Shown in pieces: positions 1-64,000 of a stretch of DNA of 64,000 bases (positions are counted from its first letter, which is position 1; every line of letters begins with the position of its first letter). The stretch spans positions 811 to 64,810 of the forward strand of contig JAIYBN010000001.1 of the NCBI GenBank assembly GCA_027488515.1. Reading direction: 5' to 3'. The stretch comes from Pseudomonadota bacterium (GTDB taxonomy: Bacteria > Bdellovibrionota > UBA1018 > CAIMNF01). The notes under the pieces were generated by a model. The model saw only the letters and a program-made list of their open reading frames with translations, was not told the origin of the DNA and did no database searches. The translations under genes and the position numbers were made by a program.

Positions 1-914
1 GCGCGTCTCTTGTCGAGCTCATCCAGCTCCCGTGCGGCATTGTCGTAAGCGATGATCTTGTCTTTTTGATCGCATTTGAAGCTCGGGCCGGTGATCTGGC
101 TCGCGCAAGAATCATTTCTCAGAAGCTCACCACAGGCTTTGGTCTCGTCCCGTGGGTCCGGATTGTTGATGGCCGTGGTGCATTCATCCTGCCCGGTGGC
201 GTTCTTTTTCAAGAAATCCTGCAGCCAGAAGTCCTTGTCGTTCAGGGTCAGGAAGCTGCAAAAATCTGCGGTCCGCTTGAACACTTTGCTGTGATGGCAG
301 GCGTTCTTGTCGTCCTCGACTGCGATTCTGAGACAATCTTTGCGACAATCTTTCAGTGCCTGGTCCCGATCGGCCTTCAGCTTGTCGATGTTGACACAAT
401 CGGATCCGGAGCAGCGGTAGCGCTTGATGTCATCATTGAGTTGATCGCGTTCTTTTTCACGCTGCTTGGCATAGTCCGAGAATCCGCCGCACTGATCCAC
501 GAGGATGTCGAGATCTTCGCGATCTTTGTTGCGGGTGCTGACACTCGAGCCGCCACCGCCACCTTCATCGATATTCAGCCTGCGTCGCTGGGCCTTTGTG
601 AGATCTGCGACAGGAGTGGTCCGCACCACATAAGCGTTACCCTGCTTCAGGAAACGACTGCGCTCGGAAGTGGTATCGATCACCGATCGACGCCCCTGAT
701 TGTCGATGCACATGATCGCACTGCCTTTGGCTTCGGAAACTTCGTCCACGCTGTAAGTGTTACAAAATCTGATGCCGGTGTTCTGCACGACCGGAACATT
801 GTTCGGAGACGGGATGAGATCCGCATTCGCCTCGGGGATTCCGATTCCCGAAGGCAAAGTCATGGTGAGCGCCATCAGTGCGGCTAGCATCTTGCTGAAA
901 AAAGTCTGAGACAT
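1..914 (-). CDS. Partial CDS whose C-terminus lies off the window start. It encodes a secreted Cys-rich hypothetical protein of at least 304 aa, with an N-terminal signal peptide MSQTFFSKMLAALMALTMTLPSGIGIPEANA.
   Basis: My manual reverse-strand translation of 1..914 is open with no stops. The ATG at 914..912 has a GAGGAG RBS 8 nt upstream. The N-terminus is hydrophobic and signal-like, and there are more than 14 Cys. The annotated + ORF 66..887 is its antisense shadow. Confidence 0.6.
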   Translation of the reverse strand, partial: MSQTFFSKMLAALMALTMTLPSGIGIPEANADLIPSPNNVPVVQNTGIRFCNTYSVDEVSEAKGSAIMCIDNQGRRSVIDTTSERSRFLKQGNAYVVRTTPVADLTKAQRRRLNIDEGGGGGSSVSTRNKDREDLDILVDQCGGFSDYAKQREKERDQLNDDIKRYRCSGSDCVNIDKLKADRDQALKDCRKDCLRIAVEDDKNACHHSKVFKRTADFCSFLTLNDKDFWLQDFLKKNATGQDECTTAINNPDPRDETKACGELLRNDSCASQITGPSFKCDQKDKIIAYDNAARELDELDKRR

Positions 915-1089
915 GAGTGATCTCCTCAAAACGTCTTCTCGTCTCCAGAAGTCCTTTTCTGGAGGGGGGGTACCAAAAATAGTTTAGCGGATCCGGCCAT
1001 GAAAACAAAAAGAAACTGTTTTACTGTGGAAAATAAGCTTTTTCGGCAAAGAATTGACAGAACCTGCAATCCCTGTTTGACTGCGCTCC

Positions 1090-2229
1090 ATGGATGACGG
1101 CCCCGTCAGGTATTCCTCGATCTACCTTCATTTTCCCTTCTGCGAGACCAAGTGTCATTATTGTGACTTCTATTCGCTGGGACGGGAAAAGACCGGTCCA
1201 GATGATGCCGACCTTTTCGAGAAAGCCCTTCTGAGCGAAATCGCACTTCGCGGAGAACGCGGGGAATTCGCCGATCGCATCGAAACGATTTTTCTGGGCG
1301 GCGGAACGCCAAGCATGACTCCTCCGGAATCGATGGAACGGATCTTCAAGTCCCTGCTCAAATGGACCTCACCGGGCCAAGGGTATGAGTGGACCATGGA
1401 GGCGAATCCATCCTCCATCACCCGTGAGCGCTTCAAGGCTTACCGGGATCTGGGGATCAACCGTATCAGCATGGGAGTGCAAAGCTTGCGCTCCGACCAC
1501 CTCTTGAAGCTCGGACGGGTTCATAACGAGAGGGAAGCTCTCGATGCCCTGGAGTCAGTGTTCGAGTCGGGATTCACCAATGTCTCCACCGACTTGCTTT
1601 GCGGTGTCCCGGGGCAAACTCTCGCAGATCTCGATTCCCACATCCAAGGACTCACCGCCTTTCCTCTGACTCACTTGAGCATCTACCTGCTCACTCTGAC
1701 CCCGGGCCATCCCATGTACCGTGATCTACCCGAAGAAAGCGAACAGTTGGATCATCTTGCTTTCATTCATGAAAAAATGACCGGACTCGGTTTCGAACAT
1801 TACGAAATCTCGAATTTCGCAAAACCGGGTCACCGGGCGCGGCACAACCTGGTTTACTGGACGGGAGGATCCTACCTGGGCCTCGGGCCATCAGCCCACT
1901 CCTTCTCCAAGTCCACCCCGATCCGGTTCCGCAATCCCAACTCTCTCCATCGATGGGCAACTCCTCTTCTTGCCTCCCCCGCGCGACTTCCGGTGGAAGA
2001 ACGGGAGGAATTGACTCCGGACCAATTGGAATTGGAGAAGTGGATGCTCGCCATCCGCCTGGAGGAAGGGTTCCCGCAAGACTGGATTGATACGGATTCC
2101 CGACGGAGGAAGGTCGAGGTTCTGGTCAGAGAAGGGCTCCTCGAGTCCCATCCCCGCCTGGGTGGCCGACTCCGGGCGACCCCACGGGGATTTGCGCTCT
2201 CTGACGCACTGGTTCGCGAGCTTTCCTGA
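1090..2229 (+). CDS. hemW: Radical SAM HemN-like heme chaperone, or oxygen-independent coproporphyrinogen-III oxidase-like protein.
   Basis: CxxxCxxC radical-SAM motif (FCETKCHYCDF) near the N-terminus, HemN/HemW-like length (379 aa), and position directly upstream of grpE-dnaK as in many bacteria. Confidence 0.8.
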   Translation: MDDGPVRYSSIYLHFPFCETKCHYCDFYSLGREKTGPDDADLFEKALLSEIALRGERGEFADRIETIFLGGGTPSMTPPESMERIFKSLLKWTSPGQGYEWTMEANPSSITRERFKAYRDLGINRISMGVQSLRSDHLLKLGRVHNEREALDALESVFESGFTNVSTDLLCGVPGQTLADLDSHIQGLTAFPLTHLSIYLLTLTPGHPMYRDLPEESEQLDHLAFIHEKMTGLGFEHYEISNFAKPGHRARHNLVYWTGGSYLGLGPSAHSFSKSTPIRFRNPNSLHRWATPLLASPARLPVEEREELTPDQLELEKWMLAIRLEEGFPQDWIDTDSRRRKVEVLVREGLLESHPRLGGRLRATPRGFALSDALVRELS

Positions 2230-2255
2230 GCTTTTTCTCAACGCCCACTTGCCAA

Positions 2256-2804
2256 ATGGAAAGGGGTGCCCATAGTCTTCGCATCATGCAAGATCCAACC
2301 AATTCCAATCCCACGGAAACCCCCGAGGCTTCCGTAAGCACTCCGGACTCCCAGGTCTCTGAACTTGAAAAGAAGGCGAAAGACTGGGAACAGAAATACG
2401 TCTACCTCTATGCCGAGTTTGAGAACTTCAAGAAGCGCTCCATCAAAGAGCGCCAAGAGACCTTGAAGTTCGGCTGGGAGAACGTCGCTTCCGGCTTGCT
2501 TGAAGTTCTGGACAATTTCGACCGGGCACTGGGTTACGTGAAACCCGACACCGATTCCGCTCTGGTCAGTGGCTTGAGAATGGTTGCTCAACAGTTCAAG
2601 TCGACCCTGGAGAAGCAAGGCGTGGCCGAGATCCAAACCCTCGACCAGCCCTTCAATCCGGAACTGCACGAGTCGGTGGGCCAGATCCCGAGCGAAAAGC
2701 CTCAGGGGATCATCGTTCAGGAGCATCAAAAAGGTTACACCCTGCACGGGCGGTTGCTCCGTCCGAGTCGGGTTCTGATTTCCGGCGGCAAACCCGCCAA
2801 TTGA
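2256..2804 (+). CDS. grpE: Nucleotide exchange factor GrpE. The start is ambiguous and may be the ATG at 2286.
   Basis: Typical GrpE sequence (YLYAEFENFKKR..., C-terminal beta domain) and position immediately upstream of dnaK. Confidence 0.85.
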   Translation: MERGAHSLRIMQDPTNSNPTETPEASVSTPDSQVSELEKKAKDWEQKYVYLYAEFENFKKRSIKERQETLKFGWENVASGLLEVLDNFDRALGYVKPDTDSALVSGLRMVAQQFKSTLEKQGVAEIQTLDQPFNPELHESVGQIPSEKPQGIIVQEHQKGYTLHGRLLRPSRVLISGGKPAN

Positions 2805-2815
2805 AACCAATCGGA

Positions 2816-2843
2816 TTTGACAAACACGGGAACATTCCCATTT
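2816..2843 (+). promoter_or_regulatory. Putative sigma-32 (RpoH) heat-shock promoter upstream of dnaK.
   Basis: TTGACAA-N13-CCCATTTA resembles the sigma-32 consensus CTTGAAA-N13/14-CCCCATNT. It sits about 30 nt upstream of the dnaK start codon. Confidence 0.4.
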
Positions 2844-2874
2844 AAGAACTGTAAAGAATCACAAGGAGAAAAAT

Positions 2875-4797
2875 ATGGGTAAAATCATCGGAATTGATCT
2901 TGGAACCACGAACTCGTGCGTATCGGTCCTCGAGGGCGGCGAACCGAAAGTCATCGCCAACGCAGAAGGTGCCAACACCACTCCGTCCATTGTAGGCTTT
3001 CTCGCTTCCGGTGAAAAAGTCGTGGGCCAGTCCGCAAAGCGCCAAGCGGTCACCAACCCTGACAAGACCGTCTTCGAAGCCAAGCGCCTGATCGGACGCA
3101 AATTCGTATCCAAAGAAACCACCGAGTTCGCGAAGATCGCTCCGTTCAAAGTGGTGGAAGCCAAGAACGGAGACGCCTGGGTGAAAGTCGCCGACCGCGA
3201 TTACGCCCCTCAAGAGATCGCCGCAATGGTCCTTCAGAAGATGAAGAAGACCGCGGAAGACTACCTCGGCGAACCCGTGACTGAAGCGGTGATCACGGTG
3301 CCCGCATACTTCAACGACGCCCAACGCCAGGCGACCAAAGATGCCGGTCGAATCGCCGGTCTGGACGTGAAACGGATCATCAATGAACCGACGGCCGCAG
3401 CTCTCGCTTACGGGCTCGACAAGAAGAACAGCAACATCACCATCGCGGTATTCGACCTCGGGGGCGGAACTTTCGACGTTTCCATCCTGGAACTCGGTGA
3501 CGGCGTGTTCGAAGTGAAAGCAACCAACGGCGACACCTTTCTCGGCGGAGGAAACTTCGACCAGAAAATCATCGACTGGATGTGCGACGAATTCAAAAAA
3601 GAATCGGGTATCGACCTCCGCTCCGACAAGATGGCGCTCCAGCGACTCAAAGAAGCCGCGGAAAAAGCCAAGCACGAGCTCTCTTCCATGACCGAAACGG
3701 ACATCAACCTTCCGTTCATCACCGCGGACGCATCCGGTCCGAAGCACATGAACATCAAGCTCACCCGCTCCAAACTCGAACAGCTGGTCGACAGCCTGAT
3801 CCAGTCTCTCGCAGGTCCGTGCGAAGTGGCTTTGAAGGATGCGGGCCTCACCAAGGACAAGATCGACGAAGTGATCCTGGTCGGTGGGATGACCCGGATG
3901 CCCCGCGTCCAACAGAAGGTGAAAGAGATCTTCGGAAAAGAAGCTTCCAAAGGTGTGAATCCGGATGAAGTGGTGGCGGTCGGCGCCGCGATCCAAGGCG
4001 GCGTTCTCAAGGGCGAAGTCAAGGACGTGCTCTTGCTCGATGTCACTCCGCTTTCTCTCGGAATCGAAACCATGGGCGGCGTGTTCACGAAACTCATCGA
4101 AAAGAACACCACCATCCCTTCCAAGAAGTCACAGGTGTTCTCGACCGCCGCAGACAACCAGACCGCGGTCACCATTCACGTGCTCCAGGGAGAACGTGAT
4201 TTCGCCGAGCACAACAAGTCGCTCGGAAGGTTCGACCTGGTCGGAATCCCGTCCGCTCCTCGTGGCATGCCCCAGATCGAAGTGACCTTCGACATCGACG
4301 CGAACGGTCTCGTTCATGTCGGGGCGAAAGACCTCGGTACCGGCAAGGAACAGTCGATCAAGATCACCGCTTCGGGCGGTTTGACCGAAGAGGAAATCAA
4401 GCGCATGCAACGTGAAGCCGATGAACATCGCGCGGAAGACGAGAAGCGCAAGCAGGTGGTCAACGCCCGCAACACTCTCGACAGCATGATCTATTCCATC
4501 GAAAAGACCGTGAAGGAATCCGGTGACAAGGTCCCTGCCGAGGAAAAATCCAAGGTTGAGGCCGCACTTGCCGAAGCCCGCAAGTTCACAACTTCGAACG
4601 AACTCACCGAGATCGAAAAGGCGACCCAAGACCTGACTGCCGCTTCGAACAAGATGGCGGAGATCCTTTACAAGAATACCGGGGCACAGGGCCAGACCAC
4701 AGATGCCGGAACCCAGTCCGCTGGAACCGAAGGGCAACAGTCCACTGCCGGTAAGAGTGACGAAGACGTCATCGACGCGGACTACAAACAGGTCTGA
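2875..4797 (+). CDS. dnaK: Molecular chaperone DnaK (Hsp70).
   Basis: N-terminal [20 protein letters not shown] and other Hsp70 signatures. 640 aa. AAGGAGA RBS 7 nt upstream. Confidence 0.97.
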
Positions 4798-4866
4798 TTC
4801 AGCTCAATGATCCATATTCGGGCCTGAGACTTACCGGATTCCGGGTCTCGGGCCCGGGAAAGCAAC

Positions 4867-6027
4867 ATGGCAGACAAACGCGATTACTACGAAGTACTGG
4901 GTGTTCAAAGGGGAGCGGGGGCTGAAGAGATCAAAAAAGCCTTCCGGAAACTCGCCGTACAGTTTCATCCGGACAAGAACCCCGGAGACAAAAAATCCGA
5001 GGACAAGTTCAAGGAAGTCAACGAAGCCTACGAGCACCTCTCCGACCCCCAGAAGCGCAAGATGTACGACCAGTTCGGTCATGCAGCCGCGAACATGGGT
5101 GGAGGCGGACAAGGTCCTTTCGGAGCCGGCGGCCCGTTCGGTGGCGGTGGTGGCGCAGCTGATTTCGGAGACATTTTCGGGGACATCTTCGGAGACATTT
5201 TCGGTGGTGGACGCGGGGGACGTGGCGGCGCTCGGGGAAGACGTGCACGCGCTGGAGCTGATCTTGAAACCCAGGTCGATATCACTTTCGAGGAGGCGTA
5301 CAAAGGCGTCGAGAAGGTGATCACTTTGAACAAGCGGGTGGATTGTGAAACCTGCCTGGGGTCGGGAGCCAAGCCAGGAACCTCTCCCGAGACCTGTAAG
5401 ATCTGCAGTGGACGGGGAGAAGTCACTTTTCAACAGGGGTTTTTCGCGGTTTCGCGTCCTTGCACCCACTGTCATGGGACAGGACAGACCATCACCTCAC
5501 CCTGCGGGGGCTGCAAGGGCCAGGGAAAGACCAAGAAAACATCCCAGCTCAAAGTCACCATTCCAGCCGGGATCGACACGGGCCAACGCCTGAAATTGTC
5601 CAATGAAGGCGAGGCGGGCGAGCACGGCGGACCTCCGGGCGATCTGTACATCGTGATTCAGGTCATGGACCATGACTTCTTCAAACGGGAGGGGGCGGAC
5701 ATCATTTGTGATGCACCGATCACGTTTGTCCATGCGGCACTCGGTGCCGAACTCGACATTCCTACTCTCGATGGTAAAGTCGAGATGAAAATCCCCCCGG
5801 GAACCCAGTCGCACAAGGTCTTCAGACTGAAGAGCAAGGGACTCCCCCACATCGGCCGCGGAGGTCGTGGCGATCAGCTCGTCCGTGTGATCGTCGAAGT
5901 CCCGAATCGCTTGACGAATGAACAAGCCGAGCATCTTCGTAAGTTTGCCGAATTGACCCAGAAAGACGGCAGGGCCCATCCCTTGTCACACGGGTTTTTC
6001 GAACGGGTGAAACGTATTTTCAATTGA
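4867..6027 (+). CDS. dnaJ: Molecular chaperone DnaJ (Hsp40, type I).
   Basis: J domain with HPD, a Gly/Phe-rich region, four CxxCxGxG zinc-finger repeats and a C-terminal domain. Confidence 0.95.
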
Positions 6028-7048
6028 GCCCTGAGCAGAGATCCGGTGAATTGCGGTGCTTGATCCGTTCCAGCACCTGCTCGACCGCTTTTGCTTCCTG
6101 ACTCACCCCGGACTTGGCTGCCTGTTCCAACATACGCTGGACCAGCTCCACGGCCTTTTTGCCACCGATCTGCTCGGTCGCCAGCAACCAGACCGAACGT
6201 CCCGCAAAGTCATTCTCTTTGCCGATCCCTTCCTCGATCCACTTCCACCGCTCGTGAGGGCACACCTTCGGCAAATATTCCACGGCAACCCTGCGCAAGC
6301 CTGCATCTTCATGGTGGATCCACTTGGAGATCTCACGAACCACCGACGGATCCCTCTCCTGAAATAGCGCGCGAAGAGCCAATTGCTTCGACATGCCGTC
6401 GAAGTCCCCCGCGATCACTTTCCGGTTCATTCCCCTCACCCGTTCATCGGAACCGAACATGCGATTCAGCTCGATCAAAGGGGCCGCATTCTTCTTGCCC
6501 AATTCCTTCTGGCCGATTTCCATCATCTCCTCTTTGGTGTCCCGGACCTCGTCTTTTCCCTTTTGTGACTGATGCAGAGCTGCAAGCGCTTCCATCCGCT
6601 CTGGAACGGGTAGGTCCTTCACTTCAAGCGTCTTCTTCAACCACGCCACCTGTCCTTCACCCGGTTTTTCCCGCATTACATGGACGATGTGACTCCGGAC
6701 CAGCGGATGAGGGTCCGCCTGCAACGATTCGAACACCTCCAGGAAGTCCTTTCCTTCCTGGCTCCCGCTTGCATAAGCCACCCCCGCTCGAACCAAAGGT
6801 TGCTCATGCTTGGCCAAAGACAGAATGACCTTGGCATCGTCTTTTCGAGCCGAACTCCCCACAGTGAGAATGGACCGGTACAGGGTTCCCGGGTCGGTAC
6901 CTTCCGGGTTGCGGAGGATCCGTATGGATCGGTTCAATGCCTCCTGCGAAGGATCAACAACTCCTTGACGCTTCAAGGCCCAAAACAGTCCCGCCCCGAG
7001 CAATCCGACCACCATCACCGAAACCGCAATTTTCTTCACTGAACTCAT
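6020..7048 (-). CDS. HEAT-repeat (PBS-lyase HEAT-like) protein with an N-terminal membrane anchor or signal.
   Basis: N-terminal hydrophobic segment, and repeated DP..VR..A helical-repeat motifs ([43 protein letters not shown]). Confidence 0.6.
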
Positions 7049-7112
7049 GACACCAGTGTCTCACGGGTCACTTGCTCCTTGCAATTCCGGCACGAGGCTT
7101 TAGCCTGAAATC

Positions 7113-7913
7113 ATGAACCTTTCTTCCATTCTCGGCATCGCCGCCGCCATACTGGTCCTGCTGGTCTCGGTATTCACCTCAACGAGCAACTCGAAGATTT
7201 TCCTCGATCCTCATGGCATCCTGATTGTCATCGGAGGAACGGCAGCAGCGGGAATGCTCTGCTTCCCGCTCAAGACTTACCTCAGGGTACTCACCGTCCT
7301 GAAAAACAAAATCTTGGGGAACTATGCGTTACGCTACGACACCGTCATCAACGAGTTGGTCGACCTGGCGAAAGGCATGCGTGACAACCCTGAATACGCC
7401 AGAAACAAGGCAAAGTCGGTCAATACGCCATTCTTGAAAGACGCTCTCGAGCTCATGAACCTGGGTGGGATCTCGGAAGAATCCCTGGATGAGATCCTCC
7501 TGAAGCGCGCAGAGACCTACTCGAAGCGTTATGACCATGACGCAGTGGTGATCAAGGCCCTCTCCAAATTCCCGCCTGCATTCGGACTCATGGGGACCAC
7601 CCTCGGAATGATCTCATTGCTCCAACAGCTGGGCGGTAAAGATGCACAAAAATTCCTCGGGGTGTCGATGGCACTCGGGCTGGTTGCGACCTTTTACGGG
7701 ATCGTCCTCGCCAACCTGGTCTTCATCCCGATCGCTGAGAATCTCACTGCAGTGAACAAAGAAGATGAAACAGTCCGGGCGATCGTGATCGACGGATTGC
7801 GTCTGATCCGGAAAAAGGAACACCCGAAAATGGTCGAGGAGTATCTGAAGAGCTACCTCCTTCCCCATGAACGTTCGTCCCTCAAGACCGGTGCGGCGGC
7901 TGCAAAAGCATGA
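7113..7913 (+). CDS. motA: MotA/PomA-family stator protein, a proton-channel subunit of the MotA/TolQ/ExbB family.
   Basis: Four-TM topology with a large cytoplasmic loop and the conserved C-terminal TM3/TM4 region (GLxGTxxGM). It is translationally coupled to motB by a 4-nt overlap. Confidence 0.85.
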   Translation: MNLSSILGIAAAILVLLVSVFTSTSNSKIFLDPHGILIVIGGTAAAGMLCFPLKTYLRVLTVLKNKILGNYALRYDTVINELVDLAKGMRDNPEYARNKAKSVNTPFLKDALELMNLGGISEESLDEILLKRAETYSKRYDHDAVVIKALSKFPPAFGLMGTTLGMISLLQQLGGKDAQKFLGVSMALGLVATFYGIVLANLVFIPIAENLTAVNKEDETVRAIVIDGLRLIRKKEHPKMVEEYLKSYLLPHERSSLKTGAAAAKA

Positions 7914-8650
7914 GCGATCAAATTCCTCCATCCATCAAGCACCTGAAGCGCCCTTACCAGTCCCATGCATCGGGTGAGGACCACTCGGACGGGAACTGGC
8001 TCGTCTCCTATGCGGACATGATGACCCTCCTGGTGGGATTCTTCATCATCCTTCTGAGCTTTTCAAAGATCGACGATGAGGTCTTCGAGAAATTCAAAGA
8101 GGTGGTCGCCAAGGAATTCGGAGGGAGCTACCAGGTTCCTTACGGTGAACTCGGGGACCGCATCCAGAAGATCCTCGAGAAACAAGGTGTGGCCAATCAG
8201 TTCGCTGTGAAACAGACTCCTCTCGGGGTCGAGATTTCGTTTCTCGGAGCGGTATTTTTCGATACCGGATCTGCTGACATCAAGCCCGAAGCCCAATCCC
8301 TCATGAACACACTCCTTCCTGTTCTCAAGCAGGAGGCAGGACAATTCCAGGTGATTGTCGAAGGTCATACCGACGATGTCCCGGTAGGGAACAAAAGCCG
8401 GTTTCTCAACAACTGGGAACTTTCAGGAATCCGCGCAAGCAAAGTGATCGGCCTGTTCGAACAATACGGGTTCACCAAGTCGGTGCTCACCTCGGTGGGT
8501 TACGCGGACGGACGTCCCCTTTTTCCCAACCGGAGTACCTCGGGAGATCCCATTGAAACCAACCAGGCCAAAAACCGCCGGGTGGTGATCAAGCTGATCC
8601 ATCAAGGTGAAGGGCTGATGGGAAAACCTGAGGAAAAAGGCAAAACCTGA
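7910..8650 (+). CDS. motB: MotB-family stator protein with an OmpA-like peptidoglycan-binding domain.
   Basis: N-terminal WLVSYADMMTLL plug/TM region with a conserved Asp, and a C-terminal OmpA_C-like domain (NRRVVIKL). Confidence 0.85.
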   Translation: MSDQIPPSIKHLKRPYQSHASGEDHSDGNWLVSYADMMTLLVGFFIILLSFSKIDDEVFEKFKEVVAKEFGGSYQVPYGELGDRIQKILEKQGVANQFAVKQTPLGVEISFLGAVFFDTGSADIKPEAQSLMNTLLPVLKQEAGQFQVIVEGHTDDVPVGNKSRFLNNWELSGIRASKVIGLFEQYGFTKSVLTSVGYADGRPLFPNRSTSGDPIETNQAKNRRVVIKLIHQGEGLMGKPEEKGKT

Positions 8651-9901
8651 TCAAGAAGAAATGATCCGGTTCGCTCCCTCTTTCAACAACACAGCAGCTT
8701 TTTCACGTTCTTTTTCCACTCGGTCCCGGAGCTCGTCCAAACGGGGATAAGCGATCTCTTCGATAGACGCGGACTGGGAGTTCCGTTGGCCGCTCCGCAA
8801 CGCCTCTCTGATGTTCTCTTCAGCGATTTGAAGTTGGAAGGTGGCCGAGGCTTTCTCTGTCTTGAGCTCCTGCTCGAGGCGCTCACCCTTCTCCTTCAGC
8901 AGACGGTTCTCATTCTCGAGGTATTGGTTCACTCCCTCGACGCGCGCAATGTTGGCGCGCAGGAGCGACACTTCCCTACCCGCCAGCTCGGCATTCCCCG
9001 AGGCCGTTTCGACCTGCTCTCTCAACTCAGCACATTCGACCCGAACCTGGGACAGTTCATCCTTCAGAATCGAAACCTCGAAGCTGCGTGACTGCAGCTC
9101 GGCCTGCTGCTTCCCGTTTTCATTCTCCAGTCTGGCCATCTCGCCTCGAACAGCCGCAAGCTCTTGGCGGAGCTCATGCTCCGGATTGCGATTCGGATCG
9201 CCTCCCAGTATGAGAATCCTTTTCCTCGCTTCTTCCAACTCCTGCTCTTTCTCGTTGGCAATTTCTTCCAATCTTTGGTTGGAGGCGAGCAAGAAGCTGC
9301 GACTCTTCTGATAATCGAACTGTTGCTGTTCCTTCTCGAGCTGATGGCGCTTCTCAAGCTCGGTGATTTTTTCAAAATTCACCCTCGCTTCCGCATCCAT
9401 CCGGGCAAGGAGCTCGGTGATCCGACTCTCAAGGTCCGACTCACGCCGGGACCCTTGATGATGGCTCTCTTTCGACTCTTGTTGTGCCTGAATCAAGGAG
9501 GATCTCAATGAACGGATGGTCTCACTCGCACGGCTTTCGAGGTCACGGTAACGGGCAACGTAGTCATCCATCCGGGTTTTCAGTTCCCGTCTGACGCTTT
9601 CGACCTCGACCTGATGGCACCGTCGAACCTCGTTCAGGGTCGATTGGTGCGCGACCTCGAGGTTTTCCAAGGTCCGCTTCTGTTCGATCCAAACCGACTC
9701 GAGCGCCCTCAGGTTGCGGTTCTCGTCGATCAAATCCTGGATCCCCCTGATCTGTTCTGAGAGAAGGAGCGCCGCATCCCGCGACGCAGCCGATACAGAC
9801 TGGAGTTTCTGATAGATCTGCGCGCTCTTGATCAGATTCGGGTCATCCTGCTTTTCATTCGAATTTCGGTCCATCATGGCCTTTACAGGATAAGGCTGCA
9901 T
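8651..9901 (-). CDS. Long coiled-coil protein, hypothetical.
   Basis: 416 aa dominated by heptad-rich Glu/Arg/Leu/Gln sequence, with no TM segment. Confidence 0.6.
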   Translation of the reverse strand: MQPYPVKAMMDRNSNEKQDDPNLIKSAQIYQKLQSVSAASRDAALLLSEQIRGIQDLIDENRNLRALESVWIEQKRTLENLEVAHQSTLNEVRRCHQVEVESVRRELKTRMDDYVARYRDLESRASETIRSLRSSLIQAQQESKESHHQGSRRESDLESRITELLARMDAEARVNFEKITELEKRHQLEKEQQQFDYQKSRSFLLASNQRLEEIANEKEQELEEARKRILILGGDPNRNPEHELRQELAAVRGEMARLENENGKQQAELQSRSFEVSILKDELSQVRVECAELREQVETASGNAELAGREVSLLRANIARVEGVNQYLENENRLLKEKGERLEQELKTEKASATFQLQIAEENIREALRSGQRNSQSASIEEIAYPRLDELRDRVEKEREKAAVLLKEGANRIISS

Positions 9902-9931
9902 TCCCGCGACGACAATTCGGCAAATTTTTCC

Positions 9932-11038
9932 CTAGAGGGAGTAACCGAGTCGAATCGAAATCGCTCCGAGATCCACCCGGGTGATGTCAGAGGCCTCGAA
10001 CGCTTGTCGACTGTATACCGCTCCGAGTTCGACCCTGTGGTTATTCTCGAGCTTGTAGCTGGCCGTCAAAGAAGTTTCAGTCCCGAAGTCCTTGAGGCTG
10101 AACACACCCTTGAGTGGCGCGTAAAAGCCCTGCAAGGTCAGCCGGGCTCGATCGGTGAATTCATATCGTATCTTCGTGCCGACCCCGCCTGCAATCAGGT
10201 TGGCGAATCCGAGTTGGCTCCCGTTTGAGAACAGCGTGTAATACTGGACTCCCACCATCGGGTGCACTTGAAGTCGGGACTTGGGGTCCCTCAATGCGTA
10301 CAACAAATGAGCATGTGCACCGAGCAGTTGCGGGGCGGTATCGGTGGGCGATGAACGGACGGTCCAAAGGGTGAGAGCGAAGTCACCTGCGAGTGAGAAC
10401 TTACCGAACACCGGCTCACTCTCGAAGGTCGCTGAGACCAAACCGTTGATCGAGGCATAATCACCGAAATTCGTCTGTTTGTATCTGAGAACCGCTCCTC
10501 CCGGAGAGATCACCAACAGCCCCCAAGGCTTGCCGATTTTGTACTCCTGGACATCAGGAGCGTAGACGATGAACTTTTCCGTCTTTTTTGTCTGACCGTC
10601 CGAACCGAGCACCTGTAAGTTGAGTTCGCTCTTGATCGAATTCAGGTAGACGAAAACAACAAACATACCCCCTTCTTTCAGGGTGACCGGGTAAAGGGTG
10701 TCTCGATCCTCGATGAACACCTTGGACCCGGAATCCTTCAGAAGCGCTCGAATCTCGACAAAAGGACGTAACTTTCCGTCTTTCCGTCTCAATGCGACGG
10801 GAATACGTTGGTGAATCAGCTCCACCGTTTCGATACGCTTTGCCGGATCCGTCTCACGGGACACCTCAGCCACCCAGTTGGTCTTTTCGACAGCGACCGA
10901 GCTGGCATCATACACCTCGGGACGCAGCTCTTCCGCCGACTGCGCCCGGGATTCGCAAATCGACAGCCCGGCAAAGACTGCCATGGACCCCAACCAGCCG
11001 AAAATCTTCCGGAGTGGGACCTCAGCGGCTCGATTCAT
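9932..11038 (-). CDS. Secreted beta-rich protein, possibly an outer-membrane barrel or periplasmic protein. Hypothetical.
   Basis: N-terminal signal peptide, and a C-terminal half with alternating hydrophobic beta-strand-like pattern. Confidence 0.55.
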   Translation of the reverse strand: MNRAAEVPLRKIFGWLGSMAVFAGLSICESRAQSAEELRPEVYDASSVAVEKTNWVAEVSRETDPAKRIETVELIHQRIPVALRRKDGKLRPFVEIRALLKDSGSKVFIEDRDTLYPVTLKEGGMFVVFVYLNSIKSELNLQVLGSDGQTKKTEKFIVYAPDVQEYKIGKPWGLLVISPGGAVLRYKQTNFGDYASINGLVSATFESEPVFGKFSLAGDFALTLWTVRSSPTDTAPQLLGAHAHLLYALRDPKSRLQVHPMVGVQYYTLFSNGSQLGFANLIAGGVGTKIRYEFTDRARLTLQGFYAPLKGVFSLKDFGTETSLTASYKLENNHRVELGAVYSRQAFEASDITRVDLGAISIRLGYSL

Positions 11039-12206
11039 TTTTTACAGGCACACCTGGCTCTGCGGCGGGGATCCGCTTCGGATCCTGCTCGCGCACAAAA
11101 TAGAGTTTGAAGCCCGCAAAAATCTTGTTGGGGTCCCGGATCAGTTCACGGTTGTTGTCCCAGAGACTCTTCCACTTCGTGAACGTACCATACACCCACT
11201 GTGAGATCTTTTGGAGAGTGTCACCCCGCTTGATGAGATAGGCTTCGCCATTCTTGCTCACCGTCCGGACACCGAACACCTTGATCCGCAAACGGGACCC
11301 TTTGGTCAACACGTTCGGGTCGTTGATCACTTCTTTGTTTGAATCGAGAATCTCGCGCCATCGCGTGAGGTCCCCGAAAACCTCGAAGGCGATCTTCATC
11401 AAGGTATCCCCTTCTTTGACCCGGTAATCGATGATTTGGGCACCGTCTGCCGATGCCGGTCCGCGTGTAGCCCCGACAGGGACAACTCCGGTCTCCTTGG
11501 TAGAACCCGGCGACTTCAGCGGACTTCCGTCCGCATTGAGTGCCTGTGCTGACGCTGGATCTCGGGAAGCGATCGCCACCGCATCCGACCCGCCAGCCGC
11601 CTGCGCCCCCGATGGCTGTCCCGAGGCAACCCCGTTCACACCTGCCGGCTGTCCTGAGGCATCCCCGTTGACACCTGCCACTCGAGCCTGACCGGCTTGC
11701 ACACCTTTTCCATTCAAAATTGCGTTAGGGGCCAGGGACTTCCCTGGCTGTAATCCACCGGCCTGAGCCCCCGAGACCTGGGATCCCCCGGCTGTGCCTG
11801 ACCCGACCGATCCCTTCAGTCCTTGAGCGCTTCCTTTTGCCGCCAGGGCTCCGGCTGCACCTTTAACCTGGGAAGTAACCGAGACCACAGGATTGGCCGC
11901 TGAGCCGTTTTTACCCTGTGTTTGGGCCTGAGCCGGATCGAGACTCATTTGTCCCCCCGGGCCCGTAGCATCACGATCTGATGCTCCATCCGGCGGGGCG
12001 TCGTTTTTCGAAATCGGAATCGCATCGATTCCCTGCAATTCAGTGGCCACTTCCACAGGAGCGATCAATTCCTCTGCTTCGAGTGAGGACTGAATCGAGG
12101 GTTTTGACATCGGATTCAAAGTCGAGCAAGCCGCAACACAGACGCTGGCGACTCCGAAACTGATGGGGGCCCGTATCCGTTTGCTTTTCATCGCCGGCTC
12201 CTTCAA
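11022..12206 (-). CDS. LysM-domain lipoprotein with a Gly/Ala/Ser/Gln-rich low-complexity linker and two C-terminal LysM domains.
   Basis: Lipobox VAAC after the signal peptide. Two LysM motifs (YRVKEGDTLMKIA...; YLIKRGDTLQKIS...). Confidence 0.75.
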   Translation of the reverse strand: MKEPAMKSKRIRAPISFGVASVCVAACSTLNPMSKPSIQSSLEAEELIAPVEVATELQGIDAIPISKNDAPPDGASDRDATGPGGQMSLDPAQAQTQGKNGSAANPVVSVTSQVKGAAGALAAKGSAQGLKGSVGSGTAGGSQVSGAQAGGLQPGKSLAPNAILNGKGVQAGQARVAGVNGDASGQPAGVNGVASGQPSGAQAAGGSDAVAIASRDPASAQALNADGSPLKSPGSTKETGVVPVGATRGPASADGAQIIDYRVKEGDTLMKIAFEVFGDLTRWREILDSNKEVINDPNVLTKGSRLRIKVFGVRTVSKNGEAYLIKRGDTLQKISQWVYGTFTKWKSLWDNNRELIRDPNKIFAGFKLYFVREQDPKRIPAAEPGVPVKNESSR

Positions 12207-13189
12207 ATCTCCCCGACCGGGGGAGGCGGGGGAATCTCGTCCAAACGCTCGTCTGACAGGATGTCTTGCAAGCGAGTCAACTTGGATTGAGCTTCTTTGT
12301 CACTGGCCTCGCGGACGGTCCGGAGAAAATTGCGTTGCTGGATCAGATCCTCGAAATTCTCTTCCAAAACCCTGCGTGACGGAGAAGAAGTCGGTGTTTT
12401 CTTCATCTCGATTTCCACACGTCCCAACTCATATTCGGTGATCTTCAACAAATCCGCCGTCGGGTTCATCCGCATTGCGGTCTCCAGCTCGACCAGCGCC
12501 TCATTCAGTGCCTCACGAACCATTGTCTGGCCTGAACGGAGCCTCCGCGCATAGCCTTCAAGACGGATTTCCTTCCGGGAGAGCTCATCTAATGATGAAG
12601 CAGAAGACGACCCTGCTAAAGATCCGGCGAATTTGAATTCAGCCACTCGGGGAGCTGATTCCAGCTCAGCAATTCTGGATTTGAGTTTTTCATTGTCAGC
12701 CATCAGAGATTGAATCCGACCCTCGGATGATTCATTCTCCTGTCTCAGGTAGGCGGATTCTGTGGCGATCACTTCTTGCTGATCACGCAAGGAACTCTCG
12801 AGCTCCTGGAACAGTTGCAATTGGATGCTCATGGCTTGGATCTGTTTCGCCTGCTCCTGGGCGACCTTACTCAAGTGCTCGGTCTGGGTCCGTTGGCGGA
12901 TGGCGTCTTCCGAGATCCTCTTCTGCACCCCTTTCAGAGTTTGGATCTCTCCGATCTGCTTCAGGATGAGAGCTTTCATCTTTTCGACTTCTCCTTCGGA
13001 CTCGCCCACAGTGGCGCGACTCCGAACTGCGGCGAGCTCTTGCTCGAGCGCCACCAGACGGTCGATTTGATGTCCGACGTTATCCGAGGGTTGAATCGCT
13101 TCTTGGGTCATCGATTTCTGCCTGACATGTTCGGTTCTGATCATGGTTAGTACCACCTCAATCAGCGGTTTCGGTTGAACCCTCGCCAA
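12203..13189 (-). CDS. Coiled-coil protein, hypothetical.
   Basis: 328 aa with heptad-rich composition. It overlaps the upstream LysM gene by 4 nt, suggesting an operon. Confidence 0.55.
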   Translation of the reverse strand: MARVQPKPLIEVVLTMIRTEHVRQKSMTQEAIQPSDNVGHQIDRLVALEQELAAVRSRATVGESEGEVEKMKALILKQIGEIQTLKGVQKRISEDAIRQRTQTEHLSKVAQEQAKQIQAMSIQLQLFQELESSLRDQQEVIATESAYLRQENESSEGRIQSLMADNEKLKSRIAELESAPRVAEFKFAGSLAGSSSASSLDELSRKEIRLEGYARRLRSGQTMVREALNEALVELETAMRMNPTADLLKITEYELGRVEIEMKKTPTSSPSRRVLEENFEDLIQQRNFLRTVREASDKEAQSKLTRLQDILSDERLDEIPPPPPVGEI

Positions 13190-13371
13190 ACTTTACTTTT
13201 CTCATGGATCCCTACACGAATTCAGTTTTCGTCAAAATTCAGACACTTAGATCTGAAATCAATGATTCAAGTTTCATTCAAGCTGTCCCGAAGAAGAGAT
13301 GCACCCGATTGGATTGCGGGTCCAGACAGTAACAGATTAAAATTATTGGGTATAGGTCTGAAGAGGCACGT

Positions 13372-16300
13372 ATGCGCAAAAATAAACTGATTCTTAGACT
13401 GCGGGAGTTTTTGCTCACCCTCGGCTTCATTGCTGGGGTGAGTGCGTGTGAATTTGTTCCCCAGGAAGTGTCGATCACGACGCTCACCGGGGCAGCAGCC
13501 GAAAGAGCGGACAACGCACCCTATGCGGGATTCACCGGGATCACCGAAGCGAATACCCTCAGCGCAAATAAAGTTCAAATCAAGTGGAGCGCATCCACTG
13601 ATGAGAAAGTGATCGCTTACAACATCTATGACTCGAGCAACTTCTTCTTTCCGAAACTCCTGAAAACCGTTCTCGCTCCCGCCAACAGCTTCACCTTGAC
13701 CGGCCTGACGACGGTCACCCTGGGCACTTTCCGGGTGAAGGCCGCCACCGCCAAGAACGTGGAAGATGACAACATGGTCGACAAGTTCGCCATCCCCTAT
13801 GGCGGGATCGCCTCGGCGACCGTGACTTCCTCCACCACAGCCACTGTCAATTTCGCAGACATCAGTAACGCCGATTCTGCCGGGGTCTATTGTAAATGGG
13901 GAACGGCGACGGATTTCACCCTGGTCAAGAGCATCACCAATACCGTGGGTGTGACCTCAGCAGATTTGACCGGCCTTCTTCCCGGATCCACCTATACCTG
14001 CCGGGTCAACACGACCATCGCCGATTTCACGGACAATAACACCCTAACGGTGAGCTTCATTCCGATCGGCCAAGCCACAAGATTGCAATTTGTCACCGAG
14101 CCGGGAAGTGCACCCGCGGGAACCGCCCTCGGACCTCAACCCGTCATTCGAATTCTTGATGACAACGACAATCTGGTTTCTTCCGGGCCCGACTCGACCG
14201 CTCTGATCACCCTGACCCTGTCTGCCTTGAGTCCCTCTGCAGGCACGATCCGTGGGACCGCGACTATCGCTGCAGTCGGTGGCGTGGCCACTTTCAGTGG
14301 AATCAACTTCCAGGAAGCCGGAGTGAAGATTTTGACCGCGACCAAACAAGACACTTCGAATCAGACCGGGGGTGCGCCCAGTTTGACCAAAGATTCGAGC
14401 GAATTCACTATTGTCCCAGCAGCGGTTTCGCCTTTGGCCTCGAAATTGACTCTCACGCCAGCCTCGGTTCCAGGCTCCTATCTCATTGCCAATGGTAACG
14501 CGAGTTACACAGTCGGATTCGAACTTGCTGACCAGTATCAGAACCCGATTTCAGGGGTGAAACCCCAGTTTGCTTCCACCAATTCGAACGACACCTTGAG
14601 CCAGCCCGTTGCCAACACAGATTCGGCCGGCCTGACCTCCGGGTCGATCTCCACGACTGTGGCGGGTACCCGGACTCTCAGCATCAGCTCTCCGTCCGGT
14701 TTGACCGCCGTGACCGCCTCGGCCACCTTTGTGGCCGGCGTGGCAACCAAAGTCGGCTTTGTGCAGCAACCCCTCAACTCTCCGGCAGGGGTGGCGACGA
14801 TGAACTCGGTCCAAGCAGCAGTGCTCGACATCCAAGGGAACGTGGTGATTACCTCCAGTGCGAACATTTCTCTCTCGATCTTCAATAACGTCAGTGGGGC
14901 CAATTTGACTGGAACGACCACGGTCCAAGCGGTGAACGGAGTCGCCACTTTCAACGGTCTCGGGATCGACCGGATCGGAACCTACAAGCTGATCGCAAAC
15001 TCCGCACCACTCACTGTCGCCTACAGTAATAACTTTCAGATCGTATCCGGAGCTCCGGCGAAACTCGCCCTCTCGGGTCCTTCAAGCTTCGTATCAGGTA
15101 ATTGCAGCAACGCTCTGGCTTTCACGCTTCAACTCCAGGACATCGGCAATAACGCCGCAAATGCCACAGCGAGCACCGTGATCCAATTGACCGGTACCGG
15201 TGGCGGAGGATTCTACACCAGCTGTGCGGGAACCACTCCCGTGACGAGCGTCACCTATTCCACCGGCTCGAACACCAAGACCCTGTATTTCAAAAACCAG
15301 AAAGCCGAGAGCTTGGTCCTCACTGCTCGTGACCCGTCGCTGATCATGGCGCAGGGCACTCACAATCTGACGGTGACTCCTTCCCAAGTTTCACTCACCG
15401 GCCCGACTTCCATCATCTCGGGTCGGTGTTCTCCTGCATTCACGATCACCACATTGGGCGCTGACGGGACCACGGGAAACGTCAAAGATGAAACCCCGTT
15501 CCAGATTTCGGGCACCCTGGGAAGCGCCACCTTCTGGGAAGACTCCGCCTGTACCAACTCCCCGGTCACCAATCTCTCCTCCTTCAAAGTGGCAGCAGGT
15601 CAAAGCACCAAGGCTTTCTATGTCAAGGACCCTCTCGCTGAAACCATCTCACTGACCATCTCCGATCCGGCGAATGTGATTTCACCGGCAACCGCTCCTG
15701 TGGTGGTGTTGGTCAACGCCTCACAAATCAATTTTGTCGGACCTACCGTGGTCATCTCGGGTCAACCATCGAGTCCTTATACAGTCACTTTGATGGACTC
15801 GCTTGGGAATCCCGTTCAAGCGCCACAAAACGTGACCCTGAACATCTCAGGATTGACGGGCACACAAGCGGCGTTCTACAGCAATCCGGCTGCCACGACT
15901 TTCCTCGGTTCGGCATTTTCCATTCCGCAAGGCGCTGCCAGCCAAATGATCTACCTGAAGGACATGACTGCAGAGTCCATCAGTGTCAAGGTGGTCGATC
16001 CGGCAGGAAACCTTGCTGATTCCGCAACGATTCAAATCAAAATCTCCCCGTCCGGCATGACACTGGCCGGACCGGTTCCAGCCAATTCCAAAACCAACAT
16101 TTGTGCCGGTCCGTTTACACTGAGAACCATCGATGGTGCGGGTAATGCAGCAGGAGCGGTCACACCGATCACCGCGGGTCTGACGGGTGCCGGATACGCC
16201 GGGAAATTCTTTAATGACAGTGCTTGCTCGAATGAAATCACACAAGTCAATTTCGCAGAAGGCGTGAGCACCCGGACTTTTTACTTCAGAGGACTTTATC

Positions 16301-19251
16301 CGGACAGCTCCTCATTCTTGGCTTCAGATTCCGCCTCTCCCCCCATTTTGACTCCAGCGCAACTGTCTTGGACGGTAAGCGCTTCGCCGGGCTGGATCGG
16401 TTCCGGTCTCGGTCGTGGGGCCGGTGGTACCGCAACCGAAACCGAGGGCTCCCCTATTCTTTGGCAAAGCGGTAAAACACCCGTCGTCGGACGGATCGAT
16501 GCTCCAACCGGCGTGAACGCACTCGCATTCGATCCCTCAAAACGTTATCTTTATGTGGCCGATGCCAACTACCATCGGGTGATCAAATACGATTATCAGA
16601 CCAATCAGTACATTGGTTGGCTCGGCATGCTCACCCGCTGGGGTGGAGTCGGTCCCACCGGAGCCAACACCTTTGCTCTCAGCAGCTCCATGGGATCCAC
16701 CGCAGCAGCCTCACTCGCCAACCAGTGCATCACATTAGCTCATAACTACATCACCCCCGGGTGGTGTCAGGGGGGTATGTCGGTGGCGACCGGCTCCATC
16801 ACTTCAGGAGGCATGCATTCACCAAACGCGGTCGCCAGTGATGGAAATTACGTCTATGTCTCAAACTCGAGCAATTACAACATCACCCGGTTCAATGCCA
16901 ATACCGGCCAGTTTACGGGATGGGTCGGGCGAATTGGGAACAACTCGGGCTTGAGCCCAGGGATTGACACTGAAGGCAACTCCCTGATGAATTGCTCCTC
17001 TTCGAATGCCAACAACTCCCCGACTCCGGGATGGTGTCGATGGGGGGGGCATAGCAATAGCTACATCCAGGTCGGAACCAGCCCTGGCTTGACCTACTCC
17101 ATGACCATCGCTACGGACCAAACCGGTGAAACGTATCTTTACACCGGGAACTACGGCATGGTTTCCAGAATCAACCTGAGCACCGGTGCATTCAGCGGAT
17201 GGATCGGATGGGTACAGCTGACTTCTACAGGAGCCCCGGTTGCTTCAACTTTGGCTTCGGCTCCCGGAGCCACCAACACTTGTGCCACCACTGCGGCCAA
17301 CAACCGGACTCCCGGCTGGTGTATCGGCGGTCAGAACTGGATGAACGGTGGAATCGGTGCCGGTGGTATGGGTGCTATGGGTGGCGTCTGGGCGGATGAA
17401 GCGAACAACATCCTCTATTCCTCGATGGGCAACAATGGCGGGACCATCTACAAACACAATCTCACCACCGGGGCCTATATTGGAAACGTGACCTTCAACA
17501 ACTCTCCGATGGCTTTCAACGGGATCGCCCACATCACCTTTGATGGGACGTACTTCTACATTGCCGACACGAACCGGATCGCCAAGGTAGACACCAACGG
17601 TACACTTTGGGGCTGGATCGGAAAAGTCAACACCACCGCTTCCTTGGCCAATGCATCGGGGAATCCGAGCGGAACCTGCTCGACTGTCGGGGTGAACTCG
17701 AACACCACCGGCTGGTGTATGGGCGGAACCGCCAAATTCGGGATTGATGAAACCTCATTCTTTGGCCTAGGTGCCATCGCCTACGATGGAGCGGACGGAA
17801 TCCTCGTCGGTCAAGGAACCAACTTTCCGGCGATCAAGAAATTCGACAAAACCACCGGGAACTACCAAGGGATGCTGGTCAACGTCGGAGACAGCCCGGC
17901 GACCTGGACCGACTCCCAAGCCATTGCAGGGTTGCACGGGTTCGATGACAACTCCATGTACGCGCCCTCCGGGTTGCACTTCGATGCGGGCTCCAACAAC
18001 CTCTATGCCACCGAGGTCTTGGCTGGTCGCGTAAAACAAATCGATGCCCGTACCGGAGCCACCACAGGGTGGGTGGGTGCCGTCGGCGGATTTGTGAGTG
18101 GAATCACCCGGACGCTCGGTTGCGGAACCAACTCGATCGGGGTCACCTCCGGCTGGTGTTTGGGGGCGATGTTCCATCCCTCATTCTTCACCGCAAACAG
18201 CTGGACTCTGGCTCCGACCAATGCGGGTGGATTCATGTACTACCCCGCCGGGGTCACCAGTGACGGGACCTTTTTATATGTGACCGACATCGGCTACAAC
18301 CGGATCAACCGCTTCCGGCTCAGTGATGGCGCCTACCGTGGCTGGATCGGAGGCATCAGCGGTACGGCCACGACTGGCCCGGCCACAGCATCGGATTCTG
18401 CGTCCTGTACGAATGCCGTGAACCGGTTCACCCCCGGTTGGTGTGTGGGCGGATTGCCTACTTCAGGCAACGGCAACGGATACCTGAACTCACCGAGTGC
18501 CATCACCTTTGCTTCTGGTAATTTGTATGTGATTGACCAGGCCAATCACCGGGTATCTTCCTACAACGCCAATACAGGTGCCTTCAACGGGTGGATCGGC
18601 CGGGTCAACAGTGGGACTGGAATCAGTCCTGCTACGGTTACGAAAAGCGGCTGGGTTCTGACCAATGGCTGGTCGACGGGGGGTAACTCCACCAACGGCA
18701 GTTGCGGAAGCGACCCGGGCGGTGGATTTTGCTTCAACAACGGGCGGGGGGGCATTGCCTCCGATGGCGTGAAGCTTTACGTGGCCAACACCCAGAACAG
18801 TCGTGTCGACATGTTCACTCTGGCCACGGGTGTGTATGAGAAGTCTTCCTATACCCACCCCGGTGTATACACCAACGTTTGGACCACGACTCCAAACTTC
18901 GGGAATAACCTGGGACCCGCCTCCCTTGCTTTCTCGAACGGGCACCTCTATTACACCGTCGTGAACGGAACCACCTTGGTGGGCAAAATGAATGCGACCA
19001 CCGGAACCGTTCTCGGTTGGCGGGGTGGGATCGGGACTTCGCCTGCGGGCCCGGTCTCCAGTCCGGATTGCGTCGGTGCAACCGGTGTGACTCCTGACTG
19101 GTGTCAAGGTGGAGGTGCCGTACAAGGCCTCCTTCTCGGGAACTCGAACAACATCGGTGGTTTTGCGGCCCCTTACGGAATCACAGTGGACAATCACTTT
19201 GTCTACATCAGTGACGAAAACTCTCACAGGATCACCAGGTATCCGAAATGA
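13372..19251 (+). CDS. Giant surface lipoprotein of 1959 aa. It has N-terminal FN3/bacterial Ig-like (Big) domains and a C-terminal beta-propeller built from about 8 NHL-like repeats. Each repeat carries a Cys-x(6-10)-TPGWC-xGG loop.
   Basis: Signal peptide plus lipobox (GVSAC). Ig-like motif (RLQFVTEPGSAPAGTALGPQPVIRILDDNDN). NHL-like repeats (YVADANYHRV, YVIDQANHRV, NGWIG). GAAGAGG RBS. Confidence 0.85.
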   Translation: MRKNKLILRLREFLLTLGFIAGVSACEFVPQEVSITTLTGAAAERADNAPYAGFTGITEANTLSANKVQIKWSASTDEKVIAYNIYDSSNFFFPKLLKTVLAPANSFTLTGLTTVTLGTFRVKAATAKNVEDDNMVDKFAIPYGGIASATVTSSTTATVNFADISNADSAGVYCKWGTATDFTLVKSITNTVGVTSADLTGLLPGSTYTCRVNTTIADFTDNNTLTVSFIPIGQATRLQFVTEPGSAPAGTALGPQPVIRILDDNDNLVSSGPDSTALITLTLSALSPSAGTIRGTATIAAVGGVATFSGINFQEAGVKILTATKQDTSNQTGGAPSLTKDSSEFTIVPAAVSPLASKLTLTPASVPGSYLIANGNASYTVGFELADQYQNPISGVKPQFASTNSNDTLSQPVANTDSAGLTSGSISTTVAGTRTLSISSPSGLTAVTASATFVAGVATKVGFVQQPLNSPAGVATMNSVQAAVLDIQGNVVITSSANISLSIFNNVSGANLTGTTTVQAVNGVATFNGLGIDRIGTYKLIANSAPLTVAYSNNFQIVSGAPAKLALSGPSSFVSGNCSNALAFTLQLQDIGNNAANATASTVIQLTGTGGGGFYTSCAGTTPVTSVTYSTGSNTKTLYFKNQKAESLVLTARDPSLIMAQGTHNLTVTPSQVSLTGPTSIISGRCSPAFTITTLGADGTTGNVKDETPFQISGTLGSATFWEDSACTNSPVTNLSSFKVAAGQSTKAFYVKDPLAETISLTISDPANVISPATAPVVVLVNASQINFVGPTVVISGQPSSPYTVTLMDSLGNPVQAPQNVTLNISGLTGTQAAFYSNPAATTFLGSAFSIPQGAASQMIYLKDMTAESISVKVVDPAGNLADSATIQIKISPSGMTLAGPVPANSKTNICAGPFTLRTIDGAGNAAGAVTPITAGLTGAGYAGKFFNDSACSNEITQVNFAEGVSTRTFYFRGLYPDSSSFLASDSASPPILTPAQLSWTVSASPGWIGSGLGRGAGGTATETEGSPILWQSGKTPVVGRIDAPTGVNALAFDPSKRYLYVADANYHRVIKYDYQTNQYIGWLGMLTRWGGVGPTGANTFALSSSMGSTAAASLANQCITLAHNYITPGWCQGGMSVATGSITSGGMHSPNAVASDGNYVYVSNSSNYNITRFNANTGQFTGWVGRIGNNSGLSPGIDTEGNSLMNCSSSNANNSPTPGWCRWGGHSNSYIQVGTSPGLTYSMTIATDQTGETYLYTGNYGMVSRINLSTGAFSGWIGWVQLTSTGAPVASTLASAPGATNTCATTAANNRTPGWCIGGQNWMNGGIGAGGMGAMGGVWADEANNILYSSMGNNGGTIYKHNLTTGAYIGNVTFNNSPMAFNGIAHITFDGTYFYIADTNRIAKVDTNGTLWGWIGKVNTTASLANASGNPSGTCSTVGVNSNTTGWCMGGTAKFGIDETSFFGLGAIAYDGADGILVGQGTNFPAIKKFDKTTGNYQGMLVNVGDSPATWTDSQAIAGLHGFDDNSMYAPSGLHFDAGSNNLYATEVLAGRVKQIDARTGATTGWVGAVGGFVSGITRTLGCGTNSIGVTSGWCLGAMFHPSFFTANSWTLAPTNAGGFMYYPAGVTSDGTFLYVTDIGYNRINRFRLSDGAYRGWIGGISGTATTGPATASDSASCTNAVNRFTPGWCVGGLPTSGNGNGYLNSPSAITFASGNLYVIDQANHRVSSYNANTGAFNGWIGRVNSGTGISPATVTKSGWVLTNGWSTGGNSTNGSCGSDPGGGFCFNNGRGGIASDGVKLYVANTQNSRVDMFTLATGVYEKSSYTHPGVYTNVWTTTPNFGNNLGPASLAFSNGHLYYTVVNGTTLVGKMNATTGTVLGWRGGIGTSPAGPVSSPDCVGATGVTPDWCQGGGAVQGLLLGNSNNIGGFAAPYGITVDNHFVYISDENSHRITRYPK

Positions 19252-22200
19252 TGTTGAGTGGGGGTAAGCAAATTCTGATTTTGGCCCTGACTCTTCTGGC
19301 AGGGTGCAGATTCGGTGGAAAAGTCACCTACGACGGAACTCCGTACCGTGAGTACAAGGAGACTCCGATCGTGGAACAGCCGACCGTGGTGAGCCCGACG
19401 GGAAACCCGCACTATTCCCGCTCGAGCCTCTTCAGCATCGAGGGGTTTTGCATGGTCGGAGATACCCTCAAACTCGAAGGTGCCGACACTCAAGAAACCG
19501 TATGTCAGCCCGATTCGAGTTATCAGTTCACGATCCTCAAGACATCGGATGGTGTGTACCCCTTCCAGATCACCCAACTGGACCTGAACGGGAACGCTTC
19601 GATTTCCAGTCCTGTCGTATGGATCAGAAAAACCAGTGTGACTGCACCCACCATCACGAGCCCCGCAGTGAATCCATTTTTATCGGCTGGTGCATCACTG
19701 ACTCTTTCGGGGGCATGTGAGACCGGGTCATTCGTTTCACTCGGCGGTGATGGAGCTGGTTCGACCGAGTGCTTGAACTCTGCATACTCATTGAATTTGC
19801 CAAAAGCATCGGATGGTGACTACACCATCCGGGTAGTTGCTGCGGATCCGGCTGGAAATTCAGCCGAAACCTCGATCGAATGGAGGAAACACGCTCTTGA
19901 GGTTTCTCCCGCTTCCGTATCCATCCGGGTGGACACCCCGCAGGCTTTCACCATCACCGGAGGATCCGGATCTTACACCATGGCCCTGAGTGAGAATCTC
20001 TCGGGTGGAACCCTGAATCAGTCGACGCGAACTTATACCACCGGTAGAACGGCATATGTCACCGATAGCTTGACCGTGACCGACTCTCTCGGTGTCAGCC
20101 AATCCATCGGAATCACTACTTTAGCGGGGGACCCGGACCACATTGAAATTGTGAGCGGAGATGATCAGACCGTGCCTGTCGGCACCGTTTTTCCACAACC
20201 GCTGGTGGCCAAGTTGGCTGACCCCTACGGAAACGGCATTCCTTCCTACCCACTGGTGGTGGTTCGGACTTCGGGTGATGCCATCCTTTCAGGAAGCTCC
20301 ATCCGGATCACTGATGCCTCAGGGAACATCACTCTTCCCGCAACCATGGGGTATTCCTCACTTCGAAGCACTTTCCGAGTCTCTCCTCTTTCCGGATCCC
20401 TTCCCGATCTTGCAGGCAGTGGCGGAACCACCGTTTCATTCAAAGCTCGATCCTCCACATTGGGAACATCGTTATTTGGATCCGCATTCATGGCGGGGAA
20501 CACTCCCGTCTCAATGGTGGTGGCCAAGTTTGTCGACAGTGGTTTCGGTGACATCGCTGTTCTGAACCAAGCCGAAAACACAGTTGGAATTCTCATCGGG
20601 CGCGGGAACGGCCTTTTCGGAAAAATGAAAACCTACGGGCTGGGAGCCTGTTCCGGAGGAGTGAAAGCCGTATCAGGCGACTTGAACGAGGACGGACATG
20701 TCGATTTGGCGGTGGTCTGTAACGGATCCGGTCAGATTTCTCGTTTGCTCGGAAACGGCGATGGCACCTTTGCCATCGCTCAAGTGATGAACACGGTGGC
20801 AGTACCCTCTGGCTTGGTGCTGGCGGACTTGAACGGAGATTCCCATCTTGACCTCGCCACTGCATCGATGCAAGACAATGTGGCAGCAGTTCACTATGGC
20901 ACGGGAACCGGTGCGTTCGGATCGGCCCAAGAGTTCACAGTGGGGACCACCCCGGTGGCTCTGACCGTCATCGACTGGAATGAAGATGGCTTGAAAGACT
21001 TGGCTTTGGCTCACTCGGCAACCGGGAATGTCGGAGTTTTGTTCCGCAAAGCGGATGGAAGGTATGGAGACTTCACTGAAGGGTACTCCGGATCAGGACT
21101 GAACTCCATCACGACAGCCGATGCGGACGCCGACGGTCATCCTGACCTGATCACCACCAATTCCGTCGACACCAATCTGATCATCTTTTACGGTGACGGT
21201 CTTGGAAATCTCACCACGACCAGCAGCTTGACCACCGGCCTGTCTCCGAGCTCGGTGGTTGTGACCGATCTTGATCGTGACGGCAGAAAAGACCTGGTGG
21301 TGTCGAATACTGACGATATGAACCTCGGGACTTTCTATGGGGTGGGCACACGCCAGTTCAGTTTGCCTAAACTCGATTCGGTCAACGGGAGTCCGGTTTC
21401 TCTGGTGGTCTACGACTCAAACAGCGACACCGTCCCCGACATCTCTTTTGTGGATGTGGCAAACTCCACCGTCCGGGTACTTTCAGGCAACCCTCTGGGA
21501 CAGCTTGATTTTGTCAATCCAGTGGGGAATTCTCCCGCCCATCTGACATCCGGTGATTTTGATTCGGACGGATTTCGTGACGTGGTGGTGGTCAACCAAG
21601 GGTCCAATTCGCTCACCGTCTTCAAGGGCCTGGGGAACGGACATTTGACACTGAAATCGACGATCTCCACCGGCACCCAGCCAGTTTGGGTCGAAAGTGA
21701 GGATTTGAACCGCGACGGAAAATTGGACCTGGTCGTAGTGAACAAAGGGGGGAATTCGGCGGGGGTATTCATCGGAAAGGGCGACCTGACCTTCGAAATC
21801 ATGGTTCCCTACGGTACCGGTGACAATCCGTCCGGGGTGACCGTCGGAGATTTCAACCGGGATGGTCATTTGGATCTGGCCACCTCCAACCAGACCACAT
21901 CGAAGATCAGCCTCCTGACGGGAAATGGTGACGGGACCTTCAATCTCAAAGTCGACTCACTGACCGGCAGCGCTCCTGCGGGAATCGTTTCTGCAGACTT
22001 CAACGGAGACGGACTTCCGGATCTGGCCACCGTGAATTACTCTGACAGCTCGGTGAGTATCTTGATGGCGAACCCGGATGCAAGCTTTCGTGCTCCCGTC
22101 AATTATGCGACGGGTGGACTCCCGACGGGAATGGTCAGTGGATACTTCAACAGTGATCTATTGGTAGACTTGGCTGTGACGAACTTCGGAGACGGGACGA

Positions 22201-22520
22201 TCAGTGTCTTACACGGGGTTTCGGACGGATCGTTCTCAGCTCAAGTGGTTTACTCCGTGGATGCCAGCCCTGGAATTTTATTCGCCGGGGATTGGAACGG
22301 CAAAGGCCGGACCGACCTCATGGTTGCTCTCAACACCCAGAACGCTTTCGCATTCCTTCCCAGTATGGCCGGAGGGCAGTTCAATAACAGCTCGGAAATC
22401 TTCAACCAGGCTGGAGCGATTTCTGCGGTTTCGGGAACCGATCTCAATGGAGACGGGAAACTGGACGTTCTGGTGATCGATGGAACCAACAGCCTCTTGC
22501 AGGTGAGGCTCGGCCACTGA
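19248..22520 (+). CDS. Giant lipoprotein of 1090 aa, with N-terminal Ig-like domains and a C-terminal FG-GAP/VCBS (integrin-alpha-like) beta-propeller repeat array.
   Basis: The ATGA start/stop overlap with the upstream gene indicates translational coupling. Lipobox LAGC. More than 10 repeats of FG...DLNGDGHLDLA type. Confidence 0.85.
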   Translation: MMLSGGKQILILALTLLAGCRFGGKVTYDGTPYREYKETPIVEQPTVVSPTGNPHYSRSSLFSIEGFCMVGDTLKLEGADTQETVCQPDSSYQFTILKTSDGVYPFQITQLDLNGNASISSPVVWIRKTSVTAPTITSPAVNPFLSAGASLTLSGACETGSFVSLGGDGAGSTECLNSAYSLNLPKASDGDYTIRVVAADPAGNSAETSIEWRKHALEVSPASVSIRVDTPQAFTITGGSGSYTMALSENLSGGTLNQSTRTYTTGRTAYVTDSLTVTDSLGVSQSIGITTLAGDPDHIEIVSGDDQTVPVGTVFPQPLVAKLADPYGNGIPSYPLVVVRTSGDAILSGSSIRITDASGNITLPATMGYSSLRSTFRVSPLSGSLPDLAGSGGTTVSFKARSSTLGTSLFGSAFMAGNTPVSMVVAKFVDSGFGDIAVLNQAENTVGILIGRGNGLFGKMKTYGLGACSGGVKAVSGDLNEDGHVDLAVVCNGSGQISRLLGNGDGTFAIAQVMNTVAVPSGLVLADLNGDSHLDLATASMQDNVAAVHYGTGTGAFGSAQEFTVGTTPVALTVIDWNEDGLKDLALAHSATGNVGVLFRKADGRYGDFTEGYSGSGLNSITTADADADGHPDLITTNSVDTNLIIFYGDGLGNLTTTSSLTTGLSPSSVVVTDLDRDGRKDLVVSNTDDMNLGTFYGVGTRQFSLPKLDSVNGSPVSLVVYDSNSDTVPDISFVDVANSTVRVLSGNPLGQLDFVNPVGNSPAHLTSGDFDSDGFRDVVVVNQGSNSLTVFKGLGNGHLTLKSTISTGTQPVWVESEDLNRDGKLDLVVVNKGGNSAGVFIGKGDLTFEIMVPYGTGDNPSGVTVGDFNRDGHLDLATSNQTTSKISLLTGNGDGTFNLKVDSLTGSAPAGIVSADFNGDGLPDLATVNYSDSSVSILMANPDASFRAPVNYATGGLPTGMVSGYFNSDLLVDLAVTNFGDGTISVLHGVSDGSFSAQVVYSVDASPGILFAGDWNGKGRTDLMVALNTQNAFAFLPSMAGGQFNNSSEIFNQAGAISAVSGTDLNGDGKLDVLVIDGTNSLLQVRLGH

Positions 22521-22619
22521 GTCCATCCGGACACTGTCAATTTTGCCACAGTCCAGACCCCCCTCTTTTTTGCTAAACTAAAAGTGAAGGCAAGTCGTTA
22601 AGAACCTTAGAGGTTTCGG

Positions 22620-25600
22620 ATGTTTTGGGCGACTGTTTCAACAGGTTGGGGGGGATGCCTGAGAGTGGTTTTACCGCTCTTGTTGGTGGCTCTTTCTGCA
22701 TGTTCGATCGATGTCCCACTCAATGATGTCCGGGTCAAAGGGATCACTTTCACTTCACTCGAGGAATTGTCCTACAACTCCAGCCAAGCCTCGATCCGGA
22801 TCCGGGGAAACAATTACTTCCCTGACTCAAATCCCCTGACCACGATTCGCTTTCATTCGGATTCGATCTGCAGTTCAAGTCCCCTCGGAGAAGGCCCCGT
22901 CCGGACCTTCATCGATCCGGGAATCACAGCAGAAGTGTCGAGTACGCAAAAGACCGAGATTTGGGCATCGAACCATACGAATGACAAATGTGTTTACGTC
23001 ACCACCTATGACCCCCTTCATACGGCTCCTCCGGCGCCGCTCTTTCTCTCCTTTGATCCGGCTCCGCCTTCGACAGTGGTCTCTGCTCCGAGAATCTTCG
23101 GTGAGGTATCCGGCAATACCGTGAGTGTCAGCCTTTACGATGATTCGACCTGTGGTCACCTCATCGCTACTGGAAGCTCAGATGAGTTCACCACGGTCGG
23201 GATCGGACTGACTCTTGGTCCCGATCGTGAAACTGAAGTTTATGGAAGGTCCTTCGAACCGTTTGGAAACGGTTCAGCATGCGTGTTTCTGGGAGCGTAT
23301 TCACACGACTCTTCTGCCATCGGCGGGCCTGAACTCACCAGCGTACTCCCGGTTTCCCCCAATCGGACATCCACAACACCTCGCCTGTCCGGTAATCTTC
23401 CTGATGGCGGAACCCAAATCAAATTCTATTCTGATGCGGGATGCAAGGTCGAGATCAACTCCGGCACTTCGGAGGAGTTTTCGACTGCAGGGATCCTCCT
23501 CACGGTCGCTGAGAACCAGAAGCTCGGCGTATGGGCAAAAAATCTGGACGGGGACGGCCACTCCTCTTTTTGCACCTACTTGACCACCTACCAACACGAC
23601 AACCTCCCGCCGACTGCACCGGTGTTCACTTCCACCATTCCCGTTTCTCCGAGCGGTACGACCCTCTACCCCAAAGTGATAGGATCGATTGCCGCGGATG
23701 CGACTCAAGTCAGATTCTATAATAATCGGGCGTGTACTGTCGGAATCGGCTCAGGTACCCGCGCTGCCTACATCTCCACCGGGATTCCGGTCAGCGTGAC
23801 CGAGAACGACACCACGGTAATTTACGGTGCTTCGGTCGATGCTGCGGGCAATGCATCGAATTGCGTGGAATTGGCCTTCTTCGTTTCCGATACCATTCCT
23901 CCGGACCCACCGGTTTACGCCGGGACCGATCCGACTTCACCGACAAATAAAAGCTTCACTCCCAAAATCGAAGGGGGCGTTTCGGCTGATACCGAGACTG
24001 TCTCCCTCTTTTCAGACATATCCTGCCAGAGCCAAATCGGAACCGGACCTGCAACAGACTTCATTGCGGCGGGAATTCAGGTCACGGCAGGGAACAACGT
24101 TCCAACAACGATCTATGCGAAGTCCTACGACTTGGTTGGAAATGGAACCGAGTGCACCTACCTGACCACCTATGATCACTCCACCGCCATCCCACCTGCT
24201 CCCGTGTACCAGACCGCAAATCCGGTCACTCCGACCAATGTGACCAACAAGCCCTTTTTGATTGGCTCTCTTTCTCCGATCATCACGCAGGTACAACTGT
24301 TTGCCGATGCTGCTTGCACGACCATGATCGGAGCAGGAACCGCGAAAAACTTCAAATCGACCGGGATCGGAATCACCGTGGCGATGAATGCCGTGACTCC
24401 GGTTTATTCAAAAGCTCTCGACAAATACGGAAATGAATCGGAGTGTACGTTCTTCGTCAATTACACTCATACGAACATCATCCCTTCGCCACCGGTCTTC
24501 CAGTCCTACTCCCCTACCCCTCCTACGCGAATCAGCTCCACTCCAATGATCAAAGGCACGGCTCCCACCAATCCGGTCGCGATCATTCCGAGTTCCCGTC
24601 TGGTGTTTTACGACAGCCAATTCTGTGTGAACCGGATCGGTCTCGGGAGCGTTGCCGACTTTCAAGGAGGCGGAATCCAGGTCAATGCTGGGGTGAATGC
24701 GATCACTAACATCCATGCTCGGGCCTTCGATGACGCCGGAAACGGCAGTCCCTGCACCAACATGTCCCCCTACACCCATGACATCCTCTTGCCGGGTCGC
24801 CCGATTTTCCTGTCCTCTTCTCCCGGAAGCCCGTCTTACAACCGGCAAGCATTGGTCAGGGGTTACCTGGGTCCGACAAGTGACTTCCTGTCTGCTTCAA
24901 CGGTCACCCTGTTTTCGGATGAGGCTTGTACCCAGCAAATCGGCCACGGTCCAGTCGGTCTGTTCACGACCACAGGAGTCGAGGCTACCATGCTTTTCAA
25001 CACCACCACCATGGTTTACGGGTTCACGACGAACATTGTCGGGTCTGACTCCATTTGTTCGTACTTGACCAACTTCCTACACGCCCCCGAGGGTGGGAGT
25101 GAGCTGATGGCAAGTGCACTCATGAACGGCTCGGTGATTCTGTCCTGGCTTCCTGACTTCGTGGCCAATCCCGCACCGGATTATCATGTGAAGCGGTCGA
25201 CTCGCCCTGGCGGACCTTATTCCACGATCCAGATCACCAAATCTGCCAACTTCAAAGATGTCTACACCACGAATGGTGAAACTTACTACTACATCATTGA
25301 ATCGATCAACTCGACCGGAAAGAGCGTGTACTCCAACGAGGCAAACGCCCAAGCGCTCACTTCAAGACCGATCGCACCCACCTCAATCAGCGCCACTCCC
25401 GGCTCAGGGAAGGTATCCCTCGATTGGCAAGCGGACATCAAGGATTTGACCTATACCGTCCTGCGATCCTTCACATCTGGGGGTCCTTACCAAGTGCTCG
25501 CATCCCAGTTGAACACCACTTCTTACGTGGATGACACCGCTCCCAATGATCAGGCGGTCTACTACGTTGTCAAGGCAGTCAATCCGGCGGGTGTCAGTCC

Positions 25601-28600
25601 GGCATCCCCCGAAGCTTCGGCCATGGCCAAGGACCAGCCACCCGCTCCGACACGCCTGACTGCAGCTTGGGCGATCGGTGCATGCGGATACGGAACGACC
25701 GGTGTGATGTTGACCTGGAGTGCCCCGGCGTACCAGAGCGGATTCTTTGTGAACTTTGCTACCACCAGTGGCGCGACACAGAGGATTGCGCGGGTCACTG
25801 GTACCTCCTACCTTTCATGTATGCCGACTTGGGGTGGGAATGTCGATCCGAACTACCCCTTACCCCCTGACTATGAAGAATACTATACGGTAGCGGCAGA
25901 CTGGGGAGGTTACCCGGGAGCCCAATCGAACGAAGTGGTCCTGAACCATGTCATGCCCACCTTGAGCCTCACACCCGGAAATAATGAAATCGTAGTAGAC
26001 TGGACACCGGCCGGGAACGCACCTTCTTACATTCTCAGACGTGCTCTTTCGCCGAATGGACCGTGGACCGTCATTGGCAATATTTCGGGGAGCTACTACC
26101 TCGACTCCTCTGTCACCAACGGAACGGCTTACTACTACACGGTGGAGCCGGTATACGTTGCGGGAACCCAGTACGGGATCATTTCCACATATGCATCAGC
26201 CATCCCCGGTCCGAATCCGGGTGCTCCCACCAATCCAAAGCTGATCATTGCTAACAATCGCGCCTATTTGCGCTGGACCGCACCCACTCATTATGCAGGG
26301 TTCAATGTCTATTCAGCATCGGCACCGGGTGGCCCTTGGACCTTGCGGTACACTTCTCCAATCAACGAATGGCAAGACCTGGTCCCGCAATTCGGCATGA
26401 ATTACTATCGGGTCACAACACGTTGGGGCGAAAGCTATGAATCGGCCCCGACGGCGACTCTTTCATTCCGAAACGGGGTGACCACCACGATCAATGCGAC
26501 TGCCAATGCCACAGCTGTCACAGTGACTTGGAACTCCGTGATCGGGGCATCGAAGTACATTTTGAAGCGAAGCACCACTTCGAGAGGGCCGTACACGGTC
26601 ATCTCGAGCAATGCGGCCAGCCCCTATACAGACTTGGCCGTCATCGCAGACACCGCCTACTACTACGTGGTGGCCGCCGAGTTTGCTGACACTACCCAAG
26701 GACAAGATTCAGCCGAAACCAGTGCCATGCCTGGAAACGGTAAAGTCCCTACAGGCTTGACGGTCACCTCGGTCGGCTCGAACACCGTGAACTTGACTTG
26801 GGGTCGGGTCACCGGGGCGAGTGGCTATCGGGTTTACTGGGGTCTGACCAATAACGGACCCTATGACCAAATCCCACTCATGAGTTCGGTCAACTCGATC
26901 TCTATTCCGAGCTTGAATGCGGACACAACCTACTACTTCAAGGTCACTTCATTTTCTCCGGGAGAGTCGACTCGATCCGCACAAATTGCCGCAACCACCC
27001 GGAACACACCATCCGCTCCCTTGGTGGTAGCCGGAAACAACTCAGTGAAGGTGGACTGGGGCGGAGTGAGCGGGGTATCGGGTTACAATGTTCAGCGATC
27101 CACCGACGGGACTACTTTCACCACGATCGCATCGAACCTCTCGACCTTTACTTTGACTGATACAGGACTCACGAACGGACAGATTTATTTTTACCGGATT
27201 ATCGCGGTATTCTCGAACGGTTCCCAGACCTCTCCCACCAGCACATCAGTGACTCCGGGCGTGGTCCCGCGGGTCCCGGCTGGATTGGCAGTCGTCGGGA
27301 ACTCGAACGGTACCGAAATCACGCTCACGTGGGCGCCGGTCCCGGGAGCAACCAGTTATGGAATCTACACCTACCAAGGAGGCACCTACACCTCCTACGG
27401 GTCCAGCACCAACAACTCCGAGCAGCTCTTCGGGCAGGTGGAAGGGACTCCCATTTCATTTGCAGTGACCGCACTCAACGGGACGAACGAGTCCGGCTAT
27501 TCTTCCGTGGTGACAGTGGTCCCCTCGAACTCGGGCACTGCTCCAACGGCGATCATGTCTGGTAGTGCTGTACAAATCACCTGGTCGAGTGATCCGTACG
27601 CATCCGCATACACCCTGGAGCGTTCCGAAGATTCCATCAACTTCCAAGCGATCGCTACAGGGATCGCCACACTGTCCCATACTGACAGCGCAGTCATTTC
27701 GGGCCAGGCATATTTTTACCGCTACAGACCGGAATATACGGGAGGGCACATCGGAGCACCCTCGGCGACGAGCGCCCCTGTGACCCCGGGCAATTCCCTG
27801 CTGACTCCGGCAAACCTCGTGGCGAAAGCCAGCGATGTGGCCCAGGTCTCGCTACAATGGGTTCAATCTCCCAATGCTGTATCCTACAGCGTTTACCGGA
27901 GTGGCACAGCTGGCGGGCCCTATGTATTCAAGGCATCAGTGACAGCGCCGGATACATTCTATGTGGACAACACCGTCATCCCTGGATCGGCGTACTATTA
28001 TGTGGTCACTTCTGTGAATGATTCCGGGGTCAATTCTCCGTACTCCAATGAATCTGGAGTCGACTTCACAGTGAGTGTTCCTTCAGGCCTGGCAGCCAAT
28101 CCGGCCAATGGGACCACCCAGTTGAGTTGGAATCCCGCCGGAGGGGCCAACCAGTATTATCTATACCGCTCTCTTGAAGAGACCGGATCTTATTCACTGA
28201 TCTATTCAGGGGCATCCACCAGCTTCATTGATCCGGACATCACTCATGGAGTCGACTACTACTACAAGGTGGCGGCTAGGTTCTCAGGCGCGGGCACTTC
28301 TCATACCTCGGCAGCCGTCATGGCGACCGGGATCGCGACCTTGGACCTCGTAGTGCCGATCGAACTCACCGATCAACCCTTGGCGTCGGACGTGAATGAA
28401 GTGACTTTCGAGAGTACTCAAACCAGCTTCGACCCGGACGACTATGACGGAAGCAGAACCTATTCTCTTGAAACAGTGGCCATGAATCTGGACTCGACCG
28501 ATCGGAGTCTCAAGTGGGTGGATTCGAACGGAAGTGAAGTGGGTGAAGTGGTCATCACTGCCGGCACGACCGCTCCTACCCTGTTCCGGAACACCATCAC

Positions 28601-29528
28601 GATCCCGTCGGGTCTGACAGCATATCGACTCAGGTCCCAGGGAACTACTGAGCCTGCACAGCTTCAAGTGATGAGTGCACGGCTGATGGTGAAGCAAGTC
28701 GGAGCGACGCGGACGAAGCTGTACTTCCCACTCCTTTCCAAGTCTTCAACCCCGTCCTCATCTGATTCCTTGAATCCATTGCATGGCACCATGAGTACGG
28801 ACTACTCGACTCTTCCTTCAGCACAACGATTTACCAGACACCTTTCCGCTCAATCCACCCTTGGAGAGTTCAACAGCTGGGAGCTGGAAGCAGTTGTTTC
28901 TGCCCAACAAGACGCTATCGGCAGCTTTGCTCTCAGAAATTTGAGCCAGAATGCATTGGTCGAAGACTCCCAGACCTACTTCAAATCCGACACCGTCACG
29001 CTCTCGAGAGTGCCGATCTCGGACGGACTCGAAAACTTCTCCACTGCCAATGAGGACAATCAGTATGACCTTGTTGTCCGATGCGACCGTAATTGCACGA
29101 ACTCGGTACAGATCTTCAAAGCAGGCCTGTGGCTGAAGGTGCTCAACCTTTCCCAGGTAGAGGTCGTTCAACGACTCACCCTAGGCGCGTCCTATCCTGA
29201 AGGGGCTCCGGTCTTGACTGATTCGCGTGCAGTGGTTGACCTGAGTGGATATTCGAATCCATCTTTCGGACTGAATGTAACCGCCTCCACTCCGATGATG
29301 ACGATCTTGGATGTTTTGTTGTCCTCCTCGGGCACTTCGAACTCATCCACGAGCGGCCTGAACCCGGTCCCAGGATCGACTCTTTCGTTCGGATTACCGG
29401 ACATGACGACACAGGCTACGCCGATGAATTTGAGCCTCACGAACGGAGATCGCCTCGTGGTGGAAGTGAGTGGGCAGGCGGGGGCTGTGGTGCGGGAGGC
29501 GGGGCTGGTGATTCGTGCACACCGCTAA
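22620..29528 (+). CDS. Giant lipoprotein of 2302 aa. It contains about 8 tandem ~100-aa two-Cys Ig-like repeats, then about 11 fibronectin type III domains, then a ~400-aa C-terminal domain.
   Basis: Lipobox LSAC. Recurring C.YLTTY.HD..(L/I)PP.PV(F/Y) repeat boundaries. FN3 signatures (YYYVV, GVS.YS, W..V.GA..Y). Confidence 0.85.
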   Translation: MFWATVSTGWGGCLRVVLPLLLVALSACSIDVPLNDVRVKGITFTSLEELSYNSSQASIRIRGNNYFPDSNPLTTIRFHSDSICSSSPLGEGPVRTFIDPGITAEVSSTQKTEIWASNHTNDKCVYVTTYDPLHTAPPAPLFLSFDPAPPSTVVSAPRIFGEVSGNTVSVSLYDDSTCGHLIATGSSDEFTTVGIGLTLGPDRETEVYGRSFEPFGNGSACVFLGAYSHDSSAIGGPELTSVLPVSPNRTSTTPRLSGNLPDGGTQIKFYSDAGCKVEINSGTSEEFSTAGILLTVAENQKLGVWAKNLDGDGHSSFCTYLTTYQHDNLPPTAPVFTSTIPVSPSGTTLYPKVIGSIAADATQVRFYNNRACTVGIGSGTRAAYISTGIPVSVTENDTTVIYGASVDAAGNASNCVELAFFVSDTIPPDPPVYAGTDPTSPTNKSFTPKIEGGVSADTETVSLFSDISCQSQIGTGPATDFIAAGIQVTAGNNVPTTIYAKSYDLVGNGTECTYLTTYDHSTAIPPAPVYQTANPVTPTNVTNKPFLIGSLSPIITQVQLFADAACTTMIGAGTAKNFKSTGIGITVAMNAVTPVYSKALDKYGNESECTFFVNYTHTNIIPSPPVFQSYSPTPPTRISSTPMIKGTAPTNPVAIIPSSRLVFYDSQFCVNRIGLGSVADFQGGGIQVNAGVNAITNIHARAFDDAGNGSPCTNMSPYTHDILLPGRPIFLSSSPGSPSYNRQALVRGYLGPTSDFLSASTVTLFSDEACTQQIGHGPVGLFTTTGVEATMLFNTTTMVYGFTTNIVGSDSICSYLTNFLHAPEGGSELMASALMNGSVILSWLPDFVANPAPDYHVKRSTRPGGPYSTIQITKSANFKDVYTTNGETYYYIIESINSTGKSVYSNEANAQALTSRPIAPTSISATPGSGKVSLDWQADIKDLTYTVLRSFTSGGPYQVLASQLNTTSYVDDTAPNDQAVYYVVKAVNPAGVSPASPEASAMAKDQPPAPTRLTAAWAIGACGYGTTGVMLTWSAPAYQSGFFVNFATTSGATQRIARVTGTSYLSCMPTWGGNVDPNYPLPPDYEEYYTVAADWGGYPGAQSNEVVLNHVMPTLSLTPGNNEIVVDWTPAGNAPSYILRRALSPNGPWTVIGNISGSYYLDSSVTNGTAYYYTVEPVYVAGTQYGIISTYASAIPGPNPGAPTNPKLIIANNRAYLRWTAPTHYAGFNVYSASAPGGPWTLRYTSPINEWQDLVPQFGMNYYRVTTRWGESYESAPTATLSFRNGVTTTINATANATAVTVTWNSVIGASKYILKRSTTSRGPYTVISSNAASPYTDLAVIADTAYYYVVAAEFADTTQGQDSAETSAMPGNGKVPTGLTVTSVGSNTVNLTWGRVTGASGYRVYWGLTNNGPYDQIPLMSSVNSISIPSLNADTTYYFKVTSFSPGESTRSAQIAATTRNTPSAPLVVAGNNSVKVDWGGVSGVSGYNVQRSTDGTTFTTIASNLSTFTLTDTGLTNGQIYFYRIIAVFSNGSQTSPTSTSVTPGVVPRVPAGLAVVGNSNGTEITLTWAPVPGATSYGIYTYQGGTYTSYGSSTNNSEQLFGQVEGTPISFAVTALNGTNESGYSSVVTVVPSNSGTAPTAIMSGSAVQITWSSDPYASAYTLERSEDSINFQAIATGIATLSHTDSAVISGQAYFYRYRPEYTGGHIGAPSATSAPVTPGNSLLTPANLVAKASDVAQVSLQWVQSPNAVSYSVYRSGTAGGPYVFKASVTAPDTFYVDNTVIPGSAYYYVVTSVNDSGVNSPYSNESGVDFTVSVPSGLAANPANGTTQLSWNPAGGANQYYLYRSLEETGSYSLIYSGASTSFIDPDITHGVDYYYKVAARFSGAGTSHTSAAVMATGIATLDLVVPIELTDQPLASDVNEVTFESTQTSFDPDDYDGSRTYSLETVAMNLDSTDRSLKWVDSNGSEVGEVVITAGTTAPTLFRNTITIPSGLTAYRLRSQGTTEPAQLQVMSARLMVKQVGATRTKLYFPLLSKSSTPSSSDSLNPLHGTMSTDYSTLPSAQRFTRHLSAQSTLGEFNSWELEAVVSAQQDAIGSFALRNLSQNALVEDSQTYFKSDTVTLSRVPISDGLENFSTANEDNQYDLVVRCDRNCTNSVQIFKAGLWLKVLNLSQVEVVQRLTLGASYPEGAPVLTDSRAVVDLSGYSNPSFGLNVTASTPMMTILDVLLSSSGTSNSSTSGLNPVPGSTLSFGLPDMTTQATPMNLSLTNGDRLVVEVSGQAGAVVREAGLVIRAHR
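22990..25210 (+). repeat. Intragenic tandem repeat array: about 8 repeats of ~300 bp, each encoding a ~100-aa two-Cys domain.
   Basis: Periodic recurrence of (S/T)xC(T/V)(Y/F)L(T/G)(T/A)Y.H and PP(A/S/D)P(V/L)(F/Y) motifs in the translation. Confidence 0.7.
25210..28300 (+). repeat. Intragenic tandem array of about 11 FN3-encoding units, each ~270-300 bp.
   Basis: Recurring YYY(V/K)V, GxSxxS and LxWxxV motifs at roughly 90-100 aa spacing. Confidence 0.65.
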
Positions 29529-29530
29529 CC

Positions 29531-30574
29531 CCCCTAACTGTCCCCTTTGACTTCACCTGAAATACTGTCAAGATCGGATCAATACCGTATTGTGGTAGCG
29601 CAGGTAAATATACAGGTGATCTATCAGTCCCTCAGGCTTCTTGGTCGTGCACCAGGTGCGTCGAAAAAGCCGATTGAGATTCGCTCTCAGCATCGCGCAG
29701 GTATGGTTGAGCGCAAAAAGCGGATCAAAGACGAGTTTCTTCAACTCTCCCTGCCCCGTGATTGCACCCCGAGCACCCGGGTGAGCGATGTGATCCACAT
29801 TCTTCAGGTGTCTTTTGATGAACCTCGGGTAATGTGGATTCTGATCAGACTCAAGAATTGATCCGGAATGCACCACGGGTTTCAGTGTCCTGAACAGGAG
29901 ATCCCAGCCATTCGGGCGCTCGTCTTTGCGGTACCCGTACTTACGTCTTGAAATCTCGGCAAGCTTTCCCCTGGCAGGCATCCGCGAAACCTGAAAGCCC
30001 AGTATTTCTCGGGTGTTTTTGCTTACAGCTAAAGATACGCTCAAGGGTTTGCACTTGGTGTGTTCAAAGGTCTCTAAGTCATCAAACTGGATCTCTGAGA
30101 TTGGGGTACCTGCGAGTTCAATCAGTCTACTTTCATGCTCAGCCTTCGCTCGTGCTGCTACCATTCGAAATTTTCGTACAATCGTCTTTGGATTGACCCG
30201 AAGGAGAATCGCCATCCGTCGCTGACTCACTCCGGATGAGAACAGTTGCGCGACCACATGATTGAGGTCGCGCTTTTTCTGTCGATAGTCGGGGGAATGG
30301 GTACTTGCCGAGAAGTGGCGCCCACAATTTTTACAATGATACTTTGTGATGAACCGCCGGTCACGTGTCCGGTAGAAGGAGCCTTTCCGGACGATGAGTC
30401 TTGATCCAGGACTCGACTTTCCACCTGGATTTAGGAGGGAGGGCTGACGATCGCAATTGGGGTTCGGACAGCGTCTTTTCATGACCCAAGCAAAGGCAAG
30501 TCAAAGGCCAATGAGCGCAGGGTCTTGGAATCTTCAGCTGGACCGGAAAGGGAAGCATAAGGGGGCAGTTGGGG
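29531..30574 (-). mobile_element. Insertion sequence of about 1.04 kb (IS1595-family-like or IS1-like) with imperfect terminal inverted repeats.
   Basis: The left end 29531..29547 (cccctaactgtcccctt) and the right end 30559..30574 (reverse complement ccccaactgccccctt) match at 15 of 17 positions with 1 gap. A single transposase ORF lies inside. Confidence 0.7.
29568..30482 (-). CDS. IS transposase with an N-terminal zinc ribbon and a DDE domain, IS1595-like or IS1-like.
   Basis: N-terminal C2C2 motif (CPNPNC...CKNCGRHF), followed by an acidic-residue-containing catalytic region (FDDLETFEH..., ILESDQNPHY). 304 aa. Confidence 0.75.
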   Translation of the reverse strand: MKRRCPNPNCDRQPSLLNPGGKSSPGSRLIVRKGSFYRTRDRRFITKYHCKNCGRHFSASTHSPDYRQKKRDLNHVVAQLFSSGVSQRRMAILLRVNPKTIVRKFRMVAARAKAEHESRLIELAGTPISEIQFDDLETFEHTKCKPLSVSLAVSKNTREILGFQVSRMPARGKLAEISRRKYGYRKDERPNGWDLLFRTLKPVVHSGSILESDQNPHYPRFIKRHLKNVDHIAHPGARGAITGQGELKKLVFDPLFALNHTCAMLRANLNRLFRRTWCTTKKPEGLIDHLYIYLRYHNTVLIRS

Positions 30575-31213
30575 CTAGAATTGGAAGTAGGCAGCCGCCC
30601 CCACCGAGAAATAACTCAAACTCGACGGTTCCGGCCCTGTGGTCGTTGCGGTGAACGAAGTCGCAAGCTCGCCTCTGACCCCGAATCCCTTTGAACTGAG
30701 TGGGACGTCTGCACCGAGGCGGGCCCCGAAAAACAAGGCCGACGCACTCAGGCTCGTGACCAGGTCGGGTGGAGGACGCTCAATCGTACCACTCGCCAGA
30801 CCGATCCCTGCCCCGAGATACGGGAGAATTCGTCTGACCAGAAGGGTGGTTTCCGTTCCAGAATCATTCGACCCCCACGACTGCTGAAAGAGGTAATACC
30901 GTGCGAAAACACCGGTGAACCCCACCCCGGCCGAGAACGGTCCTAGTCTGAAGCCCCTCGAGTGGCTGATCGCGGCAGTGAGTCGGTCGCTCAGGATCCT
31001 TTCGATCCCGATCTCCATCGTCCCGATTCCTTCACTCCGGGTCACCAGTCCCGGAACACTCGATGTCAAAGAGGAGTTTCTCTTGATACCGGCGCCCCCG
31101 AACCCGAGCCCTACCACTGCGCGGTAGTCACCCGCCCATACATCCGTCGTCATCAGCAACAGCGGAATGAGCAGGAGTTTCGGATCAAGCCGCATTACGA
31201 TCCGCCGAATCAT
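30575..31213 (-). CDS. Small outer-membrane beta-barrel protein of the OmpA/OmpW-like 8-strand class.
   Basis: Signal peptide, alternating beta-strand pattern, and a C-terminal Phe (…AAAYFQF) typical of OMPs. It overlaps the upstream gene by 29 nt. Confidence 0.65.
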   Translation of the reverse strand: MIRRIVMRLDPKLLLIPLLLMTTDVWAGDYRAVVGLGFGGAGIKRNSSLTSSVPGLVTRSEGIGTMEIGIERILSDRLTAAISHSRGFRLGPFSAGVGFTGVFARYYLFQQSWGSNDSGTETTLLVRRILPYLGAGIGLASGTIERPPPDLVTSLSASALFFGARLGADVPLSSKGFGVRGELATSFTATTTGPEPSSLSYFSVGAAAYFQF

Positions 31214-32996
31214 CCTGGTCCCCGAAAGATCCCTGATATGCCATGATCAATTGGATCTCTCCTGCATCCACCAACTGGCGGACACGCGTCGCCAACTGGT
31301 TCAGGAGGATGTTCTGTTCCTTCTCGGTGAAGCTGTTCTCACGTTCGAGGTCGTCAGAAGCCACGATCGCAGTCATCGGAGGACAAAGGCCGATCACGCG
31401 GTCACGGCTGTCCATGCGCATCCGCAAGAATGCCACCACTTCATCCGGCATCGCCTTGGAGAACACCGGTCTCAAGGCAGAGTCATTCCACTCATGCAGG
31501 AAGGCGAGGCTGAACTGGGAACACTTGTACGCTTCGATGCCCGGACCCGAAAGCTGAGGCAAGAGCGCCATCTCTTCCATCGGGGTGAAAGCCGAGATCA
31601 ACTTCTGCAAAGCGGACTCGATGACCACCACGTCTTTCCGGTCGTCCGGACGGATGCTGGAGCGGAATTGATGCTCGTAGTTCCTCAAGTCGTCGGTTGC
31701 GATCTCGCTCATGCTCAATGCTTCATTGAGGAGCTCCAACTTGGTTTCCTCGTCCTGGTTCGACACATACTGCTGTCTCAAACCTTCCGGCATGAACATC
31801 GCCACGAGAGTCTTCATCTTCGAGTTCTGCTGGATGAGAACCTCTTGAAGCATGTTGTTCTTCATCGAAGAGACATAAGAGAACGGGCGTTCCAGTGCCT
31901 CGGAACCGAGGTTCATCACCATCATGATGTCCCAGTAAACCTTTTTCAGGAGGTCGCGCTTCTCGACCGGAGAAACTTCGGGCATCTTGCTGAACGCATT
32001 GGAAAGGTCTTTCATCGCATCGGCGGGGACGGGAAGCTTACCCATCTCGGACCCGACCGCTTCAGAAAAACAAGCCATCCGCATCATTCCCTCGTCACCC
32101 ATGTCACACCAGGAACGCACCAGGTTTTCCGACTCGCCGGCCAGTTTGGAAACGAGGTGGAGGAGCCGCTTGTTGTAATCACGGATCTCTCGAACCGCCT
32201 TGGCTTCCTCCGCTTCATTCCTGACCGTCTCGATGGTTCCATCCGAGCTGGCGTTGGACGCCCCGCTCTGATTCACCGTACTTGCACCCGCTGAGTCTGC
32301 GGCGGCTGCCCGCTCTGCAGCTTCCATCTTCTGGCTACGATTGTTGAACAAGCCCCACATCAGGGCAGCTGCGAAAATGGCGAAGGCGAGCACCAGCTGG
32401 CCTGCGAGGCCTTGGAATTGCTCGAGCTTCTCGAAAAAACTCCGCTGATTCTCGACCGGATCCGCATAGTACGCGACCGTGACGTTCGCAGAGCTCCCGA
32501 ACTCGCCGCTCACACGCTGCTTGAGCCAGGTTTCAATCTGTTCCTTGGCCGCATTCTGGACCGAGGGTTTCAGACCCACCCGGATGTTGGCGGTCTTGAC
32601 GCGGTAATCGCCGACGAACTGGTTGATCTTGGCACGAAGTTCAGGGGTCATGGCCGCCTTCAGGGCCTCGTCCAAGTCAATGGAGCCGAGCAAAAGGTCG
32701 CCAGGAAGTCCGTTCTCTTCCTCTTCCTCTTCTGGCTTGTCGGTCTCACGGGCTTTTTCAACCAGAACCAACTCGGCTCCCACTGTGAAGCTCTGACGAT
32801 CGATGAACGTGGAGAGCCCTTGGGAATAACGCTTGATCAAGAGGTCTTCGAGCAAGGCCTTCGCAGAAATCGCCCCACCCTCGAGTCCGAGGGTGTCTGA
32901 ACCTTTGACCGACGGTGCAGCGTCTGCCGGGGCTGCTCTTGCCGAGGTGTGGAAAGGAAGAATGAACAACGCGATCCAGAGAAAAAGCCGCTTCAT
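31185..32996 (-). CDS. Bitopic inner-membrane protein with a signal peptide and periplasmic N-domain, a single TM, and a cytoplasmic domain with a FliG-C/MgtE-N-like C-terminus.
   Basis: Signal peptide, and a central TM segment (QLVLAFAIFAAALMWGLF). The C-terminal ...EKEQNILLNQLATRVRQLVDAGEIQL resembles the FliG C-terminal motif ending in GEI. Confidence 0.6.
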   Translation of the reverse strand: MKRLFLWIALFILPFHTSARAAPADAAPSVKGSDTLGLEGGAISAKALLEDLLIKRYSQGLSTFIDRQSFTVGAELVLVEKARETDKPEEEEEENGLPGDLLLGSIDLDEALKAAMTPELRAKINQFVGDYRVKTANIRVGLKPSVQNAAKEQIETWLKQRVSGEFGSSANVTVAYYADPVENQRSFFEKLEQFQGLAGQLVLAFAIFAAALMWGLFNNRSQKMEAAERAAAADSAGASTVNQSGASNASSDGTIETVRNEAEEAKAVREIRDYNKRLLHLVSKLAGESENLVRSWCDMGDEGMMRMACFSEAVGSEMGKLPVPADAMKDLSNAFSKMPEVSPVEKRDLLKKVYWDIMMVMNLGSEALERPFSYVSSMKNNMLQEVLIQQNSKMKTLVAMFMPEGLRQQYVSNQDEETKLELLNEALSMSEIATDDLRNYEHQFRSSIRPDDRKDVVVIESALQKLISAFTPMEEMALLPQLSGPGIEAYKCSQFSLAFLHEWNDSALRPVFSKAMPDEVVAFLRMRMDSRDRVIGLCPPMTAIVASDDLERENSFTEKEQNILLNQLATRVRQLVDAGEIQLIMAYQGSFGDQDDSADRNAA

Positions 32997-33634
32997 GGAT
33001 TACCTCCCTGTTTCGAAGCAGGGACCCTACCCTGCTTCGCACGCGCGATCATTTTGATCGCGTCTTCCATCTTGGGGTCGTACTTCAGGGCCTGCTCGTA
33101 CCACTTGATACTTTCTGCGAACTTACCCTGGACGAAATAGATGGAGGCTCTCATGGAGAGTGCCCTTGGAAAATCAGGATATTCGGCGATCACCCGGTCG
33201 AGTTCGATCTGCGCCCGCTCGTATTCTTTCTTCAGGGCGAACTTTTGGGCCGCAAAAAGGCGGTCGAGGATCTCTCCGGCGATTTTCGCCTGTTTTGCAT
33301 CATCCCCCTCTTTCATCTTCACATCGAGAGAAGTGAGCAGCGTCCCGAACCGCGTGGACGGAACACTCTGTTTCTGGGTCACATAGCCCTTTTTCTCGAC
33401 GACGAAGTTGAAGTATTCACCGGCCAGGATGTCCGGACCTGCCACCTCTTTCAATGTGGAGGGGGAGATTTCCACCGGGGTCCTGCCCACCGACTTTTTC
33501 ACCCCGGTTTTGGGGTTCTCCACAAAAACTTCCGCATCGATCGGATCGCTCTTCACTTGGAAGGAAGCGCTCGCGCATCCGAGTGCGGAGGTGATTGAAA
33601 TCAGTGCCAGTGAAACGAGAGTGTGTCTCATCAT
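32993..33634 (-). CDS. Lipoprotein with a PEGA-like beta domain and TPR repeats.
   Basis: Lipobox (TSALGC), and TPR-like helical repeats in the C-terminal half (YERAQIELDRVIAEYPDFPRALSMRASIYFVQGKFAESIKWYEQALKYDP). Confidence 0.65.
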   Translation of the reverse strand: MMRHTLVSLALISITSALGCASASFQVKSDPIDAEVFVENPKTGVKKSVGRTPVEISPSTLKEVAGPDILAGEYFNFVVEKKGYVTQKQSVPSTRFGTLLTSLDVKMKEGDDAKQAKIAGEILDRLFAAQKFALKKEYERAQIELDRVIAEYPDFPRALSMRASIYFVQGKFAESIKWYEQALKYDPKMEDAIKMIARAKQGRVPASKQGGNP

Positions 33635-33751
33635 ACCGGCTTCTTCGGCGAACCCGCGGAAGATCTTGAGTGCGTCAAAATAACAGCGGTGTTTTGAGGA
33701 AATCTTTGCCCATTGTATCGTCTCGCCCCTGCGCTAAACTCATGAACGACG

Positions 33752-35140
33752 ATGCTGACCGAAAATGGAAAAACAGGATCGACTGCGACAGGAAAAAACC
33801 GGGCGACCGCCACGTCCTGGTATTATCTGGATGGCGATGTCGAGAAGCGGATCTCTTGGGATGCCTTGCTCATGGCCTACGATCTGGGGCAAATCAAGGG
33901 AACCACCTTGGTTTGGTCCACTGACTTGAGCGGTTGGCAACGCCTCGAGACCGTTCTGGGTGAACGGTCGATCCGGCGTCCGGTGATGGGCGCCCCTCAG
34001 AAGCCACAGTCTCCCCGTCCGAACTCTCCGACAGGCTCATCCCGTCCCCTGACGAGTGGCTCTGCCACCGTGGATGCCCCGGTTTACGCCAGCAACCGTC
34101 CGGACCCCGCCCCCCGGTACAGCGACACCACAGTGGAAGTCGCGGCGGCTCCGAGAAGAGCGTCTTATCCGGTCCGGATCATCGAGATTCCCAGGATCGA
34201 GGTCCGCACGGTTGAGTCCAAGCGGATCTCGATTCCCACACAGCTCATTGGCGCGATTCTCCTCGTCGCAGGGACCTGGTGGTATGCGGCGCCGAAGTCC
34301 GCCCCTTTTGAGACCCTTCAAGCCGACATGAGCCAGGAAGACTACTTCCGGGTGAATTCCCTTTTCAAAAGCACGGATGCCCGGAACGAGACCCTGATCG
34401 CTGCCATCCGGGGCAAAGGATTCACTCCTGCTTTCCACGTTTTTTCGAAGCTTCCTGACCAGACTGAACTCCAACTGTCCTTGAAAGGGGTTCCGGGTAC
34501 TCTTCTCAATCAGCCCAGATACGAGTCGCGTCAACGGGTGAAGATCCGGCAGGGACGAGCCACAAGCGAGAACTTCGTCAATCATGACGGAGGTCCTCTT
34601 CCGTACGGCGAATACACTCTCAGTGTGACTTCGATCGCAAACGGCGAGCTCCTTTCTGAACGGACTTATTTCATCGCGGGCCAAAAGCCTGCCGACTACG
34701 AGAATCAACTGAAGGCCTCTCTCGAGGCCCATGCACTGAAAGCCAAGAACGAGAAAAAAGAACTGGTCCAGATTTTGAACCTCATCCGGAACCAGTTTGA
34801 GCTGAACGCCTCCCGATTCAATCACTACTACAACCGGGTTTCGACAGGACAAACCATGATGACCTGGCCGAAATTCCGGGCGGAATGGGCGACGACCCAG
34901 GACCAGATCCGGATGACCCTTGAAAGCGGCAATCCGACAGAGGTCCGGAACACCCGGATCCTGGAGCAACAGCACCAAGGGATTCTGAATCTGGACAGGG
35001 ACCTGCGTCAACTGCAGGCTGAACAGGATCGCTTCCTGAACAGCGGAGCCAATGACGCCGCGAGTCTGAACCGTCTCGAATCTTTGTCTGAAGAACTCGC
35101 CGAGCAGATCTTCAAGATCCGTTCCAAACTGAATGATTGA
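33752..35140 (+). CDS. Membrane protein with an N-terminal GYF-like (DUF4339) domain, a Pro-rich linker, a TM segment and a C-terminal coiled-coil domain.
   Basis: WYYLDGD...GQIKGTTLVW...GW motif. Pro-rich region. Hydrophobic segment IGAILLVAGTWWYAA. Confidence 0.55.
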   Translation: MLTENGKTGSTATGKNRATATSWYYLDGDVEKRISWDALLMAYDLGQIKGTTLVWSTDLSGWQRLETVLGERSIRRPVMGAPQKPQSPRPNSPTGSSRPLTSGSATVDAPVYASNRPDPAPRYSDTTVEVAAAPRRASYPVRIIEIPRIEVRTVESKRISIPTQLIGAILLVAGTWWYAAPKSAPFETLQADMSQEDYFRVNSLFKSTDARNETLIAAIRGKGFTPAFHVFSKLPDQTELQLSLKGVPGTLLNQPRYESRQRVKIRQGRATSENFVNHDGGPLPYGEYTLSVTSIANGELLSERTYFIAGQKPADYENQLKASLEAHALKAKNEKKELVQILNLIRNQFELNASRFNHYYNRVSTGQTMMTWPKFRAEWATTQDQIRMTLESGNPTEVRNTRILEQQHQGILNLDRDLRQLQAEQDRFLNSGANDAASLNRLESLSEELAEQIFKIRSKLND

Positions 35141-35180
35141 GCCCTTCCGGTCATTGACTCCCGGAAGAGGCTGACGCTTA

Positions 35181-36947
35181 ATGGGTGGAATGGCTCACCA
35201 CTGGCGTAAAGCATTGATTTTGTGCGCTTCAATCCTCGCAATTCCGGGGTGCGCCACCCTACCTGCACCCCGCACCGGACTTCCTCCCACCAGGAACACC
35301 GGAGGTGAGAGCTCTTTCGAGTCGGATATCAAAAAGATCCAGGGGATGTACACCCGCGGGGAGTATGCCCGAGCCATCGAGAGCCTGAGTCGGATTCACG
35401 AGCCTGAACTCCGGAACTCGGAAAAAACCGAGTACTGGAACCTGAAAGGACTCGTGCGCCTGGCGGAAAAAAATCCGAATGCGGCCATCATCAATTTCAA
35501 GCGGGCCCTCCAATTCAATCCTTTTCCGGATCACCAGCCCTATTATCAATTCAACCTCGCAACCGCCTATCTCGATGCAGGAAAACCGGCTGAATCCAAA
35601 AAAGCGGCGGATTCCATCCCGATCGATGAAATGGGATCGACCGACCGGAAAAAAGTCATCGCGCTCCGGGAAAGAGTGAACAAGATCCTCGCCGGACAGG
35701 GAGATCAAAAGGCCCTTCCGGAAGGAGCCCAAGCCACACCCACTCCGGTGGCCATGGTCACCCCCACCCCTCCTCCGGCGATGGAACTCTACAGCGGGCC
35801 CGTGAACCGCAAGCGCATCGGAGTACTCCTTCCGCTGAGTGGCAAATACGAGAACTTCGGAAAACGGGTCCAGCGTGCGGTGGAGCTCGCGTTTCAGAGT
35901 TCGACGGATGAGCAAAGCAAATCGTTCGAGTTGATTCCGGTCGACAGCGGTGACTCGGCTGAAAGTCACGAAGTGGCACTGAAGAAGTTGGTGGAAGAGC
36001 AGGAAGTCATCGCCGTCATCGGACCGCTGCTCGGGAAACATCTCGATTCTCTGCGGAACAAAGCGGCCTTTTACCAGATTCCCCTGATCTCGGTGGCGCA
36101 GGTCCAGGGTGACGCGGATCCGCAGATCTTCTCGTGCTCCATTTCGATCCAGGATCAAGCGGCGAGAATTGCGAAGTATGCCGTCCAGACCTTGGGCCTC
36201 ACCCGCTTTGCCATTCTGGGGCCGGACAACAAGGCCGGAGAAGAAATGGCTCATGCCTTCTGGACGGAACTGGAACGGCTCAACGGTGAAGTGAAGGCCT
36301 TCGAACTCTACGACCCCGACCTGACCGACTTCCGTGAGCCGGTGGACAAGACCCTCGGTCTCTTCTACACCGAGACCCGCGCCAAAGAGCTCCAGGAGTT
36401 GGCCGAGAAGCGGAAGGAACTGAACATCACCCGGAAAACCATGAAGACCCAACAGTACTTCAATCTCCCTCCGGTGATGGACTTCGAAGCGGTATTCATC
36501 GCCGACGAGGCGCGAACAGCCGGTCAAGTCATCCCCACTTTCGCTTACCGGGACGCCAAAGGACTCAAATACCTCGGAATTTCATCCTGGAATTCCCCCC
36601 AGCTCATCCAAAGGGCCGGAGACCTGGTCGAGGGCGCGGCGTTTCCTGTCGCATTCAACACCCTGAATCCGCCCGAAGAGACGAAGCAATTTTACGATCT
36701 GTTCCACAGCACCCACTCCAGTTATCCGGGTGAGCTCGAAGCTGTGGCCTTCGACGCTGCGGTCCTCGTCCTGGAGACCCTGAAAGAGGCTCCAGGAACC
36801 CGCGGTGAATTCACCAGTCGACTCGAGGCTCGGAAGAATGTTCCGGGGGCGACCGGATCCCTGAATGTGGTGGGTCACCGTTGCTCGAGGAATCTTGACC
36901 TCTATCGGGTCAAAAAAGGCGCTTTCGAGCCGGTCGGAGAACCATGA
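35181..36947 (+). CDS. LpoA-like lipoprotein: N-terminal TPR domain fused to a type-1 periplasmic-binding-protein (LivK-like) domain.
   Basis: Lipobox IPGC, TPR repeats, and a C-terminal PBP1 fold signature (IAVIGPLLG, FAILGPDN, EAVFIAD). Confidence 0.6.
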   Translation: MGGMAHHWRKALILCASILAIPGCATLPAPRTGLPPTRNTGGESSFESDIKKIQGMYTRGEYARAIESLSRIHEPELRNSEKTEYWNLKGLVRLAEKNPNAAIINFKRALQFNPFPDHQPYYQFNLATAYLDAGKPAESKKAADSIPIDEMGSTDRKKVIALRERVNKILAGQGDQKALPEGAQATPTPVAMVTPTPPPAMELYSGPVNRKRIGVLLPLSGKYENFGKRVQRAVELAFQSSTDEQSKSFELIPVDSGDSAESHEVALKKLVEEQEVIAVIGPLLGKHLDSLRNKAAFYQIPLISVAQVQGDADPQIFSCSISIQDQAARIAKYAVQTLGLTRFAILGPDNKAGEEMAHAFWTELERLNGEVKAFELYDPDLTDFREPVDKTLGLFYTETRAKELQELAEKRKELNITRKTMKTQQYFNLPPVMDFEAVFIADEARTAGQVIPTFAYRDAKGLKYLGISSWNSPQLIQRAGDLVEGAAFPVAFNTLNPPEETKQFYDLFHSTHSSYPGELEAVAFDAAVLVLETLKEAPGTRGEFTSRLEARKNVPGATGSLNVVGHRCSRNLDLYRVKKGAFEPVGEP

Positions 36948-38377
36948 ACCGCCCTGTCCACAGGATCGAATGGGTGGCCTTTTTCATCCTTCTCATCGGG
37001 CATGCAGTGGCAGCTTGGACCTCGTTCGGCTACCACCATCCTGACGAACACTATCAAATCCTCGAGTGGGCCAACCACTTTCTCGGACTCAACCGGGACG
37101 CATCCACACTCCCTTGGGAGTATGCCGCCCAGATCCGGCCTTGGTTCCAGCCCCTGCTCCATGCGGGATGGATGAAACTCCTGATCACTTTCGGCATTTA
37201 CGAACCCTTCACGGCAGCCACCTTGGTTCAGGGAATCTACGGTGCCCTGAACGTGTGGCTTCTCGTGAAAATCTGGAGATTCCTACGGGAACGCTATGAC
37301 CTCGCACCCCACGGCTCCCTGGCGATAGCGCTCCTCTGGTTCCTCCCCTACATCCATGTTCGGACCTCGAGTGAGAACCTCGCCGGCATCTTGCTCTCCT
37401 GGGGTCTGCTTGGAATGTTGCAAAGCAGGAGTGCTTTCAGGAACGGCCTGTTTTTCGGATTCGCCTTCCTGGCCAGGTATCAGATCGCCCTCGGGCTCGC
37501 GGGACTCGGCCTGGCACTGGTGGTCCGGGCAAGGGGAGTCCGGAAGGCCCACTTCGCCCTACTCGGCGGATTCCTGGTCCCACTCGCCTTGGGAGTCCTG
37601 CTGGATCGGATCGGATACGGAAACTGGGTGCTCAGCCCCTACCTCTATTTCAAGGTGAACCTGCTGGACGGGGTCGCAGCACGCTACAATCCCTATCCCT
37701 GGTGGATGTATTTTGAATGGATCCTCCAATTGAATCCGCTGGTTTCGATTCCTCTTTTCCTGGGTACACTCGGGTTCTTCAAAAACGCAAAAGAGGAAGA
37801 CGGGTGGGTGCTTTCTCCGTTCGTGTGGTCATTCTTCATACTCCACTGCCTGATCACCAACAAAGAATACCGGTTTCTCTTCCCGGTCATGAACTGGGTG
37901 CCCTTCATGGCCCTCGTTCATTTCCAGAATTTCTCGATCAAGATGTCCCGTCCGGCTTGGTGGATCCCCTTCGCAATCGTCAATCTTCCGGCTTTTGCGA
38001 TCTCGACCCTCCACGGAGCTTCCATGCGAACGCTCGGGGCGCCCTTTCTGGCACACAGGAATCTCGATCCTGCTCTACCGGTGGTGGCCGCCCGTGATTA
38101 CCGGGGTCAGCCACCCTACTATACCTTTGCGGACCACCCACTGACCGTCTTCGGGAGTCCTGAAGAACTCGGAAGATCCCTTGAAAAGCCCGGGCCTACC
38201 CAGGTGCTCCTCGACGGCAAAGCGGACGATCCGGCATACGAGCGGATTCGAATGACCCTGGAAAAAAGATCCTGCCATTTGCGGGATTCAGTGGTCCCCG
38301 AGTGGCTCGGAAAGATCATTCTGAAAACGCCTGCAGGTCGTTCACTCCCCCGGATCGAATGGCACTATTGCCCTTAG
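36944..38377 (+). CDS. Integral-membrane GT-C glycosyltransferase of the GT22 (Alg9/PIG-B-like mannosyltransferase) family.
   Basis: Conserved N-terminal loop motif HPDEHYQ (HxDExFQ signature of Glyco_transf_22). More than 10 predicted TM helices. 4-nt overlap with the upstream LpoA-like gene. Confidence 0.55.
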   Translation: MNRPVHRIEWVAFFILLIGHAVAAWTSFGYHHPDEHYQILEWANHFLGLNRDASTLPWEYAAQIRPWFQPLLHAGWMKLLITFGIYEPFTAATLVQGIYGALNVWLLVKIWRFLRERYDLAPHGSLAIALLWFLPYIHVRTSSENLAGILLSWGLLGMLQSRSAFRNGLFFGFAFLARYQIALGLAGLGLALVVRARGVRKAHFALLGGFLVPLALGVLLDRIGYGNWVLSPYLYFKVNLLDGVAARYNPYPWWMYFEWILQLNPLVSIPLFLGTLGFFKNAKEEDGWVLSPFVWSFFILHCLITNKEYRFLFPVMNWVPFMALVHFQNFSIKMSRPAWWIPFAIVNLPAFAISTLHGASMRTLGAPFLAHRNLDPALPVVAARDYRGQPPYYTFADHPLTVFGSPEELGRSLEKPGPTQVLLDGKADDPAYERIRMTLEKRSCHLRDSVVPEWLGKIILKTPAGRSLPRIEWHYCP

Positions 38378-38384
38378 ATTGCCC

Positions 38385-40064
38385 TCAGGCGCGGGCACTT
38401 TCAATCAGGTCTTTGGCGTTTTTCAATGCGGCAGGCGTGAGCTTTTCGGATCCGAGCATTCGCGCAATCTCATCCCGGCGCTCGGCATCACTCAAGCACC
38501 GCACCTCGGTGACCGTACGACCTTTCGAAGATTGTTTGCTGATGGAAAGGTGGTGATCGGCGAAGCAGGCCACTTGGGGCACATGGGTGATGCACAACAC
38601 CTGGTTGTATCCGGCCACCGACTTCAATTTTTTCCCCACCGTGAAAGCGGTCTGTCCGCCCAATCCTGCATCGATCTCGTCGAACAGATAGACTCCGATG
38701 CCGCCCTTGTCCGCGATCACCCTCCGAATGGCCAGCATCAGACGGGACAATTCGCCACCGGAAACGATCTTCTGGATCGGCTTTTTCTCCTCACCGAGAT
38801 TCGTCCGGACCAGGAGCTCTGCTACGGTCCCCAGGGACTCGCCTCCCCACGAAGCGAGGTCATCCGAGAAAACGAGCGAAAATCCGACTTCGGCGTCCTG
38901 CATGCGGAGCTCTTTCAGCTCCTTGGAAACGGCCTTGCTGAGACCATCCGCTCCTTTTTTGCGCTTCTCGAAAAGTTCCTTTGCGAGCTTGAGAGCCACC
39001 TTCCTTTCCTCCCCGTACTCGCTCTCCAGCGAATCCAAACGGGTCGAAAGATGGGTCAGGAGATCGATTTCCTCACGGAGCTTCACCTGATACCCGATGA
39101 TTTCATCGAGGAGGTTTCCGTACTTCCGTTTCAGATTCGTGATCAAGCTCAGACGCTCCTGGACCTGCTCCAGGCGGTCCGGACTCAGGTCTGCGCGTGA
39201 GGTGTAAGCCCTCGATGCATGGGCGGCGTCTTCGACCTCGGCCAATGCCCTTTCGATCGAGGATTGGAGGGACTCGACACCCTCATCCATCTGACACAAG
39301 GACTTGACCTTGGAGAGTGCGATCCGGAGCGCATTGAGGGCTCCTTCCTCACCATCCAGAGCATCATGAACCTGGTTCGCAAGTGACATCCTTTGCCCGA
39401 CAGACTGCAGGAGGCGTTTTTCAGTCGCAAGGGTTTCGTCTTCTCCGGGAACCAAGGCCGCCGCTTCCAACTCCTCGAGTTGAAACTGCAAAAACGCGAG
39501 GCGCTGGACACGTTCCTCTTCCTTTTTCTTGAGCGACTCCCACTCTTCGAGCAAAGTCACGGTCTTGCGGTACTGGGTCGACGCTTTTTTCTGCAGATCT
39601 TCGATGCCGGAAAACCGGTCCAGAAGCGCGATCTGGACGACCGACTTGAAGAGTGACTGGTGTTCGTGTTGACCACACAGATCGATCAAATCCTCACAAA
39701 CCGTCGAGAGCATGTTCAAAGTCGCAAGTTGCCCGTTCAAGAAGATCCGGTTTTTCCCGCTCTTGCTGACTGTGCGCTTGATCAGCAATTCGTTTCCGTC
39801 GCATTCGATACCGATTTCCTGCAGCCGGACCTTGAGCCAGGGAAGTTGTTCAATGTCAAAATACCCTTCCACCACCGCCTCGTCCGCTCCTGAACGGATG
39901 GTCTCGCTGTTGGCACGTCCTCCGAGCAGAAGTGAAATCGCCTCGAGGACGATGGACTTCCCGGCGCCCGTTTCTCCGGACAGGATGTTGAGACCCCGCT
40001 CGAAGGGGATCTCGGCATTCTCGATCAGGGCGAAATTACGGATCTTGATGGTCTGGATCATCAC
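38385..40064 (-). CDS. recN: DNA repair protein RecN.
   Basis: N-terminal Walker A (GETGAGKS), a long coiled-coil middle, a C-terminal signature and D-loop. 559 aa. Confidence 0.93.
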   Translation of the reverse strand: MMIQTIKIRNFALIENAEIPFERGLNILSGETGAGKSIVLEAISLLLGGRANSETIRSGADEAVVEGYFDIEQLPWLKVRLQEIGIECDGNELLIKRTVSKSGKNRIFLNGQLATLNMLSTVCEDLIDLCGQHEHQSLFKSVVQIALLDRFSGIEDLQKKASTQYRKTVTLLEEWESLKKKEEERVQRLAFLQFQLEELEAAALVPGEDETLATEKRLLQSVGQRMSLANQVHDALDGEEGALNALRIALSKVKSLCQMDEGVESLQSSIERALAEVEDAAHASRAYTSRADLSPDRLEQVQERLSLITNLKRKYGNLLDEIIGYQVKLREEIDLLTHLSTRLDSLESEYGEERKVALKLAKELFEKRKKGADGLSKAVSKELKELRMQDAEVGFSLVFSDDLASWGGESLGTVAELLVRTNLGEEKKPIQKIVSGGELSRLMLAIRRVIADKGGIGVYLFDEIDAGLGGQTAFTVGKKLKSVAGYNQVLCITHVPQVACFADHHLSISKQSSKGRTVTEVRCLSDAERRDEIARMLGSEKLTPAALKNAKDLIESARA

Positions 40065-41017
40065 TTTCCTCCGAAGTTGAGTTTTTCACGCAGCAGGGAA
40101 AAATAATCGCGGTTGGGTGAGGTTACGATCTTGAGTTTGTGTTTTTTGAACCTCGAAATACGGATCAGATCCCCGTCCTTCAGGTCGAGGCCGTTCTGCC
40201 CGTCGAGGGTCAGGTAGACGTGACCGGGCATGGACTCAAGCATCAATTCGACATTCACATCGTCCGGAAGGACCAAAGTTCGCTGAGTCAGGCCGTGCGG
40301 ACAGATCGGTGTGAGCAACATGCACCCGAGATGGGGCATGACAATCGGACCGCCCGCTGCGAGCGAATAAGCGGTCGAACCGGTCGGAGTGCTGATGATC
40401 ATCCCGTCCGCACGGACCGTATTGGCCCACTCGCCGTTGACATTGATTTTCACCCCGATGATCCGTGCGATCGCACCCTTGGAAACCACCGCATCATTGA
40501 CCACCAGGTCCTTGAGCACGGTCTTGCCCTTCCGGATCACACTCACCTCGAGCATGACACGCTCTGAAATCGCAATGGATCCGGTGTTCAGGATCCGGTG
40601 GATGACATCGTGGAGCTCGTCCTTGCGGACTTCAGTGAGGAATCCGAGAGTACCCATGTTGATCCCGAGAATCGGGATACTCACGTCCTTCATCAGACGT
40701 GCCGCACTCAGATAAGTGCCGTCACCTCCGAGTACGACGATGAGATCGACCTTGCGGGCCAGCACCGACTTCTTGACCACTTTCAATTTACGGAAACGCT
40801 CGGACCCGAGCGAACGGAGCACTTTGGCACTCTCGTCACAGAAATAAACCTGGTAGCCCCGGTTGAGCAGGAGATCGGCCAACTCGAGAGACAAGGCAGC
40901 AGCCTCATTGTGATGGTGCTTGATGATGATTCCGAGACGCTGGACCTTGATCTTCATTTCTCCACGTTTTCTCCCAAATCCCGCCAAAATGCCACATTGA
41001 CAATCGGTTTTTGACAT
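40061..41017 (-). CDS. nadK: NAD(+) kinase.
   Basis: GGDGT motif (VVLGGDGTYL), NE/D short motif and DGxxxxTPTGSTAYSLSAGG motif. 4-nt overlap with recN. Confidence 0.92.
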   Translation of the reverse strand: MSKTDCQCGILAGFGRKRGEMKIKVQRLGIIIKHHHNEAAALSLELADLLLNRGYQVYFCDESAKVLRSLGSERFRKLKVVKKSVLARKVDLIVVLGGDGTYLSAARLMKDVSIPILGINMGTLGFLTEVRKDELHDVIHRILNTGSIAISERVMLEVSVIRKGKTVLKDLVVNDAVVSKGAIARIIGVKINVNGEWANTVRADGMIISTPTGSTAYSLAAGGPIVMPHLGCMLLTPICPHGLTQRTLVLPDDVNVELMLESMPGHVYLTLDGQNGLDLKDGDLIRISRFKKHKLKIVTSPNRDYFSLLREKLNFGGK

Positions 41018-41040
41018 AGGAAAACCTTGGGTACTGGGGG

Positions 41041-42732
41041 TTGATCATGCACCGCTTCATTGCTGGAATCGGTTCGATGCTGATCGGTCTGGGCATCGCC
41101 TGGACCGGGCCAACCCGTGCCAGCGCGGCTCCGGTCGAGCCGGACTGGTCCTCCACTGCACAAATCGATCCGGCCGGAAGACCGAATCCATATGGCTGGC
41201 CCGAGGGCGTTTTCGAAGAGAAAGTCCGCAAAGGTCGCCTGCACGCTCTTCAGTACCCGCTCGAGATCACCGGCCTCCTGGTCCCTGAGCGCCAATCCTT
41301 GCGTGTGCTCGATTCCAAGCCGGGTGACCCGCTTTTCGGACTGATGCGGTCCGCCTTGTCGCTCGGATCCGAATTCAAAGACTTCAAGGGATTCTGGAAA
41401 TGGCTCGGATTGCACGATTACCCCGAGCAAGAAGGGGAGATTCCCTTCCCGAAAGGCATCCGACCCGCTCTCCCGATGGGGGTCTCCTTGGTCGAGCGAG
41501 GCTCCATCCGGGGTGTGACCTTGAGCTGCGCAGCTTGTCACTCTGCGAAACTCTTCGGTCGTCCGATCCTCGGACTCACGAACCGCTTTCCACGGGCGAA
41601 CTCTTTCTTCATTCACGGAAAACAGGCCACCCGGTGGATCAAGCCCGGACTGTTCGCATCGATGACCGGAGCCAACCGTGAGGAAATCAAGATGTACACG
41701 GAGACCCGCGAGCGGATCGCCTCTGTCGGATTGAAAATGCCGGAGACTCTGGGACTCGACACCTCCCTCGCCCAGGTCGCCCTGTCTCTCGCCCGTCGGG
41801 CGGAAAGCCCTTGGGCCGAGCGTGATCCCGTGATTTCCGCCCGACCCCGCCCGAACCCCCTGGAAAAGGAAGTCGCAGACAGCAAGCCGGCTCCCTGGTG
41901 GACGGTGAAGTACAAGACCCGCTGGCTGTCAGACGGAAGCGTGATTTCGGGAAATCCGATCTTCACCAACTTCCTCTGGAACGAGATCGGGCGTGGCGCC
42001 GACCTGCCGGAACTCGTGCTTTGGATGGAGCAGAACCGGGGGATCATCGAAGACTTGACCACAGCGGTTTTCGCCACTCGAGCCCCCGAATGGAAAGAGT
42101 TCCTTTCGGCCTATCCGATCGACCTCGAGCGGGCCCGACGTGGCGAACGTCTTTACCGGGAATCCTGCGCCGGATGTCACGGACAATACGAAAAAAGCTG
42201 GAATGCCCCCGACTCCGGAACCACCATCGGGGTCCGCTATCCGACCCGCACCCGGATCAAGGATGTGGGAACCGATCCGGGGCGTCGCCTGGGCATGAAG
42301 GAACTGGCCCGCGCACTGAATCCACTTCGTTTTTCACAGCAGTACGACATCGTGATCGAGGAGCAAGCCGGATACGTGCCCCCTCCACTGGACGGAATCT
42401 TCGCCCGATTCCCCTACTTCCACAACAATTCCATCCCGAACCTGTGTGCCCTGATGACGCCTCCTGCGCACCGACCGAAAACCTATTACTCCGGAGAAGT
42501 CGAAGATCCTTCGAAACACTTTGATCCGGACTGTGTCGGGTATCCGGTCGGACCGAAAACCCCTCCGGAATGGCGTACCGCGAAGGATTCAGCCGAACAT
42601 CTGTTCGACACGGGCAGGCCGGGACTCTCCAATGACGGTCACTACCGGAAAATCTTCACCCGCGAGGACGGGAGTGAAAAATTCACGCCGATTCAGAAGC
42701 GTGACTTGATCGAGTTCCTGAAAACACTCTAA
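41041..42732 (+). CDS. Secreted diheme c-type cytochrome of 563 aa.
   Basis: Signal peptide and two CxxCH motifs (CAACH, CAGCH). Confidence 0.7.
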   Translation: MIMHRFIAGIGSMLIGLGIAWTGPTRASAAPVEPDWSSTAQIDPAGRPNPYGWPEGVFEEKVRKGRLHALQYPLEITGLLVPERQSLRVLDSKPGDPLFGLMRSALSLGSEFKDFKGFWKWLGLHDYPEQEGEIPFPKGIRPALPMGVSLVERGSIRGVTLSCAACHSAKLFGRPILGLTNRFPRANSFFIHGKQATRWIKPGLFASMTGANREEIKMYTETRERIASVGLKMPETLGLDTSLAQVALSLARRAESPWAERDPVISARPRPNPLEKEVADSKPAPWWTVKYKTRWLSDGSVISGNPIFTNFLWNEIGRGADLPELVLWMEQNRGIIEDLTTAVFATRAPEWKEFLSAYPIDLERARRGERLYRESCAGCHGQYEKSWNAPDSGTTIGVRYPTRTRIKDVGTDPGRRLGMKELARALNPLRFSQQYDIVIEEQAGYVPPPLDGIFARFPYFHNNSIPNLCALMTPPAHRPKTYYSGEVEDPSKHFDPDCVGYPVGPKTPPEWRTAKDSAEHLFDTGRPGLSNDGHYRKIFTREDGSEKFTPIQKRDLIEFLKTL

Positions 42733-44186
42733 GCGGCTCTTCTTTTCCCGAAACCCACCGCCAACATCAGAAAGAACATCGCATTGATGGCGATCAACTC
42801 CACACCGAGTCGATACCCGCCGAACCATAGTGCACTGTTCAGATCGAGAACAGCGGTGAGAGAGACGGATCCGAGACAGAGAAACGGTACCCGTGCCGGC
42901 TCGAGTCTCCAGGACGTGAAGATCCCGATACCGTATAGCCCGATCAGTGGACCGTAGGTGTACCCCGAGCACCGGAGCACCAGATCGATCAGGGAGCGTG
43001 CTTCGAGAGCGTGGATCACCAGGATGAGAAGCAGGATCACCACAGCTGCGAGGACATGGATCAGACGGACCGGAATCCTGTCCTTCAGTCTCTCCGGCAG
43101 AAGGTCGATCTCGATCGACGAGGCGATTGCAGGAAGAATCGTCCCGGCACTGCTGAAGGTCGCGGCTGAGAGACCTATCAGAAACATCATCGCGGCTCCT
43201 GTTCCGAGGGAACCGAGCGCCAGGGCGGGCAAAACCCGGTCGGAAGCAACCGCACCTCCGGCCAGGGTCGGAAGAGCCAGGTTACCGACCGCATAGGCTT
43301 CCCGGGTCAGTGCACCGAGAGCCATGAACACGAAATTCACGGCCACCATCACGAATGCCAGGGTGAACATGTTCTTCTGCGCTTCCTTGAGACTCCGGCA
43401 ACTCAGATTCATTTGCATGATGTTCTGATCGAGACCGTTCATGGAACTCGTGATGAGCATGCCACCGAACAGGGACTTCAGGAAAAAGTCCGGCTTCATC
43501 GGATCCCAGGTGAAAATCCTCGGTGCAGCAACGGCCTTCAAAGGATCGGGAGAGAGCTTCCAGAGAGCGACAAAAAGGAAGAAAACCGAGCCGAGAAGGA
43601 TCACCGACTGGTAAGCCTCGGTCCAAACCAGACTCTTGATGCCGCCCTTGTAGGTGTAGAGGACGATCAGGGCCATGGCGAGTGCGAAGGAGAATGTCGG
43701 ACTGAAGCCGAGCCCCCCGAGCAGGCACTGGTGCAGGATCATCACCGAGATGTAAAGCCGGGCCGCCGAGCCGAACGTCCGGGAAGCGATGAAAAGAAGT
43801 GACGCCGTCTTCTGGGCCGGAACCCCGAACCGTTCCCCGAGGTAGGAGTAGATCGAAATCAGATTCCGTCGGTAATACAGTGGCAACAGCACCGTCGTGA
43901 TGACCATGTACCCGAGGAAGTATCCGAGCACGATCTGGAAGTAGGAATACTCTTGGGAAAAGACGGAACCGGGTACTGAAACGAAGGTCACTCCGGAGAC
44001 CGAGTCACTGATCATCCCGAGGGTGATCAGCCACCAGGTGGAATCGTGATTGCCGATGTAGTAATCCGACAAGGTGGCCGACCGGGAGCGGTAGAAAGCC
44101 AGAAGAAGCAGGCTCACAAAATAGGCCGAAAGCGCCGCCAGTCCGAGGCCCGGATTCGAAAAACGGGTGAGTTCCATCATGGCCAC
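42729..44186 (-). CDS. Sodium:solute symporter family (SSF) transporter.
   Basis: About 13 TM helices and an SSF-like sequence. 485 aa. Confidence 0.75.
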   Translation of the reverse strand: MAMMELTRFSNPGLGLAALSAYFVSLLLLAFYRSRSATLSDYYIGNHDSTWWLITLGMISDSVSGVTFVSVPGSVFSQEYSYFQIVLGYFLGYMVITTVLLPLYYRRNLISIYSYLGERFGVPAQKTASLLFIASRTFGSAARLYISVMILHQCLLGGLGFSPTFSFALAMALIVLYTYKGGIKSLVWTEAYQSVILLGSVFFLFVALWKLSPDPLKAVAAPRIFTWDPMKPDFFLKSLFGGMLITSSMNGLDQNIMQMNLSCRSLKEAQKNMFTLAFVMVAVNFVFMALGALTREAYAVGNLALPTLAGGAVASDRVLPALALGSLGTGAAMMFLIGLSAATFSSAGTILPAIASSIEIDLLPERLKDRIPVRLIHVLAAVVILLLILVIHALEARSLIDLVLRCSGYTYGPLIGLYGIGIFTSWRLEPARVPFLCLGSVSLTAVLDLNSALWFGGYRLGVELIAINAMFFLMLAVGFGKRRAA

Positions 44187-44277
44187 AGTGTACGGTGGAT
44201 TCGCAATTATTCAACCGTTTTGATTGAAGAAAATTCCTCTTGTGCTTTACCTGAAAAAAAGGGATAACTCGCCTGCC

Positions 44278-45042
44278 ATGACGCCTTTTGAATCCAACAT
44301 CGACCGGAATGTCGACATCGTCGTCGCTCGAGACGTCTTCAAGACATTCGAGAGTTTCGAGGCTCTGAAAGGCATCAACCTCACCGTGAAAAAAGGTGAG
44401 GTGGTGGTGATCATCGGCCCTTCCGGATCCGGAAAGAGCACCTTCATCCGGACATTGAACCGCCTCGAGGGCTTTGACCGGGGCGAGATCGTGATCGACG
44501 GCGTCCGTCTCGAAGACGGTGCGAATCTCGACACCATCCGTCGCGAAGTCGGGATGGTTTTCCAGAATTTCAATCTTTTCCCCCACCTCACCGTCCTGCA
44601 GAACATCACTCTTGCACCCGTCAAGGTCCGGAAAATGGATCCTCAGGTCGCAGAGCGCCTCGCCATGGAACTGTTGAAGCGGGTCGGAATCGTGGAGCAG
44701 GCCCACAAGTATCCGGGCAGCCTCTCCGGTGGCCAACAACAGCGTGTGGCCATCGCCCGTGCACTCGCCATGCAACCCAAGGTGATGCTGTTCGACGAAC
44801 CGACTTCCGCACTCGACCCGGAGATGGTGAATGAGGTTCTCGCCGTGATGAAAGAACTCGCAGTTTCGGGAATGACCATGATCGTGGTCACTCACGAGAT
44901 GGGGTTCGCTCGAGAAGTGGCGGACCGGATCATCTTTTTCGACCAGGGACGGATCGTGGAAGAGGGCTCCCCTGACAAGATCTTCAAGACCCCCTCTGAA
45001 GAGCGCACCCGGGCTTTCCTCGGCCAGATTCTGAGCCACTGA
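44278..45042 (+). CDS. ABC transporter ATP-binding protein of the polar amino acid GlnQ/HisP type. The ORF could extend to 44224.
   Basis: Walker [10 protein letters not shown], signature [15 protein letters not shown], Walker [13 protein letters not shown]-loop. Confidence 0.85.
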
Positions 45043-45082
45043 CTCGAACCGACCGTGGCACGGACCTTGAACCCTGACGGGC

Positions 45083-45961
45083 ATGGTACCGATCCACTAC
45101 ACGCATTGTCGCACTCTCTGCAAAGGTGACGCGGATTCCTTTTTCAAGGATCTCCCCGAAAGTGGTTTTTCCATTGTGGGAACCAGGTCCCCGCAGAGTC
45201 GATCGATCCGCCTGGTGGATGAAACCGTGGACTCTCTCAAAGGATCGGGATTGACCGTCATCTCCGGGCTCGCCCGTGGAATCGACGAAGCCGCCCACCG
45301 GGCCGCACTCCGGGCCGGTCTCCGGACTCTCGCCATTGTCGGTTCCGGCATCGATGTGGATTACCCCGCCGGTTCCGCCCGACTCAAAGAGGACATTGTG
45401 AACAGCGGAGGAATGATTCTATCCCCTTTTCCGGATGGAACACCTCCGTTACCGAGACATTTCCACGAGCGGAACCGCCTCATCGCCGAGTGGGCCCGGG
45501 CGGTTTGGGTGGTGGAAGGAGCTGCGGTCTCGGGAACCTTGAACACCGCTCAGTGGGCATCCAGGCTCGACCGTGATCTTTACGCCACACCGGCTTTTCC
45601 GGGTGATCCCTGCTTCAGCGGGAATGAAAAACTGCTTTCACGCTCCCGACCGGAACGCCATCCCTTCGCGCTACCCTTCTACGGAGTGAGCAGCCTTCTC
45701 GACACTTGGCCCGAACTGCTCGAACCTCAGAAGAGCTTCTTCCACTCACTTCCCGATCATCCCTTGGACCGACTGGTGACCCGACTCGAGTCCGAGTTCG
45801 GCGAATGCCGCCTTCCCCTGCTCCAGGAGCATTGGAGTCCGGACGATTGGAGCGGTTTCACCCGGGTGCTTCAGGAGGCGCTCGATGCAGGACGGATCAG
45901 GATCGAACCCACCGGCCAGATCCGGGTTCAACTCCCCTCTCAAACTCCCGGAAAATCCTGA
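45083..45961 (+). CDS. dprA: DNA-processing protein DprA/Smf.
   Basis: GLARGIDEAAHRAAL...LAIVGSGIDVDYP...ILSPFP...RNRLIA...VVEGAAVSGTLNTA motif series. Confidence 0.8.
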   Translation: MVPIHYTHCRTLCKGDADSFFKDLPESGFSIVGTRSPQSRSIRLVDETVDSLKGSGLTVISGLARGIDEAAHRAALRAGLRTLAIVGSGIDVDYPAGSARLKEDIVNSGGMILSPFPDGTPPLPRHFHERNRLIAEWARAVWVVEGAAVSGTLNTAQWASRLDRDLYATPAFPGDPCFSGNEKLLSRSRPERHPFALPFYGVSSLLDTWPELLEPQKSFFHSLPDHPLDRLVTRLESEFGECRLPLLQEHWSPDDWSGFTRVLQEALDAGRIRIEPTGQIRVQLPSQTPGKS

Positions 45962-47112
45962 ATACGAAGGACATCCCCCGGAGAGTGATCCACCGCCCTT
46001 TGGACCGCCCGCTCCAGCTCTCCGAGATTGCCCGGCCAATCCCGCGAAACCAGCCAGGAAAGGACCTCCCGGTCGATCGACTTCACCGGAACTCCACGGC
46101 GACGGCAAGCCCGCGAAAGGAAATACGGTAAAAGGTCCGACTCAAAATCCGCCGTCCGGTTCCGGAGTGGCAGCAGACCGAGCACCGAAGCGGTGAGTTT
46201 GTAATAAAGCTCGACATGAAACAGACCTTCGCGGACCTCACGGTCGAGATCCCGCGAACTGGTGGCGATGATCCTGAAGTCCGTCGGGAACAAGCGGACT
46301 CCGCCCACCCTCGAAAAACTCTCGGTCTCGAGCATGTTGAACACCGCATTCTGCGCCTCGATCGAAAGACTGTCGATCTCTTCGATGAACAGCGTCCCTC
46401 CTTGGGCCAGTTCGAAAACCCCCGGCTTGCTGAAGTGATTCACCGGACTCGCACCTTTTTCGACCCCGAACAACTCACTCAGCTGGAAGACCGGGGGGAG
46501 AGTGGCGCAAGAAACCTGGACGAACGCGTGCCGGGACCGGTCGGACTTTCTGTGGATTTCATAGGCCACGGACCGTTTGCCGGTACCGACCTCTCCTGAC
46601 ATCCAGACCGATGAGTCGGTTTTGGCAATCCTCTCCACTTCCTCACGCAAACGGATCGTGGAGGGCTCACGACCGAACAAAGGCACAGGCACCGGCCCGA
46701 CTCCGACCGCACTCATGATTTCCAGTGCGGGCTCGCGTCGCCTGAACCGGCGACTCTGGCAGGCTTTTTCGAGGGTCCGCAAAAGATCCCCGTGATCGAA
46801 AGGTTTCACCACGAAATCAAAGGCCCCCGCCTTGAGAGCAGAAACCGCTCGCTCGACGGTCGCGTAAGCCGTGAGCAGGATCACCGGAAGATCCGGGGTG
46901 TATTGATGACAATACTGTAGCACTTCCATGCCGTCATGATCGGGCATCTGAAGATCGGTGAGCACCGCCGCGAGATCCTCGGTGTCGATCACATTCTTGG
47001 CCTCTTCGAAGCCAGAGAATGCCACGGCGTCGTAACCGGCACGAACGAGCGTGGCCTCGAGAATCATCCTGAGATTGGATTCATCATCAATGATGACGAC
47101 CTTATCGCGCAT
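45940..47112 (-). CDS. NtrC-family (sigma-54-activator-like AAA+) response regulator that is atypical: it lacks the GAFTGA motif and the C-terminal HTH.
   Basis: Receiver domain, then an AAA+ domain (GEVGTGKRSVA, ELFG, WPGNLGELE). The region equivalent to GAFTGA reads GASPVNHFSKPG. The protein ends about 20 aa after the WPGN box. Confidence 0.75.
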   Translation of the reverse strand: MRDKVVIIDDESNLRMILEATLVRAGYDAVAFSGFEEAKNVIDTEDLAAVLTDLQMPDHDGMEVLQYCHQYTPDLPVILLTAYATVERAVSALKAGAFDFVVKPFDHGDLLRTLEKACQSRRFRRREPALEIMSAVGVGPVPVPLFGREPSTIRLREEVERIAKTDSSVWMSGEVGTGKRSVAYEIHRKSDRSRHAFVQVSCATLPPVFQLSELFGVEKGASPVNHFSKPGVFELAQGGTLFIEEIDSLSIEAQNAVFNMLETESFSRVGGVRLFPTDFRIIATSSRDLDREVREGLFHVELYYKLTASVLGLLPLRNRTADFESDLLPYFLSRACRRRGVPVKSIDREVLSWLVSRDWPGNLGELERAVQRAVDHSPGDVLRIQDFPGV

Positions 47113-49063
47113 CCGGATACCCCACTTCCACCCGGGTTCCTTGACCCGGCACCGATTCGAGTTTGAGCCATCCCCGGTCGAACCGGATCAGGCGTTCGCA
47201 AATGGAAAGTCCGAGTCCGGTCCCGTTACCCGAGGAGGTGAAAAAAGGCTCGAGCACCCTTGACCTGACCGCATCGCTCATCCCGATCCCGTTGTCCGTC
47301 ACCGAGAACCCCCCCGCCTCGACCCGAACAACAATCTCGGCATGTCGCACCCCTTCGAGGGCTTTGACCGAGTTCTGGATCAGATTGGAAAGAACCTGCT
47401 GGATGGAATCCGGAACGACCTCCACCGGAACCGGGTGATCCCGTCCCTCGAAACGGAGTTGAACCGTCGAAGGAACGAGGAATGCCGTGTTGGTGATCGC
47501 GCGGGGAAGAAGCGCACAGAGATCGATCCGTTGGCGACCGCCTTGGGGATTCCTCGAGAAATCCAGAAACTGCCCCACCAGCCGGTTCAACCGGGCGGTT
47601 TCATCTCGGATGACCTCGACGAAGGGGCCTGTGTCTTGAAGCAGGTCGGCCGCACCCCGGATGGATCCCAAGGGGTTCCGGATCTCGTGAGCCAGACCGG
47701 CCGCCATCTCTCCGAGAAGGATCAATCGCTCGCGTTCACGGACTTCACCGATCCGGGCCAAGCGGAAAACGTTGGCACCGAGTTCACTCATCAGTTCGGG
47801 AGCCGCCGGGAAGGGGAAAAAACGCTCGTCCGGACTCCACCGTCCGGCCGGAAGGCGGATGCGGATGAGTACGACGACTTTCTCGTTCGAATATGCAGGA
47901 AGGATCCCGTCAAAACCGGCCGCATCGAGATACTCGAGGATCATTTCGATCGGTCTACGACTCTCGCGGGTGTACAGTGCGTCCCGCTCCTGCTCGAGAA
48001 TTCCCCGGTGCAATACCGGAGGAAGCCCCTTCTCGCGGAGTTCGTAAAGGTAGGACTCCACATTTTCAGGCAAATCCACCCCTGCGGGATCGAGAGTGAT
48101 TTCCACCCTCTCGGCACCGTGGGTCTTCATGAAGAATTGCCTCAGGCCCTCCTGCAAGTCTTCCAGCGATGTCACTGCAGAGAGAAGGATCCGGAACCGG
48201 TCGACGGTCTCCTTCTCTTCGTCGTGTGTCCGTGGAAAGAGCTTACGACCGATGAAGCGGAAGAAAGTCACCAACGGACTCCAAAGAGCGAGTACCGCGA
48301 AGGAAATCAAAAAGGAATTGAGCAAGAACAGGGGAAACGACCTGCTGATCGTGTTGTACAAAAGGGCGAAAAATCCGGTCAGCACGAGGGACAGGGTGAG
48401 CACCGCCAGAAACCGTGACACCAGGGAGTCGAGTCCGAAAAGTTTTCTCGGATTGATGATCTGGCTCGCGAAACCCAGATACACGGCGAACAAGAGGTTG
48501 CCGATCGACGGAATCCCCGTCCCCATCCAAGGAATGTGGTCGAAGGTGCAGAAAGCAAGCGAGAGGATCGGCCCGAGATACAGGAACGTTTTCCGGCCTC
48601 TCGGTAGGTTTCCGGAGCCGGGTCCGGAACTCATTCGGGCTTCGAGGAAAAGCAGATGGAAGTACTCCAGCAGGATGAATGAAGGCCAGAATCCGGTCGC
48701 GAGCTTGAATGCCTCACCATGACCGAGAGAAAACGCGATCAGAAAACACAGCACCGCACCGCCGGCCAACGACATCAGAAAAAGGAGCCGACTGAAGGCA
48801 TCGACTTTCCGGACGAGAAAGCTCGACATGAGCAGTACCCCGGTCGGTGCGAGCAGTACGTTACAGAAAAGATGGATGTCGTAAGAAAGACGACCGAAAA
48901 GAGTCGCATGCGACACGAAACTCAGGGCCCAGACCGAGACGAGAAAGCACAGGAAGGAGAAGAGCACCGAAACCCGGTTCCTCCAGTGTCTGAAGAGGGT
49001 CCACACCCCGATCGTCAGGGCCACGAGACCGAGGATGAGGGAAGTCTGCTTCAACAATTCCAT
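47102..49063 (-). CDS. Sensor histidine kinase with a multi-TM (about 8 helices) N-terminal sensor domain.
   Basis: HisKA (LAHEIRNPL) and HATPase_c (GTGLGLSICERLI). It overlaps the downstream response regulator by 11 nt. Confidence 0.8.
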   Translation of the reverse strand: MELLKQTSLILGLVALTIGVWTLFRHWRNRVSVLFSFLCFLVSVWALSFVSHATLFGRLSYDIHLFCNVLLAPTGVLLMSSFLVRKVDAFSRLLFLMSLAGGAVLCFLIAFSLGHGEAFKLATGFWPSFILLEYFHLLFLEARMSSGPGSGNLPRGRKTFLYLGPILSLAFCTFDHIPWMGTGIPSIGNLLFAVYLGFASQIINPRKLFGLDSLVSRFLAVLTLSLVLTGFFALLYNTISRSFPLFLLNSFLISFAVLALWSPLVTFFRFIGRKLFPRTHDEEKETVDRFRILLSAVTSLEDLQEGLRQFFMKTHGAERVEITLDPAGVDLPENVESYLYELREKGLPPVLHRGILEQERDALYTRESRRPIEMILEYLDAAGFDGILPAYSNEKVVVLIRIRLPAGRWSPDERFFPFPAAPELMSELGANVFRLARIGEVRERERLILLGEMAAGLAHEIRNPLGSIRGAADLLQDTGPFVEVIRDETARLNRLVGQFLDFSRNPQGGRQRIDLCALLPRAITNTAFLVPSTVQLRFEGRDHPVPVEVVPDSIQQVLSNLIQNSVKALEGVRHAEIVVRVEAGGFSVTDNGIGMSDAVRSRVLEPFFTSSGNGTGLGLSICERLIRFDRGWLKLESVPGQGTRVEVGYPDAR

Positions 49064-49762
49064 TCAAATCCCGAAAACCGTGAACGCCACCCACAGCGCC
49101 AATCCACTGACGAGAGGAATCGAAAAGTTGTCGTCAATGTCGAGCGGGATCATCTCCGCCCCACCCCCGGCCAAACCTCCTGCAAGGGCGGTCAGTGCTG
49201 ACGCGAAGGCGGGAACTCCAGAGAAAAAAAGGTAAAAAAAGGCAATCACTGCGCAAATGCCCATGCCTGCGGCCGTACCGATCAAGGACTTCCCGTTTGA
49301 GAATCTCAGACCCTTGTGACCCCAGGTGATTCCGAAAATGGACGACACGGGGTCCCCGATGGCGAGGAAAAGAATCGACAAGATCGCGATGGGTTTCGGG
49401 AAAATGGCGACTGAAAGGAGCACCGACCCCACATAAAAGGGGGTTCCACTCACCCGGTTCACTTCACTGGATCTCATGACCGGTCCCATCACCTTGATGG
49501 CGATCGCATTCAGGCGGGGAAACCTGAGTCGTGCGTACTCACCGGCGAGAAAAAAGGCGAGCCCTGCCGAAAGCAGACCGACGCAGACGCTCTTGGGAGT
49601 CCCGAGTCCGTAAACCAGGGCCATGAACACTCCCATCCCGCAATGCCAGACCTTCCTTCCAAGGTGGAGATCGTTCCTGAGGCGCAAGCGCCAAGAGGGT
49701 GACAGTGAGGGACGTTCCTGCATGTGCAGATCGTATAACGAATGGATTTCCTTGACAATCAC
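49064..49762 (-). CDS. Polytopic membrane protein of the CTP_transf_1-like family (dolichol/phytol/diacylglycerol kinase or CdsA-like).
   Basis: About 6-7 TM helices and a Gly-rich C-terminal region. It is contiguous with the HK gene. Confidence 0.4.
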   Translation of the reverse strand: MIVKEIHSLYDLHMQERPSLSPSWRLRLRNDLHLGRKVWHCGMGVFMALVYGLGTPKSVCVGLLSAGLAFFLAGEYARLRFPRLNAIAIKVMGPVMRSSEVNRVSGTPFYVGSVLLSVAIFPKPIAILSILFLAIGDPVSSIFGITWGHKGLRFSNGKSLIGTAAGMGICAVIAFFYLFFSGVPAFASALTALAGGLAGGGAEMIPLDIDDNFSIPLVSGLALWVAFTVFGI

Positions 49763-50797
49763 CCCTCGTATTTTAGGCTAAAAGGACAGGCGGTTTCTAG
49801 GATGGAAACGAACATGTCACTGAAAGACCCACGCTCGATGACCCATGGCACTCAATTCAATTCCCGGAGTCCTTTTTTGAAGCAGCAGATCTGGGCGATC
49901 GGCGGCGGCAAGGGTGGCGTCGGAAAAAGCCTGCTCTCCTCTTCACTGGCTTTCACTCTCGCCAAAATGGGATACAGCACTCTCGTCGTCGACCTCGACC
50001 TCGGTGGTGCGAACCTCCATACCGTGCTCGGCCAGTCGCCTCCGGCCAAATGCCTGTCCGACTTTCTGAACGGGTCCGCTCCCGAGCTGAAAGACTGTAT
50101 CGTCCAGACCCAGTTCCAGAACCTGCAGATGATCGCCGGAGCCAAGGACGACCTGAAAATCACGCAAATTTCAAAAGAGAAAATCCAAAGCATCCTCTCA
50201 GCCCTCGACCGGATGAATCATCACTTTGTGATTCTCGACCTCGGGGCGGGCACAAGCGCCTACACCCTCGAGTTCTTCAACCACGCTGAGATCGGAATCA
50301 TCACCGCACTGCCTGAGCCGACCTCGATCGAGAACGCTTACCGTTTCATCAAGGCGAGCTACTACAGCCGACTTCTCGATGTCCCTCGTTTCGAGGGCAT
50401 CCGCCCTCTGATCGAGGCCGCCATGACACCGAATCACCCGCTTGGGATTCAATCTCCCCAGCAACTCCTCACCGAAACCAACTTCCAGAATCCGGCCCTG
50501 GCCATGGAACTCAGGAACGCCATCAAGAACTTCCGTCCCAAACTGGTGATCAACCAGACCCGGAGCCAGACGGATGTGGACGTCGGATTTTCGATGAAAA
50601 GCGTGGCAAAAAAGTACTTCGGGATCGATCTCGATTACCTCGGCTATATCGAATACGAGCCGAACGTCTGGCAGTCGGTCCGGAAAATGCGACCGATTCT
50701 TGCCGAATATCCCCATTCCCGGATCGCGGTTCACATCGACCGGATTGTCAATTACCTGTTGAAACAAGCCAGGATTGAACATACCCTTGCAGAATAA
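49742..50797 (+). CDS. ParA/MinD-family P-loop ATPase. The true start is possibly at 49814.
   Basis: Deviant Walker A IGGGKGGVGKS and a MinD/ParA-like fold. Confidence 0.75.
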   Translation: MDFLDNHPSYFRLKGQAVSRMETNMSLKDPRSMTHGTQFNSRSPFLKQQIWAIGGGKGGVGKSLLSSSLAFTLAKMGYSTLVVDLDLGGANLHTVLGQSPPAKCLSDFLNGSAPELKDCIVQTQFQNLQMIAGAKDDLKITQISKEKIQSILSALDRMNHHFVILDLGAGTSAYTLEFFNHAEIGIITALPEPTSIENAYRFIKASYYSRLLDVPRFEGIRPLIEAAMTPNHPLGIQSPQQLLTETNFQNPALAMELRNAIKNFRPKLVINQTRSQTDVDVGFSMKSVAKKYFGIDLDYLGYIEYEPNVWQSVRKMRPILAEYPHSRIAVHIDRIVNYLLKQARIEHTLAE

Positions 50798-50799
50798 AT

Positions 50800-51474
50800 A
50801 TGCACCTCAACGAGGATCCCCTCAGCCTGTATGACCTTCTGGAGCTCACGCCGGACGCGACGCCGCAGGAGATCCGTTCCGCCTACCTCCGGCTGAAATC
50901 GGCTTACGGCAAGGACAACATCGCCCACTACGGCGTGTTCTCAAGGGAAGAGACCGAGCAGATGCTCAAAAACGTCGAGAACGCCTACCTCGTGCTCTCG
51001 AATCCGGAAAAACGTCGGGCCTACGATCAAGGTCACGGCATGAATCCGGGGATCCCTACCGCTCCGGTCTCCATGCCAGAGCCGTCGGGAGACACCTGGC
51101 CCAATCCCTCGAGTGCAAGCCTGGCCTCACTGACCTTCGGCCGTTCCGACAGCCCGGTGAGTGTCACCCCGGCCAAGGAAATCCTTTCTCCAGAACCGGA
51201 CACGGTCCTGGGTGCTGAAGAAACCTGGACAGGCCCCGTTCTTCGCAAGATCCGGGAATCCCGGAGGATCACTCTCGAGGATCTTTCGGATTACACGAGG
51301 ATTTCGAGGTCCTACCTCCACGCCCTGGAGGAAGAGAACTTCGCCAAGCTCCCGGCAGTGGTGTATGTGCGGGGTTTTTTGCAGCAGATCAGTAAACGCC
51401 TGAAGCTTCCGGTGGACCAGGTCACCCGGCACTACTTGGAACGGATGAAGGCGTCTCTTCCCGAAAAAGTCTGA
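50800..51474 (+). CDS. J-like domain protein lacking the HPD motif, fused to a RodZ-like HTH (HTH_25) domain.
   Basis: N-terminal LYDLLELTPDATPQEIRSAYLRLKSAY...RRAYDQ is DnaJ-like, but there is no HPD tripeptide. The C-terminal ITLEDLSDYTRISRSYLHALEEENFAKLPAVVYVRGFLQQISKRL matches the RodZ N-terminal HTH. Confidence 0.65.
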   Translation: MHLNEDPLSLYDLLELTPDATPQEIRSAYLRLKSAYGKDNIAHYGVFSREETEQMLKNVENAYLVLSNPEKRRAYDQGHGMNPGIPTAPVSMPEPSGDTWPNPSSASLASLTFGRSDSPVSVTPAKEILSPEPDTVLGAEETWTGPVLRKIRESRRITLEDLSDYTRISRSYLHALEEENFAKLPAVVYVRGFLQQISKRLKLPVDQVTRHYLERMKASLPEKV

Positions 51475-51476
51475 AA

Positions 51477-52484
51477 ATGAGCCGGAAGTGGATCATTCTG
51501 GTCCCCGGAGATGTGGCAGACCGGGCTGACAAGTCTTTGCTCCGTTTACTCGAGGACGAAGAGGGCGCCCCGTCCTTGTCCCGCTCCCAACTGCAAAAAT
51601 TGATGGATGCGGAGCAGGTCACCTCGGGTGGAAAGCCGGTCCGGGGAAAAGACCGCTTGAATCCCGGATCCGAGATCGTCATCGAGATTCCAGAGCCGAC
51701 ACCCCTGGATGTGGTCGCTGAAGACATCCCGCTCGACATCCTGTTCGAGGACGAGCACCTCCTGGTGGTGAACAAACAACCCGGACTCACCGTCCACCCT
51801 TCGGAAACCCAGAGGTCCGGAACCTTGGTGAACGCACTCCTTCACAGGATCAAGGACCTGAGCGGAATCGGCGGTGTATTGAGGCCCGGGATCGTCCACA
51901 GGATCGACAAGGACACCAGTGGCGCCTTGGTGGTCAGTAAGACAGATGCGGCCCATGCGGGACTCGCAGCCCTCTTCGCCCGTCACGACATCGAACGGAG
52001 GTACTGGGCGTTTTGCTACGGATCCCCCCGATGGGAGGATGAATTCCGCTTCGAATCGACCCTGGGTCGCAGCCAGCAAGATCGAAAAAAAATGGCCGTG
52101 AATGTCGAGAACGGTCGGAAAGCCGTCTCGATATTCCGCAAACTCGATGAGTATTCCCAAACGGGAAAATCCCCGTTTGCCAGCTGGATCGAGGCACGTC
52201 TCATGACAGGACGGACCCACCAGGTCCGTGTGCACCTCACCCACCTCCACCACTCCTTGTTGGGCGATCCGGTGTACGGAACTCCCACGGATTCCCAAGC
52301 CAAATGGAAACTGCTCCCTCTCGAAATTCAGCGGGCGGTGAAGGCACTTCCAGGACAGGCACTGCACGCCCGCATTCTCGGATTCCGGCATCCTGTCACC
52401 GGGCAGGAACTCCGCTTTGAAGCCCCCCTTCCACCGGCTCTCCGGGCCATGGTGGATCGACTCGGCGCCGACCAGAATAGTTGA
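51477..52484 (+). CDS. rluD: 23S rRNA pseudouridine synthase of the RluA family, RluD-like with an S4 domain.
   Basis: S4-like N-terminus, catalytic HRIDKDTSG motif. 335 aa. Confidence 0.85.
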   Translation: MSRKWIILVPGDVADRADKSLLRLLEDEEGAPSLSRSQLQKLMDAEQVTSGGKPVRGKDRLNPGSEIVIEIPEPTPLDVVAEDIPLDILFEDEHLLVVNKQPGLTVHPSETQRSGTLVNALLHRIKDLSGIGGVLRPGIVHRIDKDTSGALVVSKTDAAHAGLAALFARHDIERRYWAFCYGSPRWEDEFRFESTLGRSQQDRKKMAVNVENGRKAVSIFRKLDEYSQTGKSPFASWIEARLMTGRTHQVRVHLTHLHHSLLGDPVYGTPTDSQAKWKLLPLEIQRAVKALPGQALHARILGFRHPVTGQELRFEAPLPPALRAMVDRLGADQNS

Positions 52485-52578
52485 CTGTTTTGGTTTAAAA
52501 ACAAAGTAAAAACAAATCCCTAAAGCAATCCTCCGGGCTCTCCGAACTGTTCCTTGAGTACAACCTGTTGGAGGGTAA

Positions 52579-55059
52579 ATGGTAACTAACTACGACGGCG
52601 AACAGATTGAAATCCCACAAACACTACCGATGCTTCCTGTACGGGATATTGTTGTATTTCCCTATATGATCATTCCTTTATTCGTGGGTCGTGATTCTTC
52701 CATCCGTAGCGTGGAAGAAGCGCTTTCCAAAACCGACCGCCTGATTTTTCTTTCTTCCCAGAAGAACATCGCGGACGAACAACCGACTCCGGACGGAATT
52801 TACGAAACCGGAACCGTCGCCATGATCATGCGCATGCGCAAGCTCCCCGACGGCCGGATCAAAATCCTGACTCAGGGCCTGTGCAAAGCCCGTGTCAAGA
52901 AATTCACTCAAACCGCTCCTTTCTACGAAGTGCAAGTGGAACAGGTCCAGGAAGTGGCCAACGAGAAAAAGGCCGAATCCGAAGCCCTCATGCGCACCAT
53001 CAAAGAACAGATCGAACGGATGATCAGCCTCGGCAAGGTTCTTGCCCCTGACATCATGATGGTTCTCGAGAACATCACCGAGCCGAGCCGCATGGCGGAC
53101 CTCGTCGCCTCCAACCTCGGACTGAAGGTCAGCACGGCCCAGGATGTGCTCGAAATCCACGACCCGTTCGTGAAGCTCCAGAAGATCAACGAGATCCTCA
53201 CCAAGGAGACCGAAGTTCTGAGCATCCAGGCGAAGATCCGTTCGCAAACCAAGGATGAGATCAGCAAGTCGCAGAAGGAATATTTCCTCCGCGAACAGAT
53301 GAAGCAGATCAAGAGCGAACTCGGCGACAATGATCCCAAGGCAGAGGAAATCAACGAACTCCGCGAGAAGGTCATGAACGCCAAGATGCCGGCGAATGTC
53401 GAGCAAGAAGCCATGAAACAGCTTCAGCGCCTCGAACGCATGCATCCTGAAAGTTCCGAAGCTTCGATGATGCGGACCTACATCGAATGGATGACCGACA
53501 CCCCTTGGGGCAAGGCGTCTGTCGACAATCTCGATCTCGATCACGCAATGGAGATCCTGGACGACGATCATTACAAGCTCGACAAGATCAAAGAGCGGAT
53601 CATCGAATTCCTCGCGGTCCGTAAGCTCAAAAAGGACAACATGAAGGGGCCGATCCTGTGCTTCTCCGGTCCTCCGGGTGTCGGTAAGACCTCCCTCGGG
53701 AAGTCGATTGCCAAGGCCCTCGGCCGTGAATTCGTCCGGATCTCCCTCGGCGGAGTGAAGGATGAAGCGGAAATCCGCGGTCACCGCCGGACGTACGTCG
53801 GCGCCCTCCCCGGTCGTATCATCCAAGGCTTGAAGCAAGCGGGAACCAACAATCCCGTCTTCATCCTGGACGAGCTCGACAAGATGGGGACCGACTACAA
53901 AGGCGATCCTTCGGCTGCATTGCTCGAAGTGCTCGATCCGGAACAGAATTACGCGTTCCGCGACCACTACCTCAATGTGCCGATCGACCTGACCAATGTC
54001 ATGTTCATCACCACTTGTAACGCCCTCGAGCAGATTCCGGCGCCTCTCCGCGACCGGATGGAAGTGATCCAGCTCTCCGGATACACCCAGGAAGAGAAAC
54101 ACTTCATCTCTCGCAGATACTTGATCGAGAAGCAGATCCTCGAAAACGGGCTCACTTCCGACCAGATCGAATTCACCGATGCCGGTATCAGCGCCATCGT
54201 CGAGAACTACACCCGTGAAGCCGGGTTGCGGAATCTCGAACGCCTGGTGGGAACCGTCTGCCGCAAGACCGCTCGCATGGTGGCTGAAGGCAAGACCGAC
54301 CGCACCGTGATCGATCCTGCGATGGTGGCCAAGTTCCTCGGACCAGCGGTTTACTCCCGCGAAGACGAGCAGGAAAGGGACGAGGTCGGTATTTCGACCG
54401 GACTCGCCTGGACCTCGGTGGGTGGCGAGATCCTCTATGTGGAGACCGCTACGACCCGCGGCAAGGGGGGCATGCTCCTCACCGGCCAGCTCGGCGATGT
54501 GATGAAGGAATCGGCACAGGCCGCTCTCGGTCTGATCCGGTGGCGCGCAGCCGACTTCGGAATCAACTCCGACGTACTGAGCGAAACCGACATCCATGTG
54601 CACTTCCCTCAGGGAGCCATCCCCAAGGACGGACCTTCAGCCGGGATCACCATGGCCACAGCCATGATCTCCCGCCTGACCGGAATCCCGGTCCGCAGGG
54701 ATGTGGCGATGACCGGTGAAATCACCCTCACCGGCCGGGTGCTCCCGATCGGCGGACTGAAGGAGAAATCCCTCGCCGCGATGAGACACGGGATCAAGAC
54801 CATCATCATTCCGGAGAAGAACCGGAAAGACCTGGAAGAGATCCCCGAAGAGTACCGCAAGCACCTCAACTTCGTACCGGTGAAATCCATCGATGAAGTG
54901 CTCGAGGTGGCCCTCACCGAGAAGATCCTTCCGATCGAAGGAAACCTCCCCGGTGCCGGCGGCGAAACTCACGAGACCCGTCCTACCAAGACCAAGAAAC
55001 AGAAACCGGTTGCGGCAGCCGAACCTGCTGTTGCCAAATCAACCAAGCGTGCCGCTTAA
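52579..55059 (+). CDS. lon: ATP-dependent Lon protease.
   Basis: LON N-domain, AAA+ (GPPGVGKTS), protease domain (PKDGPSAG). 826 aa. Confidence 0.96.
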
Positions 55060-55087
55060 AACCGGCAGGTTGTACTCAATCCAGGGA

Positions 55088-55120
55088 GCCCGGGCCGATC
55101 ACATTGGCCCGGGCTTTCCT
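55088..55120 (+). terminator. Probable intrinsic terminator downstream of lon.
   Basis: Perfect 9-bp GC-rich stem gcccgggcc/ggcccgggc with a 9-nt loop, followed by tttcct. Confidence 0.5.
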
Positions 55121-55137
55121 CATGACAGAACCGGGAC

Positions 55138-56115
55138 ATGACACTTACCAGCACCCTTCTTTGCGTGTTGTTGATCAGTTGCTCTTTTGTGCTCTCCTCG
55201 AGTGAGATCGCACTGTTCTCGCTGTCACGTGTGCAACTCAAACGGATCAGGGACGAGTCCGAACCCTTGTTCCGGCGCATCCGGACCCTGATCCAAGACT
55301 CGATGGGGCTCTTGATCACGGTTCTCCTGTTCAACGAGATCGTGAACATTTCCCTCGCTTCGATCCTCACCACCCGGATCGTGGAACCGATGAAGCTCGA
55401 CTGGAAAATGAGCGCCCTACTCGGCATCCTGATCACCACACCTGTCATGCTGATCGCATGCGAGCTGACTCCGAAAGTCATCGCGAGCAAGGCGAATCAG
55501 ATGATCATCTCGACCTTCCTCCCGCTCGTTTATCCGCTCTACCTCCTCATGCGCCCGGTGGTCTCCATCATCCGGTTTTTCATCCCCGCCCCTCCGGTGA
55601 AAGAGCTCCATCAGCTCCACGAAGAGGACTTCATCATCCTGGCGGAAGAGCAAACAGAGACAGGCCATTTGCACGAGACCGAACTGGAACTCATCAAGAA
55701 TGTGTTCGAGATGGATGACACCCGCGTCGAACAGCTCGCGACACCGATCAAAAAAATCATCACGGTTCCATCGAGCGCCACTGTCGAGCAAGCTTCCATG
55801 ATCATCCTGAAGGACCGGATCTACTCCCGGATCCCGGTTTATGACCGGAATCTCGATGACATTGTCGGAGTGATCAACTCGAAAGACCTCGCCGAACTCA
55901 AGGTCCGACCCGAGATGCGAAGTGAGAACGTGATGACTCTCGCCAACGAACCCCTCACCGTGGCCAGCACCCTCACCATCGACGCCTTGTTCAGGAAGAT
56001 GAAATCGAAGAAAATCCAGGTCGCATTCACCCGGGGGACGAACGGCAAGATCGCCGGGATGATCACTCTTCAGGACATTCTGGACACCCTGATCGAGGAG
56101 GCGTTCGAAGAATGA
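55138..56115 (+). CDS. CNNM/HlyC/CorC-family membrane protein with DUF21 and a CBS pair, but lacking the C-terminal CorC_HlyC domain.
   Basis: N-terminal 4-TM DUF21 region and tandem CBS domains. 325 aa. Confidence 0.75.
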   Translation: MTLTSTLLCVLLISCSFVLSSSEIALFSLSRVQLKRIRDESEPLFRRIRTLIQDSMGLLITVLLFNEIVNISLASILTTRIVEPMKLDWKMSALLGILITTPVMLIACELTPKVIASKANQMIISTFLPLVYPLYLLMRPVVSIIRFFIPAPPVKELHQLHEEDFIILAEEQTETGHLHETELELIKNVFEMDDTRVEQLATPIKKIITVPSSATVEQASMIILKDRIYSRIPVYDRNLDDIVGVINSKDLAELKVRPEMRSENVMTLANEPLTVASTLTIDALFRKMKSKKIQVAFTRGTNGKIAGMITLQDILDTLIEEAFEE

Positions 56116-57377
56116 CCGCTCTCTCGCCCGGCACCATCGCCATCGTCTTGATGTTCATCCTGATCGAGGGATTCTACTCGGGCAGCGAGCTCGCACTGCT
56201 GTCGATGGACAAGCTCACCCTGAAAAGGAAGGGCAAGCAAGGAAACCGGGGGGCACAACTGGCTCTCCGCCTGCTGAAATCGCCCGACCGGATCCTTTCG
56301 TCCACCCTGCTCATGACCAGCACCTGTGTGATGGGAACTTCGGTGGTGCTCACCCTCGAGTTCCGCAGGCTGATGGGAGAACACGGCGAAGCCTATGCGG
56401 CGACGATCGGGTCGCTGCTCGTGATCGTGTTCGGTGAATTGATCCCGAAGTTCATGTACAGGCGCTTCGCGGACGTCCTCGTCCCCAAAGTCGCCTACCC
56501 CATCTTCCTGACTCAAAAAGTGCTCTCGCCCCTGATCCGCTTGATGACCCTTTACACCTCGCAGATCACCCGGATCGTGACCCCCATGGAGATGGTCTGG
56601 AGCGGAAAAAAGCAGAGCGTGAAAGAAGAACTTCACGGTCTTCTCACCTCGGACTCGGGGGACACCCAGATCAAGTCCAACGAGAAGCGGCTCATCCGTA
56701 AAATCCTCCGCTTCCGGGACCGGATCGCGAAAGACGGATTGGTGCCCTTGGTCCAGGTGGACGCCATCGAGAAGCAAAGCTCACTGCTCGAGGCCTTCGA
56801 ACTCTACCGGGAAAAGAAGCATTCCCGTATTCCTGTTTTTGACGAGCGGATCGACAACATCATCGGAGTGCTCGAACTTCACACCATCTTCCGCCAGAAT
56901 GATTTGAGACAAAGGATCGACCGGTTCATCAAACCTGCGGTCTATGTCGCCGAGAACCAGAAACTCGAAGAGATCCTCAACCGCATGATCGAAGAGGACT
57001 TTCAGTTGGCGGTGGTCGTGGACGAGTACGGAGGAGCGGTCGGGATCCTGACCCGTGAGGACATTTTCGAACAGATTGTGGGCGATCTCGAGGACGAGGA
57101 CGATCTCGAGAAAAAACTGATTCGATCCACCTCGGAGACCTCCTGGATCATCAAGGCAAGGGCGACCATCACCCAGATCAATGAAGAACTGCAGATCGAG
57201 ATCCCCGAGGGAGATTACGACACCTTGGGCGGCTTCCTGTTGCGTCAATTTTCCCGCATTCCCGAGCCTGGCGATGAGCTCTATTTCGAGACACCTGCCG
57301 GAAACCTGCGATTCACCGTCAAAGATGCGACACGCAGGAGAATCGAGAGCGTCAGCATTGAAAGAATCACGTCGTGA
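56112..57377 (+). CDS. corC: CNNM/HlyC/CorC-family transporter with DUF21, a CBS pair and a CorC_HlyC domain.
   Basis: Same architecture as the upstream gene, plus a C-terminal transporter-associated domain. 4-nt overlap with the upstream gene. Confidence 0.75.
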   Translation: MTALSPGTIAIVLMFILIEGFYSGSELALLSMDKLTLKRKGKQGNRGAQLALRLLKSPDRILSSTLLMTSTCVMGTSVVLTLEFRRLMGEHGEAYAATIGSLLVIVFGELIPKFMYRRFADVLVPKVAYPIFLTQKVLSPLIRLMTLYTSQITRIVTPMEMVWSGKKQSVKEELHGLLTSDSGDTQIKSNEKRLIRKILRFRDRIAKDGLVPLVQVDAIEKQSSLLEAFELYREKKHSRIPVFDERIDNIIGVLELHTIFRQNDLRQRIDRFIKPAVYVAENQKLEEILNRMIEEDFQLAVVVDEYGGAVGILTREDIFEQIVGDLEDEDDLEKKLIRSTSETSWIIKARATITQINEELQIEIPEGDYDTLGGFLLRQFSRIPEPGDELYFETPAGNLRFTVKDATRRRIESVSIERITS

Positions 57378-57404
57378 GCCTACACTGTTCATGAGGGGTG
57401 CCGA

Positions 57405-57815
57405 ATGAAGGATGCATTCAAAACCGTTCTGATTGCTGATGATATTCCCTATGTCCGTAAGACTCTGAAACAGATTCTTCAGAATCGCGGTTACCGGGTG
57501 GTGGGCGAGGCCGAAAACGGAGATGATGCCGTCCGCCTCTACTTCGAAACCAGGCCGGACCTCGTCATCATGGATCTGGTGATGCCCAGAATGAACGGTG
57601 TGGATGCCACGCGGGTGATTCTGAAGCGCGATCCCGATGCGAGGATCGTGATTCTCTCGGCGATGACCCAGGAGAACTTGGTGACCGAGGCCATCCAGGC
57701 CGGCGCCAAGGATTACGTGATCAAGCCTTTCCAGACAGACGAGGTCATGAGGGTCATTCAGGAAAGCCTTTCCACAGGCTCGATTCAAACCGCCGCTGCC
57801 GGCGGGGCCGCCTGA
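57405..57815 (+). CDS. Single-domain CheY-like response regulator (receiver only).
   Basis: Receiver motifs: DD, the phospho-acceptor Asp in LVIMDLVMP, and the conserved Thr/Lys near the C-terminus (KDYVIKPF). Confidence 0.8.
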   Translation: MKDAFKTVLIADDIPYVRKTLKQILQNRGYRVVGEAENGDDAVRLYFETRPDLVIMDLVMPRMNGVDATRVILKRDPDARIVILSAMTQENLVTEAIQAGAKDYVIKPFQTDEVMRVIQESLSTGSIQTAAAGGAA

Positions 57816-57825
57816 GGTTGGGTGA

Positions 57826-58116
57826 ATGTTCTCTTTCCTCTCGGCGATCCTGAAATATTCGATCTTCGCTTTGGTCGTGCTCGTGTTCTCCCATGTGATC
57901 GAGATCCAGGGGGTCACGGTTTCACGCCACGTCGAGAAGTGGGTGAAAATCGCAGGGGTCTACAACCCCGAGCGACAGGCAAAATTGCTCACCGAGGAAT
58001 ACAAGGCCAGCCTCGAAGCCAGGATGAAAGAACTCCACAAACTGGATGCTGACATCAGTCCCGAAGATCAAAAAGCGTTGAGGCAGATCATCGAGCGTTC
58101 GGAACAAAAAAAGTGA
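57826..58116 (+). CDS. Small membrane-anchored protein of 96 aa, with an N-terminal TM and a charged helical tail. Hypothetical.
   Basis: Hydrophobic N-terminus (ILKYSIFALVVLVF) and a K/E-rich C-terminus. Confidence 0.45.
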   Translation: MFSFLSAILKYSIFALVVLVFSHVIEIQGVTVSRHVEKWVKIAGVYNPERQAKLLTEEYKASLEARMKELHKLDADISPEDQKALRQIIERSEQKK

Positions 58117-58129
58117 TGGTCGATCCGGA

Positions 58130-58309
58130 TCACCGGCCAGAGCCCGCGTTCTGAGCCGAGCGTCCTTTTGCCACCGAAAGAGAAGCCAGGACCAGATCCG
58201 CACGATTCTTCGAGCAGAGCGCTTTGCCGCTTTGTTTGCTCGAAACCACTGCAGCAGAAGCGGAAGATGCGAAGGCAGTCAGGAGGGCGATCAAAGTCAT
58301 GATTTTCAT
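58130..58309 (-). CDS. Small secreted cationic peptide, paralogue A: 59-aa precursor with a predicted signal peptide.
   Basis: MKIMTLIALLTAFASSASA signal, GGAG RBS, and an internal start within the annotated 97-aa ORF. It is a paralogue of 58550..58735. Confidence 0.55.
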   Translation of the reverse strand: MKIMTLIALLTAFASSASAAVVSSKQSGKALCSKNRADLVLASLSVAKGRSAQNAGSGR

Positions 58310-58549
58310 AGTCACTCCGATGGGGTGGGAAGATTCCCGTTTTCGCACAACGTACCGCTCACCCAGAGATAATGCACGGGGTGTGCCAAAAAGCGGGGTT
58401 CCAGACCATAGTGAATTAATCAATCATTACATGATCTTGGATAAATAAACCCATTCCGTTTCTCCTCAGAATGACGATCGGGAAGACGACGACTGTCTCA
58501 ACTTTAGACAGGGCCGCTTCCCGATGTACAGAGGGCATGATTTTGGAGA

Positions 58550-58735
58550 TCAGCGTCCAGATCCGGCTTGATTCGACTTGGATACCTGCGATCCGGAACC
58601 GGCTGCGAACTTGACCTGGTGGTCTTGTTCGTTTTTGGTGCAATGAGCTTTACCGGATTGCTTGCTCGACACGACTCCGCCGATAGCAGGGGATGCAAAT
58701 GCAGTAAATAGGGCCAAAAGGGTGAAGATTTTCAT
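58550..58735 (-). CDS. Small secreted cationic peptide, paralogue B: 61-aa precursor.
   Basis: MKIFTLLALFTAFASPAIG signal, GGAGG RBS, and the shared motifs VVSSKQSGKAxCxKN and C-terminal AGSGR. Confidence 0.55.
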   Translation of the reverse strand: MKIFTLLALFTAFASPAIGGVVSSKQSGKAHCTKNEQDHQVKFAAGSGSQVSKSNQAGSGR

Positions 58736-58951
58736 ACGTCCTCCGACGGTTCTCATTCTCTCAACTTCCGCTCGACGTACCACTTGTCCGGAGTATTGCA
58801 GAGGATGTGCCAATCCGGGCGCGCACCCCACGAAGATCGCAAAGTCCGGTCATTTCAGAGGATTTTCTCTACAAAACGACCGAAGCCCCACGGCCTCCCG
58901 GACTGAAAGGCCCTTTCTCTCCTGACAGCTGTCCAAATTCCATACAGGTTT

Positions 58952-59644
58952 TCAGCTGTCGTTTGCGTTCCACGCTTCGAGCTCCCGAACCAGACGCGCC
59001 TCCCAAAGGTGGCGCCAATCGGGCCCCTTGAGATCGGACGGGATCCCCTCCAGGTCCGAGATCCGGGTCATGACCTCTCCTCCGAAGCCGCAGGGAGAGA
59101 AATCCCGGAAAGGCATCAGGTCATTCACCACGTTCATGGCAAGGCCGTGGTAAGTCACCCACTTCCGGACTGCCACACCGACCGATGCGAGCTTCAGCTT
59201 TCCCGACCAAACCCCGCTTCCAGCGGAGTCCCGATGGACCCGGACTCCTTCGCGAGCGAGAGCGCGGATCCACCACTCCTCGAGGAATCGAACATACTTT
59301 TCAACGTCCCGGCCCAAGTGCGCCCCCAACCGACCCGTGCCTCCCAAGGAAAGGATCGGATAGACCACAAGCTGCCCGGGCCCGTGCCAGGTCAAATCCC
59401 CTCCCCGCTCGATCTCCACATAATCCGTTCCGAGGGGGACGAGCGGAGGGGGCATGGCCCGATCTGACCTTTGCGCGGACCACTGGAGCCCGCGCCCCCG
59501 CGTGATCACCGGATGGTGCTCGCAAAAAATGAAGGTGTCGGAGATCTCTCCCCGGATCCTCTTTTCCAGGAGTTCCAACATGAGCGCATGGACCTCGGAG
59601 AACTTCCGCGTTCCTGGAAGGGAAAGGATCTCGAAACCCGTCAT
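58952..59644 (-). CDS. lipB: Lipoyl(octanoyl) transferase.
   Basis: RGG..TWHGPGQLV, K(x)GVAV..TYHGLAMN and catalytic Cys (SPCGF) motifs. Confidence 0.9.
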   Translation of the reverse strand: MTGFEILSLPGTRKFSEVHALMLELLEKRIRGEISDTFIFCEHHPVITRGRGLQWSAQRSDRAMPPPLVPLGTDYVEIERGGDLTWHGPGQLVVYPILSLGGTGRLGAHLGRDVEKYVRFLEEWWIRALAREGVRVHRDSAGSGVWSGKLKLASVGVAVRKWVTYHGLAMNVVNDLMPFRDFSPCGFGGEVMTRISDLEGIPSDLKGPDWRHLWEARLVRELEAWNANDS

Positions 59645-61053
59645 TTCTTCGGTTTGAAAATATGGATCGGGTGACCGAGTGCGACCTCGGCCGCTTCCAT
59701 AATGGTCTCGGGAAGCGTAGGATGGGCATGCACCGTCAGGGCGAGATCTTCGACATGCGCCCCCATCTCGATCGCCAGAGTCGCCTCGGCGATCAAATTG
59801 GAAGCTTCAGCCCCGACAATGTGGCAACCGAGCAAAGTGCCCTTTTTGGCATCACTCACGAGCTTGACCATCCCGTCGGGTTCTCCCACCGAGAGTGCCC
59901 GGCCGTTTGCAGCGAACGGAAACAGTCCGATCTGGACCGTGAGTCCCTTTGATTTGGCCTCGGCTTCGGTCAACCCCACGGTCGCGATCTCAGGATCGGT
60001 GAAGATCACCGCAGGCATCGCGCGCACATCGTAGACCGTTTTCATCCCGCCGATCGCCTCGGCCGCAACCATTCCTTCTTTCGAGCCTTTGTGGGCGAGC
60101 AGCGGTTGCCCGGCCACATCACCGATGGCGAAAATGTTCGGAACCGAAGTCCGACGCTGGGAATCGACAGGAATGAAGCCCTTCGAATCCGCCTTCACCC
60201 CGGCCTTCTCGAGGCCCAAACCTGCGGTGTTGGGGGTGCGACCGATGGTCACCAGCACCCGATCGAACTTCTCTTTCACTTCACCGGCGGAGGAAGAAAA
60301 CACCACCTCGACCGAGTTTTGGAGCTTCTTGACCGACTTCACCGTGGTCGAAGTCTGGACCTTCACTCCACGTTTTTCGAGGCCTTTTTGAACCACTCGG
60401 ACCAAGTCGGGATCGACGATTCCGAGAAGTGCGGGACCCGCTTCCACCACGGTCACTTTGGATCCGACCTTGGCGTAAAAGGTGCCAAGCTCGAGACCGA
60501 TGTATCCGCCACCCACGCAAAGGAGGGTCTCCGGAACTGCTTCCTGAGCGAGCCCCCCGGTGGAATCGAGAACGAGCTTCTGATCCACTTCGAATCCGGG
60601 TATCTCAGCAGGACGCGAACCCGTTGCGATCACGGCTTGCTTGAACCGGACCTTGTCTTCCCCGTCCTGTGTCTTCACGGAGAGTTCGGTGGAGGACACG
60701 AAGCGTGCGTCTCCGGCCAACACGCTGCAACCGTTGGCTTTGAGGAGCTGGGCCACGCCACCGGTGAGCTTTTTGACCACTTCACCCTTCCAGCCCTGGA
60801 GCTGCTTCATGTCGAGCTTGGCCGAATCGGTGCCACTGATCCCCATGGATCCGGCATGACGGATCTTGTCGAAGGTGCTTCCCGCATGAATGAGCGCCTT
60901 GGACGGAATACAGCCCACGTTCAGGCAGACTCCCCCGACCTGGGCACGCTCCACGACGATGACTTTTTTCCCGAGCTGGGCGAGACGGATCGCGCAAACA
61001 TAACCTGCGGGTCCGGCACCGATCACCACCACATCACAATCATGATTTTTCAT
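59641..61053 (-). CDS. lpdA: Dihydrolipoyl dehydrogenase (E3).
   Basis: FAD GAGPAGY and redox-active CLNVGCIPSK. 470 aa. Confidence 0.95.
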   Translation of the reverse strand: MKNHDCDVVVIGAGPAGYVCAIRLAQLGKKVIVVERAQVGGVCLNVGCIPSKALIHAGSTFDKIRHAGSMGISGTDSAKLDMKQLQGWKGEVVKKLTGGVAQLLKANGCSVLAGDARFVSSTELSVKTQDGEDKVRFKQAVIATGSRPAEIPGFEVDQKLVLDSTGGLAQEAVPETLLCVGGGYIGLELGTFYAKVGSKVTVVEAGPALLGIVDPDLVRVVQKGLEKRGVKVQTSTTVKSVKKLQNSVEVVFSSSAGEVKEKFDRVLVTIGRTPNTAGLGLEKAGVKADSKGFIPVDSQRRTSVPNIFAIGDVAGQPLLAHKGSKEGMVAAEAIGGMKTVYDVRAMPAVIFTDPEIATVGLTEAEAKSKGLTVQIGLFPFAANGRALSVGEPDGMVKLVSDAKKGTLLGCHIVGAEASNLIAEATLAIEMGAHVEDLALTVHAHPTLPETIMEAAEVALGHPIHIFKPKK

Positions 61054-61070
61054 TTTCGCCTCCGGCCCGA

Positions 61071-62306
61071 TCAGAGCGTTTCAAGGAGCAGGAGCCCCGG
61101 ATTTTCGATGTATTCAATGAAGGTCTTCATGAACTCGGCCGCTTCGGCGCCGTCGATGATCCGGTGATCCAGGCTCATCGAGAAATAAGTCCAATCCCGG
61201 ATGGCGAGACGCTCGCGTCCGTTCCGGTTCACCACCACCGGCTTGCGGAAGATCTTGTTGAAGCCCAGAATGGCGACTTCCGGATGATTGATCACCGGAG
61301 TCGCAAAGAGTCCTCCGATCGAACCCGCATTGGTCAATGTGATGGTGCTGCCCTGGAAATCTTCCATGGTGAGCTTTTTCTTCCGTGCGCGGTCCACCAC
61401 ATCGGCAATTTCACGGGCGAGCTCGAAGATCGACTTCTGCTCGACATGCTTGATCACCGGAACCGTGAGGCCGTCCTCGGTCTGCACGGAGAGGGAAATG
61501 TTGAAGGTGTGGTGGGTCAGGATTTCCTGTGCGGCTTCATCGACCGTGGAGTTGATCCGGGGATGTTGTTTCAGAGCCGCAACCATCGCCTTCAAGATGA
61601 ACGGAAGATAAGTCAGCTTGATGCCTTTCTTTTCGGCGATCAACTTGGCCTTCGACCTCAGCTTGACGAGTTCGGTTGCATCCGCTTCTTCCACATAGGT
61701 GAAGTGCGCGGCTTTGTCCTTGGATTGGCGCATCTTTTCGGAGATTTTCTTGCGCATCCCGCGGATCGCAGTGCGCTCAACCGATCCGGCGGCAAATGAT
61801 TTGGTCGCCGAAGCCGGTGCCGCACTCAATGATTGCTCCAAATCCGCCAAAAGCACCCGACCGTGAGGACCGGATCCGCGAACGCGGCCGAGATCGATGC
61901 CTTTTTCGCGGGCTGCTTTGCGGGTCGCAGGCGAAGCCAGAACATCACCCGACACCGGAGCTGCTGCAGCCGGAGGGGTGGCGACAGAAGCGGCGGGAGC
62001 CGGACTCGTGGCTTTCGCCGGAGCGGCAGTCGGAGCCGGGGCATGGGCAGCGGCAGGAGCGGCGACCTTCGATCCACTCACTTCAGCGACCACCATCAAC
62101 TGGTGGACTTTGACGATCTCGCCTTCTTTGGCAACCAACTGAACGATCTTTCCCGAGAATGGAGAAGGAATTTCAATCGTGGCCTTGTCGGTCATCACTT
62201 CGCAAAGCGGCTGGTCGTCCCGGACGGATTCGCCCTCCTTGACCCTCCACTTGACCAATTCGCCTTCGTTCACGCCTTCTCCGAGTTCGGGTAGTCTGAA
62301 TTCCAT
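61071..62306 (-). CDS. 2-oxoacid dehydrogenase E2 dihydrolipoamide acyltransferase, with a single lipoyl domain.
   Basis: Lipoyl-Lys motif (VMTDKATIEIPSP), Ala/Pro-rich linker, PSBD, and catalytic DHRxIDG. Confidence 0.9.
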   Translation of the reverse strand: MEFRLPELGEGVNEGELVKWRVKEGESVRDDQPLCEVMTDKATIEIPSPFSGKIVQLVAKEGEIVKVHQLMVVAEVSGSKVAAPAAAHAPAPTAAPAKATSPAPAASVATPPAAAAPVSGDVLASPATRKAAREKGIDLGRVRGSGPHGRVLLADLEQSLSAAPASATKSFAAGSVERTAIRGMRKKISEKMRQSKDKAAHFTYVEEADATELVKLRSKAKLIAEKKGIKLTYLPFILKAMVAALKQHPRINSTVDEAAQEILTHHTFNISLSVQTEDGLTVPVIKHVEQKSIFELAREIADVVDRARKKKLTMEDFQGSTITLTNAGSIGGLFATPVINHPEVAILGFNKIFRKPVVVNRNGRERLAIRDWTYFSMSLDHRIIDGAEAAEFMKTFIEYIENPGLLLLETL

Positions 62307-62332
62307 TTGTCTCTCTCCTTGTGTTTCGGGCC

Positions 62333-63301
62333 TTATTTGTTTTGTCTGATCAAACCTTCGAGGAACAACTCTGCAGCCTTGTAACTCGAGCGCACCATCG
62401 GTCCTGCCGCGACGTAAAGGAAGCCGGCCGCTTGAGCCTGCTTTTCAAGCGTTGCGAACTCTTCGGGCGAATAATAGCGCTCCACCGGCAAGTGACTGAG
62501 GGAAGGCCGCAAATACTGTCCGAGAGTGAGCACATCCACTCCTGCTTCCCGCAAATCGGCAAACGCCTGTTGGATCTCACCGTCTTCTTCGCCGAGTCCG
62601 AGCATGATCGCGCTTTTGGTGTGAAGCGCCTGCCCCCTGGACCGGGCATGGGCCCGGGCGAAACGAAGGGTTTCCAGACTCTGCGCGTATCCGGCCCGCG
62701 GATCGCGGACTCTGTACTGCAAACGGTAAACCGTCTCGATGTTATGGGCGTAAACGTCCAATCCGGACTCGACGATGGTGGCGACATCCGCCTCGTTGCC
62801 ACGGAAATCCGGAACCAGGGCTTCCACGAGAAGCGCCGGGTCGAGTCGCTTCAATTCACGGATCGTGGTCGCAAAATGGGAAGCGCCTCCGTCCGGAAGA
62901 TCGTCACGGTCCACCGAGGTGAGGACCACGTACTTCAACTTCAAGGCCGCGACCGCCTCTGCGATCTTGTAGGGCTCTTCCGGGTCGAGCGGAGGAGGCC
63001 TACGGGCGGTCTTCACGGCGCAAAACCGGCATGCCCGCGTACAGACTTCGGTTCCGAGCATGAAGGTTGCGGTACCACTCGCCCAACACTCGGCGACGTT
63101 CGGACAATGGGCCTCTTCACAAACGGTATGGAGCCCTCGCTCACGAAGGAGGCCCTTGATCTTGGAATAATTCTCACCGGCAGGTGGCCGGATTTTCAGC
63201 CACTCGGGCTTCCGCAACGGAGCAATCTGCCTCGCCTCGGAAGGAAGAAGGGGACGCTCTTGATCAGAACGGGAATCGGCAAGCTTGGACGTCATCAACA
63301 C
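62333..63301 (-). CDS. lipA: Lipoyl synthase.
   Basis: Two Cys clusters (CEEAHCPN; CTRACRFC radical-SAM). 322 aa. Confidence 0.93.
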
Positions 63302-63380
63302 TCCGCACCAGAATTTGGGAAATCCCCCTCATCCTAGCGGAAACGCTGTGCGTCACTCAATGAAAAACGAGGCGAAAGGT

Positions 63381-63596
63381 TCACTTACCTTCGCTGGAAT
63401 CACCCGGCTTCTCTACCTTGTCACCGGGAGCCTGAACCACGACCTGGTCAGGATTGTTTCCAGCATCAGGAGCGCACCCCCCCTGGTCCACAGCACAGGT
63501 CTTACAGCAGGTGCTCGACTGGTTTTCAGTCTTCGCAGCCGCCCAAGCCGAATTTGTACCAACCAGAAGGAAGCCCAGAACCAGAATTGCTTTCAT
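63381..63596 (-). CDS. Small secreted 4-Cys protein of 71 aa.
   Basis: Signal peptide MKAILVLGFLLVGTNSAWA. The mature region has a CCKTC...GGC motif. A purine-rich, Shine-Dalgarno-like stretch lies upstream. Confidence 0.5.
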   Translation of the reverse strand: MKAILVLGFLLVGTNSAWAAAKTENQSSTCCKTCAVDQGGCAPDAGNNPDQVVVQAPGDKVEKPGDSSEGK

Positions 63597-63668
63597 CCTT
63601 ACCTTACCTCTCTCAATCAGTTTAACCAGTCGTCCGCGCGACGGTCAATATTAAACAAGATCAATTGA

Positions 63669-64000
63669 TCAAATGGACATCGTCACGCCGGCCGGTGCGG
63701 TGATGTCGATCAGACTCTGCAGGGCCCTCATCACCTCCACAGACACGCTCGCGCCACCGTTGCTGTCCACCTTGTCGACTTCTCCACTGTTTTTGTAGGT
63801 GAACTTCACGGTACCCAGCTTGGCATCCCGGATCTCGACCGGTTTGGACAGCTCGTTGTACTTGAAAGTGAGCTGACGACCGGCTTGATCGACCAGTGCG
63901 CTGATCCTGCCCTGGGAGTCGTAGATCAACTTCACCAGCTTCTTGTCACTGTTACGGGCAACCAGGAGGTTCCCGGTGGCCTTGTCGTATTCGAACTCGC
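63669..64000 (-). CDS. Partial CDS: the C-terminal end of a YD-repeat (RHS/teneurin-like) protein, whose N-terminus lies beyond the window end.
   Basis: Reverse-strand frame is open to the window edge, with YD repeats (EFEYDKATGNLL; KLIYDSQGRISALVDQAGRQLTFKYNE). Confidence 0.5.
   Translation of the reverse strand, partial: EFEYDKATGNLLVARNSDKKLVKLIYDSQGRISALVDQAGRQLTFKYNELSKPVEIRDAKLGTVKFTYKNSGEVDKVDSNGGASVSVEVMRALQSLIDITAPAGVTMSI

Follow-up and report, generated by a model that had tools for sequence, protein, structure and literature searches.

A membrane-anchored FliG homologue encoded with MotA/MotB may belong to a non-flagellar envelope machine in uncultured Bdellovibrionota

The three genes described here, A, B and C, probably specify the core of a non-flagellar, MotAB-driven machine of the cell envelope, with B as the receiver of force, in uncultured Bdellovibrionota. 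They lie in a stretch of 64,000 nucleotides (the window; Table 1) from an uncultured relative of the predatory Bdellovibrio. The cytoplasmic half of B is a true homologue of FliG, covering its middle and C-terminal domains. An earlier note on the same DNA had suggested a motor-coupled module spanning the envelope; the FliG homology and the linkage to MotA/MotB support this, the coupling itself being inferred from gene linkage and homology, as is any role in motility or secretion.

The operon structure reported in that note is confirmed. As it claimed, the trio consists of three minus-strand open reading frames, A and B overlapping by 4 nt and B and C by 29 nt when C is read from its first ATG; the latter overlap becomes 11 nt if C starts at Met7, the start picked by gene callers in C orthologues of 92-96% identity. 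Each of the three proteins is kept at 32-59% identity in more than 20 other genomes, with the order constant, so that these are real genes and not chance reading frames.

Table 1. Positions in the window of the trio, of features within its proteins and of neighbouring genes
Feature	Position	Strand	Size or residues	Basis and remarks
A	32993..33634	minus	213 aa	ORF; immediately 5' of B in all loci examined
A domain layout				N-terminal β-rich (PEGA-like) domain, then C-terminal TPR repeats
B, type-I membrane protein	31185..32996	minus	603 aa	ORF, homologues, AF2 model (m89f3999daff1)
B periplasmic α/β domain	32439..32891	minus	residues 36-186	AF2 domain model, Foldseek
B single TM helix (LAGQLVLAFAIFAAALMWGLF)	32346..32417	minus	residues ~194-217	Read from sequence; basic stretch after
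B homologue of FliG middle + C-terminal domains	31233..31886	minus	residues 371-588	Profile, Foldseek, column statistics
B hinge, S496-L-A-F499 + W503		minus	within residues 371-588	Profile alignment, column statistics
B torque-helix equivalent		minus	residues 539-552	Includes D548 D549; column statistics
C	30575..31213	minus	212 aa from first ATG; 206 aa from Met7	ORF; immediately 3' of B in all loci examined
MotA, divergent flagellar-type stator A subunit	7113..7913	plus	266 aa	PF01618; PDB, NCBIfam, orthologues
MotB	7910..8650	plus		PF13677 + PF00691; NCBIfam MotD/MotB/MotS families
Secreted protein	9932..11038	minus	368 aa	C-terminal half barrel-like by sequence
LysM peptidoglycan-binding lipoprotein	11022..12206	minus		LysM E 3e-10
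Coiled-coil cytoplasmic protein	12203..13189	minus	328 aa	C-terminal region conserved; tblastn
NHL/Big_1/Fn3 lipoprotein	13372..19251	plus	1959 aa	Pfam; lipobox
FG-GAP (integrin-alpha-like propeller) lipoprotein	19248..22520	plus	1090 aa	FG-GAP_3 E 6e-74; lipobox
Fn3-repeat lipoprotein	22620..29528	plus	2302 aa	fn3 matches; lipobox LVALSAC; convergent on C
IS1-like transposase	29568..30482	minus		Between Fn3 giant and C; NCBIfam transpos_IS1 E 1.5e-10
GYF membrane protein	33752..35140	plus	462 aa	Divergent from A; GYF_2 E 2.9e-4

The relationship of B to FliG is clear only through its family profile: taken alone, the window's B gave no Pfam match and no FliG match at E ≤ 1. A profile of 109 family members, searched against the PDB, matched 13 FliG chains and nothing else, the best being 1lkv_X (E 2.2e-18) through an alignment spanning FliG-MC 3-222 from end to end. 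The similarity to FliG_C proposed for the C-terminal region is thus significant (E 2e-18, FliG only); in a local hmmsearch it amounted to 66 bits. Pfam scans of 13 relatives of B recorded FliG_C (PF01706) in five, with a best E of 2e-4, and FliG_M (PF14841) in three (best E 6e-4). FliG also heads the Foldseek matches of the AF2 model (4fhr_B, E 6e-4; 1qc7, TM 0.68-0.79, rmsd 2.5 Å), which further matches FliG_C bound to MotAB (8ucs_H, TM 0.75). The model thereby reproduces the FliG_C fold, with pLDDT values of 80-93 at residues 460-590. A FliG_C-like domain had previously been placed at residues ~420-603; its homology stands, but the range has to be redrawn as 371-588, taking in FliG_M as well as FliG_C. 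Similarly, the tail ...LATRVRQLVDAGEIQL is present as described, but it corresponds to the final helix of FliG_C and not to the torque helix, whose equivalent lies at residues 539-552.

The residues of the motor interface were compared using R281, D288 and D289 for the charged residues of the torque helix, in E. coli FliG numbering. The acidic pair is conserved, positions 548 and 549 being Asp or Glu in 103 and 99, respectively, of the 109 family members. The equivalent of R281 is Met in the window's B, and Arg or Lys in only 44 of the 109. B also shares with FliG the start motif P-F-x-Y/F-L, the hinge (S/T-L-A-F in B, MFxF in FliG), the terminal G-E-I helix and a gene position near MotA/MotB. 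The FliM-binding EHPQR of FliG is not kept and aligns to Q390-N391-S/P392-K393, that is Q-N-(P/S)-K, a replacement that fits a FliG relative working without FliM/FliN. Likewise, the residue equivalent to R160 is not basic. FliG itself is soluble, sits in the C-ring and is encoded with other flagellar genes around it; B, by contrast, combines a signal peptide, a periplasmic domain and a TM helix, and its neighbours are non-flagellar. As for its N-terminal cytoplasmic domain, at the place where FliG has the domain that binds the C-terminus of FliF, Foldseek alignments do extend over 316-330 columns of full-length FliG, but the search with the N-terminal-half profile gave no assignment for residues 255-368, and hhalign comparison of this N region with the M region yielded only 20% probability.

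The layout initially claimed for B, namely signal peptide, periplasmic domain, one TM helix and cytoplasmic tail, is borne out by sequence and AF2 model together. The hydrophobic N-terminal segment, the signal peptide, ends ...SARA with AP following; the model has a long helix at residues 188-234, and the Arg and Lys residues after the TM helix are consistent with an N-out, C-in topology. The periplasmic domain covers about residues 40-176, the tabulated segment being 36-186, and on the evidence of modelling it is possibly akin to a ring-building motif (RBM). Its predicted order (AF2 domain model, pLDDT 67) is α-β-(acidic disordered insert)-α-β-α-β, which differs from the canonical RBM order α-β-β-α-β. 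The best Foldseek match, a weak one, is to the FliF RBM3/collar (6scn_K/6sd1_A, TM 0.53, E 0.017); the scores of Ohr/OsmC folds are similar (TM 0.43-0.47), and PrgK reaches TM 0.38. The N-terminal-half profile found no sequence match at E ≤ 10, FliF included, and FliF met the full B-family profile only at E 2.4, over TM2 and tail, so that no homology to FliF is seen at the level of sequence. Since the resemblance to FliF RBM3 is in fold only, a layout like that of a FliF-FliG fusion is suggested for B rather than demonstrated. Such fusions occur naturally in the non-flagellated Chlamydiaceae (Bergeron bioRxiv 10.1101/023564) and have been built artificially in Salmonella and Vibrio (PDB 8z4d, for example). 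They share with B the order of N-terminal signal/TM, periplasmic RBM-type domain(s), TM helix and cytoplasmic FliG-like region. However, the chlamydial fusion is of ~330 aa, with only a FliG_M-like piece and no MotAB partner, whereas B combines FliG_M with a FliG_C that includes the torque helix, and it has a stator of its own.

Protein A carries a lipobox, ...SALGC, whose Cys is invariant in 22 orthologues. Its description as a TPR/PEGA lipoprotein holds good for the lipobox and for the TPR repeats (TPR_2, E 8e-10; TPR in 22/22 orthologues), but the PEGA label is weakly supported, PF08308 being found in just two of the 22 (best E 0.0037). Protein C consists of a signal peptide followed by ~185 aa, the last residue being aromatic. 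Together with matches to PF13505 (OMP_b-brl) in 6 of 17 orthologues (best E 6.7e-9), these features uphold its assignment as a small outer-membrane β-barrel. The barrel is small for a conduit. The localisation of both A and C is inferred.

The MotA/MotB pair of the window sits 22 kb from the trio. It had been noted as lying elsewhere in the window; the pair is indeed present, but it belongs to the same conserved cluster, with giant lipoprotein genes between. MotA orthologues 60-67% identical to it adjoin A-B-C in other genomes. MotA matches PomA/MotA/MotP over its full length and has a MotA_ExbB channel domain into which a long cytoplasmic segment is inserted; the PDB entries that it matches best are flagellar MotA/PomA (E 2e-32 to 2e-26), the PAFG and FIP prolines are present, and the Arg of the G-x-R-(D/E) loop is invariant in all 18 paired loci. 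MotB has a plug and an OmpA-like domain for binding peptidoglycan, and its TM helix carries the conserved Asp, in the motif SYADMMT. Both proteins match flagellar families of NCBIfam at E 1e-39 (PomA/MotA/MotP for MotA), yet the scores of 133 bits fall well short of the equivalog cut-offs, which are 237-394 for MotA, with PomA/MotA/MotP at about 340, and 283 for MotB. Flagellar MotAB/PomAB stators form the 'FIT' clade (PMC12505986). They share with the present pair the full-length MotA match and the MotB plug, Asp and OmpA domain; the pair differs in its sub-cut-off scores, its non-flagellar gene context and its own clade. This MotA clade has at least 120 proteins (at 90% identity), 55-98% identical, and the contexts sampled were all those of the cluster.

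The B family comprises ~256 clusters at 50% identity, and every member that could be traced comes from a Bdellovibrionota metagenome-assembled genome (MAG) of an uncultured organism or from a metagenome, with no cultured carrier. In the loci found, the order A-B-C is invariant. Among 26 independent loci located through B, 17 have MotA/MotB within 10 kb, and among those of at least 14 kb the figure is 14 of 16. The pair lies directly 3' of C in six loci, and in one very divergent locus B, MotA and MotB overlap by 4 nt, indicating translational coupling. The reciprocal test agreed: two MotA homologues, picked only for their long contigs, both adjoin A-B-C and the Fn3 giant. Orthologues in consistently unrelated contexts, the other outcome checked for, are therefore not what is seen. 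Canonical FliG was found in none of 34 loci, Fli/Flg Pfam families are absent from all listed contexts (~30, within 10 kb), and neither fliF, fliM nor fliN occurs among the neighbours of B.

The usual companions of the trio are the Fn3 lipoprotein (~2300 aa), the LysM protein and the GYF-domain membrane protein, and five proteins of the cluster carry lipoboxes. The Fn3 giant is a conserved neighbour, 33-43% identical over its full length in ~17 loci, and is adjoined by orthologues of the FG-GAP lipoprotein in ~11. The cluster link is less certain for the NHL/Big_1/Fn3 lipoprotein, an orthologue of which stands beside C in a single locus. The 462-aa protein has an N-terminal GYF_2 domain, a Pro-rich linker, a TM helix and periplasmic β-rich and helical domains; it contains no ZnR or TonB-C domain. 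Its GYF_2 match, at 21 bits, is under the Pfam cut-off of 25.8, although PF14237 is recorded for orthologues, which were found in at least 11 loci. The LysM lipoprotein and the 328-aa coiled-coil protein are frequently linked, with orthologues in 9 and 8 distinct loci (11 and 10 locus records with duplicates), respectively. The 368-aa secreted protein has orthologues in three loci and no family match in Pfam scans. The IS1-like transposase is placed outside the system, since it is absent from this junction in relatives.

In the machine that we propose, the cluster's own flagellar-type stator would power A-B-C, the rotating MotA pentamer engaging, through its cytoplasmic face, the FliG-like region of B as in flagella. 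B, being membrane-anchored and having a periplasmic domain in a layout that resembles a FliF-FliG fusion, could transmit ion-driven motion directly to the periplasm, acting either as an oligomeric ring, an assembly that is inferred, or as individual units that are pushed. Its partners on that side of the membrane may be the TPR lipoprotein A and the barrel C, although physical interaction is again an inference, and these in turn would link onward to the giant lipoproteins of the Fn3, FG-GAP and NHL types. The machine would be held to peptidoglycan by LysM and OmpA-like domains, while the GYF-domain membrane protein and the coiled-coil proteins would dock at the cytoplasmic side. Its output, likewise inferred, is most likely the moving or tensioning of surface adhesins, making it a gliding or adhesion device; a gliding-like role in moving adhesins has not been shown. 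There is no evidence for surface exposure of the giant lipoproteins. Experimental data are lacking for the machine as a whole, its carriers being known only as MAGs or metagenomes.

The logic would be analogous to that of Agl-Glt or GldLM/SprB, with different parts. Agl-Glt (Myxococcus, with partial homologues in Bdellovibrio) shares with the cluster a 5:2-type ion motor, a single-pass inner-membrane protein with a cytoplasmic GYF domain, which in the window is only a sub-threshold match, cytoplasmic coiled-coil proteins, and a TPR protein under small outer-membrane barrels with a lipoprotein adhesin; the GYF domain is in GltJ, and the outer-membrane part is made up of the GltABH barrels, the TPR protein GltC and the adhesin (PMC11761067, PMC11135422). 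However, its motor is the TolQR-like AglRQS rather than a flagellar-type MotAB with plug and OmpA domain, and it has no FliG homologue, which the coupling protein B is. No cluster protein matched a Glt/Agl family in Pfam/NCBIfam scans, and because no aglRQS/glt genes co-occur in the listed contexts, the relationship is one of analogy, not membership. The earlier suggestion of a Glt/Agl-type complex rather than a flagellar gene set holds for the non-flagellar context and, as regards Glt/Agl, by analogy. In the GldLM/T9SS-SprB system of Bacteroidota, too, an ion-driven rotary motor that is fixed in place acts across the periplasm on outer-membrane lipoproteins and on a giant surface adhesin made of repeats (PMC13104615), but it has no homologous components and works via a periplasmic GldM shaft where a cytoplasmic MotA/FliG-like interface is predicted here.

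Other explanations of the same genes must be weighed. On one view B would be an additional FliG paralogue, bound to the membrane, whose task is to recruit, park, brake or scaffold a specialised MotAB at an ordinary (sheathed) flagellar motor, with A and C as a periplasmic/outer-membrane scaffold like PflA/PflB or FlgP/FlgQ-type additions. The homology of B to FliG would be expected on this account, as would a MotA/MotB pair of flagellar type, closest in its matches to PomA/MotA/MotP families and to flagellar stator structures; Bdellovibrionota are, moreover, typically flagellated, Bdellovibrio having several stator sets (PMC13104615), and a chemoreceptor gene is seen in one context. Yet a C-ring component needs neither the anchor nor the periplasmic domain that B possesses, B is without the FliM-binding motif, and MotA scores far under the flagellar equivalog cut-offs. 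The genes that recur beside the trio encode instead giant lipoproteins, LysM and GYF proteins, with no flagellar gene within 10 kb in ~30 contexts and no canonical FliG. We judge this account distinctly unlikely, but it is not excluded, since a separate normal flagellum and stator have not been established in the carriers.

Unlikely too, in our estimation, is a Tol/Ton-like energiser or secretion aid in which B is a mere adaptor carrying proton-motive energy from MotAB to the outer membrane, without a ring or movement of surface cargo, whether for outer-membrane integrity or for export, flipping or release of the giant lipoproteins. The receiver here is a FliG homologue with the torque-helix acidic pair and not a partner of TolA/TonB type interacting through TM helices, the stator architecture is flagellar (plug, OmpA domain, long cytoplasmic MotA domain), and barrel C is too small for an obvious translocon; these points have to be set against Tol-Pal-like parts (ion motor, single-pass inner-membrane adaptor, TPR, OmpA-like peptidoglycan binding, β-propellers), adjacent giant lipoproteins that could be substrates, and the example of the T9SS, where secretion is powered by a 5:2 motor (PMC13104615). 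Zorya-like anti-phage defence on a MotAB-type motor is hardly credible. It draws on the match of MotB to ZorB models (E 5e-18), but this is generic MotB similarity, weaker than that to the flagellar MotB families (E 1e-39); MotA lacks a ZorA match or a long ZorA tail, ZorC/D/E are absent, no other cluster protein matches PADLOC, and the cluster keeps its synteny between species and does not lie in a defence island. With only the generic ZorB hit returned by PADLOC, this candidate is effectively refuted.

The preferred reading, a non-flagellar MotAB-driven envelope machine, points to an ion-driven device not described before. Within it, we put forward more tentatively, as possible though still doubtful, that B forms a small inner-membrane rotor like an MS-ring/C-ring from its RBM-like and FliG-like domains, turned by MotAB without flagellum, export apparatus or FliM/FliN, and driving giant lipoprotein adhesins. 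If true, this would be a previously unknown rotary gliding or adhesion organelle of Bdellovibrionota, and it could represent either a reduced form of the flagellar rotor and stator or a surviving relative of their pre-flagellar ancestor.

The middle protein of the trio, here called B, matches nothing in Pfam or NCBIfam as a single sequence, and its FliG signal emerged only with family profiles. The family is small but real: a word-indexed search gave 14 clusters at 90% identity, and HMMER, run exhaustively against 1.84 billion representatives, gave 256 at 50%, almost all of 570-700 residues and sharing a common architecture. Databases list members as 'hypothetical protein', except for two that carry an automatic FliG label ('flagellar motor switch protein FliG', from the IMG pipeline; NCBI has these, too, as hypothetical). 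Searched individually against Pfam, relatives of B yielded FliG_C in five of 13 cases and FliG_M in three, while in the PDB a 13-sequence profile found FliG structures alone, with marginal scores (3hjl, E 0.005; 1lkv, E 0.025). A 109-sequence profile recovered 13 distinct FliG chains and no other significant match. The best was Thermotoga FliG-MC (1lkv, E 2.2e-18), residues 3-222 of which align end to end with 371-588 of the B profile (66 bits in a local rerun), so that the FliG-like C-terminal part proposed in the earlier note is borne out. Structural models, built on the 13-sequence alignment, agree. The AF2 model has a pLDDT of 65 overall and 80-93 over residues 460-590, and Foldseek placed FliG at the top (4fhr_B, E 6e-4), with TM-scores of 0.68-0.79 (RMSD 2.5 Å) for isolated FliG_C (1qc7) and 0.75 for FliG_C in the MotAB-bound complex (8ucs_H).

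The correspondence extends to individual motifs. The 'PFsF' start of the FliG middle domain is represented by P371-F372, present in 102 and 108 of the 109 members, respectively, and the MFxF hinge by S/T496-L497-A498-F499 (Ala in 101, Phe in 107), followed by W503. Residues 539-552 are equivalent to the torque helix and carry its acidic pair as D548 (93 Asp and 10 Glu) and D549 (52 Asp and 47 Glu); the torque-helix residue R281 is Met in B of the window and Arg or Lys in 44 members. The tail '…VDAGEIQL', which had been likened to the torque helix, aligns instead with the last helix of FliG_C, ending '…EEAGEIVI' in FliG. The FliM-binding EHPQ(R) motif is not conserved: B has Q-N-(P/S)-K in its place, and no basic residue is found at the R160 position. 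Judged by sequence, B is thus a genuine but divergent FliG relative, in which predicted stator-facing features are retained without the switch-facing ones.

Upstream of this region, B starts with what resembles a cleavable signal peptide (…SARA|AP), followed at about 40-176 by an α/β domain which, in the AF2 model, has the order α-β-[insert]-α-β-α-β; the insert is disordered and acidic, with a conserved DLxLGxLDPEEL. A transmembrane helix at about 194-217 has basic residues after it, putting the FliG-like region on the cytoplasmic side. When modelled by itself (pLDDT 67), the periplasmic domain gave its best TM-score with the RBM3/collar of FliF (6scn_K, 6sd1_A; TM 0.53, E 0.017, Foldseek probability 0.99), in which the collar insertion occupies the position of the disordered insert. 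Ohr/OsmC folds (TM 0.43-0.47, E 0.004-0.01) and PrgK (TM 0.38) score in the same range. A layout of FliF-like RBM, transmembrane helix and FliG-like part, as in a FliF-FliG fusion, is a reasonable reading of the model but is not established, and its FliF-like part has no sequence-level support: FliF reached only E 2.4 against the full B profile, and a 27-sequence profile of the N-terminal half, in which FliF or FliG_N homology was sought, gave no match at E<=10. Comparison by hhalign of the N, M, C and periplasmic sub-profiles revealed no convincing internal repeat (probabilities 0.4-29%), and neither approach assigned the first cytoplasmic domain (residues 255-368). Precedent for the layout exists: in Chlamydiaceae a natural, short FliF is joined to a FliG_M-like domain (bioRxiv 10.1101/023564), and FliF-FliG fusions made by engineering form rings (PMC6079021); one engineered fusion (8z4d) is present in the profile search of the PDB.

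The flanking proteins of the trio are A and C. A is a lipoprotein with the lipobox …SALGC, whose Cys is invariant among 22 orthologues; it has a conserved β-rich N-terminal domain with a weak PEGA match in two of them (best E 0.0037), and TPR repeats in all 22 (for the window protein, TPR_2 at E 8e-10); its profile found only generic TPR matches in the PDB. With Ala, Ser or Thr at position +2 it is predicted to be, probably, outer-membrane-anchored, the +2 sorting rule being derived from E. coli. C consists of a signal peptide and some 185 further residues with an aromatic C-terminal residue. The window protein has no family match and the C profile none in the PDB, although OMP_b-brl (PF13505) is matched by six of 17 orthologues (best E 6.7e-9). 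For A, C and the giant lipoproteins alike, signal sequences are the sole basis of the predicted localisation.

Features of the window, in order of position; A, B and C are from an ORF listing over 28-37 kb
Feature	Position	Strand	Length	Remarks
Membrane-anchored HEAT-repeat protein	6020-7048	minus		flanks MotAB
MotA	7113-7913		266 aa	pair at 7.1-8.7 kb
MotB	7910-8650			pair at 7.1-8.7 kb
All-coiled-coil protein	8651-9901	minus	416 aa	flanks MotAB
Four genes, including LysM and coiled-coil proteins	8.7-13.2 kb	minus		
Three giant lipoproteins	13372-29528 (13.4-29.5 kb)	plus	1959, 1090, 2302 aa	consecutive ORFs
IS1-like transposase ORF	29568-30482	minus		transpos_IS1 (NCBIfam), E 1.5e-10, below cut-off
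C	31213..30575	minus	212 aa	
B	32996..31185	minus	603 aa	
A	33634..32993	minus	213 aa	
Antisense ORF over B	31167-32294	plus		
GYF_2-domain membrane protein	33752-35140	plus		divergent from A
Antisense ORF over GYF gene	34037-35011	minus		
LppC/LpoA-like lipoprotein and membrane glycosyltransferase	35181-38377	plus		
Antisense ORF over LppC-like gene	35259-36527	minus		
Response regulator and histidine kinase	45940-49063	minus		about 12 kb from trio

The three ORFs lie exactly where the earlier note had put them. The 4-nt overlap of A and B likewise stands, whereas that of 29 nt between B and C holds only from the first ATG of C: starting at Met7, as gene callers choose in near-identical orthologues, C has 206 residues and the overlap shrinks to 11 nt. 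Promoter and terminator sites in 29400-33900 did not exceed their count in shuffled sequence. The long antisense ORFs, without homologues or domains, arise from the 55-57% G+C content and are not genes. In the window the IS1-like transposase separates C from the gene of the Fn3-repeat giant (2302 aa), genes which abut in relatives. The window matches a pond MAG labelled 'Proteobacteria bacterium' (GCA_027491115.1, 96% at protein level), and the 96%-identical MAG contig JAIXWV010000020.1 stops at precisely this point, as a repeated element that breaks assemblies would lead one to expect.

The decisive evidence is genomic context, compared with the window by tblastn and blastp for B homologues of 34-38% identity, 23 species-level GTDB loci and two divergent members (about 20%). 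Wherever the contig permits, the order A, B, C is invariant. A MotA/MotB pair lies within the fetched flanks of 17 of 26 independent loci and of 14 of the 16 that reach at least 14 kb, most loci without one being short contigs; given the few stator pairs per 3-4 Mb genome, we estimate that chance would place one within 10 kb in some 2% of loci. These pairs are orthologous to that of the window (45-67% identity for MotA and 41-56% for MotB), and in six loci (L006, L015, L017, L018, L019 and L034) they follow C directly on its 3' side, co-strand, at 17-150 bp. In the most divergent locus, L030, the genes of B, MotA and MotB are translationally coupled, with 4-nt overlaps at both junctions, and a TPR gene and a 193-aa gene lie 2.5 kb on. 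Orthologues of the Fn3 giant adjoin in about 17 loci (33-43% identity over the full length) and of the 1090-aa FG-GAP lipoprotein in about 11; a LysM lipoprotein, a 328-aa coiled-coil protein and the membrane protein with the GYF domain are also found repeatedly, their order differing between loci. In L034 the giant, A, B, C, MotA, MotB and a GYF-like gene are all co-directional. The reciprocal test agreed: MotA homologues (55-98% identity), every one from a MAG or metagenome, make up at least 120 clusters at the 90% level, and two, picked for long contigs alone, both lie beside A-B-C and the Fn3 giant. The orthologues are therefore not scattered through unrelated contexts, which would have refuted the earlier note. 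Its mention of a MotAB pair elsewhere in the window is correct as to position, but the pair belongs to the same conserved set, here spread out, with the giants followed by the transposase, C-B-A and the divergent GYF gene; the remainder of the window consists of housekeeping genes.

Every carrier identified belongs to the uncultured Bdellovibrionota (Oligoflexia, Bdellovibrionales, Pseudobdellovibrionaceae, Bacteriovoracaceae). No cultured carrier appeared in cluster look-ups or names, which gave MAG and metagenome sources only. The GTDB scan, which found only Bdellovibrionota MAGs, used two peptide patterns, and divergent or cultured carriers can escape it. The labels Moraxellaceae, Bacillota or Pseudomonadota, borne by some carrier MAGs, probably reflect mis-binning or a taxonomy now out of date.

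Several neighbours deserve brief description. Each giant starts with a lipoprotein signal peptide, their domains being, in order, NHL/Big_1/fn3, FG-GAP (E 6e-74) and fn3/GH85_C-like; the N-terminal part of the Fn3 giant resembles Cys-containing repeats of about 95 residues that no family model recognised. An alignment of GYF_2 protein orthologues shows a periplasmic β-rich module (PDGT..L.L..EG.P.TLLG … G.PLP.G.Y) and then a long helical region; a conserved tail 'PLS(A/S)NGMP', absent from the window protein, ends several of them. The LppC/LpoA-like lipoprotein (TPR and Peripla_BP_6, E 1e-28) and the GT22-family (PF03901) glycosyltransferase have genes overlapping by 4 nt, a pair conserved only in the same species (locus L001) and so probably outside the system. 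Orthologues of the 416-aa coiled-coil and HEAT-repeat proteins were not found in other loci, bar a weak 27% HEAT match in L009. The response regulator of the two-component pair is sigma-54-dependent; in the genome of family member P0008 a similar pair is found some 6 kb away from the cluster, and this may be a regulatory link or coincidence. In L030 (7772-15165; GCA_041178425.1) a HAMP-SpoIIE phosphatase gene between B-MotA-MotB and the TPR and 193-aa genes hints at phospho-regulation.

The best PDB matches of the window MotA are solved flagellar stators: Clostridium MotA (6ysf, E 2e-32), the MotA chain of 8ucs, a MotAB-FliG complex, and PomA (E 2e-26). NCBIfam PomA/MotA/MotP models match over the full length (about E 1e-39), but the score of 133 bits stays below their cut-offs (about 340), so the protein is of flagellar type but not an orthologue of known flagellar stators. 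It retains the PAFG and F-I-P prolines, and MotB has a plug, the channel Asp (SYADMMT) and an OmpA-like domain. In all 18 loci that also carry B, the Arg of the MotA loop motif G-x-R-(D/E) is invariant, as is the acidic pair of B. This loop aligns with R90-E98 of E. coli MotA. These invariant residues would fit an electrostatic contact between MotA Arg and FliG Asp; the agreement falls short of proof, since there is an indel in the loop alignment.

On balance we favour, with some reserve, a dedicated, non-flagellar, envelope-spanning machine of MotAB and B; the data are of sequence, fold and synteny, and whatever goes further is inference. Ions flowing through MotA5B2, which MotB would hold to peptidoglycan, would turn the MotA pentamer, whose cytoplasmic face would push the FliG_C-like domain of B; since B spans the membrane, its movement would enter the periplasm without rod or export apparatus. 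Should B form a ring through its RBM-like domain and FliG-like stacking, the result would be a miniature rotor; otherwise single molecules would be driven sideways. A and the barrel C would be the obvious partners in periplasm and outer membrane, and the giant Fn3, FG-GAP and NHL lipoproteins likely cargo or adhesins. That a true ring rotor moves adhesins is a good deal less certain than the machine itself, and we hold it only tentatively. The parts list parallels Agl-Glt, in which the GYF domain of GltJ binds coiled-coil AglZ, the GltABH barrels accompany the TPR protein GltC and CglB is a lipoprotein adhesin (PMC11761067, PMC11135422), and likewise GldLM/SprB (PMC13104615).

The same parts list would suit a Tol/Ton-like energiser or secretion aid, but such a role does not account for a FliG-type interface, and we consider it improbable. 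An accessory role of B and MotAB in the flagellum cannot be excluded without a flagellar gene inventory of the carrier genomes, yet it seems a shade less probable still: flagellar neighbours are wholly absent, the FliM motif is lost in B and the lipoprotein neighbours are constant. No flagellar Pfam family occurs in any context listed, and a Thermotoga FliG-MC search of all ORFs in 34 loci found B proteins only, in keeping with the earlier view that this is not a flagellar gene set. Zorya-like defence was considered and can be set aside almost entirely, MotB giving only generic ZorB matches, with no ZorA, ZorC or ZorD.

Torque generation between FliG and MotA is regarded as specific to the flagellum. 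A recent survey of MotAB relatives takes flagellar-type stators to be a clade set apart by their function in the flagellum (PMC12505986). Fusions of FliF with FliG are described, as are MotAB relatives outside the flagellum (ExbBD, TolQR, AglRQS, Zor), but literature searches on FliG-like proteins with non-flagellar MotAB turned up no FliG homologue with dedicated MotAB outside a flagellar locus and no description of the B family. Stator and FliG-type torque interface are thus known, while the architecture and non-flagellar context are new, and there is a substantial chance that the system is a categorically new organelle. The B family and a flagellar-type stator in a cluster without flagellar genes would give a second, independent context for the stator-rotor interface. 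B also bears directly on the origin of the flagellar motor from simpler components, and on whether a single-chain FliF-FliG-like rotor is ancestral or derived. For the Bdellovibrionota, the cluster offers concrete candidate genes for surface motility.

Follow-up and report, generated by a model that had tools for sequence, protein, structure and literature searches.

Two reading frames lie in direct succession on the forward strand of the window, by which we mean the whole 64-kb stretch of DNA analysed here. As the first-pass annotation had described, they encode proteins of 588 aa (35181-36947) and 477 aa (36944-38377) and overlap by four nucleotides (ATGA, 36944-36947). The features of the locus are the following:

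35181..36947, forward strand: gene for an LpoA-like outer-membrane lipoprotein of 588 aa, with signal peptide/lipobox, TPR, Pro/Thr-rich linker and PBP-type-1 domain (LppC/Peripla_BP_6)
35181..35252, forward strand: signal peptide with a lipobox-like IPGC (Cys24) at its end, read from the sequence
35727..35780, forward strand: Pro/Thr-rich linker (ATPTPVAMVTPTPPP) joining the TPR region to the PBP-type-1 domain, read from the sequence
35814..36920, forward strand: PBP-type-1 domain, residues 212-580 (Peripla_BP_6 101.6 bits, LppC 59.5 bits)
36936..36947, forward strand: gene junction, with GGAG (36936-36939), a 4-nt spacer and the GT22 ATG overlapping the lipoprotein TGA
36944..38377, forward strand: gene for a polytopic GT22 (PF03901) GT-C glycosyltransferase of 477 aa, modelled with its N-terminus in and its C-terminus out
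37037..37057, forward strand: HPDEHYQ, residues 32-38, with D34/E35 as putative catalytic base in periplasmic loop 1
37136..37138, forward strand: R65 (QIRPW), invariant, aligning with ALG9 R112, a donor-phosphate ligand (PMC13503287)
37475..37477, forward strand: R178 (LARYQ, TM5-TM6 loop), invariant, aligning with ALG12 R185, a donor-phosphate ligand
37859..37876, forward strand: NKEYRF, residues 306-311, corresponding to the GT22 HKExRF motif
38012..38374, forward strand: residues 357-477, an alpha/beta domain at the C-terminus that is predicted to be periplasmic and holds Cys444 and Cys476; its strands and helices are seen in the AF2 model
38385..41017, reverse strand: recN and NAD kinase genes, convergent with the GT22 gene; they bound the conserved syntenic backbone on its right-hand side

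The 477-aa protein is a true bacterial relative of the ER mannosyltransferases ALG9, ALG12 and PIG-B. Its match to PF03901 (E 5e-30, 105.4 bits against a cut-off of 23.8) spans residues 10-357, equivalent to model positions 1-362 of 414, and bears out the GT22 call made earlier. PF03901 is the sole Pfam family matched at E<=0.1, and it is carried by 120 of 120 homologues among the matches listed. Neither NCBIfam nor a single-sequence phmmer search of the PDB returned a match for this protein; a family profile was needed, and its only significant matches among PDB sequences were ALG9 (4e-14) and ALG12 (7e-11). The same two enzymes head the Foldseek results obtained with the AlphaFold (AF2) model (pLDDT 90.9, pTM 0.89), in which ALG12 (1e-8, TM 0.63) and ALG9 (6e-8) fall within a TM range of 0.57-0.63 and are followed by weaker matches to STT3 (3e-5), ArnT (2e-4) and Pmt4 (2e-2).

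A topology model based on the positive-inside rule and the AF2 structure predicts 11 transmembrane (TM) helices and puts both the active site and the C-terminal domain on the periplasmic side; lysine and arginine make up 14 of 48 residues in its cytoplasmic loops versus 9 of 108 in its periplasmic loops. The HPDE loop is thereby placed in the periplasm, as the topology prediction proposed with the initial reading had anticipated. The modelled arrangement of seven conserved and four further TM helices with a periplasmic C-terminal domain is that of a GT-C(A) fold. [quoted passage not shown] Within the C-terminal domain, Cys444 and Cys476 co-vary across 33 homologues, both being present in 27, neither in 6 and a single one in none, which suggests that they form a disulfide.

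The HPDEHYQ motif had been put forward as a genuine GT22 signature, and chance can be dismissed given the PF03901 match and the invariance of D34 and E35 in 33 of 33 diverse homologues, among which Q38 is invariant as well. In the AF2 model the acidic pair D34/E35 lies where the first helix (residues 35-47) of periplasmic loop 1 (LL1) begins, this being the extracytoplasmic loop that joins TM1 to TM2. The catalytic bases of ALG9 (D82) and ALG12 (E35) also lie on the first helix of loop 1 (PMC13503287), and the 'DE' motif of PIG-B and PIG-Z lies between TM1 and TM2 (PMC6056205). Of the NKEYRF motif, K307, R310 and F311 are invariant among the homologues aligned. We take the bacterial form of the loop motif, HPDE[HF][YF]Q, to be most similar to that of PIG-B/Z. 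On the donor side, the arginines that contact the donor phosphate in ALG9 (R112, R370) and ALG12 (R185, R312) correspond by alignment to the invariant R65, R178 and R310, the last aligning with both ALG9 R370 and ALG12 R312 (PMC13503287); ALG12 R67 lies outside the aligned region. The acceptor-binding residues are not conserved: ALG12 H140 and R271, which bind the acceptor pyrophosphate, and ALG9 N309 align with F133, with a Leu column that is not conserved and with a Trp column, while ALG9 R428 and R577 are beyond the stretch that could be aligned. The protein thus lacks the acceptor-binding residues of an ALG9/ALG12 orthologue acting on Dol-PP-GlcNAc2Man6-8, and since H140 and R271 are not conserved, its acceptor should differ from the eukaryotic one.

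Among known systems, ALG12 and ALG9 (eukaryotic ER-lumenal Dol-P-Man mannosyltransferases of CAZy family GT22; PDB 9s6t, 9s6s, 9s6u) belong to the same Pfam family and are the best structural matches, at only 13-14% identity. They share with the 477-aa protein the 11 TM helices (7 conserved and 4 variable), the non-cytoplasmic C-terminal domain, the acidic base on the first loop-1 helix, the donor-phosphate arginines and the HKExRF motif, and differ from it in their acceptor residues and in its co-varying cysteine pair. PIG-B and PIG-Z/SMP3 (GPI mannosyltransferases III and IV, also GT22), compared by description, are similar in PF03901, 11 TMs and the 'DE' motif (PMC6056205). The closest functional analogy in bacteria is offered by ArnT/PmrK and FlmK (GT83, lipid A aminoarabinose, galactosamine or mannose transferases), inner-membrane GT-C enzymes whose active site faces the periplasm and which modify an envelope glycolipid with a sugar from an undecaprenyl-phosphate donor; ArnT, however, belongs to another GT family, is matched by fold at E ~2e-4 as against 1e-8 for ALG12, and gives no Pfam match. 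The mycobacterial PIM mannosyltransferase PimE (GT87; PDB 9dm5) is a bacterial GT-C enzyme with a polyprenol-P-Man donor and a glycolipid acceptor, but its fold match is marginal (E 0.42) and its Pfam family is another (DUF2029/GT87). We know of no GPI anchors in these bacteria.

In the literature searched, no characterised bacterial GT22 or PF03901 member was found (one apparent match was to 'GT2_2'), and we therefore infer donor and acceptor from the distant eukaryotic relatives. The GT22 protein would be an inner-membrane enzyme whose 11 TM helices present the active site to the periplasm. Asp34/Glu35 may act as catalytic base, and the donor would be a sugar carried on a polyprenyl (undecaprenyl-type) monophosphate, with Arg65, Arg178 and Arg310 binding the phosphate; because the protein is bacterial, the donor lipid is expected to be a polyprenol and not dolichol. 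By analogy with the eukaryotic enzymes the sugar is most likely mannose, which would be moved with inversion to a periplasm-exposed acceptor, for which a glycolipid or a lipid-anchored glycan of the envelope is the most plausible candidate. The C-terminal periplasmic domain, stabilised by the putative disulfide, probably aids the choice of acceptor. No gene for a polyprenyl-phosphate-sugar synthase (GT2) is present within the 64-kb window.

The upstream gene had been read as encoding a TPR plus PBP-type-1 lipoprotein of LpoA type, and this description holds. The 588-aa protein carries a lipoprotein signal (MGGMAHHWRKALILCASILAIPGC), and the lipobox pattern is matched in 54 of the 72 members of its family; the non-matching members listed have a signal peptide followed by [QN]GC, and a signal peptide with a cysteine is kept across the family. 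In Pfam it matches TPR_2 (28.1 bits, cut-off 27) at its N-terminal part and LppC, PF04348 (59.5 bits, cut-off 28.8), in its C-terminal PBP-type-1 domain, and PDB sequences of LpoA (5kcn, 3.7e-5) and YraM (3ckm, 2.6e-4) are recovered. Lipoprotein signal, N-terminal TPR and C-terminal domain are thus those of LpoA (E. coli YraM, H. influenzae LppC), the outer-membrane activator of PBP1A. The difference is that the protein scores higher against the generic Peripla_BP_6 (101.6 bits) and the LivJ-like 3td9 (1.9e-14) than against LppC and LpoA. NCBI labels its homologues 'penicillin-binding protein activator', and no NCBIfam model matched the protein itself. A PBP gene was not found among the annotated genes of the window, and we know of no demonstration of PBP activation by LpoA outside the Gammaproteobacteria.

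The pairing of the two genes reaches only a short way. The order lpoA-GT22-recN-nadK occurs in the window and in L089, L001, L002, L081 and L082, one narrow Bdellovibrio-like clade, and the paired arrangement is confined to relatives with at least ~54% GT22 identity. The 4-nt overlap recurs in L089 and L081, and tblastn coordinates give it for L001 and L002 too, while L082 has a 4-nt gap instead. In this lineage the GT22 gene would be co-transcribed, and probably translationally coupled, with the lpoA-like gene. When all window neighbours were searched against 80 GT22 loci by tblastn and sensitive phmmer, only L001 and L002 matched, and an LpoA-like neighbour is absent at 78 of the 80. At the four next-closest lpoA-like loci the gap between lpoA and recN never contains GT22: lpoA directly faces recN across an empty gap in L087 and L088, and unrelated genes fill it in L086 and L083, the GT22 gene of the latter genome lying ~60 kb from its lpoA-like gene on the same contig. 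Ancestrally, dnaK-dnaJ-lpoA faced recN-nadK. When the flanking ORFs were clustered all against all, no cluster other than GT22 occurred in more than five loci, and in a Pfam census of the 137 nearest GT22 neighbours (147 families) only GT22 itself recurs, six times, as paralogues. At L084, the GT22 gene is followed by genes for a 492-aa polytopic protein, a 244-aa GT2 and a 496-aa polytopic protein. This arrangement was considered as a lead and dropped: outside L084 it is seen in L004 alone, apart from a weak recurrence in L073, and the window has none of it; for the L084-type GT2, the matches in L065, L020 and L055 are all weak.

The GT22 gene is under purifying selection. Its dN/dS between the window and L001 is 0.10, a value given for L001 only because dS is saturated for L081 and L082, and the GT22 protein of L089 is identical to that of the window. 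Amino-acid identity between window and L001 is 79.5% for GT22, 89.6% for LpoA and 96.2% for RecN.

We consider it probable that the gene encodes a functional periplasmic GT22 polyprenyl-P-sugar glycosyltransferase whose position beside lpoA is a lineage-specific accident of gene order. Several other readings compete with this one. An HPDE motif arising by coincidence in a protein truly of the PMT/ArnT type (GT39/GT83) might be suspected from a weak PF13231 (PMT_2) annotation on a few distant homologues and from ArnT and Pmt4 appearing lower down in the fold search. Pfam, however, gives no GT39, GT83 or PMT_2 match at E<=0.1, the Foldseek E-values of ALG12 and ALG9 are about four orders of magnitude better than that of ArnT, only these two are significant with the sequence profile in the PDB, and the GT22 HKExRF motif is found and aligned; better matches to GT39/GT83, the outcome named at the outset as fatal to the GT22 call, are thus not what the searches returned, and we regard this identity as refuted, with a vanishingly small chance of being right. 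We hold it highly improbable that the gene is in decay or without function, a passenger inserted at a variable locus: it evolves faster than its neighbours and the content of the gap that it occupies varies among lineages, but its reading frame is intact in five of five relatives, its dN/dS is low, and the catalytic and donor-binding residues are all kept. A more specific role, as lipid A or LPS core mannosyltransferase of the Bdellovibrio-like lineage adding alpha-mannose from undecaprenyl-P-mannose at the periplasmic face in the manner of ArnT/FlmK-type modification, would suit the predicted periplasmic active site, the conserved donor-binding residues and the closest genomes among the matches listed, which are Bdellovibrio and Bdellovibrionales MAGs. 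In lipid A of B. bacteriovorus, alpha-D-mannose replaces both phosphates (Schwudke 2003, as cited in PMC2233673), and sugar addition to Francisella lipid A employs a GT2 Und-P-sugar synthase with a GT-C transferase. We nevertheless think this role unlikely: lpx, PAP2-phosphatase and GT2 genes are neither enriched beside GT22 genes in the neighbour census nor present in the window, the family is no less common in Bacteroidota, Myxococcota and other phyla among the matches listed, and the known lipid A sugar transferases are of the GT83 type, not GT22.

It had also been suggested that a glycosylation step is tied to the periplasmic binding lipoprotein, for example with GT22 glycosylating the Pro/Thr-rich linker of the latter, or with glycosylation linked to the activation of a peptidoglycan synthase. 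In favour of such a functional pair are the 4-nt overlap with the internal SD-like GGAG, the arrangement kept in the six members of the clade down to 54-60% GT22 identity, the PT-rich linker, on which a glycosylation site would be speculation, and an SLT lytic transglycosylase gene, peptidoglycan-related, upstream of GT22 in L007 and L008. Since the tight overlap is kept across substantial divergence, to 60% GT22 identity, a link restricted to this lineage is conceivable. The pairing is, however, confined to that one clade and does not support a functional tie; it is missing from the great majority of GT22 loci and from the neighbour census, the same gap is empty or holds unrelated genes at orthologous lpoA loci of sister lineages, one genome keeps both genes far apart on a single contig, and the substrates of known GT22 enzymes are lipid-linked glycans, not proteins (PMC13503287, PMC6056205). 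We judge a functional pair improbable. The distribution is not that of a module conserved across independent lineages, and we read the lpoA-GT22 adjacency as an accident of gene order within this lineage and not as a conserved two-component system. For annotation, the case illustrates that a 4-nt overlap kept in one clade can reflect insertion into a variable gap instead of a conserved module.

The family had been thought rare in bacteria, a view at odds with its distribution: GT22 relatives are encoded in the genomes of at least 560 bacterial species and form 7,949 clusters at 50% identity (E<=1e-3), 4,967 at E<=1e-10 and 1,940 at E<=1e-30, with Bdellovibrionota, Bacteroidota, Myxococcota and others among the matches listed. 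The ER-lumenal ALG/PIG mannosyltransferases have been described as eukaryote-specific, BLASTp finding no prokaryotic homologues (Lombard 2016, PMC4973528). Only tentatively, and with considerable doubt, do we raise the idea that bacterial GT22 proteins are an old and widespread prokaryotic lineage of these enzymes. If so, they would be a candidate source or sister group of ALG9/ALG12/PIG-B/PIG-Z and would imply that diderm bacteria have a periplasmic glycolipid pathway fed by polyprenyl-P-mannose, one that might extend to the mannosylation of lipid A in Bdellovibrio-like predators. Bacterial GT22 proteins would help to trace the origin of eukaryotic lumenal glycosylation enzymes, and a tractable one with conserved donor-binding and catalytic residues would give a simple system in which to look for the bacterial acceptor. 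The GT22 gene by itself is no discovery, since the bacterial PF03901 family is already annotated in databases, and it is one further member of that annotated branch of a known family; many bacterial homologues are labelled 'phosphatidylinositol glycan class B' or 'GPI mannosyltransferase 3' by the JGI pipeline.

The 477-aa protein is supported as a member of the GT22 family. Among Pfam families, only PF03901 (Glyco_transf_22, Alg9-like) matches it at E≤0.1, scoring 105.4 bits over residues 10-357 against a gathering score of 23.8; no NCBIfam model matches it. The gene overlaps its upstream neighbour by the four bases ATGA, and the pair with its main protein features is laid out as follows:

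35181-36947, + strand, lpoA-like ORF of 588 aa (ORF call)
36944-38377, + strand, GT22 ORF of 477 aa (ORF call)
residues 32-38 of the 477-aa protein, HPDEHYQ motif
residues 357-477 of GT22, C-terminal alpha/beta domain, predicted periplasmic

Searching PDB sequences with the 477-aa protein alone returned no match. A profile built from an alignment of 33 diverse homologues (A1) recovered human ALG9 (4e-14) and chicken ALG12 (7e-11), with no significant match beyond these two. The AlphaFold2 model obtained from A1 is confident (mean pLDDT 90.9, pTM 0.89), and in Foldseek searches of the PDB this predicted fold comes closest to ALG12 (9s6t, E 1e-8, TM 0.63) and then ALG9 (9s6s and 9s6u, 6-8e-8), with STT3 (3e-5 to 1e-4), ArnT (about 2e-4), ALG6, Pmt4, PIG-M and PimE at lower ranks. 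The first-pass annotation had read the sequence as two ORFs overlapping by 4 nt, the second a GT22 homologue with the HPDEHYQ motif, and both the reading and the assignment are borne out by the sequence, the PF03901 scan that it proposed, and the profile and fold searches. The alternative that it named, a GT39/GT83 identity, is ruled out, since the best Pfam, profile and Foldseek matches all belong to the GT22 family.

Model helices, read together with hydropathy, give 11 predicted TM segments with the N-terminus inside; K+R account for 14 of 48 residues in cytoplasmic segments vs 9 of 108 in periplasmic loops. The DE loop, R140/E144, R178, K307/R310 and the C-terminal domain are thereby placed, by prediction, in the periplasm, which answers the topology check suggested for the HPDE motif with a periplasmic loop. 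[quoted passage not shown] Within the C-terminal domain, Cys444 and Cys476 occur together in 27 of the 33 homologues, are both absent from 6 and are never found singly (0/33), a pattern compatible with a disulfide in an oxidising compartment.

Residues invariant in A1 (window numbering) include D34, E35, Q38, E41, W58, E59, R65, R140, S142, E144, R178, D221, K307, R310 and F311. The 2026 structures of ALG3/9/12 place the catalytic base (D82 in ALG9, E35 in ALG12) in lumenal loop 1, on its first helix, and show which arginines hold the donor phosphate: R112 and R370 in ALG9, and R67, R185 and R312 in ALG12 (PMC13503287). We mapped the ALG9 and ALG12 residues column by column on HMMER alignments of the A1 profile to the PDB sequences, where residue identity was as expected in all 8 checked positions at a +6 chain offset. 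By these columns, ALG9 R112 corresponds to R65, ALG12 R185 to R178, and both ALG9 R370 and ALG12 R312 to R310, within an (H/N)KExRF motif. The donor-phosphate arginines thus find counterparts in R65, R178 and R310 of the window protein, whereas the acceptor-binding residues ALG12 H140, ALG12 R271 and ALG9 N309 fall in columns that are not conserved among the bacterial homologues; conservation therefore covers the donor side of the active site but not its acceptor side.

The most likely role of the window GT22 is that of an inverting glycosyltransferase, facing the periplasm, that would use a polyprenyl-monophosphate sugar, with D34/E35 as the putative base and R65, R178 and R310 stabilising the leaving phosphate. 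By family precedent, the donor sugar would most likely be mannose, and the acceptor would differ from the eukaryotic Dol-PP-glycan. Lipid A is an attractive candidate acceptor in this phylum, as alpha-mannose replaces phosphate in B. bacteriovorus lipid A by the account cited in PMC2233673 (Schwudke 2003), but neither the gene neighbourhoods of GT22 nor its broad taxonomic spread lends lipid A specific support.

That spread also bears on the description of the family as rare in bacteria, which does not hold. A pattern search across GTDB, with each species represented by one genome, gave at least 600 hits, and relatives were confirmed in at least 560 species genomes; the matches listed come from Bdellovibrionota, many Bacteroidota, Myxococcota, Gemmatimonadales, Kapaibacteria and others, the closest among them being Bdellovibrio and Bdellovibrionales MAGs. 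Profile searching of 1.84 billion 50%-identity representatives returned 7,949 proteins at E≤1e-3, 4,967 at 1e-10 and 1,940 at 1e-30, and the best 150 matches are all full-length (about 480-520 aa). Many homologues are named ‘phosphatidylinositol glycan class B’ by JGI and one ‘Mannosyltransferase’ in UniRef; therefore, bacterial homologues are already filed under GT22 in databases. Previously, an account of N-glycosylation evolution held that lumenal GTs ‘appear to be unique to eukaryotes’, prokaryotic homologues being absent from its BLASTp results (PMC4973528, 2016), and our literature search for a characterised bacterial GT22 member found none. The window GT22 joins a known family that databases already annotate and whose bacterial members are uncharacterised; its modest interest lies in the biochemistry and evolutionary placement, so far unexplored, of these bacterial enzymes and not in the window locus.

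The upstream gene has the LpoA-like architecture first proposed for it: a signal peptide ending in IPGC (a signal peptide and a Cys after it are kept across the family), then a TPR region, a Pro/Thr-rich linker and a PBP-type-1 domain (Peripla_BP_6 101.6 bits, LppC PF04348 59.5 bits). Its PDB sequence matches include LpoA (5kcn) and YraM (3ckm), with LivJ-like binding proteins scoring better, and NCBI names its homologues ‘penicillin-binding protein activator’. At the junction with GT22, gtcGGAGaaccATGA, a Shine-Dalgarno-like GGAG lies 4 bases ahead of the GT22 start codon, and no promoter-like or terminator-like site was found between the two genes. Co-transcription within the window's clade is very likely, which, taken alone, argues weakly for a common function.

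To what extent the two genes belong together was surveyed in 80 GT22 loci with flanks of up to 7 kb. By tblastn and phmmer alike, an LpoA-like gene lies near GT22 only in the related loci L001 and L002 (GT22 identity to the window 79% and 75%). Gene-neighbourhood look-ups found the order lpoA, GT22, then convergent recN and nadK, also in L081 (60%), L082 (54%; a 4-nt gap replaces the overlap) and L089, an identical strain whose GT22 (3954-5387) encodes a protein 100% identical to that of the window. The next relatives keep the backbone of grpE-dnaK-dnaJ-lpoA facing recN-nadK, with no GT22 inside: in L087 and L088 no gene separates lpoA from recN, in L086 the gap is taken up by a trypsin-like protease and a beta-propeller protein (SBBP), and in L083 by an M48 peptidase, HxlR and a GNAT. 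In the L083 genome, GT22 lies ~60 kb off on the same contig, adjoining LysR and LigB genes. Since its contents differ among relatives, the junction is a variable gap filled by GT22 in one clade only:

36947-38385, variable lpoA/recN gap, contents differing across Bdellovibrionota (L083, L086, L087, L088 and the window's clade)

Elsewhere, GT22 neighbours a chromate transporter, an M3 peptidase, an HD-domain protein, MutY or an SLT transglycosylase. Among the 137 nearest GT22 neighbours, a Pfam census counted 147 families; GT22 is the sole recurring one (6 times, in tandem paralogues), with no enrichment of LppC, Peripla_BP, PAP2 or GT2. The functional coupling to LpoA suggested by the first-pass annotation is therefore not upheld, the pairing being confined to one clade while the gap in sister lineages is empty or holds other genes.

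In L007 (5959-7011) and L008 (5950-7011), both Bdellovibrionales MAGs, the gene immediately upstream of GT22 encodes an SLT-domain lytic transglycosylase, a second peptidoglycan-related neighbour besides the lpoA-like gene that may well be coincidence. Tandem paralogues number three in a Bacteriovoracaceae MAG (L020, about 3100-8371) and two in a Cyclobacteriaceae MAG (L029, 7001-10146); by analogy with the ALG and GPI pathways, they could reflect stepwise glycan elongation by sequential GT22 enzymes. In two Bdellovibrionota genomes (L084 6001-11189, L004 6992-11453), two more polytopic proteins come after GT22, each of about 490-500 aa and with no Pfam match on record, one with a DDE motif behind its first TM. 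L084 additionally has a GT2 of 244 aa, a length that would suit a polyprenyl-P-sugar synthase. These genes may form a small periplasmic glycosylation cluster.

Between the window and L001, amino-acid identity and dN/dS are 79.5% and 0.10 for GT22, 89.6% and 0.05 for LpoA, and 96.2% and 0.02 for RecN. Judged from these values, the GT22 gene is functional and evolving faster than its neighbours; faster evolution is common among envelope-modifying enzymes.

The remaining window is housekeeping DNA (radical SAM, dnaK, dnaJ, motAB, dprA, an NtrC-type two-component pair, lon, lipB and 2-oxoacid dehydrogenase E2/E3 genes) together with three giant surface-protein genes and one IS1-like ORF; no glycosylation genes were found elsewhere among its annotated genes. 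Directly ahead of lpoA in L083 and L086-L088, dnaJ is about 29 kb away from it in the window, and this interval, which also holds a HEAT-repeat gene, motA/motB and a LysM protein, may be a large insertion or rearrangement. Further features are:

6028-35180, dnaJ-lpoA interval (dnaJ end 6027, lpoA start 35181)
13372-29528, three giant ORFs of 1959, 1090 and 2302 aa with NHL, Big_1, FG-GAP and fn3 domains
29568-30482, - strand, IS1-like ORF of 304 aa (41 bits vs a cut-off of 100)
31185-32996, - strand, 603-aa protein with signal peptide, no Pfam family match (one sub-threshold hit, E 0.054)
33752-35140, + strand, 462-aa protein with only a sub-threshold N-terminal GYF_2 hit, then a Pro-rich region and a TM segment
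41041-42732, + strand, RoxA-like dihaem cytochrome c (PF21419), 563 aa
54802-54896, - strand, tRNA-Ala(TGC) of 95 nt (ARAGORN), inside the Lon protease ORF 52579-55059 (+)

The tRNA call is probably a false positive; Rfam at gathering thresholds reports no tRNA or other RNA family in the window. The 603-aa and 462-aa genes flank the lpoA-like gene, the latter partly conserved in L001, and the RoxA-like cytochrome gene is syntenic beside nadK in the window, L001, L002, L081 and L082.

Follow-up and report, generated by a model that had tools for sequence, protein, structure and literature searches.

A tandem pair of small cysteine-motif peptide genes with predicted sigma-54 promoters in a Bdellovibrionota genome

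Two short and similar reading frames lie in tandem on the minus strand of the DNA analyzed here, a stretch of 64,000 nucleotides (the window) from a bacterium of the Bdellovibrionota. The locus raises the question of whether these frames, which we call genes A and B, are protein-coding genes, how they might be expressed, and what kind of product they make. A sequence-only reading had described them as paralogous genes for small secreted peptides, with antimicrobial, signaling or envelope-modulating activity as candidate roles. We compared the two genes and their flanks with homologous loci. The features of the locus are collected in Table 1.

Table 1. Features of the peptide gene locus, in window coordinates.
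Feature	Position	Strand	Remarks
96-aa single-TM/coiled-coil neighbor, convergent	57826..58116	plus	no family assignment
Gene A	58130..58309	minus	59-aa precursor; derived paralog; core GKALC
Shine-Dalgarno GGAG, gene A	58315..58318	minus	5 nt before ATG; invariant in 5 orthologs
Leader of gene A, ~53 nt	58310..58362	minus	box AGCGGTACGTTG (58348-58359); small hairpin GGGAA-TC-TTCCC
Sigma-54 type -24/-12 promoter, gene A (TGGCACACCCCGTGCA)	58373..58388	minus	exact match; putative TSS near 58362
Terminator-like hairpin and T-rich tail, downstream of gene B	58451..58474	minus	conserved in closest relative only
UAS of gene A	58477..58525	minus	palindrome CTGTC-N9-GACAG at 58493-58511
Gene B	58550..58735	minus	61-aa precursor; ancestral-type paralog; core GKAHC
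Shine-Dalgarno GGAGG, gene B	58740..58744	minus	4 nt before ATG; invariant in 6 orthologs
Leader of gene B, ~51 nt	58736..58786	minus	box AGTGGTACGTCG (58773-58784); purine motif GAGAGAATGAGA
Sigma-54 type -24/-12 promoter, gene B (TGGCACATCCTCTGCA)	58797..58812	minus	exact match; putative TSS near 58786
UAS of gene B	58922..58947	minus	CTGTA-N9-GACAG at 58929-58947, then half-site CTGTCAG

Genes A and B are true protein-coding genes under purifying selection at the protein level. Gene A reads from an ATG at 58309-58307 to a stop at 58132-58130 (MKIMTLIALLTAFASSASAAVVSSKQSGKALCSKNRADLVLASLSVAKGRSAQNAGSGR), and gene B from an ATG at 58735-58733 to a stop at 58552-58550 (MKIFTLLALFTAFASPAIGGVVSSKQSGKAHCTKNEQDHQVKFAAGSGSQVSKSNQAGSGR). 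Among informative ortholog pairs pN/pS was 0.04-0.23, with third codon positions taking most of the changes (5/0/29 and 7/1/36 substitutions at codon positions 1/2/3 in example pairs). Two near-identical ortholog pairs, with 0 or 1 non-synonymous change, gave a pN/pS of 0.00. By region, pN/pS was 0.01 in the core of B (codons 20-38), 0.15 in the core of A, 0.11-0.12 in the signal part, 0.25 in the tail and 0.00-0.07 in the last five codons.

The two genes are paralogs. Their products are identical at 34 of 61 residues (56%; pairwise E = 5e-19), and they have the near-identical N-termini, the core VVSSKQSGKAxCxKN and the identical AGSGR end that the sequence-only reading had pointed out. Both frames lie on the minus strand within the span that it gave, and it was correct on the good ribosome-binding sites and on the separation of about 240 bp (240 bp from the stop of B to the ATG of A). 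Most synonymous sites differ between A and B (pS 0.78, pN 0.29). Because of this synonymous divergence, and of the codon-type conservation among orthologs, the similarity of A and B is not that of a DNA repeat. Longer frames of 97 and 93 aa, with TTG and GTG starts, had already been described as overextended. They are indeed too long, since nearly all homologs are called at 58-72 aa, the N-terminal extension crosses the sigma-54 box described below, and orthologs carry indels in the extension region with lengths that are not multiples of three.

A profile search of 1.84 billion representatives returned 14 matches, and a search of a 5.8-billion set returned 35 clusters, all of 58-72 aa except for one 85-aa overcall (P0005). 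This entry and a few others have N-terminal extensions like those of the longer frames. P0001-P0005 are homologs of gene A, and P0009 is identical to the product of gene B. Family members came only from freshwater metagenomes and Bdellovibrionales MAGs, every relative being metagenomic or from a MAG. As had been supposed, the proteins match no named family in Pfam, NCBIfam or the PDB. Searches of Pfam and NCBIfam with both peptides and all 29 members gave sub-threshold noise only (TSP_Ig-like, E = 0.04; TrbK, E = 0.08; DUF7096, E = 0.01), a PDB profile search gave one chance match (E = 0.09), and a scan of the whole window at the Rfam gathering thresholds gave no match.

More distant relatives have one copy of the gene in the same genomic slot. 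The duplication is therefore specific to the clade of the window, and the ancestral state is a single gene. The tandem pair and the AGSGR end, presented earlier as hallmarks of these peptides, are present here and are limited to one sub-clade rather than shared by the family. On one side the peptide gene is flanked by lipA, E2, lpd and lipB, with a PAP2-like ORF in some loci, and on the other by the gene for the 96-aa TM protein, a CheY-like gene, two CNNM genes and Lon. The 96-aa gene, the last of a CNNM-CNNM-CheY-like unit, always adjoins the peptide gene, and a search for a name or a wider distribution for its product returned 11 unnamed clusters only. Its linkage to the peptide genes is one of position only, and common descent rather than a shared function may account for the synteny with the 96-aa/CheY-like/CNNM unit.

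The precursors have a common plan: a predicted Sec-type signal peptide ending in AxA or AxG, a core VVxSKxxGKAHCxK[NM]xxD and a variable tail. In gene A this corresponds to a signal peptide of ~19 aa and a mature peptide of ~40 aa. The cysteine is invariant in the family, and K2, S15, S24, G28, K34 and D38 are nearly so. All 29 aligned members have an MK n-region, 10-12 hydrophobic residues and a conserved A-x-A/G followed by polar sequence, with a near-universal proline ~4-5 residues before the A-x-A/G. In the window pair, MK is followed by IFTLLALFTAF and then by ASP-A-I-G with the predicted cut before G (B) or ASS-A-S-A with the predicted cut before A (A), the site being judged by the (-3,-1) rule. 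The proposal that both proteins have signal peptides is borne out to the extent that the N-terminal segment has, by rule, every hallmark of a cleavable Sec signal. Positive charge is greater after the hydrophobic stretch than at the N-terminus, which by the positive-inside rule also fits an uncleaved N-out/C-in anchor. The conservation of the hydrophobic segment (pN/pS 0.11-0.12) is above what is usual for a disposable signal peptide.

An AF2 model from the 29-sequence alignment placed helices at residues 3-13 and 34-46, with low confidence elsewhere (mean pLDDT 57, pTM 0.21), a quality too low for a fold search. The low confidence is consistent with disorder, and the variable tail is probably disordered. 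Two other classes of N-terminal signal were rejected. A lipobox, [LVI][ASTVI][GAS]C, closes the signal peptide of a lipoprotein; here the cysteine stands in the context GKA[HLF]C, GKINC or APGC, ~13 residues past the hydrophobic stretch, and the proteins are not lipoproteins of the entericidin kind. A class III signal has a Gly directly before the prepilin peptidase cut (-1) and a Glu at mature position +5; the N-terminal pattern MK[ILVTM][FMLI]T[LIV][LI][AS]L has Ile, Leu or Val for the Gly and Ala or Ser for the Glu, which excludes a type IV pilin or pseudopilin.

The N-terminal 20 residues could instead be a TM helix that makes specific contacts and is never cleaved. The products would then be small inner-membrane proteins, with a charged tail kept on one side, that modulate a membrane sensor or transporter in the manner of the enterobacterial MgrB, SafA, AcrZ and MgtS, with the neighboring CNNM/CorC transporters or a histidine kinase as candidate partners. 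The run from I3 to V22 is 20 residues long and largely apolar, it is highly conserved between the paralogs despite a pS of 0.78, its downstream flank carries +4 in 15 residues compared with +1 at the N-terminus, and the gene always adjoins an operon for membrane proteins (two CNNM, the CheY-like and the 96-aa TM protein). However, the proline and the small residues at -3 and -1 (SPA-x-A/G) are a signature of signal peptidase I, and they are retained even where the remaining segment varies. In addition, the strictly hydrophobic core is just 10-12 residues, the AF2 helix breaks at residue 13-14, and the most conserved part of the protein, the core of B, is polar and outside the hydrophobic stretch. 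We therefore regard an uncleaved membrane anchor as unlikely.

The most informative feature of the locus, absent from the sequence-only reading, is the predicted combination of a conserved sigma-54 promoter, an enhancer and a leader for each gene. Sigma-54 promoters are recognized by a GG at -24 and a GC at -12 that stand a fixed distance apart (TGGCAC-N5-TTGCW). Exact TGGCAC-N6-TGCW was found twice in the 64 kb, compared with 0.10 matches expected, and both lie upstream of the peptide genes, 77 and 79 nt from the start codons. Such a box precedes each of the 17 family genes examined (12 distinct loci) at a distance of 39-89 nt from the ATG. A relaxed scan of the window, allowing one mismatch, gave 14 matches compared with 9.6 expected, and thus no sign of further sigma-54 promoters there. 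A search of both strands of 57700-59100 gave no sigma-70-like promoter.

Upstream activator sequences (UASs) for enhancer-binding proteins (EBPs) lie ~80-150 bp upstream of sigma-54 promoters. Palindromes of the form TGT-N11-ACA were found at fixed positions, from -101 to -137, in the upstream regions that are complete. The palindrome of gene A is centered 114 nt upstream of the -24 box and is nested in an outer inverted repeat (ATCGGGAAG/CTTCCCGAT); this UAS may double as the 3' hairpin of the gene B transcript. The center at -114 is shared by four of the five A-type genes (window, L009, L010 and L011), and in the A-type UAS of L014 a single substitution alters the right arm. For gene B the center is 126 nt upstream of the -24 box, as in all five B-type loci with complete upstream DNA (L014 ends at a contig edge). 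Five of six single-copy loci have two palindromes 21 bp apart, at -136/-115, -137/-116 (two loci), -126/-105 and -122/-101. L020 has the distal palindrome only, and a pair is present in L021, the most divergent locus. The window would be expected to contain 0.19 matches to CTGTM-N9-GACAG. A third CTGTC-N9-GACAG, at 5469-5487, is inside dnaJ with no sigma-54 box nearby, and we took it as a chance match.

Neither rpoN nor a DNA-binding EBP was seen in the 64-kb window, and a scan of its six-frame translation for the GAFTGA motif gave no match. Pfam identified one EBP-like gene in the window, at 45940-47112. We do not take this gene for the activator, because its product lacks an HTH and has a degenerate GAFTGA loop. 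Our search of the literature on sigma-54 and RpoN in Bdellovibrio found nothing on sigma-54 regulons or relevant to this locus.

Mean identity of the leader among orthologs was 87% for A, compared with a pS of 0.19-0.66 in the coding sequence, and 91% for B; for both genes, the 87-91% identity compares with a pS of 0.4-0.7. The hairpin in the leader of gene A has one compensatory variant, in L011, and the box and purine motif in the leader of gene B are kept in the distant loci L016-L020. In gene B the box is predicted to pair with the start-codon region in a hairpin; RNAalifold found no consensus structure among 16 leaders. These alignments indicate that the leader is constrained at the nucleotide level. 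The sequence-only reading had set conservation as protein against conservation as nucleotide sequence, and the locus has both: the coding sequences are conserved as protein, and the leaders as nucleotides. Rho-independent terminators follow the peptide gene in L016-L018, which supports independent transcription units. The sigma-54 -24/-12 box, the TGT-N11-ACA enhancers and the conservation of the leader are new here.

This regulatory architecture could also belong to an autoinduction loop, in which the product is a diffusible peptide signal sensed by a two-component system, and the sigma-54 activator of that system acts back on the promoter of the peptide gene. A dedicated enhancer and sigma-54 promoter throughout the family, a small secreted product that combines a short, strongly conserved 'epitope' with a free tail, and tails that diverged after the duplication in one clade would all fit such a loop. 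However, no locus has a sensor kinase or EBP linked to the gene, and the only nearby two-component system (45940-49063) has a degenerate activator. The loci also do not have the processing and export machinery typical of known peptide pheromones, and the idea comes from architecture alone. We consider autoinduction quite improbable.

The suggestion that the peptides are secreted cationic antimicrobials, bacteriocin-like and perhaps directed at prey, did not hold up well. The mature peptides of the window have a net charge of +4 (B) and +6 (A), they come with a signal peptide and a tandem duplication, and the host lineage is the Bdellovibrionales, whose cultured members are predators. However, the charge is not conserved, ranging from 0 to +7 in the family and from 0 to +2 in P0025-27 and P0032-36. 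The maximum hydrophobic moment over 18 residues is low, 0.17-0.50 in the family and 0.22-0.27 for A and B, hydrophobic residues make up only 25% of mature B, and the conserved part is a polar cysteine motif rather than an amphipathic helix. As to an amphipathic helix, AF2 gave a single short one of low confidence. There was no match to a bacteriocin in the PDB or Pfam, and no gene for immunity, an ABC exporter or a modification enzyme in the flanks examined (3-6 kb per side) of any locus. A RiPP or class II bacteriocin locus was likewise rejected, the neighbors being lipA, E2, lpd and lipB on one side and the 96-aa TM, CheY-like, CNNM and Lon genes on the other. An antimicrobial role is therefore very doubtful.

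It is extremely unlikely that the genes are tandem small hydrophobic toxins of a type I toxin-antitoxin kind, for which their ~60 aa, N-terminal hydrophobic helix, tandem copies, long nucleotide-conserved leader and a hairpin able to occlude the start region of B would speak, since sigma-54 promoters with a tight dependence on an activator are not known from type I toxins, the precursors have, by rule, a cleavable AxA site, the gene is single-copy in a fixed syntenic slot over wide divergence rather than mobile or variable, and conservation is highest in the polar core. The antisense strand (57700-59100) has no promoter-like site and the window gave no Rfam match, although an RNA of an unrecognized kind may exist there.

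The reading that we favor, and think moderately likely, is that A and B are monocistronic, activator-gated genes for exported envelope or signaling peptides that act through the cysteine motif and are not lytic antimicrobials. Coding status, paralogy, the plan of the family, the synteny and the conservation of promoter, enhancer and leader come directly from the sequence comparisons. The steps that we infer for this reading, from dependence on sigma-54 in vivo through export and cleavage to what the cysteine does and how the peptides serve the cell, would begin with transcription that stays silent until an NtrC-family EBP binds the TGT-N11-ACA palindrome or palindromes ~100-140 bp upstream. 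The bound EBP, probably the output of a two-component system, would remodel the sigma-54 form of RNA polymerase waiting at the TGGCAC-N6-TGCA box, and the ~50-nt leader would add a second, post-initiation layer of control or stability. The 59-61 aa precursor would leave the cytoplasm through Sec, and signal peptidase I would cleave it after A-x-A/G, freeing a peptide of ~40 residues into the periplasm or beyond. The working part of this peptide would be its first ~20 residues, (G/A)VVSSKQSGKA(H/L)C(T/S)KNxxD, with the single invariant cysteine most likely joining two molecules by a disulfide (A-A, B-B, A-B or with a partner protein) or binding a ligand, and the remainder would be a fast-evolving and probably disordered tail rich in Ser, Lys and Ala.

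A bolder version would make the family a dedicated signal or effector of an uncultured freshwater lineage of the Bdellovibrionota, with a two-component sigma-54 activator, a secreted 40-mer whose cysteine motif serves as ligand or reactive group, differently tailed A and B duplicates in the clade of the window that could form disulfide heterodimers, and the mRNA itself, through its strongly conserved leader, as a second regulatory molecule. We give this version little credence. If true, it would represent an activator-gated system for peptide communication or prey interaction in a Gram-negative predator lineage. The family itself, ~35 clusters for which neither Pfam nor NCBIfam has a model, adds a well-delimited, unnamed entry to the growing catalog of bacterial small proteins. 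Its regulatory anatomy is unusually clear and conserved throughout the family: a predicted sigma-54 promoter, enhancer palindromes in a phased pair and a nucleotide-constrained leader. For Bdellovibrio-like bacteria, the defined cis-element offers a route to the cognate activator, and through it to the signal that induces the genes. The finding is narrow in scope, since a single uncultured lineage from freshwater has the family, and general concepts are unchanged so far.

Several known systems share parts of this arrangement. Sigma-54 promoters controlled by GlrR (QseF) have several TGTC...GACA palindromes more than 100 bp upstream, with the consensus TGTC-N10-GACA (PMC3045617). Like the GlrR targets glmY/glmZ and rpoE P3, the peptide genes combine a sigma-54 promoter with far-upstream palindromes, and the GlrR targets are small, envelope-related transcripts. 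In contrast to GlrR sites, the palindromes here are (C)TGT(C)-N9-(G)ACA(G), that is TGT-N11-ACA, one base shorter; the targets are protein-coding genes in another taxon, and no GlrR ortholog was identified. We rejected membership in a GlrR/QseF regulon on the TGTC/GACA spacer, which is N9 rather than N10 in every locus, and take the likeness as a resemblance only.

The small enterobacterial modulators MgrB, SafA, AcrZ and MgtS have an uncleaved TM helix, sigma-70 promoters and expression under two-component control, and MgrB has one or more conserved cysteines in its extracytoplasmic part. The peptides described here likewise have fewer than 70 aa, an N-terminal hydrophobic helix and probably two-component control, with a conserved cysteine as in MgrB. 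They differ in having no sequence similarity to these modulators, an N-terminal segment predicted to be cleaved, and predicted sigma-54 instead of sigma-70 promoters. Entericidins A and B (ecnAB) are tandem paralogs of 40-60 codons with export signals and their own promoters, and they are lipoproteins with the lipobox cysteine at the cleavage site. Genes A and B resemble ecnAB as two tandem small paralogous genes with predicted export signals and a predicted promoter each; unlike in entericidins, the cysteine is ~13 residues past the AxA in the context K-A-[HLF]-C, and there is no match to the Pfam Entericidin model. ZraP of E. coli (zraP) is a periplasmic protein of ~140 aa with a signal peptide and a CpxP/Spy-like fold, encoded beside its regulators as a single-gene unit with a sigma-54 promoter that needs the EBP of the two-component system ZraSR bound upstream. 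Although the products here would have ~40 aa after the predicted cleavage, with no detectable fold or family and no linked regulator, genes A and B share with zraP a signal-peptide-bearing product, a predicted sigma-54 promoter and a single-gene unit.

The two genes, A and B, are best read as encoding a small envelope or extracellular peptide, a model that as a whole we consider probable, if by no wide measure. The genes would be transcribed from a sigma-54 promoter gated by an activator, the precursor would be exported by Sec, and the Cys-bearing N-terminal ~20 residues of the peptide would be its functional module. The anatomy of the genes comes from the data; from it we infer the physiological role.

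The paralogous minus-strand ORFs proposed by the sequence-only reading are present, each with a good ribosome-binding site, separated by a gap of 240 bp, and with products that are 56% identical (pairwise E = 5e-19). As that reading had claimed, they share an N-terminus (MKI[MF]TL[IL]AL[LF]TAFAS), a core (VVSSKQSGKAxCxKN) and an end (AGSGR). It had also judged the ORFs of 97 and 93 aa, which begin at TTG and GTG, to be too long, and this is borne out: the homologues are called at 58-72 aa, and the extension spans the promoter and contains non-triplet indels between orthologues. One 85-aa homologue cluster (P0005) is the same type of overcall.

Coordinates of the two peptide genes, their signals and the convergent neighbor
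Feature	Position	Strand	Remarks
Gene A	ATG 58309, stop 58130	minus	59 aa; sensible start
Gene A Shine-Dalgarno GGAG	58318-58315	minus	5 nt before ATG
Gene A leader box AGCGG[CT]ACGT	58348-58359	minus	near inferred 5' end
Gene A enhancer palindrome	58493-58511		TGT-N11-ACA type
Gene B	ATG 58735, stop 58550	minus	61 aa; sensible start
Gene B Shine-Dalgarno GGAGG	58744-58740	minus	4 nt before ATG
Gene B leader box AGCGG[CT]ACGT	58773-58784	minus	near inferred 5' end
Gene B enhancer palindrome	58929-58947		TGT-N11-ACA type
96-aa protein gene	57826-58116	plus	one N-terminal TM helix, charged coiled-coil-like tail; no family

We compared orthologous copies drawn from metagenomic contigs and three MAGs. 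Third codon positions carried most of the substitutions (e.g., 5/0/29 and 7/1/36 at positions 1/2/3) and pN/pS was 0.04-0.23, indicating that the coding sequences are conserved as protein rather than at the nucleotide level. A and B are thus real genes and no DNA or RNA repeat, and the condition that would have refuted the sequence-only reading does not hold for them. By region, pN/pS was 0.01 (B) and 0.15 (A) in the core, 0.25 in the tail, 0.11-0.12 in the signal segment and 0.00-0.07 in the last five codons. Synonymous sites are saturated between A and B (pS 0.78), so selection, rather than recent gene conversion, has preserved the residues they have in common. Synonymous divergence was halved in codons 1-19 of both genes (58253-58309 and 58679-58735; pS 0.32 vs 0.54-0.70 downstream), which suggests an extra nucleotide-level constraint near the translation start.

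Searching 5.8 billion proteins with a single sequence recovered only 10 clusters; profile searches recovered 14 matches among 1.84 billion representatives and 35 clusters from the 5.8-billion set, all 35 unnamed and lacking a Pfam domain. Matches in Pfam, NCBIfam and PDB were all at noise level, in agreement with the earlier failure to recognize a family. The named genomes are exclusively freshwater MAGs (Bdellovibrio sp., Bdellovibrionales bacterium and 'Proteobacteria bacterium'). Members share one plan: MK and a hydrophobic stretch of 10-12 residues, S-P-A-x-(A/G), a core [GAEND]-V-V-x-S-K-x-x-G-K-A-H-C-x-K-[NM]-x-x-D with an invariant Cys, and a variable tail rich in Ser, Lys, Ala and Gln. 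The AGSGR terminus is restricted to the sub-clade of the window. The family is new in sequence, conceptually an ordinary type of small secreted protein, and taxonomically narrow.

The family gene occupies one constant slot across all loci. One flank carries lipA, the E2 gene, lpd and lipB and, where it is called, a PAP2-like ORF (some loci); the opposite flank runs convergent to the peptide gene and comprises the genes for the 96-aa protein and a CheY-like receiver, two CNNM/CorC genes and Lon. The 96-aa neighbor is clade-restricted (11 clusters known) and always comes last, after the receiver and the CNNM/CorC genes. In the most distant locus (L021) a trypsin-like gene replaces the left neighbor and the 96-aa/CheY-like/CNNM flank is kept. 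Divergent members (L016-L021) have a single gene in the slot, and two genes, in the order B, A, are found only in the clade of the window. Gene B has kept the ancestral GKAHC core and leader motifs, gene A being the derived copy.

Other differences and features were seen nearby. The window lacks, in the lipB-gene B interval (58947-58960), a ~640-bp PAP2-family ORF that in its closest relatives (L001, L009 and L015) lies on the opposite strand and overlaps the end of lipB; homology restarts exactly at the edge of the gene B enhancer. In single-copy relatives (L016, L017 and a 54,974-bp contig with cluster P0032; locus coordinates ~1-1660), an RHS/YD-repeat (DUF6531) protein and a small ORF of 71-94 aa precede lipA-E2-lpd-lipB and could represent a polymorphic toxin and its immunity protein. 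Elsewhere in the window, three consecutive giant plus-strand ORFs (13372-29528; 1959, 1090 and 2302 aa) with fn3, Big_1, NHL and FG-GAP/VCBS-type repeats probably encode large surface or adhesin-like proteins.

The N-terminal segment follows all signal peptidase I rules (positive n-region, short h-region, Pro, small -3/-1 residues) and the A-x-A/G site is conserved family-wide, from which we infer that the precursors are exported and cut, leaving peptides of ~40 aa for A and ~42 aa for B. It is unlikely that the product is instead an uncleaved small membrane-protein regulator. Two features fit such a regulator and weaken the export model, namely how strongly the hydrophobic segment is conserved and the positive charge directly after it, but the SPA-x-A/G site is conserved and the best-conserved part is polar and outside the hydrophobic stretch. 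A diffusible signal with feedback is quite improbable, as no locus has a linked sensor kinase, enhancer-binding protein (EBP) or export machinery. The suggestion of an antimicrobial, here extended to prey-directed peptides, fared poorly and is very improbable: mature net charge varies from 0 to +7 over the family and amphipathicity is low, which argue against a conserved membrane-lytic function, and no immunity or export gene was found in the flanks examined (3-6 kb each side). A type I toxin is the least probable reading, given that no antisense promoter was predicted, the single copy in a fixed syntenic slot and a predicted cleavable AxA site. The observation made in the sequence-only reading is confirmed overall, and its interpretation is partly supported.

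For the exported peptide, an AF2 model (29-member alignment; mean pLDDT 57) placed one helix at residues 3-13 and a second, short one at 34-46, with low confidence for the remainder, which fits a largely disordered mature product. The His before the invariant Cys is common and not invariant. Since the single Cys would lie in an oxidizing compartment, it points to an intermolecular disulfide or an adduct with a ligand or partner.

The leaders (~50 nt) are 87-91% identical among orthologues, vs 40-70% divergence at synonymous sites. The leader box and a purine motif, GAGAG(A/U)A, which lies 25-35 nt ahead of the ATG and is kept in distant loci (L016-L020, not L021), are conserved well above the neutral level. 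RNAalifold gave no common fold for the leaders. In B-type leaders the box is predicted to pair with the start-codon region (-10.6 to -12.6 kcal/mol), and in A-type leaders there is a small hairpin, for which one compensatory variant was seen. In L016-L018 the gene is followed by strong terminators. In the window, gene B is followed by a nested hairpin (58477-58525), within which the enhancer of A lies, and by a weaker terminator-like site; no clear terminator was found for gene A. Only 13 nt separate its stop codon from that of the convergent 96-aa gene, a spacing at which the 3' ends of the two transcripts could overlap.

The regulatory anatomy is the new part. Exactly two matches to TGGCAC-N6-TGCW occur in the 64-kb window (0.10 expected), 77 and 79 nt before the two ATGs, and TGGCA[CT]-N6-TGC[AT] precedes 17/17 family genes examined (12 distinct loci) at a distance of 39-89 nt from the ATG. 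No sigma-70-like promoter was predicted on either strand of the A/B region. Farther upstream lie (C)TGT(C)-N9-(G)ACA(G) palindromes (i.e., TGT-N11-ACA). Their center, counted from the -24 box, falls at -126 in the five B-type genes whose upstream DNA is complete and, among the five A-type genes, at -114 in four. Single-copy loci have pairs exactly 21 bp apart (-136/-115, -137/-116 in two loci, -126/-105 and -122/-101); a pair is present in L021 too, and L020 retains the distal palindrome alone, the proximal one having one substitution.

The sole EBP-like gene in the window (45940-47112, minus strand) encodes a 390-aa NtrC-like response regulator with a REC domain, a sigma-54 interaction AAA+ domain and a lid, and overlaps the gene for a 653-aa histidine kinase (47102-49063, minus strand). 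It lacks a C-terminal HTH and has GASPVNHFSKPG in place of the GAFTGA loop. We rejected it as the activator, which it is unlikely to be with neither a DNA-binding domain nor an intact loop; its product is predicted to be an enhancer-independent or sigma-54-independent AAA+ regulator.

This very clean, family-wide layout of promoter, enhancer and leader raises the interest of an otherwise ordinary peptide family. For an NtrC-family activator the textbook arrangement is a pair of dimer sites spaced by two helical turns, ~100-140 bp upstream of a -24/-12 box, and the palindrome pairs and box here match it. The closest published motif that we verified is that of GlrR, TGTC-N10-GACA (PMC3045617), which is one base longer than the enhancer site predicted here and is a resemblance, not an assignment.
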